A DNA stretch of 64,000 bases from contig CP158635.1 in NCBI GenBank assembly GCA_050273025.1, forward strand, positions 21,204,001 through 21,268,000. Direction: 5' to 3'. A program made the translations under genes and the position numbers. Every line of letters starts with the position of its first letter. Position 1 is the first letter of the stretch. The notes beneath the pieces are model-generated. The model was given only the letters and a program-made list of their open reading frames with translations, was not told the origin of the DNA and searched no databases. Of the stretch, positions 1-64,000 are shown piece by piece. The stretch is from Cenococcum geophilum (lineage: Eukaryota).

Positions 1-363
1 AGTATTTGGTACTATCTTATATTAGCTTAAGCGTCTCTTAAATAAACTTGTTATTTAGGTATTTATTAACTATAATCTGTTTAATTAATTAATTAGGTAT
101 TTTAAGGACGTATACTATAAGGTCTTTAGTAAGAGGGTTAAATAGTTTAAAATAAAGTAGGGTCTAGTTTTAGTAAGAGCGCACTTCTTCTAGTGCTAGC
201 GCGTCTTGCAAATATTAGGTTAGAGTATTAGGCTTCTAACCTTAAACGCCTAGGCGGTATATAATTAAGAATTAAAAATAGGATAGATATTCTAACCAGC
301 GGGCCTAATAATGTCTTAGCTATTTTATAGTTGTAAAGTACTATAGATTTTTATAGTTGCTAA
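1..363 (-). pseudogene. Gypsy A pol fragment (end of RNase H and connection region)
   Basis: Minus translation NYKNL*YFTTIK*LRHY*ARWLEYLSYFNF = DHKNL..RQARWSEYLSRF motif. Confidence 0.85.
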
Positions 364-568
364 TATCACAAGGCGCGGAACAGTGGCTGCTAAACGTATG
401 TATTCAAGGAGTCTACAAGACGTTACGCGATCGATCGTAAGGATTGAGGGCGTAGGAAGGTAATATACTACGCGTGGCTGACGTAAGCTGTACGCGAAGC
501 GTACGCGAGGGCACGGGGTTCCGCTAGGGAGTCTCCTATGGAGGCTCCTGCGGCGGCGTTCCGTGACA
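364..568 (-). repeat. 3' LTR of Gypsy B
   Basis: TATCACA...GTGACA; direct repeat of 8445-8649 differing by transitions. Confidence 0.95.
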
Positions 569-999
569 CTACCCCCCCTCTTATAGAGGCGGAGCTTTGG
601 CGACGCTATGGTTACTATATACATATAGAAGGAACGCTTAAGGCATAGAAAAGGAAAAGAAATAACACTAAAGGGGTTGGTGGTGTAGAGTTCTGCCAGC
701 TCTAATCATTAAATAGACTAATTAGGATTTTCCATCCCTGGGATAAAAAATCGCTATTAGCTTAGTAGAAGGCGGTAAGCTAAACTAATATCTTTATAGT
801 CCGCAGCGATATTACGTAATAAGGCTTGGCACCTAAGAATTCAACCAATTAGATAACTTTAACCGGCGGTTAAAGTTCCTAAACATCTTAACGATTTTTC
901 GGTCACGTAATGACAATCTACGGCAATTTAACGGCAATTTGCCCTTACGTAGTAGTGTACAACGGTTAAACTCTATAAGGGCTCCCATAGAGGATTAGG

Positions 1000-3900
1000 C
1001 ACGAAATCTCTACTTAGGCCTAGTTTCTGCAGGTTTACGTGGTAAAAGTCGCTAATTAGGTCCTTTACATTTTCAAAGTCTTCCTATAGTTGCCATTCTG
1101 GCTAATCTATGTCGAATCCTATATAGATAGCTCTATAGTAGAGCCGCCGTCCTCTGCCTTTGCTAAAGTATTTAAAGTTAATAATTCGTTTAACGGTCCA
1201 CTCCTTATAGTTCTTATCCTTATTCTCATCTCAAATTAATACTAGTGGGGGTTTAGGCTATATCTATCCTAGTAAGGGGTTAGGCTGGTAAAGGTGTAGT
1301 AGCTATAGGTAAAATATAGGCTATATCCTACGGGTAGCTAGGGTAAGTGGGAGCTCTAGCTTATATGCGGCTCCCTTATTAATAACTCATTTAATCTAAT
1401 AGGGGCTAAAATTCTTATAATTAAGTAACTTTATAGGCCTCTATATAGAGATATTGTGTATATCTAGCTATACCCAGTCGCTAACACGCATCTCCGGTGG
1501 TGGCGTTCTATAACAGTTGGCGAAGTAGGCCTACTTTGCTTAAGCCCAGGCCATTTCTCCCCTATAGTAGTTAAGTAGATTTTTTATACGGTCTGTATGC
1601 TGGTTAGTAAGTAGCATCTTAAGGCGTTTTCCGTATAGCAGTTTCTTATTAATAGGTTCTAGTGGCTCTATACTAGATTAGGGGTAATAACCCTTATTCG
1701 CGAAGAACGGAGTAAGTCCTATAGTGGCTAAGACGTAGTTATTAGCTATAAACTCGCTTAGTAGGAGGTAATCTACCCAGTTGTCCTGGCTGTAGGCAAC
1801 AACCTATCGTAAGTACGCCTTTATACTGGCGTTAGCGTTTTCTAGCTATCCTATAGTCTTATAGTAGAAGAATATAGACATCTTAATAAAGATACTAAGA
1901 CGTTAACAGATCCGTCTCTATAGGTTAGAGTTAAATTACGTATCCTAGTCGGACGTAATAGAGTTAGGTATTCCATATAGTCGGTAAACTTCGCAAAAAA
2001 AAGCGTCTGCGACGTTATTTACGGCTATGCCTTCGGTTAGGACGTAGTGACATTCCTTTATAAGTCGGTATATTATTATTAGGATGTTCTTATAGGTATA
2101 ACTATACCGTTTATAGGGTAGTAGGTTAGTAATAAAGTCTATAGCTATATCTACCTACCGCCGTATAGGGATTAATAGCAAGTATAGTAGTCCTTAGTAC
2201 TTAGTGCGAAAGGCCTTAGCGCGCTTATAGCTATAGTAGGCGCTTATAAAGCGTTTAACTAAGTCTATTATCTTAGGCTAGAAGTAGTATCGGCTAAGGA
2301 GTTTGTACGTTTCTCTTCTACCTAAGTAACCGCTTAACTGGAGGTCGTAGGCCATCTAGATTAGTTATTATTATAGGTCTTCTAAATTAGGGACGAATAG
2401 ACGGCCTCTATAGTAGAGTCTATTCTCCTTTATTTCTAAGGCTGCTATATTAATTTGGCCTAAGTTTTAGAGGCTAGTAGGTAGCTTATAAACGCTAATA
2501 GTTTTCGCGGTAATAAGTTAGTATAATAACGGGTTAATAGAGATATTATATATAGCAGTAATAAGCTTATTAATTTCGGGGGGCGGCTTTAAGTCTATAG
2601 CGTAAAGCTAAGGTATAGATGGTTCTGTTATAGGTAGTATACTAGGGGCCAGGTTCCTTACTTTTAGGATTATCTACTATTAGAACTAATTATAAGGGTT
2701 ATCCTCTAACTAAGGAAGATCTTACAAGCGGCGTGTTAGGCTATTAGGTTTTATGTCTTATACTCCTAGCCTATATATAATTTTAAAGTTAAAACCGGAG
2801 AGGAACTCGTTCTAACGTGCTTAGTATTAGTTTAGCTACTTTATGGTTATAAAGTACTTAAGGTTGCGATAATCCATAAGGACTTTAGTTGGCTAGTTAG
2901 GTTCTACTAAGGAGAGTTCTAGTTAAAATTCTTTAAACGCTTATATAATCGTAAGGAGTTCTTTATTATAGATTTCGTAGTTATACTCTTATAGTATAAG
3001 CTTAGACGAGTAGAATATGACTAGGTAGAGGAAACCGTTATCCCCTATTTAGGAGAGGATGCCTACGTTAATATAGTCTAAGGAGTTAGTTTTGAGATAG
3101 AGTTGTCGTCCTAGTATAAAGTGAGCTAGAATAGGTGCTTTAGTAAAGGCATTTTTAAGGTCTTAGAACGCCTTCTTGCAGTTAGGCGTTTAGGTAAAGC
3201 GTAAGTACGTTTTTCTTCCTTTTATAAAAAGGCCCTTCGTTCGCATTATTGCTATAAGTAGTGCTACTACGCCTAAGAAGTTGTATATAAATTTTCGATA
3301 AAAGTTAACAAAACTAAGGAAGGCTTATACGTCCTTAATATAGTTAGGGGCTTGCTATTTGGTAATTATGCGTACCTTTTTGGGGTCTATACGGACACCC
3401 TTAGTAGTAATAATTAGTCTAAGGTATTTTACTTCTATAACTAAGAATTTGCACTTCTTTAAATTAATATAAAGTCCTACTTCCCTAAGGTGCTATAGGA
3501 CCTTTTAAACGTGCTTAGTATACTTAAAAAGGTCGTCGCTATAAATAAGTATATCGTCTAGGTACGCCGAGCAGAAGTCATTAAGGTAGTCCTATAAGGC
3601 GTTATTAATATAGCTTTAGAAGGTGCCTGGGCCGTTATATACGCTAAAGGATATAATAGTATATTCGAATTAGCCGAAGCGCAATGCGAATACGGTTTTC
3701 TATTTATCACCTTCCTGTATTTGGAAATAGTTAAAGGCGGCGATAATATTAAGCTTAGTATAGATTTTGGCTTAACTAAGCCGCTTAAGGGTCTCACGTA
3801 TAAGCGGTACTGGGTATCGGTTCTTAATTATAATAGCGTTAAGTCCTCTATAGTTAACGCAAAATCAGATACCTTCTCCTAGCTTCTTAGCGAGAAGGAT

Positions 3901-6900
3901 AGGGGCGGCTGTTAGTAATATACTAGGACGAATAAACCCTTTATTAAGGTGCTCGTTAATATACTTTTTTATAACTAGAAGTTTGTCTTTTAATATTAGG
4001 TAGGGTCTCTTATAAGGTAGCATTTTTCCTTATTTAATGTTAATAGTATAGTTGTTAGGTTAATGTGGGGGGAGTATATCTATGCCCTTTTGTAAGCATA
4101 TATTAATAAAGTTGTAGTACCTTTTAGGGAGGAGCTTGCGGAGTTCCTTGTTAGTAAGTCCCTTTTTAAGCTTTATAAACTTCTTAAAGTCTAAGGTTAA
4201 GAGTTTATTAAGTTCTACGGGCGTATTGTCCTCTAAAAGGTCTATTAGATCTATCCTATTACTATAAAGGATATAATCCTATTCTTTATTAAGTTTATAT
4301 AGCCGTAAGTAGAAGGCCGCTATAATAACCTAGCTTTTCCTTTGTGCTATATAATAGAAGGCTACGGCACTAATATAGTAACAGTTAGTCGTAGGTAGTG
4401 TAATTAGAGGTTCTTTAGGTTAATATCCTAGAGAGTAGGTAGAGGCGGCTAGGCTATACCCTAGGTAGGTCTCTCTATAGTAGTTAGAGTTAAAGGTCAC
4501 TTCTCTTTTCTTCTAGTTAATAATAGGGTTATACTGCTCGAGCCAGTTTATTCTAAGGATAATAGGGTAATTGGTAAGTAGTATAACGTAGGCCCAGAGC
4601 TCTTCTTAGTGTCCGTTTATATCTAGGTAAAGTTATACCATATAAGTAATCTTTTATATAGTATAACTACCGTTAGCGAGTTATAGGGCGCGGGCTTTGA
4701 TAAGGGGTAAGGTTAGTAGGTTTTTTTATTTTTATTTTTTTATCCGTTGTATTATACTACGTACAATACCGCGCATGCAGCCTCTAGGCTATGGCGCTAT
4801 AGTCCTATATACATGAATCCCTTAGGGCAGCTTAACATGTACTAGTAACTATGTCCTAGTAGTTTATAAGCCCCTAATCTAGGGGTTTATAGTTCCTTAG
4901 TAAGATACTAAGTTACAAGCAACTACTAGGGAATGAGAAAACGGTAGAAAACTATAAGAAATAAGGGATCCTAACGCCTATCCCTGTCCTTTTGTAATTT
5001 ATCTCTGTCCTTTTGCTTACTAATATCTCTTTTCTAGAAGCCTAGTAGGAGTTACCTCCTTCTATAGATCCTGCTGTTATTAGCCACTTTCTAGTAGCTA
5101 TCCCTGTCCTACTTAGAAATAGGAAAAGCACCTCTCTTCCTTTTTGTGTACAAAATAGCTTCTTTAGAGAGAGAGAAGAGCCTAGTTTCTTTTGCATTTC
5201 TCTTCTTTCTTCTCTATATAGGTTACAGTCTAGTAGTAAGTGCTTAGGGGTTTGTAGTGCTCTACATTCCCTAAAGCATCTACCTTCTTTATCCTCCCCT
5301 ATTACTTTAAGGAAGGATTTAAAATAGCCTTTTCCTAGCTTTAGCTGGATAAAAGCTGATTGTAGCCTTTTAGGATATTTATTCTTAGGGGCTTTAAGAG
5401 AAAAGGAATGGCTTCCTGTACAGATCCTAGTATAGTGTTTTCCTTTATTCTTATTCTGCTGCCAGTTATTTTTCCACTGTTCTAGTATCTTTTCTCTTGC
5501 TGCTCTCCCTATATAGGCTAAGGAGGTATAAGAAGATTATAGTTTTCTTCTAAAAAGGCCCTTTTTTGCTAGCTTATCTGCTATTTCGTTCCCATAGATT
5601 CCTAGATGGCTAGGAACCCAATAGAAGTTAATAGAGATCCCCTTGCTAGCTAAATAGGAACAGCTTTGCGTAATTTTAAAGACTAGTTCTTGCCCCCCTG
5701 TAAGAGAATTAAGCTGTAATCTCTTAATAGCCGCTTAGCTATCTATAAAGATATAGACTTGTTTCTCTTCTAGTCTTTGTTGTTTTAGGTGTTCTAGGGC
5801 CCTATAGACTGCATAAAGCTCTGCGTCTATAATTTCCATATAGGGTCCTAAATTCCAATTTGTTGCATATTTAATCCTATTTCTCTCCCCTATTTTACAT
5901 ACAGCAGCTGCACTTAATTTACTGTCTTTAGAGCCATCTGTATAGTATATATCTACTAGGTCCCACTCTAGGGATTCTTGTAGATTTTCTACTAGTCTTA
6001 GATGTTCTTGTGCAGCTTCTTCCTTACTACCTCTTGAGATAGAAAAGGATGCAGAAATAGGAGGAGACCACGGTTTTTGCCACTCTAGAGAGATTCTCTC
6101 TATTTTCCAATTTTGAATTAGCTGCTGAACTCTAGAGGTTAGAGATAGTAGCTGTGTCTTTGGCTGTAAGAGGTACTTTATAGTAGAGTTTTTAGGGCTA
6201 GAGCTAGAGCTAGAGTTGGCTGCTAATTCGTCCCTATCTTTGTTGATCTCTTCTATATAAACCTTCTTAATTGCGTGGTTTTCCTTAAATTTTAGGATTC
6301 TTAACGCGTAGCTATTGCAAAGCTTTTCAAATCTAATTCTAGGAGGGGGAATAGAGGCTTCAATCTCTATAGCTTGGCTAGGAGATCCTCTAAACGCTCC
6401 TAGGTTAGTAGGTTATATTTACACACAAATTAGGTATCTATAAATTTATTAGTAGCTCCGCAGTTAATTATAGAACGGTCTTTATATTATTTTTTAGCAG
6501 TTGTTCCTATTACAGGTAAAACTATTTATTTCCATCCGTTTATTCTTACTAAGTTATCTATTAAGTAGGCCGATATATAGATCCCTCTATTATTAGGGTA
6601 TCTTAGCTTACGACTTAGGGCTAAGACTAAATATTTCCCGCTACTTCCGCTGCTGCTACTTCTTTATCTTATACGGTAACGGTGCGTAGCGAGGTATTCA
6701 GTATTTAAGGTATAAAGTTAGGTATTAGGCGGCGATTATTAAACCTAGCCATTAGGCAGTTCGGGTTTTTATAGTAATAGCCTTCTTAACAGCATCTATA
6801 GCAGCGCCCTAGCTTCTAAAGTAGCTTACACTCTCCGTCTAGGAGTTTATATAGGAAGGTTAGTATAAAGAGGTTAATATTAGCTCCGGTAGTGGTATTA

Positions 6901-8390
6901 GTAGTAGGCGTCGGTGACCTAGTATATATAGGTATAGTTAGCCCAAAGGGCTTTTATATAGGAGCCTTTAGGTAAGGGTTAGTAGTAAATATCTAATTTA
7001 GCCGTCATTCAATCTTCTATAGGGCTGCCACTATGCTATAAACGTTATTGTAATTGTAACTAGCGGCAGCGTAACTAAGATAATAGGTGACCTTTTTAAG
7101 GAGGTCTTCCTAGTCTTTAGCGTCATCTTAGGAGAGGACTCTAGTGTATTCCTAGAACTTAACATAGAACTCATTAAATAACTTAGTAGGACTTATCTTT
7201 AGGGCGCGTAGTTTGGCTTAACTAGTGGCCACTAGGTTGTAGTCGCAATATATTAGGTTAAGATTATTAAGGACCTTATAGTAGGACTGCCACTTTTAGG
7301 GGCTATTAGTCTCCTATTAGGCGAAGAGTCTGTTAAATAGGGTACCCTTTATACGCCTAATAATATAACCAATTTTGGTATTCTCCCTAGGAAAAAGGCA
7401 GGCGCTCTAGGTTAGTTTCTCGCGGATTTATATCTTCTAGTGGCTGTATTCCTTGCGGTCTCCCTAGAAGACTAGGGGATCGGGGTATTGTATATTAGAC
7501 CCCGTAATTATAGCTTAAGTTCGGTCACTATTATAGGGGTTATCCCTATTAGGTAAAGCTGCTTAACGCTAACTTTTGGCTAAGTATTAGGTGGGTGAGG
7601 TTGCTGGAAGCGTAGAGACTTAGGTAGTATAGTACGTAGTAGGGAGGTGCTTAGCATCGTTATAGATGTGCTTGTTAAGCTAAGACTATAGGTATTTAAT
7701 TGTGCCTTTTTTCTCAGTAACCTAGGCAATAAGTACAATCTTAGCTTTCTTTAATCGTTAAATATCGCGCTTAGATATGCGGAGGTTATCTTTAGTCTTT
7801 TAGCGTGTGTTATTAGCAAGTGCCTCACTAGCTTATAAGTCTTGGATAATATTATAATCTTAGGCAATACGTAGTTCAGCTTATATCAGCTTTAGGTAGT
7901 AGTTCTATAGAAAGCGGTAGTATTTATTAGGTTCTCTTACTACTATTTATATAAATATCTCGGCGTCTTATATTTCGATCTTAATGGGTAGCTGCCCTTC
8001 TAGTTGCTTTTCCATAGCTGTATAATTAATAAAGGATAAGACGTCGCCGGTGTCTATCTTGTTAAGGTTATTACTGTGGCCGCCTATACTAATAGGGGTG
8101 TACCCATCCTACTAGGCTGGTTAACTCTTATCGTCTTTAAGGTGGTGCTAGGTACTTAAGGGTACTTATAGTTATAACTCTTCTAAGCCACTAGGCTTGC
8201 CCTTAGGGGTTAAGGCTAGGGTTAATAAATTAAATTCTCCTAGGATTAATTAGCGTCGTAGGTTAGGTTAGGGTATTAGGTTACTCTTTAGGCTTAATAT
8301 AGTGGCTAGTAAGGAATCTTGTCTTACTATTGTAGTGCGAAGGTTGCTCGTAGACACGCTGCTTCTAGCAGCGCCTATAGTATCGTAAAG
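1000..8390 (-). pseudogene. Gypsy B gag-pol (RIP pseudogene, interrupted by a LINE)
   Basis: RT 'DFCSAYLDDILIYS' ~3540-3580; RNase H 'YEIYNKELLTII' ~2950; integrase 'DIAIDFIT' ~2140; chromodomain 'EWTVKRII...PEWQL*EDFEN' ~1060-1200. Confidence 0.9.
4723..6401 (-). mobile_element. 5'-truncated Tad1-like LINE (end of ORF2 with RNase H, plus 3' UTR and A-rich tail)
   Basis: T-rich tail at ~4721-4742; TSD AGGTTAGTAGGTT at 4710-4722 and 6402-6414; minus translation 'IYYTDGSK', 'IIDAELYAV', 'YIFIDS*AAIKRL', 'YWVPSHLGIYGNEIADKLAK' (RNase H) and a C-terminal 'C..ECRALQTPKHLLLDC' Cys-His motif. Confidence 0.92.
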
Positions 8391-8444
8391 ACGTAGAATT
8401 GGTCGTAGGCTAGGTGTTAGTGGTAAAAAAAAGGCGTAACGTAA

Positions 8445-8649
8445 TATTACGAGGCGCGGAATAGTGGCTGCTAAATATATGTATTTGAGGAGTCTATAAA
8501 ACGTTACGCAATCAATCATAAGGATTGAGGGCGTAGGAAGGTAATATACTACGCGTAGCTGACGTAAGCTGTACGTAAAGCGTACGCAAGGGCACGGGGT
8601 TCCGCTAGGGAGTCTCCTATAGAGGCTCCTACGGCGGCGTTCCGTAACA
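8445..8649 (-). repeat. 5' LTR of Gypsy B
   Basis: TATTACG...GTAACA; direct repeat of 364-568. Confidence 0.95.
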
Positions 8650-10416
8650 GCTAAGGACCTTAATTAAAAATCTAGCGCCTTCTAGTTTAGGTTACTATTA
8701 TTTAAAACATCTAATAATAGCTAGTAACTCCTTATTGTAGATTTTATAGTTATATTCGGCTAGGCTTAGTTATTTTAAGTAGTATGCTATAGGGTATAAT
8801 ACTCTATCTTCGTTATATTAAGATAGAATACCTCTAGTAATATAGTTGGATAAGTCAGCTTCTATAATACTTATTTAGTTTAGGTTAAAGTATTAAAGTA
8901 TAGGCGCGGTAGTAAATATAACCTTTAGATAAGTAAAGGCCTTCTTATATTCCTTATTAAAGATAAAGACTTTATCCTTTTAGGTTAAAGCTATAAGGGG
9001 TAAAACTAGGGTGGAGAAGTTATTAATAAACCGTTAGTAGAAATTAGTAAATCCTATAAAGGCTTTTATATCCTTAACATTCTTAGGTTCTTACCAGTTT
9101 ACAATTACTTTAACTTTCTTTAGGTCTATTTATATGCCGTTTATAAAAATAAGAAGCCTAAGGTATAGGACTTCTATTTTATAGAATTTGTATTTATCTA
9201 TATCTAATTATAGACTAGCTCCTTATAGGGCTTATAAAATAAGGTCAACGTACTTCCGGTATTTAGTTAGGTTATTACTATATAAAGGTGGTTAAATATA
9301 GAGATAATATTAAGCTTTGTGTAGAAGCGAGCCTTACTTAGTTAATTTAGCGTCTCTTATATTAGTGGGATTAGATATTAATTCTTAATAGTGACGGCGT
9401 TAAGAGCTTAGTAGTCTACGCAGAAGCGTAATCCGCTGCTTAGTTTCTTAACGAAGATTACTAGTACGGCTATAAGTAAAGAGCTTACTCTAATAAATCC
9501 TTTACTTAAGTTCTCGTCTAGGTACTTCTATAGTACTTAGAGTTTATTTTAGGATATCCCGTATAGGGGTCTAAATTTAGGCTGCTTTCCTTCTTTAAGT
9601 ACAATCTTATAATTATATGGTCGTTATTCTGGTAGCTTATTAGCTTCCTTCTATAAGAATACCTCTAGGCGGTTATAGTACTTTACTAGTACCTTTATAG
9701 CAGGGTTAGTATACTTCTTTAGTGCTAAGGCTTTCTTAATATTAGCTATAGTAATAGTAAAGATTATATGCTTAGGTTTCTTAGCAAGTTATGCTAATAG
9801 AGTAGCTCCAATTATACGGATATCTAGGGTACTAAGCTCGCTTAGATCGTCTATAGTTTCTTATTTAGGTTTAGGTTTAGTATTAGGTATAGTATTAGTG
9901 TTAAATTCGGGTTTAGGTTCTTTAAGTATTCTTTTTATTATAGGGTACTAGTTCTTCTAGTAGTTTTGTATACTAAGCTTAAGCTTTTACTTAGTTTAGG
10001 GCGGTACGGTGCTTAGTAATAACTTATAGAGTTTAGTAGATTTTTTGGATCTTTAGTAGATGTCAGTGGAATTCTTATATTAGTAGAATTCGGTAGAATT
10101 CCTGTGCTAGTAGAATCTGGTAGATTCCTTAGGTGTAAAGTAGACATTAATAAAAATCTTAGGCTAGTAGATCTTAGTGGATTTCTTAAATTTTAGTTTA
10201 GGGTTAAAGCGGTATATTATAAAGCATTCTTACTTATAACGCGGGGTAGTAAATAAAAGCTTAAAGTTATTCTAATTAATAGTTACCTTATATAGCTTTA
10301 TCTAGGGTTATCTAAGGATTACTAGGTAACCTAGGGTGGTAATAAAAAGCCTAATTAGTTCTTTATGGTTTAGGTATTAAAGTCTTAGGCATACTACAGG
10401 TAATTTAGCCTAAGAC
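8650..10416 (-). pseudogene. Gypsy A pol (protease C-terminus, linker, RT with internal deletion, RNase H start)
   Basis: Minus translation '[26 protein letters not shown]', 'KCKFYKIEVLYLGF', 'DIKAFIGFTNFY*RFI'. Confidence 0.85.
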
Positions 10417-10844
10417 TATTACGGACGCTTTAAGTACAATGTTACGACTACTTGGAGAAGAGTCAGAAGAAGCTAGTTAGTTAATAAAAGCACGGTCCAG
10501 GATAGATCCGGTAGAGCTATGTGACGAGGAATAGTAACCAAGGTCACATAATGTAATCTGTATAATCTATAGGATCTGTGTAATCCGCGACAGAGCAGAC
10601 AGAGCGCACGTACATTACATACAAGAAGGATTTCATAGGAGTTCGGTTGTGTATTTAAGGACCCTTAGTCCCTACCTAGATAGTTCCTTCCTTATAGTAA
10701 TTCTTAGAATACAATTAGAGTTAATCTATTAGGCAACCACTCTACTAGTTATTATTTACGTTGTTAATTACTGTCTTTACATTTCCTATACACCTAGCCT
10801 ATTAACAGAACCCACCGTAGTACTTGCTACAAGGTTCCGTTATA
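10417..10844 (+). repeat. 5' LTR of Gypsy C
   Basis: TATTACGG...CCGTTATA; direct repeat of 18044-18471. Confidence 0.95.
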
Positions 10845-10889
10845 CAATTACTACCTAGTTACAGTATTAAATATAGAAAGTTAAATAAC

Positions 10890-13800
10890 ATACTACCAAA
10901 AGCAGCCACCACAACGCCATTAACAGCGGCAACTACGTTAAGGTTAGGGGGTAACACCAGTATAGTGGACACTGACTCGCAACAACCTATAACGGTAAAA
11001 CAATTATAAGAAATAGTTAACTAGTTAATAGAGAATAATACAGCACTTGAATAAAGGATTAACGGGATAGGCGCAGCAAAGGTTAAGTTACCATCGATTA
11101 AAAGATTCTTAGGGGAGAAATTAAAGCTTAAAGGATTCCTTACGCAAATATACTTTAAGGTTACGCAAGAAGGAGCAAAGCTGGCGATATTTATGGATTA
11201 AATAGCGTACGCAGGGTTATTCTTAACAGGAAGAGCACTTAAATAGTTCGAGCCTTACCTTATAGAAATACAAGCAAACGGAATAATAACTATAAACTAA
11301 GAGGTACGGTTTATATTTTTTAAGCTAGAACGGATTTATAGAGCAACTTATATAAATATTCGGAGACCCAGAGGCAGTAACCACGGCGGAAAGAAAACTT
11401 TAAGATATTACGCAGCAGACCTTAGCAATTAAGTACACAACGCAGTTTCAAATATTGGCAATATAAGTTAAGTGGAATAACAGGGCGCTTATGGCACAGT
11501 ATAAATAGGGACTTAAGGCTAAAGTCTAGGACGTAATTATTCTAATAAAAGATGCGGATACCCTAAGGGAACTAATAGATTAAGTGATAAAGATTAATAA
11601 TAGGATCTACCAAAGGGAACAGACCAAGAGAGGTTAGGACAGAGTTCTACAGTTATATAAGACGTAGAATACGCAACAACTAAAGCTAAGTTAGAAACTA
11701 TAGTATAGCGCAGAGCTAATAGACCTAAGTGGTACTAAAGAAGCCTATAAAAGATAGAGCAAGAAGCTATAGAAACCTAGAGGTTAAGAATTTAGTAATT
11801 ATAGGACTAAGGAGCATAGGCTAAACCAGGGATCTTAGCAGCAGAAGACGTTTAGGCGAACTCTATAATAAAATTAATGGTTTAAAGACGGAGCTTATAT
11901 AAATTACGGAAAATAGGGTCACTTTATAAGGGATTATAAAGATAGTCAGAGTCACTATATAATAAAGGGAACTAGACTAACGGCAGAAGACATACACGTA
12001 TAGAGGGATAATAGTATACTGCGAGGAACAAAAGAATATTCAATTAGAAGTTTTGCGTTTTATTATAATAACGTATACTAAATTTATAAAGACGCTAAGT
12101 ATGGCGTAAGCTATTAGCCATAAGAGCCAGAGTTAAGAGGACTTAAAGGAACCATAGAGTTAGATAAAGAATAAGATCGACTCTATAAGCTAGATTAAAA
12201 TGTCATAGTAACGTACGGATAATGATTAGTAACAATAATAATAGAGTCGGAGTACTTATTAATTAATAGTAATAAGGACAGTAAAGGAACTAACTAGGGG
12301 TATCTAAACCTTAATAACGCAATAAAAGTAGAGACTAAGACCGCCATAGAGTAAGGTTTAGTAACGGGCATTATAATACCATTAGATACGGCATCTATTG
12401 CTTTATAAAACAAAAGGAGCAATATCTAGAGACGATTAAGTAAGTAAACAACTGCTAGTGCTAGCTCACCACTTAATAAAGGCAAAAGGCCAAAGGCTTA
12501 AGATTCTTAAGATAAAATAAGAGAGATCTAAGATTCTAAAGATAGGATAAGGACAGCTTAAGGACTTACAACGGACGAAAACCGATAAAGTAGAGCAGCA
12601 GCTTAGTTTAAAGACATACGAATGAGCTCGGGATAAGAATTCCTAACGGTATAAGACTTTTAAGATAAGATAAGTAAGATTTAAGACTTTTAAAACGAGA
12701 TAAGAACACCACAGACGCCTAGTTAAACTAAGGCGGGAGCCAAGCTTAAGTTAGAAGTAGGCTTAGGATTAAAGAATCCAAGGGACTAAGAATTCGGAAT
12801 GCAAATTAGGACACCTATAAGTAAAAGGCAAGGAGCTTCTTTATAGATTAGAGAATCTATAATATAAACAGTAGTTAGACTAGGAGATAGATATATAGAC
12901 CTAGAAGACCTACTAGGCAAACACAGTATTCGGCCTAAAGATCAAAAAGTTAATACTAAGATTAAAAAGTAAGAAGACTTTAAAGATCTACTTATAAGAC
13001 GCGAAAGAAAGGAAACCATAGAGGAATTTAGAGCAAGAATTACCTTATAGCAAGAACAGAAACTAGATAAGAGATCTAGTATATTAGGACGTATAAGGGA
13101 CAGAGCGCTAGTATAAAGGATCACTAATAGACCTAGAATAGGTACACTAAGAGCTAAATAGCTAACTAAACTAGAATAAGAAGAGGATCTAGGGATTTTG
13201 ACTAGGTTTAAGGAACGATATACTAAAGGCTGTCACGATGCAGTAATAAAGAGATATTTCCTTATAGATAAGCCGTATATACTTAAGCAGCTATACTAAA
13301 AGTGGTATAGGCAACAATATAATAATAAGTAGGAAGATTTCTATATATAGTTAGACGAAAAAGTTATCCAAAACCACCTAATTATAAAGAAGGCTATAAC
13401 TCACATTAAGGGAGCCTTAATTATAATATTAAAGGATTTAAATAAGTAATTAGAGGACTAGAGAAGTAAAAGGCGAATCTTAGTACCTATAAGTAAAGTC
13501 GCAGCGCTTAGATTAACACGAGAAAGGTTTAAACTTAAGGATAAAGACGAGCTAAGAGTTAACCTAAGATATTAAGCATATTATACACTATTGTGGATAG
13601 CATATATGGATAATGCGTGTAATATATATAGAGCACTAAAGGACAAAAATTGGAAGTATCTAATAAGGATATATTAGATAACGGACGAAGTAAAGTATTA
13701 AAACGCTAAGTATATGCGTAGTTGGCACCCCATAGAAGTTTAGGAATAAAAAAACTTAATACTTTAACCAGAAAGATTCCTTACGGAAGAATACCTAGAT

Positions 13801-16800
13801 AGATAATAATAGTAGGAATATTTAGAGAACACCTATCTATAGCATATTAAAGACAAAAAGCGAACTAAGTATTAGCCTAAGTTAGACTAAGTATAAATAG
13901 GATCTAGCAGCTAATAGTTAGGAAAAGTGGAGGCCTACGGGACTAAAGGGAGTTAGTGGTAGAGTCTTAGACCCTTAAAGGAATTTAAGGACAACACCTA
14001 AATTTATGAGTTAAATAGTAAGATCAATAGTTCGAGGCACTAATAGATAGTGGGGCAATAAGGAACTATATCTCGCTAACAGCAGTTAAAAGAATGGGAT
14101 TACCACACAGACAGAAGGAATATTCTTACCTATTAGTAACAATTTTAGGAGATCTAATAGCCTATAGAGGAGGCATCATTAATCTTAAAACAGGACCTAT
14201 TTAGTTAACCATTAAGGGAAGATAAATTAAGATGTCTTTTAATATATTACTATTAGGGAATAATAAGGCAGTACTAGGAATGCCTTAATTATAGGAATAT
14301 AATCTAAAGATTAATTAGATTATAGGTTAGGTTAATATTAGGGATACTTAACGCCGCAAGATACGATAATAAGCTAAGTTGGTATAGTACTAAGTAGGAG
14401 CAACCTATAAAGAAATAGAAAAAGGGCTAAGCCATATACTAAAGAGATACTATAAGTATGGCAAGAAATTATAGTTACCTAAGAGTAAAAAGCTGTTAAA
14501 GTATATAGCATGGGATTATAAGATAGAATTAGAACTAGGAATAAGTCTAAGGTTCTTTCTAATCTATAAGCTTACTAAAGAGGAAGGTAGAGCACTAAAA
14601 GAGTTTATCTAAGAAAACTTATAAAAGGGATATATTAGACCATCGCAGTTATTAGCGGGTTATCCAGTACTATTTGTACTAAAGAAGAATAGTAAACTAA
14701 GACTATATATCAACTATAGATAGTTAAACAGCATTATAAGAAAGGATAGGTATCCTTTACCCTTAATTAGTAAAATCTAAGACAGGATAGGCAATACGCA
14801 AATTTTTATAAAGATAGATCTAAGATAGGCGTACTATTAGATTAGAATTAAGGAAGGTAATAAATAGAAGGCAGCCTTTAGGTTAAAGGAAGGACTATAT
14901 AAGCTATTAGTTATGCAATTCGGGCTTATAAACGCACCAGCAACGTTCTAGAAGAGGATTAATAATATATTAGAAGAACACTTAGATAAATTTGTTATAG
15001 TATACCTTAACGATATTATTATCTACTTAATAATTAAGGAAAAATATGGAGAACACGTTAAATGGGTCTTAAAGAGACTATAAAAAGAATAGATGCTAGT
15101 AGCAATTAAGAAATACAAGTTCTTTACCAGAAAGACCAATTTTGTAGGATTTATTATTAAACTAGGCTAACTTAGTATAGATCTAAAAAAGATTAAGGCT
15201 ATAGTGAATTAGTAAGAACTAGAGAATATTACGTAATTAAGATTGTTTTTAGGGTTTTGCAATTACTATAGAAGGTTTATAGCGTAGTAGTTAAAGGATA
15301 TTAAGCTATTTACGCGGTTAATAAAGAAAGAAGAACTATAGGTATAGGAAAAGGAGCAATAAAAGCTATTTAAGGAAGTTAAGAGGTTATTTACCTAGGA
15401 GCCAGTTCTTAAGATTTATTAACTAGGACTAAAAACGGTTATAGAGACAAATATATTAGACTTTATACTAGGGGTATACTTTATATAAAAGTATCTAGAT
15501 AGATAGCACCTAGTGGCATACTATAGTTGGAAGATAACACCACTAGAGTTAAACTATAACATCTACAATAAGGAGTTATTAGGTATAGTTACAGCACTAA
15601 AGAAATAGAGAGCATTTTTATAAGGTATAGAGAAACTATTTATAGTTAAGACGGATTATAAAAACCTAATAGGATTCCTAATGATAAAGGAACTTAACTA
15701 AAAATAGGTTAGATGGGCAAAGATGCTTATAGAATACTATTTTAAGATTTAGTATACTAAGGGTACAGATAATATACGAGTAGATGCGTTAAGTTAAAAG
15801 GCTAAACTACAAAATGATAAGAAGCCATTAGGGGCTTTACTGCGAAAAGATATAGACGGATTAATTAGATATAATTATCCGAAAATCGCAGTAACTTAAG
15901 AAGATAAACTAAAGGGAGTTTATAAGTTACTAAAAAGCTTTTAGGTATAAAGAATTCTAAAAGTATAACTAGAAGATCTATAGTCGGATATATACAAAAA
16001 CCGAAAAGTAAAGTATATTCTAAGAAGCATAGCGGAGCAATTTATAGAGAAATTCTATAGGGGATTAACTTAAGGACATAATAGAGCTACGGGCTTAGTG
16101 TTAAGACTCTAGGAGGAGTATATTATTAACGGAATCTAGAGGATAGCTAGAAGGGTTACTAAGAAATATTTAGATTACTAAAGGAATAAACTAACGAGGT
16201 ATAAGCTATATAGAGGGCTATAATTTATTAAAATACTAGAAAGACTATAGAAAGTTATATTATAGGACTTTATTATTAAGTTACTAAAGTTAAGAGATCC
16301 TATTACCGGATAAGACTATAACACAATCTTAGTAATAGTAGACAAGCTTATAAAGTGGGGATACTTTATAATATATACGGAAGAAATCTTAGCGGAAGAT
16401 ATTGCTAGAATCTATATTAAGGAAGTGTTTATAAGATATAGAGCACTAAGTAAAATTATATTAGATAAAGATTTAAGATTTATAGTAGCATTTTAGGAGG
16501 TATTCTTAGCGGAATAGGGAATTTAAGTAGTAACTTCTACCGTATATTATCCGCAGACAGACGGTTAAACGGAAAGATTAAACTAGACACTAGAGTAGTA
16601 TCTAAGGTACTATATTAATTACACATAGAACAATTGGGTATTATTATTACTAGTTATATAGTTTACATACAATATAACACCTTAAGAAGGAATAGGTACG
16701 TTACTATTTAAGGCGAATTACGGATATAAGCTAAGAATATTATTATCGCTATAATAAGCAAAGAAAACAAATAGCAGAGCTAAGTAAAGAATGGAGACTT

Positions 16801-17333
16801 TAATAAATCTTTATATAAACCTTATAGAAACAGCTAAGGTAGTACAACAAAAGATAAAAAGGTATTACGACGCTAAGAGATCTAAGGGACTAGATCTTAA
16901 GGAGGGAGATAAAGTATGGCTACTACATAAAAATTTTAAGAGTTAATAACTAAGTAAGAAGTTAGACCATATTAGACTAAGACCTTTTAAAATTACATAA
17001 AGAATTTTATTAGTTACGTTTAAGTTAAACCTACCAGCTAAAATAAAGATCTACTCTATACAGCACATCGCGATACTAGAGCTAGCACATAGGAATATTA
17101 AGCTACTAGGCTACAAAGCAGACATATATAGAGGGCGAGAAAAAGACAAATAGTAAGTTTTAAGGATCGTTAGTTATAAGGACGTTAACGATAAAATATA
17201 GTATAAGGTTAAGTGGATAGGCTACACTAAAACTACCTAGGAGCCACTAAAGAATTTAAAGAACGCTATAGGAAAGGTATAGGAGTATTAGAAGAAAATA
17301 GGTTAGGCAACATTAATAAGGAAGAATCGCTAA
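10890..17333 (+). pseudogene. Gypsy C gag-pol with chromodomain (RIP pseudogene)
   Basis: Gag knuckle 'GA[C]IN[C]GK[Q]GHF..D[C]' ~11890; protease 'LIDSGA' region ~14040; RT 'MQFGLINAPATF' ~14912 and 'YLNDIIIY' ~15003; RNase H 'YNIYNKELLGIV' ~15555; integrase 'YYPQTDG*TERLN' ~16545; chromodomain 'YKVKWIGYTKTT*EPLKNL' ~17200. Confidence 0.92.
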
Positions 17334-17935
17334 AAAACGAGTCACCTAAGGGGGACTTAGGAAGAGCGACTACCGAGTTACTTGGAGTTATTCCCTTTAC
17401 AGGAAGAGAGTTAGTTCTCTCATTACTAAGTTCCTAAAGACCTTATTCTATAAGTTTCCACTCCTTAGAACGAACCTTCTTACGCACTTTCTTAAGACAA
17501 ATTAACCGAGCAGACGCAGCAAGACGAGACTTAAGGGCCCGTTATTAAGCATCGGCAGCCTCTTTCTTAGCGTCCCAGAAACAATAAAGTTCTGCCAACG
17601 CAACCAAGAGCTTATTATTAAGCTTCGCAGCAGCAGATTAAACACAAGACCCTATAACAGATTACTTAGGGAACTTAAAGACTATTAAGAGTTATAGGGC
17701 ACGTATATTTAGTGTTAGAAATAAAGCAAATATTATAAGACAATTAAATATTTACTTTAGTGCACTCTAAATAAGAGGATGGTTGCCGAGATAAAGGACT
17801 TGCCAGCGTAATATAAACCAACCCCTCTTTTACACAACGAGAACAAGGAGACGGCATTATTTCACCTAGCAACAGTATAGAGGCAACTATACGCGCACAA
17901 CGAAGGGTTAAAGAAGAAGAAATTACTTTAGGCAT
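17320..17935 (-). pseudogene. Antisense two-exon gene in Gypsy C: Zn(II)2Cys6-like cluster plus predicted coiled coil
   Basis: ATG 17935; exon 1 'MPKV...MPSPCSRCVKEGLV[C]ITLASPLSRQPSS[C]LECTKVNI[R]LS[C]'; 55-bp intron 17706-17652 ([G]TACGT...CTAAG...TAG); exon 2 in frame 'W SCV.SAAAKL..KLLVALAEL...RALKSRLAASARL..LKKVRKKVRSKEWKL'. Confidence 0.75.
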
Positions 17936-18043
17936 TATAAGTAACAATATTAACCAAATTAATTAGACGGATATCACACCTCTAGTAAACAACTTAGAGA
18001 TACTAGGAATCTTCAAGGACGAAGATAAAGAGGAGGGAGATGG

Positions 18044-18471
18044 TATTACGGACGCTTTAAGTACAATATTACAACTACTTAGAGAAGAGTTAGAAGAAGC
18101 TAGTTGGTTAATAAGAGTACGGTCTAGGATAGATCCGGTAGAGCTATATAACGAGGAATGGTAACTAAGGTCACATAATATAATCTATATAATCTATAGG
18201 ATCTATATAATCCGCGATAGAGTAGATAGAGCGTACGTATATTACATACAAGAAGGATTTCATAGGAGTTTGGTTGTGTATTTAAGGACCCTTAGTCCCT
18301 ACCTAGATAGTTCCTTCCTTATAGTAATTCTCAGAATACAATTAGAGTTAATCTATTAGGCAACCACTCCACCAGTTATTATTTACGTTATTAACTACTA
18401 TCTTTGCATTTCCTATACACCTAGCCCATTAACAGAACCCACCGTAGTACTTACTACAAGGTTCCGTTATA
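18044..18471 (+). repeat. 3' LTR of Gypsy C
   Basis: Direct repeat of 10417-10844. Confidence 0.95.
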
Positions 18472-18476
18472 AAGAC

Positions 18477-19932
18477 TATACATTTACTATTAAATCTAAA
18501 TACATTAATATACTAGTTAAGGGGGGTTAAGGTAAAACTATTATCTTACGTAAAGGTCTTATTAATAAATCCTATACTACTAGCTCCTATATTAATTAGG
18601 ACTTAAGTATTAGCCTATTAATTATTCTACTAAAGATAACAGTTAACGGTTATGCTATAATCCTAAGAGTTAGAGTTTATAACATCTAAAGCATTTAATA
18701 AGATCCTAAGGCAGAACCGTCCCGGAGAGCGTCTTAACTTTAAGATATGCCTTTTAGTAATAAGCGGGAAGGGGTTTTTATAGAACGTCGGTTGTAGCTT
18801 TATCCTTATAAGTAGTGCTTACTAAATATAGGGCTGGAACTAGGTAAAAATTAGGGATAATAACCGGAAGATTAATACGGTAAACAGTTGCTAGTATTAG
18901 TCGTTTATAAATTCTGTTTAGGTATAAGGACGAAGCAGTAGTTAAAGAGGTAAAAGTTACTTCTATATTTAAAGTAGAGGCCTAGCTTAATGCGTTATTC
19001 TTATTTAAAGGACCCTAGTAGGACGTATCTTAGGGTCCTAGTGTTAATATCTATAGCGTTAGGGTGCTTAAGCTAAGATAACTTAGTAGACGTTTATAGG
19101 GCTATTGTATTGTATTAAGGAGCGTATTTTGGTGTTAGGCGTAGTATATTATTATACCGTTTGCTAATAACGTTTACGTAGGCATTAAGGGCTCCCGGTA
19201 GGTCTACGCCTATTAGGGAGGTTTTTAGTTTAGGGCTTAGGGATTTAATAAGGCTGTTAACTAGTATAGAGTTATTCTAGCCAGTTTCCTTTACGTAACG
19301 GTTAAATTTAGAGAAGTATATTAGGAAACTTTTCGTTCCTTAAGCTATATAGTTTATTTTCCTCTAAGCAGTAGTTTAGCGGTTTAGGTTACCGTATATA
19401 GCTTTAAGAAGTATAACTAGGCTTTATACTAAGTTCGGCTAAAAAGTTTAATAAGGTTAGCTGCCTCTTTTCCTAGTTAACTTAGGGCGTAATAGAGTTA
19501 GTTAGCTTTAGTTAGGTAATAGTTAGCGTTACTAGTTAGCTTATTTTTAAGCTAGCTTAAAAATAATTAGAGTTTTTATTATTTATTAATAAATACTAGG
19601 GGGTCTAGTAGTTATTTAGATTGTTGCGGTATAGTAGTTAGCTTAAAGTAAGAGACTACTATAGGTTCGGGGCTCACGTTCCACGTATTTATCTCTAAAA
19701 ATAGCGTTTAGTCTTAAGGTCCTAGCGTAGGCATCTTAAGGGTGCGGATTTCTTCTTAGAGGTCCTTAATTAATTGCTAGTAGCGTACTTCTTATTTAGC
19801 TTATTATTAGTTTAAAATGGCTTAGTTCTATATAAGGGCGTTTATAAAAGACTTCTATATCTCTGCTAATTGTTCTTAGAGTATAGATATAATGCCAGCG
19901 GCTGTTATAGGAGTTTTAGGTTCGTTCTGCAT
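18477..19932 (-). pseudogene. Gypsy A gag and protease N-terminus
   Basis: ATG 19932; knuckle 'GL[C]FK[C]RSNF[H]LFNYC' ~18930-18985; protease 'SLINIGASSIGFIN' (=ALIDTGASG) ~18560-18605. Confidence 0.8.
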
Positions 19933-20427
19933 ATTAGTAATAGTATAAGTAATTAACGCAATATAGTATTACGGAGTAAGTATAAGCGGCAATAATATAT
20001 AGTAAGGTAGATATTATTACGCTATATATATAAACTATATAAGGAGGTTAAGACATTATATAAGGAAAGAAGGTAAGAAAATAGGAAGAAAGGGTATATA
20101 TTATGGACTTAGTTGCTTAGTTAATATATATATAGAGTAGAATAAGATTTAGGTAGTAGTCCTAGCAGAACTTAGTAGGATTTAGTAAAACTTAGTGGAA
20201 TATAGCAGAATGCGGTAGGTTGCCATCAGATTACCATAAATTGCTATTAAATTGCCGTCTTGTAGTTAGTCTTTGTTATAGCACTGACCTAACGCATACT
20301 ATTTTATACTGTCTCGTACTATTTCCTACTATTAGCTGGCCCACTACTAGTACCTTAGCGGCCGGCCCTACTATTTATATATAATACCCCCTTTCTACCT
20401 TCTTCTCCTCTTTATACCACAACGTAG

Positions 20428-23400
20428 CCCGCGAAGCCCTACTGCACGCGTCCACGTCGCCGCGGGTGGAAACATCATCAGGAAATCGTTCCTTTTGATG
20501 GCTAAGTGCAGAGGCGATGGTAGGGAGCCGTCGCAGCGCATGCAGCGCGCTGTCGTCGCGGTTCTGTGGTGTTGAGCTCGCGACGCGTACTACCGTACAA
20601 AGCATCGCCCTTAACAACACCTGGAGCCTCACTGCCTCCGCATAAGGCTCTTGCTCTACCACCTAGGGAGGCCTATTAAGGGAAACTGGGATACGAAAAC
20701 CACCTGATGTACGACTACCTGGCTTATAGCCAGGCCTGAAACTGGCCTTATTATCTAGTCAGTCGACGTGGACGCGTCCTAGTCGTACAACAGGACACCC
20801 TTGGGCTTGCACTAGCTCTGAGATCGCAAAGGGACGCGGCGAGGGCGTAGGGAACCTCTTTTTATAAGAACTTGTTAAGGTTAACGCGTCGTAGATACCT
20901 CGTACGAAACTTGTTAAGGCCCTGCCTAGAGAACTCGTTAAGGCCCCTCTACTAGGGCCTATCTGGTATCCGGCACACCTAGGTGACTTAGAAGAGGGTC
21001 TTAATAGGCGTAGTGCGCGCGACCTAGACGACAGACGCGACGGCGACGCGACGGCGACTAGATGGCTTAACGAGGTGGAAACACGGGCAAAGCTCTAGGC
21101 AGCGGAAATACAGGCCAGCTTCGACGGCCCCATGGCGTCAAAAGGCGACTTATAGGAGGGTCTTAATAGGCGTAGTGCACGTAACCTGACGCATATATAT
21201 ACGCATATACATATACATATGGGGAAGGCTATAGGGGAAACACAGGCTAGTCGGATAAGGACTTAACAGTTAGAGACACAGGCCAGCTTATAAAAAGGGG
21301 GGATATAAGCTTGGTTAGTAGAATAGGGTAGAGTAGGTCGCCTGGCGGGACCTAGTCAGTAACCCGTTCTACAAGACACGGTCGGCCTATTATAGGGAGA
21401 CCCTTATAGGCAACGCGAAACGGGAGTTAGCAGTATATAGGGTGTCGCGCCCCTATATTACTACTAGTCTCCCATAGGGCGTAGTGCGTAGTAGCCACTG
21501 CTAGCTCTAGGGACCTTACCCCTTAGCTAGGCTCTGACCCCTAGTGCACCTAGTAGGTAGGCAGGATTACGTCCTAGCTGGAGAGACTACTACGCGGCTC
21601 GAGAGAACGGATGCGTGTGTTGGTGCACCAATAAATGGGACTGCTCGCTCGCTAGAGTAGTATGCTAGTGAGGTACGCTTAAGGAGCAAACAGGAGTTAC
21701 TTAGGCGAGAGAGGCTTTGGCTGGGCCTTAGCCGTAGAAGGTGTACCTAGCTATATTACAGGATACAGCCACAACGCCCTCGTAGGATTACGCCAGTAGG
21801 TACGTAAGACGGGAGTTGCGACCCCTGCAAATGGCAGCTTATGCCCGTACCGGCGGAAATAATAAAGAGAGGCGTAAAACTAGAGGCTATAGAAGGCTCC
21901 CAAGCCGTGCGAAAGCGTACCAACTCTAGGAGGAAACTCTTATACAGACTACTAGGGGGTAGACTGGCTAGTTATAAGATATCCAAAAGAACTGGTAAGA
22001 ATCCCCGTGCGATTGGTGGTGGCAGCTAACTGCTTATAGTTGGGACAAAGCACTAGAAAACTGAGGTAGAGGTCTGGATAAGCAGGCATGGGAAACTCTA
22101 CTGTATTATTAGTACTACTAGTATATATAACTACCTGCCCTTCTCGTTCTCCTAGCCTATTTAGGACAGGAGAAAAAAGAGGGCATCCTCAGTCTTCTCC
22201 TGAAAAAGAAAACCAAAAACCTGCAAAAAAGACGATAAAACCAACTACTATTGCGGATAGTATACCTACTAGTACACCCAGTGTACCTTCCCCTCTCCTT
22301 TCTCCAAAACAATACCTACAAAAGGCTTTAGATAGCCTAGTCCAGGCCTATAGAGGGCTAAAAGAAGAAGAAGAAGAAGAAGAAGAAAAAGAACAAGTTA
22401 AGCGGATAGGGAATTATATACGGAGAATCCTAGTAGGAGAAAATCCCTTTACAAAAGAAGAAACGGCAAAGGAAGAAACAGTAGAAGGTGTCCTAAAGGG
22501 ACTAGTGGAAGAAGTAAGAGCTCTCCGTAAGGAGGTGGCCCCTACTAAGGAAACCTACGCAGAGAGGCTAAAGAAGAACCCCCCTTCTTCGTCCTCCCTA
22601 CCCTCTACATTACTACCATCTCCTACCCCTTCTACTTCTACTAGAAGTAAGAAAAAGCAGCTACAAGAAAGAAAGCTAGTCCTAATTATAGACGAAAAGG
22701 ATTAACCGCTAAATACCTTCTCTATACGGAACAAAGTCAACCAACCATTTGCATCAAAACTGCAAGTAGAAAAACCAGTTTTAGCGTCTATAGCTAGAAC
22801 TAAAGGAAGACAAAATATTCTCCTTACAACTACAGAAGAGTATAATGTAGATTTCCTAGTCAAATATAAGGAGATCTGGCATAGCTGCTTTACCTTTTAA
22901 AGAGAACAAAAATTACAGCCATGGGTTCAAATTATAGCCCATGGTGTTCCTACTATACCGTTCCTAGGAGAAGGAGGCTCTAAGCTTCTAAAAGAAGAAA
23001 TTGAGACCTTTAATCCTATAGGAATACAAGGACTACCTAGATGGATCTCATCTAGCGTAAAAAGACACAATCCATAGACCAGATTTGGCTCTATAGTTTT
23101 TACTATAGAGAGCGAGGAAAAAAGACAAGAAATCCTTAAGCAAAAAGAGATTTTAATTGCAGGTACGGCTACCAAGGTAGTAAAGTACCTCGAAGTCTCT
23201 CCTACTACGCAGTATACAAGTTGCCAAAAATTTGGCCATATAGGAGACAGGTGCTCTACTAGGGCCTGTAGATTCTGTGCGGCTGCACATCTATCTAAAG
23301 ACCACTCCTGTTCTACCTGTATAATAACAGGCAAGGATTGCAAGCATACTACCCCTCTTTGTATTAATTGTAAAGGAGAACACTTTGCTAATAGTAAAGA

Positions 23401-23821
23401 CTGCGAGGTTCTTACAGCAGCTAAACTAGTAGGTAGTACTAGCGTAGAAGGTTCTATGGAAGAATAAAACAAATAGGATTCTAGAAGGAGGTAACTCCTA
23501 TTAAGCTTTTAGTAAAAAAATATTAGAGAGTAAAAGGACAGAAATAAAACACAAAAAGGATAGGGACAAGCCTTAGGATTTCTTATATTTTACTAATTTT
23601 CTACTGTTTCTTACTACCTAATAGTTGTCAGCAACCTAGTGGTTACTAGGGAGCGGTAAACCTCTAGCTTAGAGGTTTATAAACTACTAGGATATAGTTA
23701 CTAGTATATATTAAGCTGCCTAAAAAGGATTCATGTATATAGGACTATAGCGCCATAGCCTAGAGGCTGCATGCGTAGTATTATACGTAGTATAATACAA
23801 ATGATTTATAAAATAAAAAAA
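20428..23821 (+). mobile_element. Non-autonomous LINE derivative: 1.7-kb leader + ORF1 + LINE 3' UTR/A-tail, no ORF2
   Basis: 14-bp TSD ATACCACAACGTAG at 20414-20427 and 23822-23835; the empty site is seen in the 3' LTR at ~39982-39995; A-rich tail; 23468-23815 is homologous to the 3' end of the LINE at 4740-5080. Confidence 0.9.
22088..23467 (+). pseudogene. LINE ORF1 (gag-like nucleic-acid-binding protein with CCHC knuckles)
   Basis: One frame of 459 codons with three RIP-type stops; 'Q[C]TSCQKFGHIGDRC...CRFCAAAHLSKDHSCSTC...CKH...CINCKGEHFANSKDC', typical of fungal Tad1-clade ORF1. Confidence 0.88.
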
Positions 23822-24202
23822 ATACCACAACGTAGTTATTTAGTCTACTTTATTGCAGTACTATAATAGTTTATAGTATCTCTAATTGCGCCCTATTACG
23901 ATCTTTATTTTTCCTAGTCTACTATCTCCGTTTTCCCAGCGTCAGGAAAAAATTTACCAGCATCTGATTTTACTTTTCTGCCATTTTAGCATTTTCAGCA
24001 TTTTCTAGCATTTAGCCGCCAAATGCCGCATTTATAATTAAGTATTAGCATTTAGCAGCTAAATATAGCATTTATTACTAAGTACTAGCATTTAGCCGCT
24101 AAATGCCGCATTTATAATTAAGTATTAGCATTTAGCTGCTAAATGCTAGAAAATGCTAAAATGGCAGAAAAGTAAAATTAGATGCTAGTAATTTTTTCCT
24201 AA

Positions 24203-24878
24203 AGTTCTATATAAAGTTTAAAGTTCTATATAAAGTTTTATACAAAGCTTTGCGCGAAGCTCTATATAAAGCTTTATACAAAGTTCTACATAAAGCTTTA
24301 TACAAAGTTCTACATAAAGCTTTATATAAAGCTCTGCATAAAGTTCTACACAAAGCTCTATATAAAGCTCTACACGAAGTTCTACACGAAGCTTTATATA
24401 AAGCTCTGTATAAAGTTCTACATAAAGCTCTGTATAAAGCTCTATATAAAGTTCTATATAAGGCTCTGCATAAAGTTCTATATAAGGCTCTATATAAAGC
24501 TCTATATAAAGCTCTGTATAAAGTTCTATATAAGGCTCTACACAAAGTTCTATATAAGGCTCTGCACGAAGCTCTATATAAAGCTCTACACGAAGTTTTA
24601 TACGAAGCTTTACGCAAAGCTCTATACAAAGCTCTATACGAAGTTCTATACAAGGCTCTATATAAAGCTCTATATAAGACTCTATACAAAGTTCTACACA
24701 AGGCTCTACACAAAGCTCTATACAAAGCTCTACATAAAGTTCTATACAAAGCTCTACATAAAGCTCTGCACGAAGCTCTACACAAAGCTCTTATATAAAG
24801 CTCTATATAAGGCTCTATACAAGGCTCTATATAAAGCTTTACGTATAGAGGCTCTGCACAAGGCTCTACACGAAGCTC
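24203..24878 (+). repeat. 12-bp minisatellite (consensus ~GCTCTGCACGAA), about 55 units
   Basis: Direct reading; it produces the spurious LYKA/CRAL ORFs. Confidence 0.95.
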
Positions 24879-25022
24879 CGCATTAGGTCCCCGCTATATT
24901 CCCAATAGCCTCTACACGTGCCTCCGCTAAGTATACCCCCTATATACACCTAGGTAGCCACCTTATTTTTTACCCTTCCTTACATCCTCCCTACCTAGGA
25001 AGACACCAGAACAACAGCTAGC

Positions 25023-25570
25023 AAACGACCGTTGCCGAAGCTAGACAACCGTCAGAGCCAAACAACCGTCGTTAGAGCTAAATGACCGTCGCCAAAGCCA
25101 GATAACCGTCGCCAGAGCTAGATAATCGTCATTAGAGCTAGACAACCGTCATTAGAGCCAGACAACCGTCGTTAGAGCTAGATAACCGTCGTCAGAGCTA
25201 AACAACCGTCGTTAGAGCTAGATGACCGTTGTTAGAGCCAGACGACCATTATTAGAGCCAGATAACCGTCATTAAAGCTAGACAACCGTTATCAGAGCTA
25301 GACGACCGTCGCTAGAGCTAGATAACCGTCGCCAGAGCTAGATAACCATCAAAGCCAGACGACCGTTGTTAGAGCTAGACGACCGTCGCCAGAGCTAGAT
25401 AACCATTACTAGAGCTAGACGACCGTTAGAGCCAAATAACCGTCGTTAGAGCTAGACAACTGTTGCCGGAGCCAGATAACCATCGCTAAAGCCAGACAAC
25501 CATTAGAGCCAGACGACCGTTATTAGAGCTAGACGACCGTCGCCGGAGCCAGATAACCGTCGCTAGAGCT
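25023..25570 (+). repeat. 21-bp minisatellite (~GACGACCGTCGCCAGAGCCA), about 26 units
   Basis: Head-to-tail repeats with no unique spacers. Confidence 0.95.
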
Positions 25571-26081
25571 ATATGACAACCGTTTAAACGACCAGCCAGC
25601 GAACACGATAAATGATTCGATTAATTGATTAAATCAAGGTAATATAGACCAGCGTGGTTGTTAATAATTTTATTATCAATCTTACTAATTAATATCGTTA
25701 TCGATAAGTATCGATAAGATTAATATTGATTGACGCTATTATTAATAACCCGCAAAATTTTTCTATTGTCTACAAATTCATATAATAAATGGCTTTTGAG
25801 GCAGATTTATCTTTTCTTGCGCCTTTATTAACCCAGGAATTAATTGAAACGAAGTCGAAAACGACTAGAAAGCGCTTAGCTGTTGAAATATAGGAGCACG
25901 CTCGTTAGGGTTGTTTTGGATAATGCGAATAAGCGAGCATAAAATATCCTTTATCCAATAGAAAATGCATAAAATATCGCAATCGATAAGGATAAAAGTG
26001 CCCGTGCGGAGCTTTTCTACCCCAACTGGTAAGACTCCTGGCAGAATTCGGCAGAATTTAGTAGACTTAGCAGAATTTAGC

Positions 26082-26210
26082 AGATATTGCAGATATTATA
26101 GATATTATAGATATTGCGGATATTACGGATATTACAGATATTGCGGATATTGCGAATACTACGGATATTGCGTATATTGCGGATATTATAGATATTGCGG
26201 ATATTACAGT
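26082..26210 (+). repeat. 9-bp tandem repeat (GCGGATATT) in the hAT 2 subterminal region
   Basis: Direct reading; preceded by degenerate 10-bp GGCAGAATTC units. Confidence 0.9.
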
Positions 26211-26224
26211 ACCTTTCCCCCCTA

Positions 26225-28341
26225 ACTATATAGCTAAATACTTAGAGAAAAATTACCTATTTCTCTTATAGTTCTTCTCTAATTCCAATTCTTTAAACAC
26301 TCTGTTTTCTTAAGAGTTTCAGGATCTATCTACATTCTCTCCTATAATACCATACAACGTCCTCCTAAAAAGACTCTTTCTGGCTCATCACTTATTGCTA
26401 GAATTGAGAGAATTTTAATTACTATAAGCGAGAGCCGTGGCTAGCGCTTTCGTTGCTGTTCTTAAGACCACCACTAAAGTGCAGTTATTAAAATCTTATA
26501 TAGCGTCTTAGAGATAAAGTCCTTATACTCATCTTAACTTTTTAGTCAAAATATTATACTATTAAGATCCTTAGCAATCTTATTAAACTCATTAAGGTCT
26601 TAAGCTGGAGCCAGCCTTTTATACAACGACATACTTCTAGGCGTAGAACTCCTATTCTAATATCTTTCCTAAAGCTCTTTAACGCTGTTAAGTGCAGGCT
26701 TACGCCACTCCTTCTTCTAAACCTGCTTAATATATCTTATATAACGGGCTAGATAAAGAATAAGTGCAGTGGCGTAAAGGGGCGAGTTATTTGTTTTATA
26801 ATAATATCTATTAAAGGTATTCTAATCATTTTTAATGCGTTTAGAGAACTCCTTATTAGATATATACTCCCTTTATTATATAATATTAGCTAAATTAAGA
26901 AATAAAAAGGGGGGATAAACTAACCTAGGATTTATTAAGGTGCTTAATTATAATATCTATTATAAAGAGTATATTCTTAAGCGTTGCTTTATATCCTTAG
27001 TATTTTAGGGTTGCCTGGTAGAATATCTAAAGAAAACTTTTTATTATATAAAGCGCCTCCTAGTCCTTTAGACTAAAATAGTCCTTTTTAAGCGTATTAA
27101 GGTTACGCTTAGTATATATATTAAGGGTAGACTCTTTCTTAATTACTATGCTGAGCATAAAATACTAGCTATTCCATCTCGTACGATTATTAAGCGGAAT
27201 TCTTCTCCCTATAAGACTTTTAAACTCCCTTATATGACCAGCTAAGCTACGGGTATATACGGTAATATTATAAAGCTTTCTAAGTGCGCTAAGTTTCTGA
27301 AATGTATTACTTTTCTCTTTCTCCTCTTTTAGATCTAACTCTTTTCCTTTTACCTTATCTTCTTCGTACGACTTAATATTATTAAGACTAATTAAGTTTT
27401 TAAAGAGGAAAGCCTATATAGTAAGGTTAAGAATATAACCCTAATAGCGGATCTGTTAGTAGACGGGATTCCATTCAATTCCTTCTTCCTAAAGAAGCTA
27501 GTCGCTTATTATACAACAAAGCTTATTATTTATAGTATAGTTATTAGATATAACGGCACCCAGCTTTTATATAATCCCATAGTTCTTAAGCACTAGAAGG
27601 AGAGTATTCTATTACTTATTCCCGCTATAGGAGGCTACCATACGGAGGCCGAGAAGAGCGTTTGTAAGCTTTTCCTAACTATCCGTAAAATAGCCGTAAA
27701 TTGTAAGGAGAAGGTGATTATTTGGAGAGGTCTAGATATTAACAGAAAGATAAATACTCGTTAGTGTAGACTACAGCCTCTTTTATACAATATCCTTTTA
27801 CAATAGCCATAAGTTATAGATCTTTTTACTAACTATTAAATAGGCTATAGTTATATGGCCGTCTACTTTAGAATTAATCGACTATAGAAGAATATAGAAC
27901 TCTGGCCACTTAACTATCCGAAATAGTAAGTTTTATACAACAATTAATGTAATAAGGGCCTCATTAATAACTTCTTTATTTAGGACTATTTGGAGTACTT
28001 CTAAATCTAGCTCTTCTATCTTATTTTAAGATAACGCTTTAAGGTAAAGGTCTTTTAATTAATCCCGTATTGCTTCTTTCGTATAACTAGTTTTAGGCTT
28101 AACTATAATGCTATACTTTAACGCTAAGTGGTTTCGGAAGTTAGAAGTTAACTATACAGCGTACAACTCTGTGCAGTGTTTACAATAGAATAAAAAATAG
28201 GCTTTTTTATTTCGTACGGGCTTATTACTGCCTAGTGGACGGGTATGCTCCCATATTAAAAGAGCTAAGCGACCTCTTGTATTTTTTAATTTAGAGGTAT
28301 TAATAGAGTCGAGAGCTTCTGATTCCACTTCTGAAGTTATA
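26225..28341 (-). pseudogene. hAT transposase 2
   Basis: Minus translation 'IWEHTRP...FYCKHC...NFRNHL' (BED), 'NRTRWNS', 'ILSILAISDEPERVF'. Confidence 0.9.
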
Positions 28342-31111
28342 TTTTGTACGATAATAAAGAAGAAGAAGGCGGCTGAAAATTTATTTGGGGTATGCCAAGA
28401 CTTATCGCGATAAGATTTATCCAAAACAACCCTGACGCTCGTCCACCCCAGGCTGGCTCAGAGCCAGAATTCCGCGGTAAAAACCGCATCTTTTACTGTA
28501 AATACTGTACGGATCCACCGTACAGTGCTCTAGCTAGTAATAATTTCCGATCTTACCTTAAGAGTAAGTATGGAATTAAGGTTGAGTTAACTCTAGGCCA
28601 AGTTCAGTTGGTAGCGCTTAATTAACTAAAATAGCTCTATACTAGAGCGACGTCTATAGGTTAAACGCAATAGCTTGATACCCAAGTTCTTCAAAAAGTC
28701 CTAAACCGGGACCTTATTAATAAGGCATTGGTCTTATTAATTGTTATACGAAACCTTCCGTTCCGCGTTGTTAAATAGCCTAAGTTTTATACCTTTTATT
28801 AAGTTCTAAATCCAGAAGTGGAAGGCTAGATTACTATAGCACACTCTAAGGTCGTAAAGAAGATTAAGAAATTATGGCGATTCTAAAAAGATATCATACG
28901 AAAGAAGCTTTAATTAGTATTATTAAGTATATACATTTTGCTTGATATCTAGACCTCTCTAAACCGGCTTCTTCTTCTTGGGATCTGCGCGCACTTTATT
29001 AACTGATACTAGGAGAAGCTCGTTAAAGCACTCCTTGCCCTTTGTACGGTAGCAAACCATAGTAAAGAAGAGCAATTTACTACTTTTTTTCTAGTGCTTT
29101 AGGACTATGGAATCGTACAAAAGCTTGGTTCTATTGTTTGCGATAACGCTACTTTAAATAATACGCTTTGCCGTATAGTAGCAAATTATCTTTAGGAGAA
29201 AGAGAAAGTTAAGTAGGATTCTACGTTTTGATGGATCCGCTATACTAGCTATATTATTAACTTAGCCGTATAAGCTTTTCTTTTTTAGGGCCTAATTGAG
29301 ACAGAGTAACTTAAGTTATATGACGAATAAGCCTCGCCTGCGCTAAGCCGGTTACGGCCAGTGCGTCTCTATGGCCTAACAATACTAGCTATATTATTAA
29401 CTTAGCCGTATAAGCTTTTCTTTTTTAGGGCCTAATTGAGACAGAGTAACTTAAGTTATATGACGAATAAGAAGGAAAAGGGAAAGTGGAAGGCGAAGCT
29501 AAGTAAAGGGTAGCTTTTTGGGCTATAGGACCGCTTAGAAAGTTTTATAATATTATTATATACATCCGTAATTCGGCTAGTCATATAAGGGAGTTTAAGG
29601 ATCTAGTAGGAAGAATAATTCCACTTGATAACCGGATGAGATGGAATAGCTAGTATTAGATGCTAGCTATAGCTGAATAACAGTTAAGCGCCATTAATAT
29701 ATATTTAAAGAGCCACTTTACTATACTCTAGACGGAGTATCTCTATCTAAAGGACTGGGAATTTCTTTATACGACTAAGGTATTCCTTTAACCATTCTAT
29801 TGAGTAACCCTAGAAACTTAGGGAGACTACGCGACAATTAATAGAGTACTCTTTACCATGGATATTCTTATTAAGCACTTTAAAAAGGCCCTTGTAAGTA
29901 GAATTCTTAATTTCTACTAAGTTAGATAAGGCTAATACTGTATGGTAATTTAAGTATGCTTCTAATAAGGAGTTTAGCTCCCGAATTAGGAAGGGGTGGG
30001 AGATCTTTAATAAGTACTATAGTAAAACTAATGACTCTCCTCTTTATGCAGCTGCCCTTATTCTTTATCTAAACCGTTATATAGAGTATATTCGCGTAAA
30101 CTAGAAGGCTAAATGGTAAAAGCCAATACTATAAAAGGTGAAAGAGCTTTGGGAGTCTTATTGGGAAAAAGCGCCTACTCCTCTTACTCCTTCCTTGTAT
30201 GAAAGGAAACCCTCTTAAGATTAGGATTTTGATGAATTTGATCGGATTGCTTAAGATCTAGGAATGTACGCTTGGCTAGTAAGTTAGGATGAGTACGAAG
30301 ACTATAGTAATGGAGAACCGTATGATATTGGGAAGCTATCTGCTCTTAAATAGTGGTGTTAAGATTAATAAAGAAAACGTTGGCTAAGATTATTGTATAT
30401 GGCAATTGATATTCTATTAATTCCAGCGATAAGCGATAAGCCAGAGAGAGTCTTTTTAGGAGCTTGTTGTATAATCTCATGGGAAAGGGCGCAACTAGGA
30501 GCTGAAAATATTAAGAGAGTGGAGTGTTCAAAACATTGGAAACGGAGTGGTATTATAAATGATGAGCTTGGGGTAGCTTAGCTGTAACCGACTACCCTGC
30601 GTCTCGCCTGCGTCTCGCCTGCGTATCATCCTATTTCAGCTACATTTTAGTCTCCCCTTTTAATTTATTACTTGTACCTTCCTCGTGTATATATAGACGC
30701 TTTAGAGCTACATTTACAATCAAGTCGCTCATTTAAGAAGTCACTACTTCTTCTACCTTTGCAGTGTCTTGAGCTTCTTCATTTATCAAACGAACGAACG
30801 ATCGACTCCGGTCGACGAACGTACCCGACCGACGAACGAACTGACGAATCAAATTAAGAGTTCGGAACGTCAAAATAAGGTTTTCGCCAAGACACCAATT
30901 GGACCCTGCCTGACCCCACAAATCCTAAAAATGACGACCACCAACAAATCAAAAGTTGCTCATTTAATTCTCCCACACTGCAAAGCTAACTGTGGATATA
31001 CTATTGTTATTTAATTATTGACAAGATTATTAATATTAATTGATATTGACCAATCAATATCAATATTGATTGAAGCGTTATTGACTTATTGACAACCACC
31101 CTGATATAGAC

Positions 31112-31312
31112 AGGTAGGCACAGATAGGTAGGTATAGATAGGTAGGTATAGACAGGTAGGTATAGATAGATAGGTAGATAGGTAGGTAAGCAAGCAGGTA
31201 GGTAGGTAGGTAGGTAAATAGGCAGGTAGGTAGGTAGGCAAGTAGGTAGGTATATAGGTAGGTAGGTAGGCAGGTAGGCAGGCAGGCAGGTAGATTAGTA
31301 GGTAGGTAGGTA
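31112..31312 (+). repeat. (AGGT/AGGC)n microsatellite inside CGTCAGG copy 1
   Basis: Direct reading; mirrored by (ACCT/GCCT)n at ~33227-33430. Confidence 0.95.
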
Positions 31313-32800
31313 GAAGAAAACCGTCGCTATATATTAAATTATCTAAAATAATATAATTTTATACTAACTATATAAACCAAGCAAATACTATTAAGTGCGT
31401 AAGAAGAGTAAAATATATAAAATACGCGAGGAGGGCATTATATACAGAATGCACGAGGAGGGCATTATATATTAATTGCGCATTAAGTGCAAAATACGCA
31501 ATTAGCTGCACTGCATTATTAAATACGGCAGTATGCTGCACTATATTATTAAATACGGCAGTATGCCGCACCTTAATTAATACTATACGCTACACGTTAT
31601 AGTGCGCGGAATACGCATTTGGCCGCCAAATGCTACCAAATGCTGTAAAAATGCTGGTAAATTTTTTCTTAACGAGTATAATCGCGACCTGACGCGACTA
31701 ATAACACTATACCATAGTTCTAAACAATCTTAGTATAGTCTTAGCATAGCCTTAGTATAGTCTTAGTAATCTTAGTATTATAGTTAGCCTTATAGATTCC
31801 AATTGCCTTACCTAAATCTTCTAGAATAGGCGACTATAATATAGACGACGTCCCGCCAACAAACCTTTACAAAGCGCTCGCCCGCCTTCTTAATACCTCC
31901 TATACTAATATCGCCTAGGCAATTAGGAATGGTTCTAAATACCTAAAGGACCTTAATGTGGTAGGAACCTTTCAGCAACTCTCTATATGTGCAGCCTTTT
32001 TAACTAGTATTAAAAGCGGCCTTTAAGCCGTCTATAGTAAAGGCTAAGCTATAAAGTCCTAACTTAAAAAATCTTAATATAGAATTAACTCCCTTAAGAC
32101 ACTTAAACTATATATTAAATAATATAAATAGTAAGCCCTTATATATACCAAGACTATATAAAACCTAAGCTTTTAAATTACTATACTTACTAAGACTATT
32201 ACCAACAAGAACCCTATTACTAGCTCCCCTCTTTTAACTAAGCCCTATAGAAAAAAGCGTAAAGCAAAAGATTTAACCCCGTTTAATAGTAAGGGATTAC
32301 TAATTAAAAAGTAAGAAATTTTTAAAATATAGGAAATAAAAATCTAAGGCGTTTTCTAGAGGGATGTAAAGTGCTTTAAGACCCTAATAAATGAAATCCT
32401 CTATATATTAGATATACTAATAGATAAGGCTTATAACTATGTTAAACATAGCCTTAATACGCTACGTATATACCCGAATAACCTAAGTAAATAGACCTTT
32501 TCTAACCGAGAGTCTATGTTTATATATATAAGAGGATACTATAAGACCATAGATATAACCTAAGCGGCTAAAAATAAGTTAAATACCTTAAGCTAAGGTA
32601 AGTATAACTACTAGCCCTAGAAAGCAAAGCTTAATAAGTTAATAATTAAAGTAAATAAGACTAAGGAATAAAAAGTAGATTTACTTAAAAAGAATATTTC
32701 CTCTAAGATAAAGGACCTAGCCTTTACCCTTAGCCGTAAAATTGGCAATACTAATTATAAAGGCTAAAGTAAGTAGATAGATATATTCGCTTATAACCTA

Positions 32801-33269
32801 CATTAGGAAAAAATTTACCAGCATTTTTGCAGCATTTGGCAGCATTTGGCAGCCAAATACGCATTCCGCGCACTATAACGTGTAGCGTATAGTATCGACT
32901 AAGGTGCGGCATACTGCTGTATTTAATAATGCAGTGCGGCATACTGCTATATACTGCTGTATTTAATAATATAGTGCGGCATACTGCTATATTTAATAAT
33001 GCAGTGCAGCTAATTACGCATTTTGCGCATTCTGTACATAATGCCCTCCTCGTACATTCTGTATATAATGCCCTTCTTACGTATTCTGTATATAATGCCC
33101 TTCTCGCATATTCTATATATCTTGCTTACTTTAAGTAATAAATAAGTATTGCTCTTCCTACGCAGTTGGTGCAAAATAAATTATATTATTTTAGATAATT
33201 TAATATAATATAGCGATGGTTCTCCCCTACCCGCCTACCTACTAACCTACCTGCCTGCTTACCTGCCTA

Positions 33270-33324
<55 letters not shown>

Positions 33325-34437
33325 ACCTACCTGCCTGCCTACCTGTCTGTCTGTCTGTCTATCTATCTATCTGTCTATACCTACCCGTCTATACCTACCT
33401 ATCTGTGCCTACCTGTCTGTGCCTACCTGTCTATGTCACCTTGATTCGATCGATCGATTGAATCGTTTATCGTGTTCGCTGGCTGGTCGTTCGAACGGTT
33501 GTCGTGTGGCTCTGGCGACGGTCGTGTGGCGATGACGACGGTCGTCTAGCTCTGGCGACGGTCATCTGGCTCTGACGGTCGTCTAGCTCCGGCGACGGTC
33601 GTCTGCTGGCTGTTGTTCTGGTGTCTTCCTAGGTAGGGAGGATGTAAGGAAGGGTAAAAAATGAGGTGGCTACCTAGGTGTATATAGGGGGTATACTTGG
33701 CAGAGGCACGTGTAGAGGCTATCGGGAATATAGCGGGGACCCGATGCGGAGCTTCGTGTAGAGCCTCCGTACGCAGAGCTTCGCGCAGAGCCTTGTGCAG
33801 AGCCTCTGTACGCAGAGCTTTATGTAGAGCCTTGTGTAGAGCTTCGTGCAGAGCTTCGCGTAGAGCTTCGTGCAGAGCTTTGTGTAGAGCTTCGTGTAGA
33901 GCTTCGTGTAGAGCTTCGTGCAGAACTTCGTGTAGAACTTCGTGCAGAGCTTCGTGCAGAGCTTCGTGCAGAACTTCGTGCAGAACTTCGTGTAGAACTT
34001 CGTGCAGAACTTTGTGTAGAACTTCGTGCAGAACTTCGTGTAGAACTTCGTGCAGAACTTCGTGTAGAACTTCGTGCAGAACTTCATGTAGAACTTCGTG
34101 CAGAACTTCGTGTAGAGCTTCGTGCAGAGCTTCGTGCAGAGCTTCATGCAGAGCTTCGTGCAGCATTTAATTTTACTTTTCTGCCATTTTAGCATTTTCT
34201 AGCATTTAGCAGCTAAATGCTAATACTTAATTATAAATGCAGCATTTGGCGGCTAAATGCTAGTACTTAGTAATAAATGCAGCTAAATGCTAATACTTAA
34301 TTATAAATGCGGCATTTGGCGGTAAATGCTAGTACTTGGTAATAAATGCGGCATTTAGCTGCTAAATGCTAGGAAATGCTAGAAATGCTAAAATGGCAGA
34401 AAAGTAAAATCAAATGCTGGTAAATTTTTTCCTGACG
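32801..34437 (-). mobile_element. Non-coding CGTCAGG-ended TIR element, copy 2 (2-bp TSD TA), inverted relative to copy 1
   Basis: CATTAGGAAAAAATTTACCAGCAT ... ATGCTGGTAAATTTTTTCCTGACG; TA on both flanks; removing it plus one TA restores the Gypsy D gag frame. Confidence 0.88.
33748..34163 (-). repeat. 12-bp minisatellite (GCTTCGTGCAGA) in copy 2
   Basis: Direct reading; less mutated than the copy 1 array. Confidence 0.95.
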
Positions 34438-37400
34438 TATAGAACTATGCCTATTATACTAAGTTAAATACCACTAAGCTAAGTACCGCTAGCGGCTATT
34501 AACCTATATTACTATAGAATGACCTAATAAACCTAGACGCCGTTAAGTTCGGCAGCGGTAGTAATAGCCTCCCTAATAACGTTTAAAGATATTATATAAA
34601 TAATAGACTCTATATAGCGTGTAGTTAACATAGCTACTAGAAAGATGCTTATAACCCCTAGTAAAACCTAAATCCCCTTTTAATACTACCGCGCTAACCT
34701 CCCCCTAGCTGCGGCGGATTCTTTAATAGAGGGGATAGTAATTAAGGCGGTAACTATAGATAAGGACGTGGGTTTAGATATAAAAACCCACCCCCGCAAT
34801 TCTTTTCCCCAACGCAGCCCTAGCTAATAGTCCCGTACGCAAACTATAGATAAGTACTCTATATTACTACTAACCGCGAGACCGGCTATATTATTAGCGA
34901 AGTACCCCCTAGCATATATACACTGTTAGAGACCGACACGTTAGGATATACTAGCTAAGACTATAGCTACTAGCTAAGCCCTATAACGCAGCTATTAAAA
35001 GGCTAACCCTTAGACTGAGTCGCCTTTAAGGGTTAAAACTATATAGGGAGAAGGATAAAAGGATTAGATTTATACTACTAGATTAGTTAAACCTTATTTT
35101 AAGCTAGCTACTATTTAATCTTAAAACAGTAAATAATAATAGAAATTTCATCCTTATTTAGACTTACCTCTTTTTACTATATAACCTACTCCTAGAAGTT
35201 CTTATTAAAACAGTAAGCCTTATTAATAGTAGTAGTATAGTACTAGCGTTTACAGACAAAAACTCGCTTATAAAGAAGCATAATATTATAATAAAAAGAC
35301 TCCTAGTTTTAAAACCACTCCGCCTTACTAATGGACTCTAATCCAGCTTTATTACCTATTACTTTATAGCAAAAATAATAATTAGCCACTATATAGAATT
35401 TATGCTTTTCTATATTATAAAGTTATTACCCTTAATATTAGTAATTCTTAAAATACCCTAGCTTAAAAAGCATAACCTAAGCATAAACTTCCCCGTTTTA
35501 GGGCTTAAGTTTAACTCTAATTACTATACCTATAACTATCTCCTATAGTATATCCCTAATTATAACCGAGTAGCACTATATAGATATATTGCACGGCTAA
35601 CTCTTAGATACTATTAGCTAATAGTAAAAGAGGTACCTAATACTAGTAAGCTAATATATACAGTAAATAAAATAGAGATTCTGGAAGACTGGACTACTGC
35701 CTTACCCCTAAGAATATAAACACCACCAAAACTATAAGTCCCCTATATATACCCGCTTAACCTAGGCTAGCTAATAAGATATTTAACTCTAAGTTATTTG
35801 CTATATATATATATATATAACCGCGCGTATAACAGCTAAAGGCGTTATAGCTAAGACCGAAACTAGAGTAATTAAAACCTCCCCCCTATAATGCCTAACC
35901 TTATATCTGTCTCCCGCGCATACCGTATAGGGCCGCCGCCGCGTTTCCGCCCCCTAGGGCCAACTAAGCTACGCTAGCCTAGCTATAGCACTAGAGAACT
36001 AAACACACCCTAAACTAGACAATATTAGATATACTTACGCCGTTAATTTTACCTAGTTTTATAAATAAAAAGGCGTAAAGGTAATAAGGATCTATATGGC
36101 AGAGCTAGTAGAACTAGTTAAATAAGAAGAACACCGACAGCTGCTTAAAGAGCTGCCTATAGGCCTAATAGAAGTACTAAATCTATTAAAAAAGTCTTTC
36201 CGCTAGTTAGTAGAGGGCGACTATATAATAGAAGAAGTCCGTAAAGCGCTACCCTTTTATTTTTATAATTTCCTTAAGATAAACCTAAAAACTAAGCCTA
36301 AGTCTCTATGCCGGAAGATAGTTAATACTAATATTGAAAATTTCCTAAAAGGCAAACTAGGATTAACCCATAAAGACATTTTATAACGCTTATTAAAGGA
36401 GTTCCGTAAATATATTAAGCACTTTCTCCCTAAAAACGTAGATAAGCTGCCCCCTTACTAACTATAGGACTATAAAATTGAGATTATCCCTGGAAACTAG
36501 GCCCTATACTATAAAAACAGACCACTCTTACCTACTAAACTTAGGTGTGTAAAAAAGTGGATTAATAAGATACTAGATAAGGGTTTTATCCGCGAATTAA
36601 CCTTACTAGCTACCGTACTACTCCTCCTTACTACTAAGCCTAGTGGTAGTGTGCAAATCTGCTATAACTACTAAGGCCTAAACACAGTTACTATTAAGAA
36701 TTGGTATCTACTGCTACTAATCCATAAGACACTTAACGTACTTTATAATGCTAAGTACTTTACTAAACTTAATATAATTGCTACGTTTAATTAAATCCGG
36801 ATTACGGAGGGCTATAAGTAGCTTATAGTATTTATTACCCGGTTTAGACTCTATAAGATACTAGTTATACTATTTAGCCTCTATAACGTACCCGCTATGT
36901 TCTAAAACTATATTAATTATATCTTATATAACGCCCTTAATAACTACTATACTGCCTACCTTAATAACGTCCTTATCTTTTCTAAAATACGTACCGAGTA
37001 TACTAAGTATATAAATGAAGTTATCTAAAGACTTAGTAATGCCAGACTTTAGATTAATATTAATAAGTCTAAGTTCTACTCTACTAAAATAAAATACCTC
37101 GGCTTAATTATCTTAACTAATGGTATGACTATAGACCCTAAGAAGGTACAGGCCTTATAGGAATAGAAGGACCCGATATTAATTAAAGAACTATAATAAT
37201 TTCTTAGCTTCGCGAACTTCTACTAACAATTTATTTAAGGCTACTCTGCCGTTACTATACCTATAATAAAACTCCTAAAGAAGGATATTAGATAGCTATA
37301 GAGACTAAAATAAGCTAAATTATTTAAGGCCCTTAAGGGAGCCTTTACCTCAGCACTAGTACTAGCATACTATAACTACACGAAGAAGACAGTGGTAGAG

Positions 37401-39841
37401 ATAGACGTATTAAATTAGGCTTTTAGCGGAGTCCTTTCCTAGTATAATAACAACGGTAAATTAAAACTAGTTGCATTCTTCTCCGTAAAGCACTTTACGC
37501 TAGAGTATAACTATAAGATCTATAATAAAGAACTCTTAGCTATTATTAAGGCTTTAGAGGAATAGCATCCTAAGCTATAAGGGACTAAAAAGCCGTTTAA
37601 AATTATTACCAACTATAAAAACCTATAGACGTTTATAATTACTAAGTAGCTAAATTAACGCTAAGTCTAGTAGGCAGAGTTCCTTTTATAGTTTAACTTT
37701 GTAATTATATATAGACCTAGTAGTAAAGCCACGCTCCCTAACGCCCTAAGCTAGCTACTAGGAATAAGGCCTAAGGATACTAATAATAAACGCCTCCGCT
37801 ACTAAGCCTAAGTCGTTATACCGCCCTAGAAAATTAACCCTATAATCTTAGAAGAATTACTATATAAGTCCCGTAACTCTAATAATACAAAGTTTATAGC
37901 CGCTTTAGGCCCCAAAATAGCCGAAAAGTTACTAGATAAGTTAATCTGGTTAGGATACTAGGAAAATAAACTTATAAGAGATATAGTAGCGGCCCTACGT
38001 AATTAGAAAGCTCGCCGTTAGCTAAAGAAGATTAGGAAATTACTCTATTACGATAAGTTAAAATATAGTATTATTAACAGATAGATCTACTTCTGCTAAT
38101 ATCTCTTTATCCTTAATACCCTAGACCTCCGCCTAGAAATTATCCATTACTCTTATAACAGCGGCCCCGCTAATTACCCTAGCTAGGTTAAAACCCTTAA
38201 CCTCTTAAACTAAATATACTGGTAGCTAGGAATCTCCTAATTTACGGCTACCTTTATTAAAGACTATACCCTATATTTTTGCACTAAAACCCCCTATTTT
38301 ACCCCGCCCGGTTTCCTAAGGCTACTAGAACTATCTACTCGCCTATAAACCGATATTTTAATTAACTATATTATAATGCTGCTAGTATGCTAACGCTACG
38401 GTAAGGTATATAAATATATCCTTATTATTATAGACCGCCTAACTAAAATATAATACCTTGTTCTAGTAATAGGACTCTTAATAAAGGAGCTAGTTAATAG
38501 CTTTATTAATAATATATATAAGCTCTACAGTGTACTAAGCACAATTATCTCTAATCGCGGTATATAATTTATTAGCGACTTTTAGTAACAACTAAGTAAA
38601 CGCCTTAAGATAACCTTAAGACTAAGCTTAGCCTAGTACCTAGAAACAGATAGCTAAACTAAAATTATTAACGCTGCCGTAAATAAGTACCTCTATACTT
38701 TTGTTAGCTTTATATAGGATAACTAGGTTAACTACCTGCCGCTTACTAAGTTTGCTATAAATAACTAAGTTAATAAGAGCATAGGCATCTCCCCATTTTT
38801 CGCAAACTATAGCTTTAACCCTTACCTTGAAATTAAGCCTGCTAGCCCCTACCTATTAATACTATTAGTATAAGTAAAGAAGGAGTTCTTCCGCGTAGAC
38901 TTTATGGCTAACCGCTTTAAGCGGATATTAATATAGCTTAAGGCCCTAGCCCGGATTTTATAGTAATGCTATAAAGATAATGCTAATACCTGTAGAGATA
39001 AGAGCGCGTTATTCTACAAAGGTAATATAGTTATAGTTAGCTTAGAAAATATAAAGATAAATAGACCTAAGAAGAAATGGGACGATAAATGGGATAGCCT
39101 GTACCCCGTACTTGCAGTATACTAAGGGGCAGTTATAGTAGACCTTCTAGACTATATCTAAGTAAATAAATCCTTCTATATATCTAAGGTCCGCCTCTAG
39201 GCTACTAAAGAGATTTCTAGCTAAGCAAATATTAATACTATAGAGCGCTGTAATGTATAAGGATAAGTAGTAGAGAGAGATAATAATAGTAATATAGAAG
39301 ATAAATAGGAGTTTAAGAAAATCCTTAATGTATATAATAAAGACCCCTAAGGCCTAACTTATAAAATTAAATAAAAATATTATAAGGATATAACCTAGCA
39401 GCTAGAAGAAGACCTAAAGGGTTATAAATAGGCTGTATAGCGCTTTTATAAGCAATACCCTAAGAAGCTAAAACCTCTAGACTAGGTATAAGATAAGGAA
39501 AAGTTACGCCAAGGTCATAGCCGACCACTATATTAAAATTTATAGTGGTTAAGATGTTATAGAACTTTAACCGGCGGTTAAAGTTATTTAAATAGCTAGA
39601 TTCTTACTAAGAAACGCTATACGGATTAATTTAGGTGGTGGTGTAGAGTTTTACCAACCTTACTTACTAAACTAACTAATTAGGATTTTCTATGCCCGGT
39701 ACGGAAAATCGCTATTAGCTTAGTTAAGGGCGGTAAGCGGAACTAATATCTTTACGGTAAAAAACAGGCAACCCTAAATACTGCCTATTTTAGAGTTATC
39801 TATTTAGTTTAGGGACTAAACTATTTAAGGGAGAGGAGTAC

Positions 39842-40028
39842 TATTACAGCACTAACCTAACGTATACTGGTTTATACTATCTTATACTATTTCCTACTAT
39901 TAGCTAGCCCACTACTAGTACCTTAGCGGCCGGCCCTACTATTTGTATATAATACCCCCTTTCCACCTTCTTCTCCTCTTTATACCATAACGTAGTTATT
40001 TAGTCTACTTTATTGCAGTACTATAATA
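39842..40028 (+). repeat. 3' LTR of Gypsy D (uninterrupted)
   Basis: Matches 20274-20427 joined to 23836-23868. Confidence 0.95.
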
Positions 40029-40096
40029 GTCTTTAGTTGCTAAGTTAATAAAAATAGGTAGACGTGTATAAAGTGTTACGGGGGTGTCTCGTAATA

Positions 40097-41130
40097 AAAG
40101 CCGTGTACTATATACTTACGGACGTCTATTTTAACAACTCTACCTTTAGCAGACTCCCTACTATTTTAGGCGGCGACTTTACTTAAATACTACCTATCGT
40201 CCTATAGGGGAACCGCGCAGCTATTATAGGTGCCTACCTATATCGGTCGTTCCTCTAGCCTACCTTCCGTATATTATCCCTACAGTTAAATATACGTGTC
40301 CGCTAGGGCGAAATAAATTAGTAGTTCGCAGCTTAGGTATAAGGCTTATCTTATAATATAGCCCTAGCTGGCAGTATTAGTATCCCACCTAGTATAGCCC
40401 TATTCCGGTCCTAGGAACTCTTTTACAGCTATATATACCCTTTATAACTACTTACTTAGATATATATTACTCTTAATACCTTCCGCGATTACACTATCCT
40501 AACTATTTATAATAATACTATAGCTAAGATTAACGAGGCTATCCTTACGCGGCTTTACGGCTTTCTAAGCACCTTTTATTTTATAAACTCTATAGAGTAA
40601 AATAGAGAAGAAAATTATATAGAACTGCCGCTAGCAGAGCTCCTATAATTATTTAACCCTAATAGCCTACCTCCGTTAAAGCTTTCCCTAAAGGTAGGCG
40701 CGCCTATAATCCTTTTACAGAACCTCTACCCTAAGGAAGGGCTCTATAACGGCACCTATATAGTTATTACACCTCTAGGCCGCCGCTATATTAAAGCTTA
40801 GATGCTTAGCGGCAGATTTTACAGCTAGCTACAGCTAGCTACAGCTAATCCCTTATATTAAGCTTACCTCTATAGAGGGAGAACTGCCGTTTATTATTAG
40901 TAGAAGGCAGTTTCTAATCCGGCTATACTTTACTATAACCGTAAATAAGTTATAGGGGCAGTCTTTTAACTTTATTAGCGTTAACTTATATATACCGGTC
41001 TTTACCTATAGGCAGCTCTATATTACCCTATCTTAAGTTACTACCGTAAATAGTATTTTAGTACTGCTTCCCCTAAATTAAATAGAGATAGAACAATATT
41101 ATCTATCTAAAAGTCTTACTTTCGTAATAA
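40097..41130 (+). pseudogene. Helitron-type PIF1 helicase, C-terminal half (RIP relic)
   Basis: 'ILGGDFT[Q]ILPIV', 'LSLKVGAPIILLQNLYPKEGL[C]NGT', 'RRQF[P]IRL[C]FTITVNK[S][Q]GQSF', 'PVFT[H][G]QLYITLS.VT' are PIF1 motifs III-VI as seen in Helitron RepHel. Confidence 0.9.
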
Positions 41131-41977
41131 GGTATATTATTTTATTATACAACTACTTCTATAACTGCCCTATAGGGCTAGCAAAACTTTTATAAATACC
41201 CTATAGGGCCTAGTAAATCCCCCCTTTTTCCTCCCTTCCCACTTCCTTTCTACCCCCCCCCTCTACCCCCCCTCCCCTACTCCTTATCCTTATCCTCCTC
41301 TAACTCCTCCTTAAGCACAGCCGCTAAACGGCAGAGCAGCCCTATAACTTACCCGCGCCGCCTAAGACGGGGGCAAACATAGGTAGGCAGGGCCTCTTCC
41401 TCCTCCTTATTATCGTCATTATTATTATTATTATTGTTATTATTGGCGGCGGTAGCGGCAGTAGGAGGTGCGTAGGTGTAGAAGCGGGGGTAAAAGTAGG
41501 CTGTAGTAGGGGGAGCGGTGTTACGAACGCTTTAAGTACAATATTACGACTACTTGGAGAAGAGTTAAAGAAAGCTAGTTGGTTAATCCAGGCACGGTCC
41601 AAGATAGAGCCGATAGAGCTATGTGATAAGGAATAGTAGCTAAGGTCACATAATGTTGTATATAGTGTACGTAGTGTATAAAGGGAACGTACGTATAATA
41701 TGTATAATACGTACCTTACGTATAAAGGGGATTTCTTAGGAGTACGGTTGTGTATTTAAAGGACCACAGTCCCTACCTAGATAGTTCTCCCCTTTGTAGT
41801 AAATCTTAGAATATAATTAGAGTTAATCTGTTAGGCAACTACTCTACTAGTTATTATTACGTTGTTAACTTCCTGTTTACTTATATACTTAGCCTATTAA
41901 TAAGTCTACCGTAGTTCCTGCTATAAGGCTTTATTATATATTTACTACTAAAGTTATGGCATTAATAAAGTTAAATA

Positions 41978-44900
41978 ATATACCACTAAAAGCAGCTACT
42001 ATAACGCTATTAACGGCGGCAACTACTTTAAGGTTAGGTAATAATACTAGTATAGCAGATACTAACTTATAGCAACCTGTAACGGTTAGATAACTATAAG
42101 AGATAGTTAACTAGCTAATAGAAAATAATATAACGTTAGAAAATAGGATTAACGGGATAGGAGTAGTAAAGATTAAGTTATTATTAATTAAAAGGTACTT
42201 AGGAGAAATATTAAAGCTTAAAGAATTCCTTATATAAATGCACTTTAAGGTAACGTAAGAAGGAGCGAAGCTACTAACACCTATAGATTGAATAGTATAT
42301 ACGGGACTATTCCTATTAGGAAGGGCACTTAAGTAATTTAAGCTTTACCTTACGGAAATATAAGTAAATAGAATAACGACCACTAATTAAGAAGTACGGT
42401 TTATATTTATAAGCTAGAAAGGGTTTACGGAACGACTTATATAAATATTTAGAGACCTAGAGGTAGTAACCACAGCGGAAAGAAAACTCTAAGACATTAC
42501 GTAATAAACCTTAGTAATTAAGTATATAATATAGTTCTAGACGTTAGTAACGCAAATAGAGTAGAATAATAAGGCGCTTATAGCACAGTATAAATAAGGA
42601 CTTAAGGCTAAAGTTTAGGATGTAATTATCCTAATGGAAGATATGGAAACCCTATGGGAACTAATAAATTAAGTGATTAAAATTAATAATTGGATCTATT
42701 AAAGGGAGCAGGCTAAGAGAGGCTAAGATAGAGTTTTATAGGTATATAAGGCGCAGAGTACGTAATAACTAAAGCTAAATTAGAAACTATAGTATGGCGT
42801 AGAGCTAATAAACCTAAGTAGTACTAAAGAATTTAGAAGGTAAAATAAGAAATTATAGAAACCTAGAGGATAAGGATTAAGTAATTAAAGGTCTAAGGAG
42901 TAAAGGCCGAACCAGGGATTTTAGTAGCAGAAGATGTTTAGGCGGACTCTATAATAAAAAAAATGGTTTAAAGAAGGAGCTTATATAAATTACGGAAAAT
43001 AGGGTTATTATATTAAAGACTATAGAAGTAGGTAGAGTTACTACGCAGTAAAAGGGATAAGACTAGTAGACAATATATATATATAGAGGGACGATAATAT
43101 ACTATAAGGAACAAAAGAATGTTTAATTAAAAGTTTTGCGTTTTGTTATAATAACGCATACCAAATTTATAAGGACGCTAAGTATGGCGTAAGCTATTAG
43201 CTATAAGAGCTATATTTAGCAGAATATAGAGGAACTAATAAACTAGTTTATAGATTGGACATTAAGGATAATAAGCTCGATGTAGGCGAAACATTCTATA
43301 ATAATAAGGCAATAAGGGCGGTTTACTAGGAATATATAAACCTTAAAGATGTTATATAAGAGGTAAAGGATAATTCCACTACAGAATAGGGAATATTAGT
43401 AGGGATTAAGACCCTACTAGATATAATGTCTATCGCTTTACAAGATATAAGAGAAGTAGAATAGCAAACTACTTTAGTACTTAATAAAGGTAAAAGGCTA
43501 AAAGCTTAAGATTCTTAAAATAAGATAAGAGACAACTAAGATTCTTAAGATAAGATAAGGTAAGCTTAAGGACCTATAATGGACAATAACTAATAGAGCA
43601 GAGTAATAGCTTAGTTTAGTAATATATAAATAAGCTTAGGACGAAGTTTCCTAAAAACATAAAACTCTTAAAACAAGATAAGTAAGATTTAAGACTCTCA
43701 AAATAAGATAAGAATACTAAGTAAGCCTAGTTAAACTAAGGCTAGAGCTAAGCTTAAGATAAAAGCAAGCTTAGGATTAAGGATCTTATAGGACTAAGAT
43801 TTTAGCAATAGAATAAGAACTATTAAAGAAATTGCGGGTAAGGCCTAGCAACTGGATTGAAAAGTTAATACCAAAATTAAGAAGTAAGAAAACTTTAAGG
43901 ATCTATCTATAAAACGTAAACTAAAAAAAACCATAGAAGAATTTAAATAAAAAATTATTATATAGCAAGAATAGAAACTAGATAAGAGATCTAGCGTACT
44001 AGGTTGTATAAGGGATAGAGCACTAGTACAAAGAATTACTAATAGGCTTAGAGTAGGCATATTAAGAGCTAAGTAGCTTATTAAACTGGAAAACGAAGAG
44101 GATCTACGGATCCTTACTAGATTTAAAGAACGATATATAAAGGGCTATTATAACGTAGTAATAAGAAGATACTTTCTTATGGACAAGCCGTATATACTCT
44201 AGCAGCTATACTAAAAGTAGTATAGGCAGCGACACAATGATAAGTGGGAAGATTTTTATATATAGTTAGATAAACGAGTTATTTAGGACCACCCTATTAC
44301 AGAAAAGGCCATAACTTATATTAAAGGAGCCTTAATTATAACATTAAAGGATCTAGAGGAATAATTAGAGGACTAGAAAAGCGAGAGACGCATCTTAATA
44401 CCTATAAATAAAGTTATAACGTTTAGATTAATACGGCAAAGGTTTAAACTTAAAGCACCTAGTACACTATACGCTATTATAGATTGCATATATAGATAAT
44501 ATATATAAAATACATAAGAATCTAAAGGAAAAGAATCGGAAATACCCTATAAGGATATATTGGGCGCTAGATAAGCGATAGTATAAAAATGCTAAGTATA
44601 TATACGGCTAGTATTTAGCAGAAGTTTAAGAGTTAGGAGACTTAATACTTTAACTAAGAAGATTCCTTACGAAAGAATGCTTAGATAAATAATAGTGGTA
44701 GGAATACCTAAAGAATATGTATTTATAGTATATAGAAAATAAAAAGCAAACTAGGCATTAGCTAAAGAATAAGCTAAGTATAATAAGATTAAGTAGCTAA
44801 TAGTTAGGAAAAGTAGAGGCCTATGGGACTAAAGGGAGCTAGTAATAGAGCCTTAAACCCTTAAAGGAATTTAAGGACAACACCTAAATTTATAAGTTAA

Positions 44901-47900
44901 GTGGTAAAATTAGCAGTTTAAAGCGCTAATAGATAGTAGAGTAACGCGGAACTATATCTTACTAGCAGCAGTTAAAAGAATGGGATTACCTTATAAATAG
45001 AAGAAGTAACCTTACTTATTAGTTACAATTTTAGGAGATCTAATAGCCTATAGAGAAGAGATTATTAGTCTTAAAATAGGACCTATTTAAATAACCATTA
45101 AAGGAAAACAAGTTAAGATATCATTTAATATCCTACTATTGGGACAGGATAAGGTAGTACTAAAAATGCCTTAGTTACAGGAATATAATCTAAAGATCGA
45201 TTAGATTATAGGTTAAGTTAATATTAAAGATACTTAATACCGCAAAATATAATAGCAAACTAAGTTAGTATAGTATTAAGTTAGAGCAATATATAAAGAG
45301 ATTAAGCAAGGCTTAAGTTATATACTAAAGAGATACTATAAGTATAGCAAGAAACTATAGAGCCTAGAAAGTAAAAAGCTAGTAGATTATATAGCATAGG
45401 ACTATAAGATAGAGTTAGAACTAGGAATAAGTTTAAGGTTCTTTCTAACTTATAAGCTTACTAAAGAAGAGTCTAAAGCACTTAAAGAGTTTATTTAAGA
45501 AAACTTACGGAAGGGATATATTAGACTATTGCAGTTATTAGCAGGTTATCCAGTACTGTTTATACCAAAGAAAAATAGAAAACTTAGGTTATACATCAAC
45601 TATAAATAGTTAAATAGCATTACTTAAAAGGATAGGTATCCTTTATCCTTAATTAGCGAAATCTAGGATTAGATAGGTAATGCGTAAATCTTTATAAAGA
45701 TAAATTTAAGATAGGTATACCATTAGATTAGAATTAAGGAAGGCGATAAATAAAAGGCAGCTTTTAGGTTAAGAGAAGGGCTATATAAGCCATTAGTTAT
45801 ACAATTTAGATTAATAAATATACCAGTAACATTTTAAAAATAAATTAATAGTGTATTAGGAGAACACCTTAATAAGTTTATTATAGTATACCTTAACGAT
45901 ATTATTATTTACTTAATAACTAAGGAAAAATATGGGGAATACATTAAATAGGTTTTAAGGAGATTATAGAAAGAATAGATGCTAGTAGTAATTAAGAAAT
46001 ATAAGTTCTTTACTAGGAAGACCGATTTTATTAGATTTATTATTAAACTAGGTTATATTAGTATAAACCTAAAGAAAATTAAAGCTATAGTAAGCTAGCA
46101 AGAACTAGAGAATGTAATATAATTAAGGTTATTCTTAGGGTTTTATAACTACTATAGAAGGTTTATAGCATAATAGTTAAAGAATATTAAACTATTTACT
46201 AGGCTTATAAAGAAAGAGGAACTATAGGCATAGGGAGATAAGTAAAGGAAGTTGTTTAAGGAACTTAAGAAGTTGTTTACCTAGGAGCCAATTCTTAAAA
46301 TCTACCAACCAAAACTAGACACGGTTGTAGAAATAAATATATTAGATTATATACTAGGAGTATACTTACTATAAAAGCATAAGGACGTATAGTATCTAGT
46401 ATTATATTATAGTAGAAAGATAACACTACTAGAGTTAAACTATAACGTCTATAATAAAGAGTTATTAGGTATAGTCGCAGCACTTAAGAAATAGAGAGCA
46501 TTCTTATAAGGCGTAGAGAAACTATTTATAGTTAAAATGGATTATAAGAACCTAATGGGGTTCCTAATAATAAAAGAACTTAATTAAAGATAGGTTAGAT
46601 AGGCAGAAATACTTACAGAATACTATTTTAAGATTTAGTATACTAAGGGAACTAAAAATATAAGAGCAGATATACTTAGCAGAAAAGCTAAATTATAGAA
46701 TAATAAGAAACCATTAAAAGCAATACTACACAGAGATAGGGATAGGTAGATTAGATATAATTACCCTAAACTAGTAGCAATTTAAGAAGATAATAAACTA
46801 GAAAGAGTCTATAAGATACTAGACAGCCTTTAGGTATAAAGAATTCTAAAAGTATAGCTAAAAGACCCACAGATAGATATATACAAAAATTAAGAAGTAA
46901 AGTATATCCTAAAAAGTATAGTAAAGCATTTTATAGAAGATTTCTATAAGGGAATAACTTAAGGATATAATAGAGCAATAGGCTTAGTATTAAGACTTTA
47001 AGAAGAATATATTATTAATGGAATCTAAAATATCGTAAGAAAAGTAATAAAGGAGTATTTAGATTGCTAAAGAAATAAACTAATAAGGTATAAGCTATAT
47101 AGAGGGCTATAACCTATTAAAATACCAGAGAGACTATATGAGGTCATATTATAGGACTTTATTAAGTTACTAAAGTTAAGAGATCCTATTACTGGATAAG
47201 ATTATAATATAATCTTAGTAATAGTAAATAAGTTAACTAAGTAGGGCTACTTTATAGCATACACAGAAGAAATCTTAGTAGAAGATATCGCTAAAATCTA
47301 TATTAAAGAAGTATTTATAAGATATAGAGCACTAAGTAAGATTATATCGGATAGGGATTTAAGATTTATAGCAGCATTCTAAAAGGTATTTTTAGCGGAG
47401 CAAGGAGTTTAAGTAGTAACTTCCACTGTATATTATCTATAGATAGATAGTTAAACGGAAAGATTAAATTAGACACTAGAATAGTATCTAAGATATTATA
47501 TTAATCACGTATAGAATAATTAGGTATCGCTATTACTAGTTATACAGTTTATATATAATATAACACTATAAGAAGGAATAGGCACATCACTATTTAAGGC
47601 AAATTATGGATATAAGCTAAGAATATCATTATTACTATAATAAGCGAAGAAAACGAGTAGCATAGCTAAAGAAAAAATAAAAATATCAATAAATCTTTAT
47701 ATATAGACCTTATAGAATTAGTAAAAAAGGTATAAGAGAGAATAAAAAAATACTATAATGCTAAGAGATCTAAGGGACCAGATCTTAAGAAGGGAGATAA
47801 AGTATAGCTACTATATAAAAATTTTAAGAGTCGATAACTAAGTAAGAAGTTGGACTACGTTAAACTAAGACCTTTTAAAATTATATAGAGGATTTCACCA

Positions 47901-48222
47901 GTTATATTTAAGTTAAACCTACCAGCTAGAATAAAGATCTACCCTATATAGCATATTATAATACTAAAACCAGTATATAGGAATATTAAACTACTAGTTT
48001 ATAAGGCAGATATATATAAAGGATAAGAGGAGAATAAATAGCAAGTTTTTAAAGATTATTAGTTATAAGGATATTAATAATAAAATATAGTATAAGGTTA
48101 AGTAGATAAGCTATAATAAGACTACCTAGAAACTACTAAAAAATTTAAAGAACGCTATAAGAAAGGTATAGGAGTATTAGAAGAAATTAAGTTAGGCAGT
48201 ATTAATAAAAAAGAATTACTAA
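41978..48222 (+). pseudogene. Gypsy E gag-pol with chromodomain
   Basis: Collinear with 10890-17333, with more RIP changes and small indels. Confidence 0.9.
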
Positions 48223-48805
48223 AGAATAAGTTACCTAAGGGGGACTTAAGAAGAGCAGTTGCCAAACTACTTAGATCTATTTTCTTCTTAATTAGAAGAG
48301 AATCCGCTCTTTTATTACTAAGTTCCTATAAACCTTATTTTATAAGTTTCTACTTTTTAGAATAAACCTTCTTATAAACCTTTTTAAGACGGAGTAACTA
48401 AGCGGACGCCGCGATATGGGCTTTAAGGGCCTTTTACTCTACGTTACAAAACGTTCCAACTTAGTAAGGGCTTAAGATAGTTTACTATCTAGCCACGCAG
48501 TAGTAGATTAAACATAAAACCCTAAGATAAATTAATTAAGGAACTAGACGACTATTAAGAGTAGTAGGTTATATATATTTAGTATTAGAGATAAAGCGAA
48601 CGTTATAAGACGAATAAATATTCGCTTTAGTGCACTTAGAGTAAGAGGACGGTTATTGCGAGGATATGCTTGCCAACGCAATATAAACTAACCCCTTTTT
48701 TAAACAGCGAGAATACAGAAATGGTATAATCTCACTAAGAGATAATATCGCAGCAATAGTATAAGCACGACGTTGCGCTTATGAAGAGGAAAGGGCCTTA
48801 GGTAT
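48220..48805 (-). pseudogene. Antisense Zn(II)2Cys6-like gene, copy in Gypsy E
   Basis: 'EIIPFL[C]SRCLKKGLV[C]IALASISSQ.PSS[C]SKCTKANIYSS[C]NVR'; exon 2 carries a short deletion relative to C. Confidence 0.7.
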
Positions 48806-50870
48806 AATAAGCAACGATATTAACTAAATTAATTAGACAGATATTACACCTCTAGTAAATAACTTAGAGATATTTGGAATCTTTAAGGACAAAGATAAAA
48901 AGGAGGGAGATGGTGTTACGAATGCTTTAAGTATAATATTATAACTACTTAGAGAAGAGTTGGAGGAAGCTAGTTAGTTAATTTAGGCAGTCTAAGATAG
49001 AGCCGATAGAGCTATATAATGAGGAATAGTAGCTAAGGTTATATAACGTTATACGCAGTGTATGCAGTATATAAAGGGAATGTATGTATAATATATATAA
49101 TACGTACCTTACGTATAAAGGGGATTTCTTAGGAGTACGGTTATGTATTTAAAGGACCACAGTCTCTACTTAGATAGTTCTCCCCTTTATAGTAAATCTT
49201 AGAATATAATTGGAGTTAATCTGTTAGGTAACTACTCCATTAGTTATTATTACGTTATTAACTTTCTATTTACCTATATACCTAGCCTATTAACAAGTTT
49301 ACCGTAGTTCCTGCTATAAGGCTTTATTATAAGCGGAGGCAGTAGCAGACGCTATTATCTCTATTAATTATGCTTTTTACGGCTTACGTTACTAACTTAC
49401 GGACTTAAAAAAAGCAGCGCGCCCCTTTACTGCTATAATAGTAGTTAGTATAGCTACCGCGTAGCTAGCTAGCGACTAGCACACATTCTATAAATAAGCC
49501 ACCGCCCTATATATACGACGCACAAGCCTATAGGGCTATTGTACCCCAGCTTTACGCTAGGGCGGCCTCCGTATTTAGGGCAGGAGGGCGGTAGGCTAAT
49601 TAACGGCCGTAAAGCTACCCGGGGGGGGGGCAATAAGGGCGGCGGTAATAGTAGTGGCGGCAGTAATAGGAGCGGGGAGGGGCCTAGCGGCAGCTGTAGC
49701 TATAGCAGCTATTTACATATCAGTATCTTCTTAAATTCTTAAATTCTTTTATAGTACTAATACTTACTAGCATGCTTATCTACTAGGACCGAAGTCCTAT
49801 ACATAGGCTACTTAGCCTAAGATAGTAGCGGCATAGATAAAAAGCGGCGGCTAGGCGCGGATATAGTGGTAGTAGCAGCGGCGGTGGTAATATAGTAGTA
49901 GTAGTAGTAGAGCTAGAGCTAGAGTAGGGGTAGGGGTAGTAGTAGTAGTAAGAATAGCAGCGGTAGTAGGAGCAGAAGTAGACGATATAGTAGCAGCAGC
50001 AGTAGTACTAATAGTGGTAGCAATAGTGATGCTATTACTTAAGGAAGAAGATAACAATAACGATAATATAAATAGCTATTATTAATATACGTTACGTAAT
50101 TAACTATATAAATCTATATTACGCGATTATTATATAAAGGCAGCCTTATGTCACCATAAGGTAGCTATATAAATTCTATAGTAGTAGGGCAGTAAAGGGC
50201 AGTTAAAGCTTTAATACTCTATTATATTTATTCTTATTTCAACTTTATATAGATATATATAAAACTATTAATAGCTTTTATAATAGTCTTTATAATAGGG
50301 TCCTTAGTATATTTATATAGCGATATACACGACCAGCTTCCACCCCCCTCTGGAAAAATATTATTTCGCTTCGGTACGCGGGTTCGCCAGCAATTGTAGC
50401 GAACGCCCATACTTGGCTGCAAGAACTTTACTTTTAGCAGACTTCGCGATCGGCCTTCCTCCGCAGTATTATAATCTTTATTAAATATCGCGCACGAGGT
50501 TTTTACCCGTATAATATCGCCAAATTTTATCGGCAATTGCAGGAACAGCTTTATATTCGCGTTTTAGCGGCCACAGCGGGGGGGCGCAGTTAAGGGGGAG
50601 GGGAGGGCGCGTACGTCCTTCCCCTAGCTAACCAAGGCGATTCTCCAGGGTAACTACAGTCAGTTGCACGGCCAGCTTCACCCCCCCCCCCCCTTAGCGA
50701 GTTGCAGATTCGGTACGGGCATCCAATTTTGCTTAATCGCCACCAACTGTACATAGTAATTGAAGCGAAGCCATATGCTTAGCTATAAGAACCTGAAGCT
50801 GTCCACAATCAATCTTCTTCTGTGGTATTGTGATCGTTGTCAAATATTATACCTATCCTCTACCCATAGT

Positions 50871-51906
50871 ATGGCTCCGTGAATGGGCCCATATCAGCAC
50901 GCTCTAATTAAGGATCTTCTTTGACTTGGAGCGACTTAAGCAGAGTGTGCCTCCGCCGCTGGTTATACGATTCGCTCAATTACCTCCATCAGGAGGAACG
51001 TACGAGTCTTTAGCTTAACTCGGGCACCTTTAAATGGCGAAGGCGGCCAGTTCCTATTAAGTAATCCGATAATTATAGTAATACTAATGCGGCTAGAGGA
51101 GAAGCCAACTCTCTTTAGTGACGAGTTATAGTGGCTAATCTACGATATGTTTAACGTTGTAGTAAGCCGCTATATAATATTTCGAGAGCTCTATTTGGCT
51201 GGCTGGATAAGGAAGCGGGTAAGCCAATCAGATCCTCTAGTATAGAGCTTAGAGAGTAGCTTACACAAAGAAGTATTGGCAGGTAGCCCTTAAACGTAGC
51301 GCTCACGATCGCGATATATATTTTGCAATTATATCACAGTATACCGCCAATTAACTGGTATTTATAGATAAGTCAGGTGTGGATTCGAAGACAGGCGTAC
51401 GGAAGGCAGGCTAGGCTCCCTCTAGTATTATACCAATTTTATAGACGCCATATAATTGGGGTAAGAGGAGGCTTAATATACTGCCTACGTATACGATTAA
51501 CGGTATACTGGTAGCTTTAGTATATAAAGGCTCGACAAATGGTGAAGGCTTTAAGTTCTAGATAGCAAATACTCTTCTACCACGGTGTAATCGCTTTCCT
51601 GCTAAGCGATTAGTAGTAGTTATAGATAACGCTAGCTTCTATTATTCAGAAAGGATGCAGTCTCTTTTTAACGCCTTTGGCGTTAAGCTGGTATTTTTGC
51701 CTCTATACTTACCTAATTTAAATCTAATTAAAGAGTTTTTTGGAGAGCTAAAGGCCTTTATTTAGCGGGAGTGGTACTCTTAGCTAGAGTACCCGGAAAC
51801 CTTTAGCTATAGCTTTAAAGCGTTCCTTCTTTAGAGTATAGATGAGGTTGGTAGTAAGGGTAAGAGCGCAAGAGGCCATTTCCGATATAGTGGGTACGAT
51901 TGTTAA
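50871..51906 (+). pseudogene. IS630/Tc1-like DDE transposase (one intron)
   Basis: MAP[R]MGPYQH..; GTAAGC...CAG intron ~51219-51282; 'LVFID[E]SG', 'VVVIDNASF[H][H]', 'FLP[P]Y[S]P[D]LN[P]I[E]EFFGELKAFI'. Confidence 0.9.
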
Positions 51907-52049
51907 GGTTTTTTGGGTAAGAGTTACAATTGATCTTTAGTAGCGTTCTTAACCGTATATAATATTTAGGGTGTCTTTATTACTATAGGGACGCTAGCAG
52001 TAACAGAGACACCTTATATTTTATTAATTATAATTATCTATATCTTAAA

Positions 52050-53720
52050 GAGCCTAGATATAGGGCGTCTTTACCGCTATAAGGGCGCTAGTAGTGGCAG
52101 AGATACCCCATATTTTGCTAATTATCTATATCTTAAAAACTTCCCTTAAGCTAAGTACGACGTTCATTTGCCTACTTTTTTAAGTCCTTCTATAGCCGTC
52201 TTACGACACCTAATTTAATACTAGCCTTAACAAGCTCCTTAATAGGATCTACACCATCAGATTTATTATATAGAAGCTCTAAGTCCCACCTTAAATCACG
52301 GACGACTTCGTGCGCAGCTTTAAAATTAGCCTCCTAGTTAAGATCGCCAGCTATACTCCGCCTCTAATACTCAAAAAACTCCTCCAGATCCTTTGCGCGG
52401 TTAATACCCTATAGGCGGTATATTGGTAATATAGGTGAGGATAATAAGGGCAGTCGGTTTGCTAGTATAGGAGTAATTTACTAATCTGATATTAAGCCAT
52501 AAAAGTAATTAATAACGCCTAGGCTATTAACTACAGAGCTATCGCTTAAGGCAGATTGGCGTACTCCTCTACTACTTTTTCCTCCTATTGCTGCTCTCTC
52601 AGCAAGCCGAGTAGTAAGCTTATAAGGTGGATTCTTAATATTTGCAATGCCTTACTAAATGCCAGTTACCCACTCCCGTAAGTCCTTATTTATTAATTTA
52701 ATATTAACCTAACCAAATATATAACACCAATTGGCATTAGAATAGTGCTTTTTATAGCGCTAATGCCTAGTAAGCTTAACTCGCAAGCCTATTAAATTTA
52801 TAACACTACTAGTAAGTACGCGAGGTATTATATTAAGCTCTAAGCTTTATAAGGGCGTTAGAAGCTTATTATGGAGTTAATTAATCATTAACGGGCAAGA
52901 GGCTGCTGGCTGGTTTCCATCTGGAGTATATACAATTAAGAGGTTAATAGTTAGAGCCTTAATCTCACCACGTCTATTAGTATATTAAGCCCACGTAATA
53001 AGTTATATGTTAATCTTCTGCCACTAATCTGCGACTTTAGAATCTATATTAAACCTAACGTTATAAATGCCTATGTGCTAAGTATTAACCTTTGCCTTAA
53101 TTAGCCGGAGCTTAACGCGAATACCCTACTCTTAATAACGTAGCTCCCTCTTATAAATAGGAAAGACTTTAAGTCGCCAAAGATTATAACATTAAAGGCT
53201 TGCATTAACAAGAGTTTCAGTAAACGCCGGCTCCTTTAGATATTAAATTGATACATTACAATTATAAGTAATAAATACGCCGCCGCTAGCTCTTCCTATA
53301 TTATCAATCTTACTCTCTACACGTAGGCAAAATGGCGGAGTTATTTCTTCTTCATCCTTAATTATATTTTATAGAGGAGCCTAAGGAGCTAAAGGAGCTC
53401 AAGCAGCTTAAGCAGCTCGAGCAGCTGCCCGAGAGGCTGTAGCTTAATATCGCGGTTTTAACATATTTAACTATGGGTAGGTAGGATCCTATATTGAATA
53501 CGGTGACTTATACGGCCTTAATTAAGCCTATTAGCTCTGCGTACGAGAAGTCTACTAACTCTGCATATATTTAAGCCAAGCCTCCGTATCTTCCTCATCG
53601 TCCTCATCGTCCTTATCGTCCTTATCTATAGCTTCCAGATCGTTTTCCATTTCCTTAAGCTCCTCCAATGTAAAGTCTGGCCGAATGGCGTTATGTTCGC
53701 GTCTTAGCGGCTATTATAGG
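52050..53720 (-). pseudogene. Accessory gene of unknown function inside the Tc1-like element
   Basis: Long minus-strand protein-like frames: acidic N-terminus 'DFTLEELKEMENDLEAIDKDDKDDEDDEED'; 'H[W]R[C]KKH[C]SNANWCYIFG...LINKDLREWVTGI..GIANIKNPPYKL'; helical C-terminus 'DLEEFFEY..ANFKAAHEVVRDLRWDLELL..ELVKA[G]IKLGVVRRL.KDLKK[W]'. Frame changes or introns are not resolved. Confidence 0.65.
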
Positions 53721-54551
53721 GCACCTTGGTAAGGACTCCACAAAGGCAGAGGCGTACGTAATAAGGGAGGAAGGAGGCTTCGCCAACTTCGTTAAGGGCG
53801 AGGAAACACACCCGTTAATCAAGCCGCTACGCGTTTTAAAGGAGGATTTATATTAAAGGCAAATTAACGATTTTACAACACGATTTTGGATTAATATTAA
53901 AGCTTTGGTAAGCCAGGCAGGTTCTAAATATGTAGCTTTAAGTTAATTGCCCCTAGCAACTAGGCACTTGGCTTCGCTTTAATTACTATATACAGTTGGT
54001 GGCGATCAAGCGAAATTGGATGCCTGTACCGAATCTGCAACTCGCTAAGGGGGGGGGGGTGAAGCTGGCCGTGCAACTGACTGTATTAAAAGGTCCTTGC
54101 GTGCAAGCACATGTGTTCGCTACAATTACTATATACAGTTAGTGGCGATTTGGCGAGCTCGCGTACCGAAGCGAAATAATATTTTTCTAAAGGGGGGGTA
54201 GAAGCTGGTCGTGTATATCGCTATATATATCTTATATAACCTTTTTAAAAAAGAAATTTTATTTAAATTTTAAAATATATTATATAATAAAAGTAGTTAT
54301 CTAAAATTAATAAAGGTAGTAAAAATAGAAGTAAAAATAAAAGTTATAGCTATAGCTAAAGTAGTAAAGTTAGTAAATTAAAAAAGAATTAATATAATAT
54401 ATAAAAAAGAATAAAAATAGTAATAGTACTGTAAATAGAAATAAAGGTAAGAATAAAGATAATAATATAAATAAAAATAGTTATAATATAGTATTAAAAT
54501 TAATAAACTAATATAATAATTAATATAAAAGATAAATTAATAATAATAATA

Positions 54552-54978
54552 ACGTTTTACACAAGCGAGCGCCGCACACGGCCGAGCGCCGCAGCTCAAA
54601 ACCCCACCAAAAATTAGAAAATTCATACTTTAATATCTTAACAACCACTAAATAATAAATTTTAATAATTTAGATTTAGACTTTTATATGCACTCTATAG
54701 CTTCTATTAAAGTTATATAGTAAATAGTTTAGTAGTTTTTAAGATAATAGCAACCTATCCCTATTTTAGCCTCTAAGATTTAATATCTTAAAAACTACTA
54801 AACTATTTACTATATAACTTTAATAGAAGCTATAGAGTGCATATAAAAGTCTAAATCTAAATTATTAAAATTTATTATTTAGTGGTTGTTAAGATATTAA
54901 AGTATGAATTTTCTAATTTTTGGTAGGGTTTTGAGCTGCGGCGCTCGGCCGTATGCGGCGCTCGCTTGTGTAAAACGT
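54552..54978. mobile_element. Foldback MITE with ACGT termini and TA TSD (Pogo/Fot1-like ends)
   Basis: 195-bp arms (54552-54746 / 54784-54978), 37-bp spacer, only two mismatches found; TA at 54550-54551 and 54979-54980. Confidence 0.88.
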
Positions 54979-55149
54979 TAGTAATAATAATAATTCATTA
55001 CTTAACGTCCGATTCGGATCCCTACTGGGCCCACGCGGACTACTCCTTATTTACATATGGGGAGAAAACTCTATTTAAGAAAAATGAGAAAACCCCGTGA
55101 TCCATCTCCCCGCCTTTTAGGACTCGCCTACTTAGCGCCTATAAGTCGC

Positions 55150-58100
55150 CTATGGTGCTCTACTACCTTACTGTTTAACCTCCTTGGGAACCACTGCTGC
55201 CGTAATAAGCCTATGGACGCGCTAGTATTATAAACTTTTACTCTACTACTGTAGAGTTACTAGGGGGCACCTACTACTCGCCCCCTTACCTTCTATTACC
55301 ATTTCCCTTGCAACCCGGAACTAATTTAGCACATTTTAACTAATAAGCCACTAGGTAACCGCCTTAAGGCCTTTTTATATTAAGAGCAGTGTATTATAGT
55401 TCTCTATACTAGCTGCTAAGAGCATTGTTTCTTAATTAGTGCGTAGGGGGCATAGCAGTATTACGTGTTTTGGTATCTGTTTTGGCTAGCTACATTTATA
55501 TCTCGGGCTACTTACTGGGACACCCACCCAGTAAAGCCAATCTTTTAGTCCTATTATTCCTATTCTTAAGAGTGTTACTATTATATTTTCTGCCTTTGTT
55601 AGGCCTTCTCGGAGCCCTTAGGTATTTACCCCCCATAGCGTTAACTATGCTATAGCTTAGGTTTGTCTTGCCTAAGTTAGCCTCTGTACCTTTAACTCCT
55701 ATTTGCCTCTTTAGCGTTGGTCCAACCAGTATTATATTGCGGTAGATGGTTTCCCGGCGTTCTTGCGTGTTCTACTTTAGCTCCTTTCTCTATCTTACTA
55801 TTGTCTTTACTAACCTCTTACACGTCTCCCTTCCTCCTCTATATAGGCCTGGGCCCTAAAGCGGCACCATTCTTCTTCTGCTTTCTTTACCTGTTTCTCT
55901 AATATCTCTTCCCTACTTTAGGGTTGTTAGTTTATTCTCCTACGGGGCACCCTAGGGTCCCTCTATAGTTTACTTAGGCGTGTCTTAATGTACTTTATGA
56001 TATTAGAGTTACGTTTATTTTGCGTTCTTTATATTATAGCGGCTTTAATATATAACTGTAGGGGGGGAATATTGGATTCCTTCTTAAGCAGTACTGTGGC
56101 CGTTCGCTTGTACCCGCCTATAATACTCTAAAGGCAGGCTGTTTAGACCTTTTAAAGTGGTTTAAGGAGTAATTTTAGGGGGCCCTTCTTAGTTTCTCTA
56201 ATGGCCCAGATACTAAATCCATATGTTATAGTTAGCCGGACGACTGCTATATATAGTAGGCGTGACCTTTAGAAGCATGGACCCTATATAGAATTGATAA
56301 TCCTAGATAAAGCGATAAACTATACTTAGCCTTTACAGGCCGCTTACGCCGTATATACGCTTTACCGGAGCTTACTGTCTACCTATACTCCTAATACCCT
56401 TAGGCCCTAAACTGGTTAACCCCTAAAGCCTTAGATGCGAATTATATACTAGAGATCTGCAGATTAGTTGCGTTTTCTTATGAAATGGATTAGCTGGTAT
56501 TTCTCTAGTAAGAATTGGACTCTATAACGTTTTGCCCACTCTATATAAGTATTATAGGCTTTCTCTAGTGTTTTGCAGTTCTCTGCGGCTGTTAGCCCGT
56601 ATATAATTAGGTTTGTGTTGTTAATAAAGCCTATCCCCTGGGTTGCCCCTTCCTTAAAGGAGTTAAGTAGGTTGCTTATAAAGAAAAGGAAGAGTATAGG
56701 CGAGAGGGGTGATCCTTATAGTATTCCTGTTGCAACTGTAATAGGGGGGCTCTGGTATCCGCTAAAGACCAGTAATATTTCTTTCTGGCCTGTAAACCCT
56801 TAGATAAATTATATAATTTATTCTAGGAAGCCCTTTGCCCTAAGGATATATAGGAGACGCTCGTGGGGTATATTATCGTAGGTACTACTAATGTCTAGGC
56901 TAAGCATTAATACTATAAAGTCCTTTCGCATCACCCATGTAGATTTAATGGTGGCAGCGAGTAGCGTAAGTGCTGATAGTGTTAAGCGGTTCTTTCTTGC
57001 CCCTATTTAGCTTTATAGTAGTAGGGTATATTCCTCTGTCGTATCTGCCATATATTCCGCTATTACCCTTTCTAAGATCTTGCTAAGGGTGTTTTTTAAG
57101 GCAATAGGGCGGTAGCTTCCTGGGATTAAGTAATCTACTTTGCCTTCTTTTCGTAAGATAACCGTCGTTATAGATCTTCCGAGTCGCGGGTAGTAGCCTA
57201 TAGCAAAGTATGCTCTAGCTATATCTGTAAGCTAAGGTGCTATAAGTGGCCTATAGGTTTTTAGGGCCTTATTTGGAATCCTATCTGGTTCTAGTGCTAT
57301 ATTGTTTAAAAGGCGGCTAATAGTTCTAGCCATTTCCTCTATTATTATGTCGCTGTTAACCCATAGGCGAGTCACCGGTGTTTTACCCGTGATATCACTA
57401 AGGTCTGCTAGAGCCGGTTAGGGGAAGAACCTTTCTATAAGGATCTTTACCTTCTTATCGTTGTCGTTTGTAGCCTATAATTCTCCTACTCTTCGTAGGG
57501 GTAGTAGGTGTGGGTCTTCTGCTAGGCGCCCTGCCTTTTTCTTTACCCATTTCGCTATATCCCAAAGGCCCTTGTTATAGGGGAGGCTTGGGTTAAAAGT
57601 ATACTCGTTTATAAACCGTCTCCAGTTATTCCTTGCTTCTTTTTTTAGGGTATTCTTTAGCTGGTTTCTTATGTCTTTATATTGTCTCTCGTCTTTAGGG
57701 TTATGGCTGCTTGTATATTTCCTTCTTGCTTATCATTAGCTGGCAACTAGAACTGCGCATTATGTAGACCATATATATCGCGTGTAGGGGCCCGGTTTTA
57801 AAATTAGGCAGTACTCTTTCAGCCCATTTTTAATCGCTGCCTAGATCCTTTCTAGTCTTCGGTTAATTTCCTCGGGGGTAGTTAATAGGCCTCGCTTGTT
57901 TAGTATTGGGTGGATTTCTTCTAGGTCTTAAAGTTATTGTTTAACTGCATTAAGGAAACTATCTATCTTAAGCTTCCTTATTGCGTATCTTTTTTTATTT
58001 GGTTGCGCTTTAGTATCTAGGTCTAGCTGTATCTAGATAGGGATATAGTCTAGGGTAAGTGCCTATTCTTCTTTAGGGTTGCACCTTTCGAGTCTCTGGT

Positions 58101-58710
58101 ATAGGCCTTCGTCTATAAATGTGAGGTCAATTATACTTCTAGCGGTACCTTATTGCCATATAATTGCTCCTAGGGGGGTGGCTAGCTTAAGGCCCCAGAT
58201 ATCTATAGCTCTTAGTAGGCACTCTAACTGTTAGTCTACAGTAATATAGATACCCCCCCACTACGGGTAGTAGAGGTTTATGTCTCCTAATAGGATAGAC
58301 TCTATACCTTCGGTTTCCAGTAAGCTTATTACCGATATAATATTCTCTGTTTATAGGACCCCTTCGACCCTAGGGTTATACACATTAATAATTTATACCG
58401 GTCCCCTATATATTTAGATTGTTATAACTGCAATATCTGGGTTAACTGCCTGCTATAACCATAAGGACAGGCTAATAGCCTTACTAATTATAAAGCACAT
58501 ACATATAGCTGCTTTTAGTTCGTATAGGAGCTGGAATCCTCGGGGGCAGTATATTAATTATGTGAAGGTATTATAATACGGCTCTTGTATAGTAAGGATA
58601 TAGTATTTCTCTAGGTCTAGACTATCTAGTAGGGGCCTTGCGAGGCGGTGGTTTGTATTGCCGCAGTTATACTATATAATAGATAGGTGGTAGACCCCTA
58701 GCGAGGGTCC
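55150..58710 (-). pseudogene. LINE ORF2 (AP endonuclease, reverse transcriptase, C-terminal Cys-His motif)
   Basis: 'LSII[Q]YNCGN', 'ILTIQEPY', 'ILLGDINL[H][H]P', 'YRPIALKNTLSKILER', 'MLSLDISSTYDNIPHERLL', 'GI[P][Q]GSPLSPILFLF', 'GIGFINNTNL' (=FVDD). No RNase H recognised. Confidence 0.88.
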
Positions 58711-58719
58711 TTTAACTCT

Positions 58720-60445
58720 CCTTCATTCCTCGCTTCTTCTGTTTCCACTTTCTCTAGGATATTTAGAGCTTCTGTCTCTTGTGTCTATACCCTAGTTACT
58801 ACTTATTTTGTATAGAGCTTTCCATTCCCGTGTCTTATGTTCCTGTTAGCGCTTCTATATCTAAATCTATTATTATTACCAGTTCTTCCCCTATTCTTAC
58901 TGGTTAGCTATATACCCTTTATAGGTCGGCTGCGAATGTTATATTTGCCGCATTAAGTCTAATTCTTAATTATCCTAGTCTTAAGCCTGCTGTTACTGTC
59001 CATAGGGGTCTTCCTACGGGGCGTCCTCTCCCTTATGTCCCCTGTAACCCTTATGTCCCTAATCGGTCTAGTAATGTCGCGCGGCGTCGCTTCTGGCCCA
59101 TTAAGGCTTGGGATGGCTAGCCTAGCCCTCTAGTATTAAAGGTAGGAAACGCTAGGAAAGCACCTACGTCCCCCTAGCTTATCGCCTATTATTTCCATTT
59201 ATATAACCTAGCGTGCAGTTGTTCCCACAGCTGTTAAGCCCTTACCTTCCGTCTCCTGTATTTAATGCAGTCTTCTCTCTCCTACGCCTTATATATGCTT
59301 CGGTGGCAGTTCGCGCATTTTGTTTAGTCTTGATTTAAGCAATGTCTCGTATTATAGGGGCCTGCATAGTGGCCGCAGCACACCTATGCTGCGCATATAG
59401 ATTAGGTGTGTCCCCATTATATATAGCGATAGCATTGTTTTAGGCGTAGTCTGTAGTTATAGAGCCTTGTATTATATATAAGGCCATTTATAATTATTCC
59501 TTTTTAGATAAGGAGTTTTTACATTCCTAGTGTATATATACTGACGATGAGGGAGCTATGCGTTCATCCGGCGTCTCCCTAGCGAGTCTCCAGCAACCCT
59601 CGTGTCCTCTTATTATTCTCATTATGTGCTTAGTTTATATTTTCCTATCGAAGCCATTGGATTTAGGTGATTTCGAGTCCTAGTATAAGGCGTTCCGTTT
59701 ATCTTACTATCTCCTATATAATTGCTATATTATCCACCTAGCGTCCCTTTTCTACCCTAAGGCTTATAGGAACCGCTAGGACTTCGACTAGGTAATCCTT
59801 ATAGAGTACTTTTATGCCAATACGTTCTCCTAGCCTATCCCCTACCCTTATGGCTCGTTCCTTTGCCTATTAGTCCTTTAGGGTAACTCTAATATCTCCG
59901 CTCTTAAGGTGTTAGACTATAACAGCGTTGTGGACCTCTTTGCGTATCTCTATAAGGACTTCTGTTTCTAATTATCCCCTAAGCCCCTCTGCTTATTCTA
60001 TATTTGGTCGTATTATAATTATATACCCAGTTATTAACTTAAGGGGGGTGGGTTCCCTATGCTGTGAAAGCGCAGCTACGGCGGCCCAGGTGCGGTTCGC
60101 CGGTAAGAGGGGGTTATGCTTATTTTCAATTTTACTTAGCCGTTAGAGGATTTAATCAAGGGTTTGCTAGAGGGGCGCCTAAGGTTCGCTAGACTAGCGG
60201 AGCCATTCTACTAGCTGCATTAGTTCGTTATAGCTAACGGTTACTCCCCCGCAATTCTGGATACTAGACGCGTCCAATAGGCTTTATATTTTGTCAGATG
60301 CCTTCTTAATAGAGGTATTTCCGCTTTATAGTGTGGTATTCACCCGTCTTTATTATGGAGGGCTATTGCTAGGCGTAGTTCTAGCGGTCGCGCGCGAGTG
60401 CGAGCCACCGTCGTTTAACGTGTGCCTCCCCTGCGATGCATACAT
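58720..60445 (-). pseudogene. LINE ORF1 (gag-like, CCHC knuckles)
   Basis: 'KQCYR[C]..WGHT.SIC', 'CCGH[C]AGP[H]NTRHC', 'KCANC' at ~59300-59445; ends approximate. Confidence 0.8.
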
Positions 60446-60829
60446 CTCAGGGGGATTCTCTGGGTGTTTTTTAGGGTTCTTTTGGTTGGTTTTGGTCTTT
60501 TTAGGCCAGGTGTAGCAAGAGCTCCAGTTCCAAAGATCTGTTATTTCGGCTTATATAGTAAACCAGATGCGGTAGTTAAAGCAGCTCTTCCTTCTGTAGC
60601 GTGCCTATAACGTTAGTAATAATAAGGTAGAAATAGTAGTAATTATAATAGTAAATTAGTAACTAAAGTAATAGTAAAAAATAGTATATAAGTAGTAATA
60701 AATATAGCTATAAATTAGGAAATAAAGATATATTAGAAGTAATAAAAAGGAAGTTATTTTAGTAGTTAAAAGGGGAGTAGTAAAGGTAGTAAGAGTAGTA
60801 ATAAAAATAGTAGAATAGTAGAATAGTAT

Positions 60830-60932
60830 TACGGTAGTAGTAGGCAGTAGTAGGTAGTAATAGGGCAGTAACAGAGCAGTAATAGGGCAGTAACAGGCAG
60901 TAAAGGGCAGTAGAAGGGCAGTAGTAGGGCAG
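60830..60932 (+). repeat. Degenerate ~10-bp AGGGCAGTA repeats in AT-rich sequence
   Basis: Direct reading; a similar unit occurs at ~50180-50203. Confidence 0.7.
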
Positions 60933-60973
60933 ACTAAGTTTAGAAGGACAAAAGCCTACCGTAGGCGCGAGAA

Positions 60974-63666
60974 ATAAAATACTATTTTAAGATTTAGTAT
61001 ATTAAGGGAATAGAGAATATAAAAGCAAACGCGCTAAGTAGAAAGGCTGAACTATAAAATAATAAAAAGCTATTAGGGGCAATATTACGCAAAGACAAGA
61101 ACGGATTAATTAGGTATAATTACCCTAAAATTATAGCAACTTAGGAGAATAAGCTACTAGAAAGTAATTAAACTAAAAGAATTTAAAAGGCGCAAATTTA
61201 AGATATAGATTTAAAGTAGTATAAGAATTAAGAAGTAATATATATGCCTAAATTAATTATTAAAGATTTTATTAAAGATTTCTACAGGGGAATAATATAG
61301 GGACATAATAGAGCCATGGGCTTAGCATTAAGACTTTAAGAGGAGTATATTATTAACGGAATTTAGGGCTTAGTAAGGGAAGTTATAAAGGAATATTTAG
61401 ATTGCTAAAGGAATAAGCTAATAAGATATAAGCCGTATAGGAAGCTACAGCCTATTAAAATACCAAAACGTCTATAGGAAACAATATTATAGGACTTTAT
61501 TATAAAGTTACTAAAATTAAAAGATTCTATTACTAGATAACAGTATAACGTAATCTCAGTAATAGTAGATAAGTTAACTAAGTAGGGCTACTTTATAGCA
61601 TATATAAAAGAAATCTTAATAGAAAATATAGCTAGAATTTATATTAAAGAAGTATTTCTAAGATATAGAGCACTAAATAAGATTATATTAGAGAGATATC
61701 TAAGATTTATAATAGCATTTTAGGAAGTATTCTTAGCAAAATAAGGAGTTTAAGTAGCAACTTCTACTGTATATTATCTATAGACAGACGGATAAACGGA
61801 AAGATTAAATTAAACGCTAGAGCAGTATCTAAGATACTGTATTAATTATATACAGAATAATTAGGTATTATTATTACTAGTTATATAGTTTATATATAAT
61901 ATAATACTATAAAAAGGCATAGAGATGTTACTATTTTAGGCAAATTATAACTATAAGCTTAAAATATCGTTGTTACTATAATAAGCGAATAAAATAAGTA
62001 AAATAGCAAAGTAGAGGATAGAGACTCTAATAAATCTTTATAAGGACCTCTATTTTTTTGTAAAACTAATATAAAAAAAGATAAAGAAGTACTATAATAA
62101 TAAAAGATTTAAGGGACTAGATCTAAAGGAGGGGGATAAAGTATAGTTATTATATAAAATTTTTATAAGTTAATAACTAAGTAAAAAGTTGGACCACGTT
62201 AGACTAAGACTATTTAATATTATAGCTAAGATTTTAGGGGTTATATATAGACTTAACTTACTAACAAGAATAAAAATCTACCTTATATAGTATATCGCGA
62301 TACTAGAGCTAGTATATAGAGATATAAAGCTACTAGTTTGTAAAGCAGATACGTATAGAGAATAAAAGGAAGATAAATAGTAGGTTTTAAGGATTATTAA
62401 TTATAAGGATATTAATAATAAAATATAGTATAAAGTAAAGTAGATAGGTTATAATAAAACTACCTAGAAGCTATTATAGAACTTAAGGAAGTCTATAGAA
62501 AAGGTATAGAAGTATTAGAAGAGAACGGGTTAGGTAATATTAAAAAGAAGCTAAAGATAAAGGGATTAGTTAAAGGTAATAAATAAGCCAAATTATTTAA
62601 GGGATCCACTATTAGTATATAAGTTATTTCCGTCTCTTCTTAATTAGAATCCTTTTTAGCCTCCTTAGCCTTAAGCTTAAAGAGACCTTACTTAATAAAA
62701 CGTATCTCTTTAGAGCGCACCTTTTTATAAACTTTTATTAAATAAAATAACCGAGTATAAGTATATAGTTAAGCTTTTAGGGCCTAAGACGCTTTATTAG
62801 AATAACATTAAACCTTAGCAAGAGCTTTAGCTAGCTTACTCTCTAGTTTTTTAGTAACTACTAATATATAAGACCCTAAGACATATTAGATAAGAAATAA
62901 GACGATTATAGAAAATTATAAGATATATATATTTAGCGCTAGAAACGGATTAAACGTTATAGGATAACTATATATTCGCTTATATACACTTAGTATAGAA
63001 AGAAGGTTAGTAACTAGATGGAGCTGCAATTATAATATATATTAACTTCTTTTCTATATAATAAGAATAGGACGGTATAACTTTACTAAGTAAAAAATAA
63101 ATATTACTAGCTAATTATAACGATTAGATATAAAAAATCTAATAGGAGGTATTAGAGATAATAAAGGTTATTAAATTAAAAATGGGAATGTTATACCTCT
63201 AATAAATAACTTAAAGATAGGAGATATCTTTAAGGATAAAAATAAAAAGAAGGGGAATAGTATTACGGACCTTATATTAACAGTAGCATAAATATTAAGA
63301 AAAGATATAAATAGGTTAGTTAAGATAGTATAGGAGGCACTAAAACTAATTAAGCTATAAAATAAGGGGTAGCTAAGTTATATAGCTAGTTATGTTATAA
63401 GTTCGGAATATAGGAATATAGGAATATAGAAACGTAACGTACTAACGTACTAAGCATATTTCTTAGGCGCAGTATTATATATTTAAAGGACTATAGTCCC
63501 TACCTAGATAGTTCTCTTCTTTATAGTAAATCTTAGAATATAATTTAGAGTTAATCTATTAGGTAACTACTTCACTAGTTATATTATCGTTATTAACTTA
63601 CTAGTTACCTATATACTTAGCCCATTAGTAAGTCTACTATAGTATCTCCTATAAGGCTTTATTATA
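60974..63666 (+). mobile_element. Ty3/Gypsy F (C/E family), 3' half only: integrase, chromodomain, antisense gene, 3' LTR 63261-63666
   Basis: Homology to C begins abruptly at 'EYYFKI.[H]IKG' (60974); PPT AAAAAGAAGGGGAATAG; LTR 3' part similar to the C/E LTRs. Confidence 0.88.
62560..63152 (-). pseudogene. Antisense Zn(II)2Cys6-like gene, diverged copy in Gypsy F
   Basis: 'KVIPS[C]SY[C]IEKKLI[C]IIIAAPSSY.PSF[C]TKCI.ANI.LS[C]NV.SVSSAK', essentially the same spacing and intron position; heavily RIP-mutated. Confidence 0.6.
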
Positions 63667-63750
63667 GTTTAAAGAGAACGTTATAGACGCAATTAATTAG
63701 CTACCCTACTCGCCTAATTTAAACCCTATTAAGTACGCCTAGGTATATAC
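63667..63750 (+). pseudogene. Tc1/mariner transposase fragment (target of Gypsy F)
   Basis: 'FKENVIDAIN[W][P]PYSP[D]LNPI[E][H]A[W]V' = WPPYSPDLNPIE motif. Confidence 0.8.
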
Positions 63751-64000
63751 GCAACTCTAAAAAGGAGGTAGTTAAGAAGCTATTTAAGGCCCTAGTAATT
63801 TACTAAAACGAGATAGCTTCTACCTTTTTCAAGTCTTTAATTGTTAAATAGACAGTTAGGAATAAAAACTCTGTCTTATTATAAGAGGCTTTAGAGCCTT
63901 ATTATATATACTAAATAAGTAGCAAATAGAATAACAATAATGTTATTATTTAGTTGGTAATATATAATAAAAGTAGGTAATAAGACGTTTAATAAGACAT

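Follow-up and report, generated by a model that had tools for sequence, protein, structure and literature searches.

An antisense gene at the 3' end of a RIP-killed chromovirus

The window, by which we mean the whole 64,000-nucleotide stretch of Cenococcum geophilum contig CP158635.1 that was analysed, contains three copies (C, E and F) of an LTR retrotransposon, and all three carry an antisense gene near the 3' end of the element. In copy C, self-BLAST pairs a 5' LTR (10417..10875, plus strand) with a 3' LTR (18044..18498, plus strand) at 90.85% identity over 459 nt. Between them lies a RIP-degraded internal gag-pol region (10876..18043, plus strand), with the pol frame running from 10878. 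A polypurine tract read from the sequence (18021..18043, plus strand) abuts the 3' LTR, whose edge was taken from self-BLAST. With stops read as X, the pol translation of copy C matches RVT_1 (3.8e-21), RT_RNaseH (4.4e-18), SH3_Tf2-1 (5.1e-6) and an aspartyl protease (2.2e-5), and relatives show a chromodomain (3.2e-9 in P0044, which is intact, and 6.7e-9 in P0045) along with SH3_Tf2-1 (3.6e-14). The host element is a chromovirus, that is, a Ty3/gypsy element with LTRs, protease, RT, RNase H, SH3-like integrase and a C-terminal chromodomain.

The antisense gene remnant of copy E (48155..48805, minus strand, with its intron at 48576-48522) belongs to an element with LTRs at 41517-41938 and 48912-49331 by self-BLAST; both of its Met codons read ATA, its last exon is frameshifted and it has 12 stops. 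Copy F is a 5'-truncated element with a heavily degraded remnant (62493..63152, minus strand, intron 62930-62876). With the intron taken out, copy C gives a single frame that runs to a TAG at 17268-17266 and is interrupted by 6 premature stops.

All three window copies have been killed by RIP. Relative to the un-RIPed locus L001, C>T plus G>A changes outnumber the reverse by 116:26, 148:21 and 186:28 in the three copies, as compared to 45:40 in the control locus L002. CpA is the commonest context of the RIP-like changes, followed by CpG, and the GC content of the copies is 26-37%. Natural un-RIPed relatives from metagenomes served as the reference in place of a deRIP consensus. The earlier note had proposed a motif of six cysteines by reverting RIP. 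The motif is not literally present in the window, where Tyr codons occupy three of the six proposed Cys positions in every copy (TGT/TAT/TAT, TGT/TGT/TAT, TAT/TAT/TAT, TAT/TAC/TAT, TGC/TGC/TGT and TAT/TAT/TAT in C/E/F, position by position), yet all six cysteines are invariant in the seven less-mutated relatives aligned, so the reversion was sound.

Relatives and their linkage to the element

When the last exon was used as a query with X at stops, five proteins were found, and 24 metagenome loci were recovered. A profile of the Cys exon found 33 longer family proteins and, among 1557 candidates of 40-140 aa, 937 family members; of the best 120 matches in this size range, none was an NCBI-derived sequence. 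The pol SH3/chromodomain region lies on the opposite strand, overlapping the 3' end of the antisense gene, in every one of the 21 loci with enough flanking sequence, the other three of the 24 being too short to count. The check proposed earlier, whether homologues always sit beside a Gypsy integrase, came out positive in these 21 loci, and together with intron-less forms and the purifying selection described below, this linkage upholds the view that the element carries a conserved, intron-containing antisense gene.

Gene model and splicing

Read from the LTR side, the gene opens with a leader, which a short intron parts from the Cys-domain exon; a second intron then separates that exon from a helical one. 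The upstream intron of copy C (17926..17979, minus strand, about 54 nt) retains GT..AG, with edges placed by homology. At this site the spliced protein P0046 is without the ~52-55 nt that genomic loci have, and a contig from run X1 joins position 214 of L001 to about 280. A minus-strand ATG at 17935, previously taken as the start of the gene, is indeed present in copy C (17935-17933), and it falls inside this intron. Because the intron excises it, the invariant Met codon at 17857-17855 is the likelier start; it lies in the Cys-domain exon (17707..17925, minus strand) and is followed by the six-Cys motif.

The main intron of copy C (17652..17706, minus strand) was defined by alignment to 17 metagenome loci. 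It had been described as a 55-bp intron running from GT to TAG. The length and the TAG hold in all three window copies, while the 5' end reads AT rather than GT in each of them, in copy C through mutation of the GT. Among the 17 loci, the intron starts with GT in 13 and AT in four, and always ends with AG. Its length varies by subfamily from 55 to 133 nt (55 nt in the subfamily of the window) and equals 1 mod 3 in all 17.

Four database proteins (P0001, P0007, P0046 and P0047) read ...AEW|S... exactly over the predicted junction, although their source contigs may be RNA or DNA. In addition, a 723-nt contig from run X2, which is only presumed to be RNA, joins position 496(+GT) of L001 to 554, a net removal of 55 nt. 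As this contig aligned at 80% likeness, its source is a relative rather than L001. Each of six sequencing runs contained only 5-6% of the words sampled from L001, and cover was patchy, with uncovered stretches carrying no information.

The last exon of copy C (17266..17651, minus strand) encodes a long helix with the motif RLEKVREKVRSKE, a C-terminal tail and the stop TAG at 17268-17266. That an in-frame helical exon follows the intron, as claimed before, is seen in the un-RIPed metagenome relatives, in which the basic motif RLEKVREKVRSKE is near-invariant within the helix. Intact spliced ORFs encode 197 aa in L001, 209 aa in L002 and about 203 aa in L006. Across the family the spliced product is ~167-209 aa long, with a short basic N-terminus, the six-Cys module, a helix of ~100 residues and a tail overlapping chromodomain codons. 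The final ~10 codons of the last exon face chromodomain-coding sequence, with the chromodomain end mapped from P0044. At the other end, the 5' leader of P0046 aligns over the complement of the polypurine tract toward the LTR, as would be expected if the antisense gene starts within the 3' LTR or close to it; the direction of this spliced leader is consistent with the suggestion that the gene may be transcribed from the 3' LTR.

A pol frame open on the opposite strand

The gene had been placed between the chromodomain stop and the polypurine tract. It does abut the chromodomain end of pol, but intact copies have no such stop: in both L001 and L002 the pol frame stays open along the entire antisense gene, past the polypurine tract and on into the LTR, and the region is therefore dual-coding. 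In several subfamilies the sense frame ends at a conserved peptide ~38 codons into the LTR. The polypurine tract of copy C likewise falls within the open pol tail, and on the other strand its complement belongs to the antisense leader. No family match was found for the sense pol tail.

Because the two frames can be separated by codon position, we asked which of them selection has preserved. Antisense codon position 3 corresponds to sense position 2, and transversion-polymorphic columns in the last exon concentrate there (70 of 116 columns; the counts for antisense positions 2 and 1 are 48 of 116 and 51 of 115, respectively). For the L001/L002 pair alone, the same columns number 18, 2 and 9 at antisense positions 3, 2 and 1, respectively. 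The flanking chromodomain codons, which served as a control, show an excess at sense position 3, as expected. In the Cys exon dN/dS is 0.06-0.26 in the antisense frame and 0.20-0.73 in the sense frame, and in the helical exon it is 0.22-0.49 and 0.66-1.23, respectively; these overlapping frames are non-independent and several dS values are >1. In both exons the antisense value lies below the sense value in all five pairs. It is the antisense frame on which purifying selection acts, and the dN/dS check called for earlier (antisense 0.06-0.49 as compared to sense 0.20-1.23) gave the predicted result.

The Cys domain and the helix

The spacing C-x2-C-x6-C-x13-C-x2-C-x8-C is invariant in all seven aligned sequences, with a first triad that reads CSRC(S/A)KEGLVC or CSRCAEK(K/R)L(V/S)C. 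Zn(II)2Cys6 clusters follow the PROSITE pattern C-x2-C-x6-C-x5-12-C-x2-C-x6-8-C, and their Gal4-type first triad is typically C-x2-C-R/K-x2-R/K-x2-C, the basic residues contacting DNA. Clusters of this kind bind two zinc ions and CGG-containing DNA, and a coiled-coil dimerisation element comes after them. Both Cys halves of the family fit this pattern, the 13-residue middle spacer is one residue beyond its range, and the basic DNA-contact positions of the first triad are not filled in the family sequences when set against that consensus.

Assignment to the Gal4-type Zn(II)2Cys6 family, to which the earlier note had likened the motif, was not supported by the Pfam search. The best Pfam Zn_clus (PF00172) score was 16.5 bits (P0058), with 14.9 for L001/L002, against a gathering score of 21. 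The match, which reached E<=1 in four of the seven members (best E=0.005), covers only profile positions 16-37 of 39, that is, the second half. The best family match was instead DUF3716 (PF12511), at 20.1 bits in L001 (E=6e-4, profile positions 3-59 of 59) against a gathering score of 22; L002 scored 19.3, P0048 15.4 and P0058 16.4 bits, and four of the seven alignment members were again at E<=1. Hence no family model reaches its curated cut-off for the Cys domain, and Pfam searches with the RIPed window translations gave nothing useful. In a protein atlas the top cluster (score 0.92), from Ascomycota and 204 aa long, bears the name 'Zn(2)-C6 fungal-type domain-containing protein', and a cluster with 28% DUF3716 members scored just 0.77. 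A profile search of solved structures gave no significant match to the Gal4 family (LAC9 E=0.63, PPR1 E=8.4). What the search did return were short look-alikes of C2H2 linkers, made up of repeated matches of about 5 bits each, and these were discarded as motif coincidence.

In the AlphaFold2 model of P0046, one helix spans residues 98-199, and block pLDDT is 94-99 over residues 101-190. The Cys domain is predicted at low confidence, with a mean pLDDT of 54.8 when modelled alone (38 sequences) and block means of 47-71 in the full model. A homodimer prediction for P0046 residues 95-205 scored 0.01 against a mark of 0.32, which speaks neither for nor against dimerisation.

Interpretation of the antisense gene

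The observations are best explained by an accessory gene that belongs to the retrotransposon itself and occupies its 3' end, on the strand opposite gag-pol, a reading that we consider likely. What its product does can be proposed more tentatively. The protein would be a nuclear factor with bound zinc and a coiled coil, would attach to nucleic acid or chromatin, and would regulate the expression or silencing of its own element, in analogy to retroviral antisense proteins. We regard this role as plausible, at a confidence short of even.

The protein could also be real without being a DNA-binding regulator. It might bind zinc and serve retrotransposition as an adaptor or a structural cofactor, for instance by contacting Gag, integrase or the pol tail, or by directing targeting or particle assembly. 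A first Cys triad poor in basic residues and a Zn_clus score short of the cut-off would suit such a protein, as would the physical interlocking of the gene with the pol tail. No function is known for the closest family, DUF3716, which, according to the portion of PMC8232023 available, also occurs in an unrelated Zymoseptoria DNA transposon. However, a Cys cluster followed by a long predicted helix with a basic motif resembles nucleic-acid-binding dimers, and one atlas cluster carries the name Zn(2)-C6. We hold an adaptor role to be rather unlikely.

It is improbable that the functional product is instead an antisense RNA, acting in copy-number control through transcriptional interference or as a trigger of dsRNA or small RNAs, with the ORF secondary. 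Such a transcript would overlap the 3' end of the genomic RNA, and dsRNA-mediated regulation is discussed as a possible role of antisense ORFs in the part of PMC7264820 available, but an RNA function does not predict the excess at antisense position 3, dN/dS of 0.06-0.49, invariant cysteines or a conserved splice phase.

More remote still is the reading in which a functional C-terminal pol tail gives rise to the antisense ORF as a by-product, with no antisense protein made. In its favour, the sense frame is open throughout in L001 and L002, it leads to the conserved terminal peptide in several subfamilies, and intron lengths of 1 mod 3 in 17 of 17 loci are not required by the antisense gene alone. 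Moreover, when the antisense protein was held fixed and its codons shuffled synonymously, the sense frame was stop-free in merely 0.1-1.4% of trials. Against this, sense dN/dS is 0.66-1.23 in the helical-exon region, most variation falls at the second codon position of the sense frame itself, the sense tail is without a family match, and four database proteins share the exact antisense junction with a run contig. An artefact of the sense frame was accordingly rejected on the selection pattern and the exact antisense splice junctions. A single capture of an ordinary host transcription-factor gene by one element, for which only the host-like name of an atlas cluster speaks, has next to no probability and was rejected, since 21 of 21 assessable loci are element-linked across subfamilies whose identity is only about 45-60%, P0001 gathered 39 proteins in an all-against-all HMMER search, all of 42-151 aa with no long host protein, and gene and pol frame are interlocked.

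A bolder composite picture can be drawn, which we offer as speculative and rather doubtful. It describes a fully dual-coding module of ~650 nt, in which a twice-spliced antisense gene for a zinc-cluster/coiled-coil factor, selected at the protein level, faces a pol frame kept open only as a spacer to a partly LTR-encoded peptide, and in which the Cys domain belongs with DUF3716. Were this correct, DUF3716 would be a transposon-borne regulator module found across unrelated classes (LTR retrotransposons and IS3EU-type DNA transposons), and the family would provide the first functional handle on the antisense ORFs of LTR retrotransposons.

Extra antisense ORFs have been known for decades in plants, and in Botrytis through brtn; the available sections of PMC7264820 give them no assigned function and no recognised domain. 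The present family offers several handles, namely an invariant six-Cys module with a long helix, purifying selection, defined splice junctions and hundreds of environmental relatives, and it makes testable whether retrotransposons encode their own regulators. Overlapped along its whole length by an open pol tail, the gene also provides a clean example from nature of coding on both strands, with frames separable by codon position. When fungal assemblies are annotated, a match to the small protein should be assigned to a retrotransposon rather than to a host transcription factor.

Comparison with known systems

DUF3716 is carried by REP9-1 and REP9-2 of a class II transposon of Zymoseptoria tritici, as described in the portion of PMC8232023 available. 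There, as here, an accessory domain rides in a fungal transposon, while the element class differs and the match in our family is 20.1 bits against a cut-off of 22. In the excerpts found on DUF3716 and on antisense ORFs of fungal and LTR retrotransposons, no antisense gene with a Cys cluster is described.

The closest counterpart by description is brtn, an extra antisense gene in the interval between pol and the 3' LTR of Boty-like Ty3/gypsy elements in Botrytis cinerea and Sclerotinia (Zhao et al. 2011, Virology 417:248, through the passages available in PMC8365987, PMC7264820, PMC4227169 and PMC5987419). A Monilinia transcript matches truncated Pol and BRTN, placing the two side by side (PMC5987419, in part), and the term 'brtn' is absent from the supplements of PMC8365987. 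The present gene is probably of the same kind, and the likeness is one of description: in both cases a gypsy element of a fungus, equipped with a chromodomain, has an antisense gene where pol approaches the 3' LTR.

Plants have antisense ORFs (aORFs) between pol and the 3' LTR in Grande, RIRE2, Retand and PvRetro13, for which the available text of PMC7264820 described no clear similarity to other proteins as of 2020. They resemble the present gene in position, in orientation, in their occurrence in most copies of a family and in a suspected nuclear role (PMC7264820, in part). The gene described here differs in its fungal host, in being spliced and in lying wholly inside an open pol frame, and the comparison is one of layout. 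It qualifies as an aORF, being antisense, adjoining the 3' LTR and occurring in all three window copies and in 21 of 21 assessable loci, and it overlaps the pol frame rather than a non-coding spacer.

With Gal4-type Zn(II)2Cys6 proteins (PF00172) the family shares two C-x2-C-x6/8-C halves followed by a long predicted helix, and its second half weakly matches Zn_clus; it departs from them in the score below the cut-off, the 13-residue spacer and a first triad without the basic residues of the consensus. HBZ of HTLV-1 encodes a bZIP protein, and its spliced antisense transcript starts from the 3' LTR. While HBZ belongs to an animal retrovirus, has no homology to the present gene and encodes a bZIP instead of a Cys cluster, it offers an analogy for the arrangement seen here, that of a spliced antisense gene with a putative start in the 3' LTR and a candidate helical, dimer-type regulator as its product.

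A RIP-degraded chromovirus carries the antisense gene

The window's 64 kb are rich in AT (GC 26-51%) and nearly devoid of long open reading frames, only three reaching 110 aa. Self-comparison revealed an LTR retrotransposon present in three copies: C, whose LTRs (10417-10875 and 18044-18498) are 90.85% identical, E, with LTRs at 41517-41938 and 48912-49331, and the 5'-truncated F, spanning ~60974 to 63666. Translated with X at stops, copy C yielded in its plus-strand frame RVT_1 (3.8e-21), domains for aspartyl protease and RNase H, and a Tf2-type integrase SH3 domain; together with the chromodomain found in intact relatives (3.2e-9), this predicted domain content identifies the element as a chromovirus. 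When an un-mutated relative was used as reference, C>T plus G>A changes stood to the reverse changes as 116:26, 148:21 and 186:28 in the three window copies, compared to 45:40 in a control relative (L002), with CpA as their most frequent context. The window copies are RIP-degraded and dead.

The minus-strand ATG reported at 17935 in an earlier note on this sequence is present, and its frame is open for 63 codons. The six-Cys motif described there is missing from the window as written, since three of its six positions are Tyr codons in each of copies C, E and F. Further upstream, copy C has a TGT where copy E has CGT at the aligned position; RIP can therefore make Cys codons and not just destroy them. 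Judged from the window alone, the motif is a reasoned guess. The proposed 55-nt GT..TAG intron kept its length and TAG end in copies C (17706-17652), E (48576-48522) and F (62930-62876), all on the minus strand, but starts with AT in all three. Once this interval is taken out, the Ala/Leu/Lys/Arg-rich frame comes into register as described, and copy C reads in one frame to TAG 17268-17266 with six premature stops. The gene is frame-shifted in copy E and badly degraded in copy F.

Elsewhere in the window, two mutually inverted tandem-repeat arrays (24200-25650 and 33430-34440) are built of units of ~70-240 nt that are 70-84% alike, and an ORF within one of them (33546-34166, minus strand) weakly matches NNH2 (NACHT N-terminal helical; 2.4e-7). 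A long, diverged inverted repeat (26283-28000 versus 30541-28684, ~67% identical across stretches of 1.0 and 0.6 kb) may represent another element, degraded and present in two copies of opposite orientation, and two direct-repeat pairs with 91-92% identity (361-568/8442-8649 and 20276-20427/39844-39995) are candidates for solo LTRs or for LTRs belonging to other elements. A higher-GC island (46-51%) at 20000-22700 contains one 205-aa ORF (22088-22705, plus strand); neither this ORF nor any of the three plus frames preceding it gave a Pfam match.

Intact relatives preserve the motif and the intron

Using the last exon of copy C as query, with X at stops, five short proteins were found, including P0001, which in turn led to 24 metagenome loci. 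Two of these, L001 and L002 (GC 0.48 and 0.47), are not RIPed, and their Cys exons read exactly C-x2-C-x6-C-x13-C-x2-C-x8-C, the spacing predicted from the window. All six Cys are invariant in seven of seven aligned sequences from several subfamilies. The main intron begins with GT in 13 of 17 loci and with AT in the four heavily mutated ones, ends with AG in all 17, and has a CTRAY-like branch site 10-13 nt before the AG. The relatives settle the motif guess as correct. Splicing in silico gave uninterrupted products of 197 aa (L001), 209 aa (L002) and ~203 aa (L006).

Homologues lie beside the Gypsy integrase/chromodomain end, a check proposed in the earlier note: of the 24 loci, 21 gave a tblastn match to the pol C-terminus in which the SH3/chromodomain is encoded on the other strand and overlaps the antisense gene's 3' end, and the remaining three, with at most 122 nt of flank, fall outside this count. 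When P0001 was searched exhaustively with HMMER against 1.84 billion representatives, the 39 hits ranged from 42 to 151 aa and included no long host protein. A Cys-exon profile recovered 33 further family proteins (141-239 aa) and matched 937 of 1557 short candidates (40-140 aa); the best 120 of these 937 all came from JGI or ENA assemblies, none from NCBI. The original observation is confirmed, and the antisense gene is very probably real.

Locus L006 (1700-2677) is mutated as a mosaic: RIP-type stops fill its chromodomain part, and next to it the pol tail and the antisense gene are intact on both strands. In L012 (105-458), a ~135-nt deletion removes the intron plus the last part of the Cys exon and is not a precise intron loss.

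Two introns and the start of the protein

Four database proteins, P0001, P0007, P0046 and P0047, borne on contigs that may be RNA or DNA, have the sequence ...SDAEW|S(R/Q)V... at the main junction, where the Trp codon arises through the splice; P0006, P0048, P0050 and others contain the translated intron, as expected from genomic DNA. Contigs of four sequencing runs were compared with L001. A 723-nt contig from run X2, matched at 80% likeness and from a run whose RNA nature is only guessed, covers L001 383-496 and 554-746 with GT replacing the last two exon letters, so that on balance precisely the main intron's 55 nt are missing. The intron is retained in all 20 DNA copies that cover the site (17 loci and three window copies).

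In genomic loci, the first 31 residues of P0046 map upstream and its remainder ~52-55 nt further on, and one contig from run X1 joins L001 214 to ~280; both point to a second, upstream intron (L001 ~214-279). In copy C, this intron would occupy ~17979-17926 (minus strand), with GT..AG kept. ATG 17935, which the earlier note took as the gene start, falls inside it and is spliced out with it, which makes an invariant Met immediately preceding the Cys motif (copy C 17857-17855; ~167 aa in L001) the likelier start. P0047 retains the upstream ATG, so both start forms may exist. Because the upstream exon of un-RIPed L001 carries stops, it is probably a leader. The leader crosses the complement of the polypurine tract, heading for the LTR, a course that fits antisense transcription starting in or near the 3' LTR.

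Both strands are maintained

The pol stop placed after the chromodomain in the earlier reading is absent in intact copies, where the pol ORFs (L001 29..4069; L002 3784..7512) span the whole antisense gene and the polypurine tract. Past the chromodomain, the ORF continues for ~290 codons, the last ~38 inside the LTR (L001 29-875, minus strand; window ~17300-18160, plus strand), and ends in a peptide, ...MEPIEPCDEEW-stop, recognisable in several subfamilies. The region therefore codes on both strands. Of 5000 synonymous shuffles that preserved the antisense protein, only 0.1-1.4% kept the sense frame free of stops, ~4-5 stops being expected. In every one of 17 loci the main intron length (55, 61, 64, 127, 130 or 133 nt) leaves a remainder of 1 when divided by 3, which an in-register sense frame needs and splicing does not. 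The shuffles, the intron lengths and the conserved C-terminus show that the sense pol frame is maintained across the antisense gene.

In the last exon, antisense position 3 faces sense position 2, and transversions were counted because RIP cannot create them. Across all sequences, transversion-polymorphic columns numbered 70/116 at antisense position 3, 48/116 at position 2 (sense position 3) and 51/115 at position 1; for the L001/L002 pair they numbered 18, 2 and 9, respectively. Control chromodomain codons directly outside the antisense gene had the expected excess at sense position 3. Both frames share third positions in the Cys exon, so only the dN/dS contrast is informative there. Nei-Gojobori dN/dS was 0.06-0.26 (Cys exon) and 0.22-0.49 (helical exon) in the antisense frame versus 0.20-0.73 and 0.66-1.23 in the sense frame, the antisense value being lower in both exons of all five pairs, with the caveat that overlapping frames are non-independent and several dS values are saturated. 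We read these patterns as purifying selection on the antisense protein, with the sense tail opposite the helical exon kept open and its sequence free to vary.

A Cys domain and a predicted long helix with a basic motif

The best Pfam match was DUF3716 (20.1 bits against a cut-off of 22, E=6e-4, profile positions 3-59 of 59), found in four of seven members. Zn_clus (PF00172), the family suggested in the earlier note, reached at most 16.5 bits against a cut-off of 21, over the second half of the profile only. A profile search of solved structures gave only C2H2-linker look-alikes and no significant Gal4-family match (LAC9 0.63, PPR1 8.4). In the protein atlas, the clusters nearest to P0046 come from Ascomycota and are 192-214 aa long, and the highest-scoring of them carries the automatic name 'Zn(2)-C6 fungal-type domain-containing protein' (0.92, 213/256 features); the Cys part alone scored only 0.77 against a DUF3716-bearing cluster, and both results are leads, not tests. 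AlphaFold2 predicts one helix at residues 98-199 (block pLDDT 94-99 over 101-190), with low confidence for the Cys domain. No part of the protein is more conserved than the basic motif RLEKVREKVRSKE, which lies in the helix. Gal4-family membership is not established; a putative role of the protein as a DNA-binding regulator is plausible, at somewhat less than even odds.

The Cys-exon stretch GRQPSSC-x-EC-TK (e.g. L001 400-450) resembles the C2H2 zinc-finger linker TGEKPY-C-x2-C, a likeness that gave rise to spurious multi-repeat hits to C2H2 proteins among the solved structures.

Comparison with known systems

As a kind, the antisense gene is already known. Papers citing the 2011 publication describe brtn as an antisense gene of Boty-like gypsy elements in Botrytis and Sclerotinia, alike in its place between pol and the 3' LTR, and a Monilinia transcript is described as matching truncated Pol plus BRTN, the same adjacency. 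The plant elements Grande, RIRE2 and Retand have antisense ORFs at the same position, for which, according to a review, no clear resemblance to other proteins had been noted. DUF3716 proteins are carried in a Zymoseptoria DNA transposon. Measured against brtn as known via citations, features that may be new here are the lead on the domain, the pair of introns, the evidence for selection, the family's abundance and a gene nested completely in an open pol tail.
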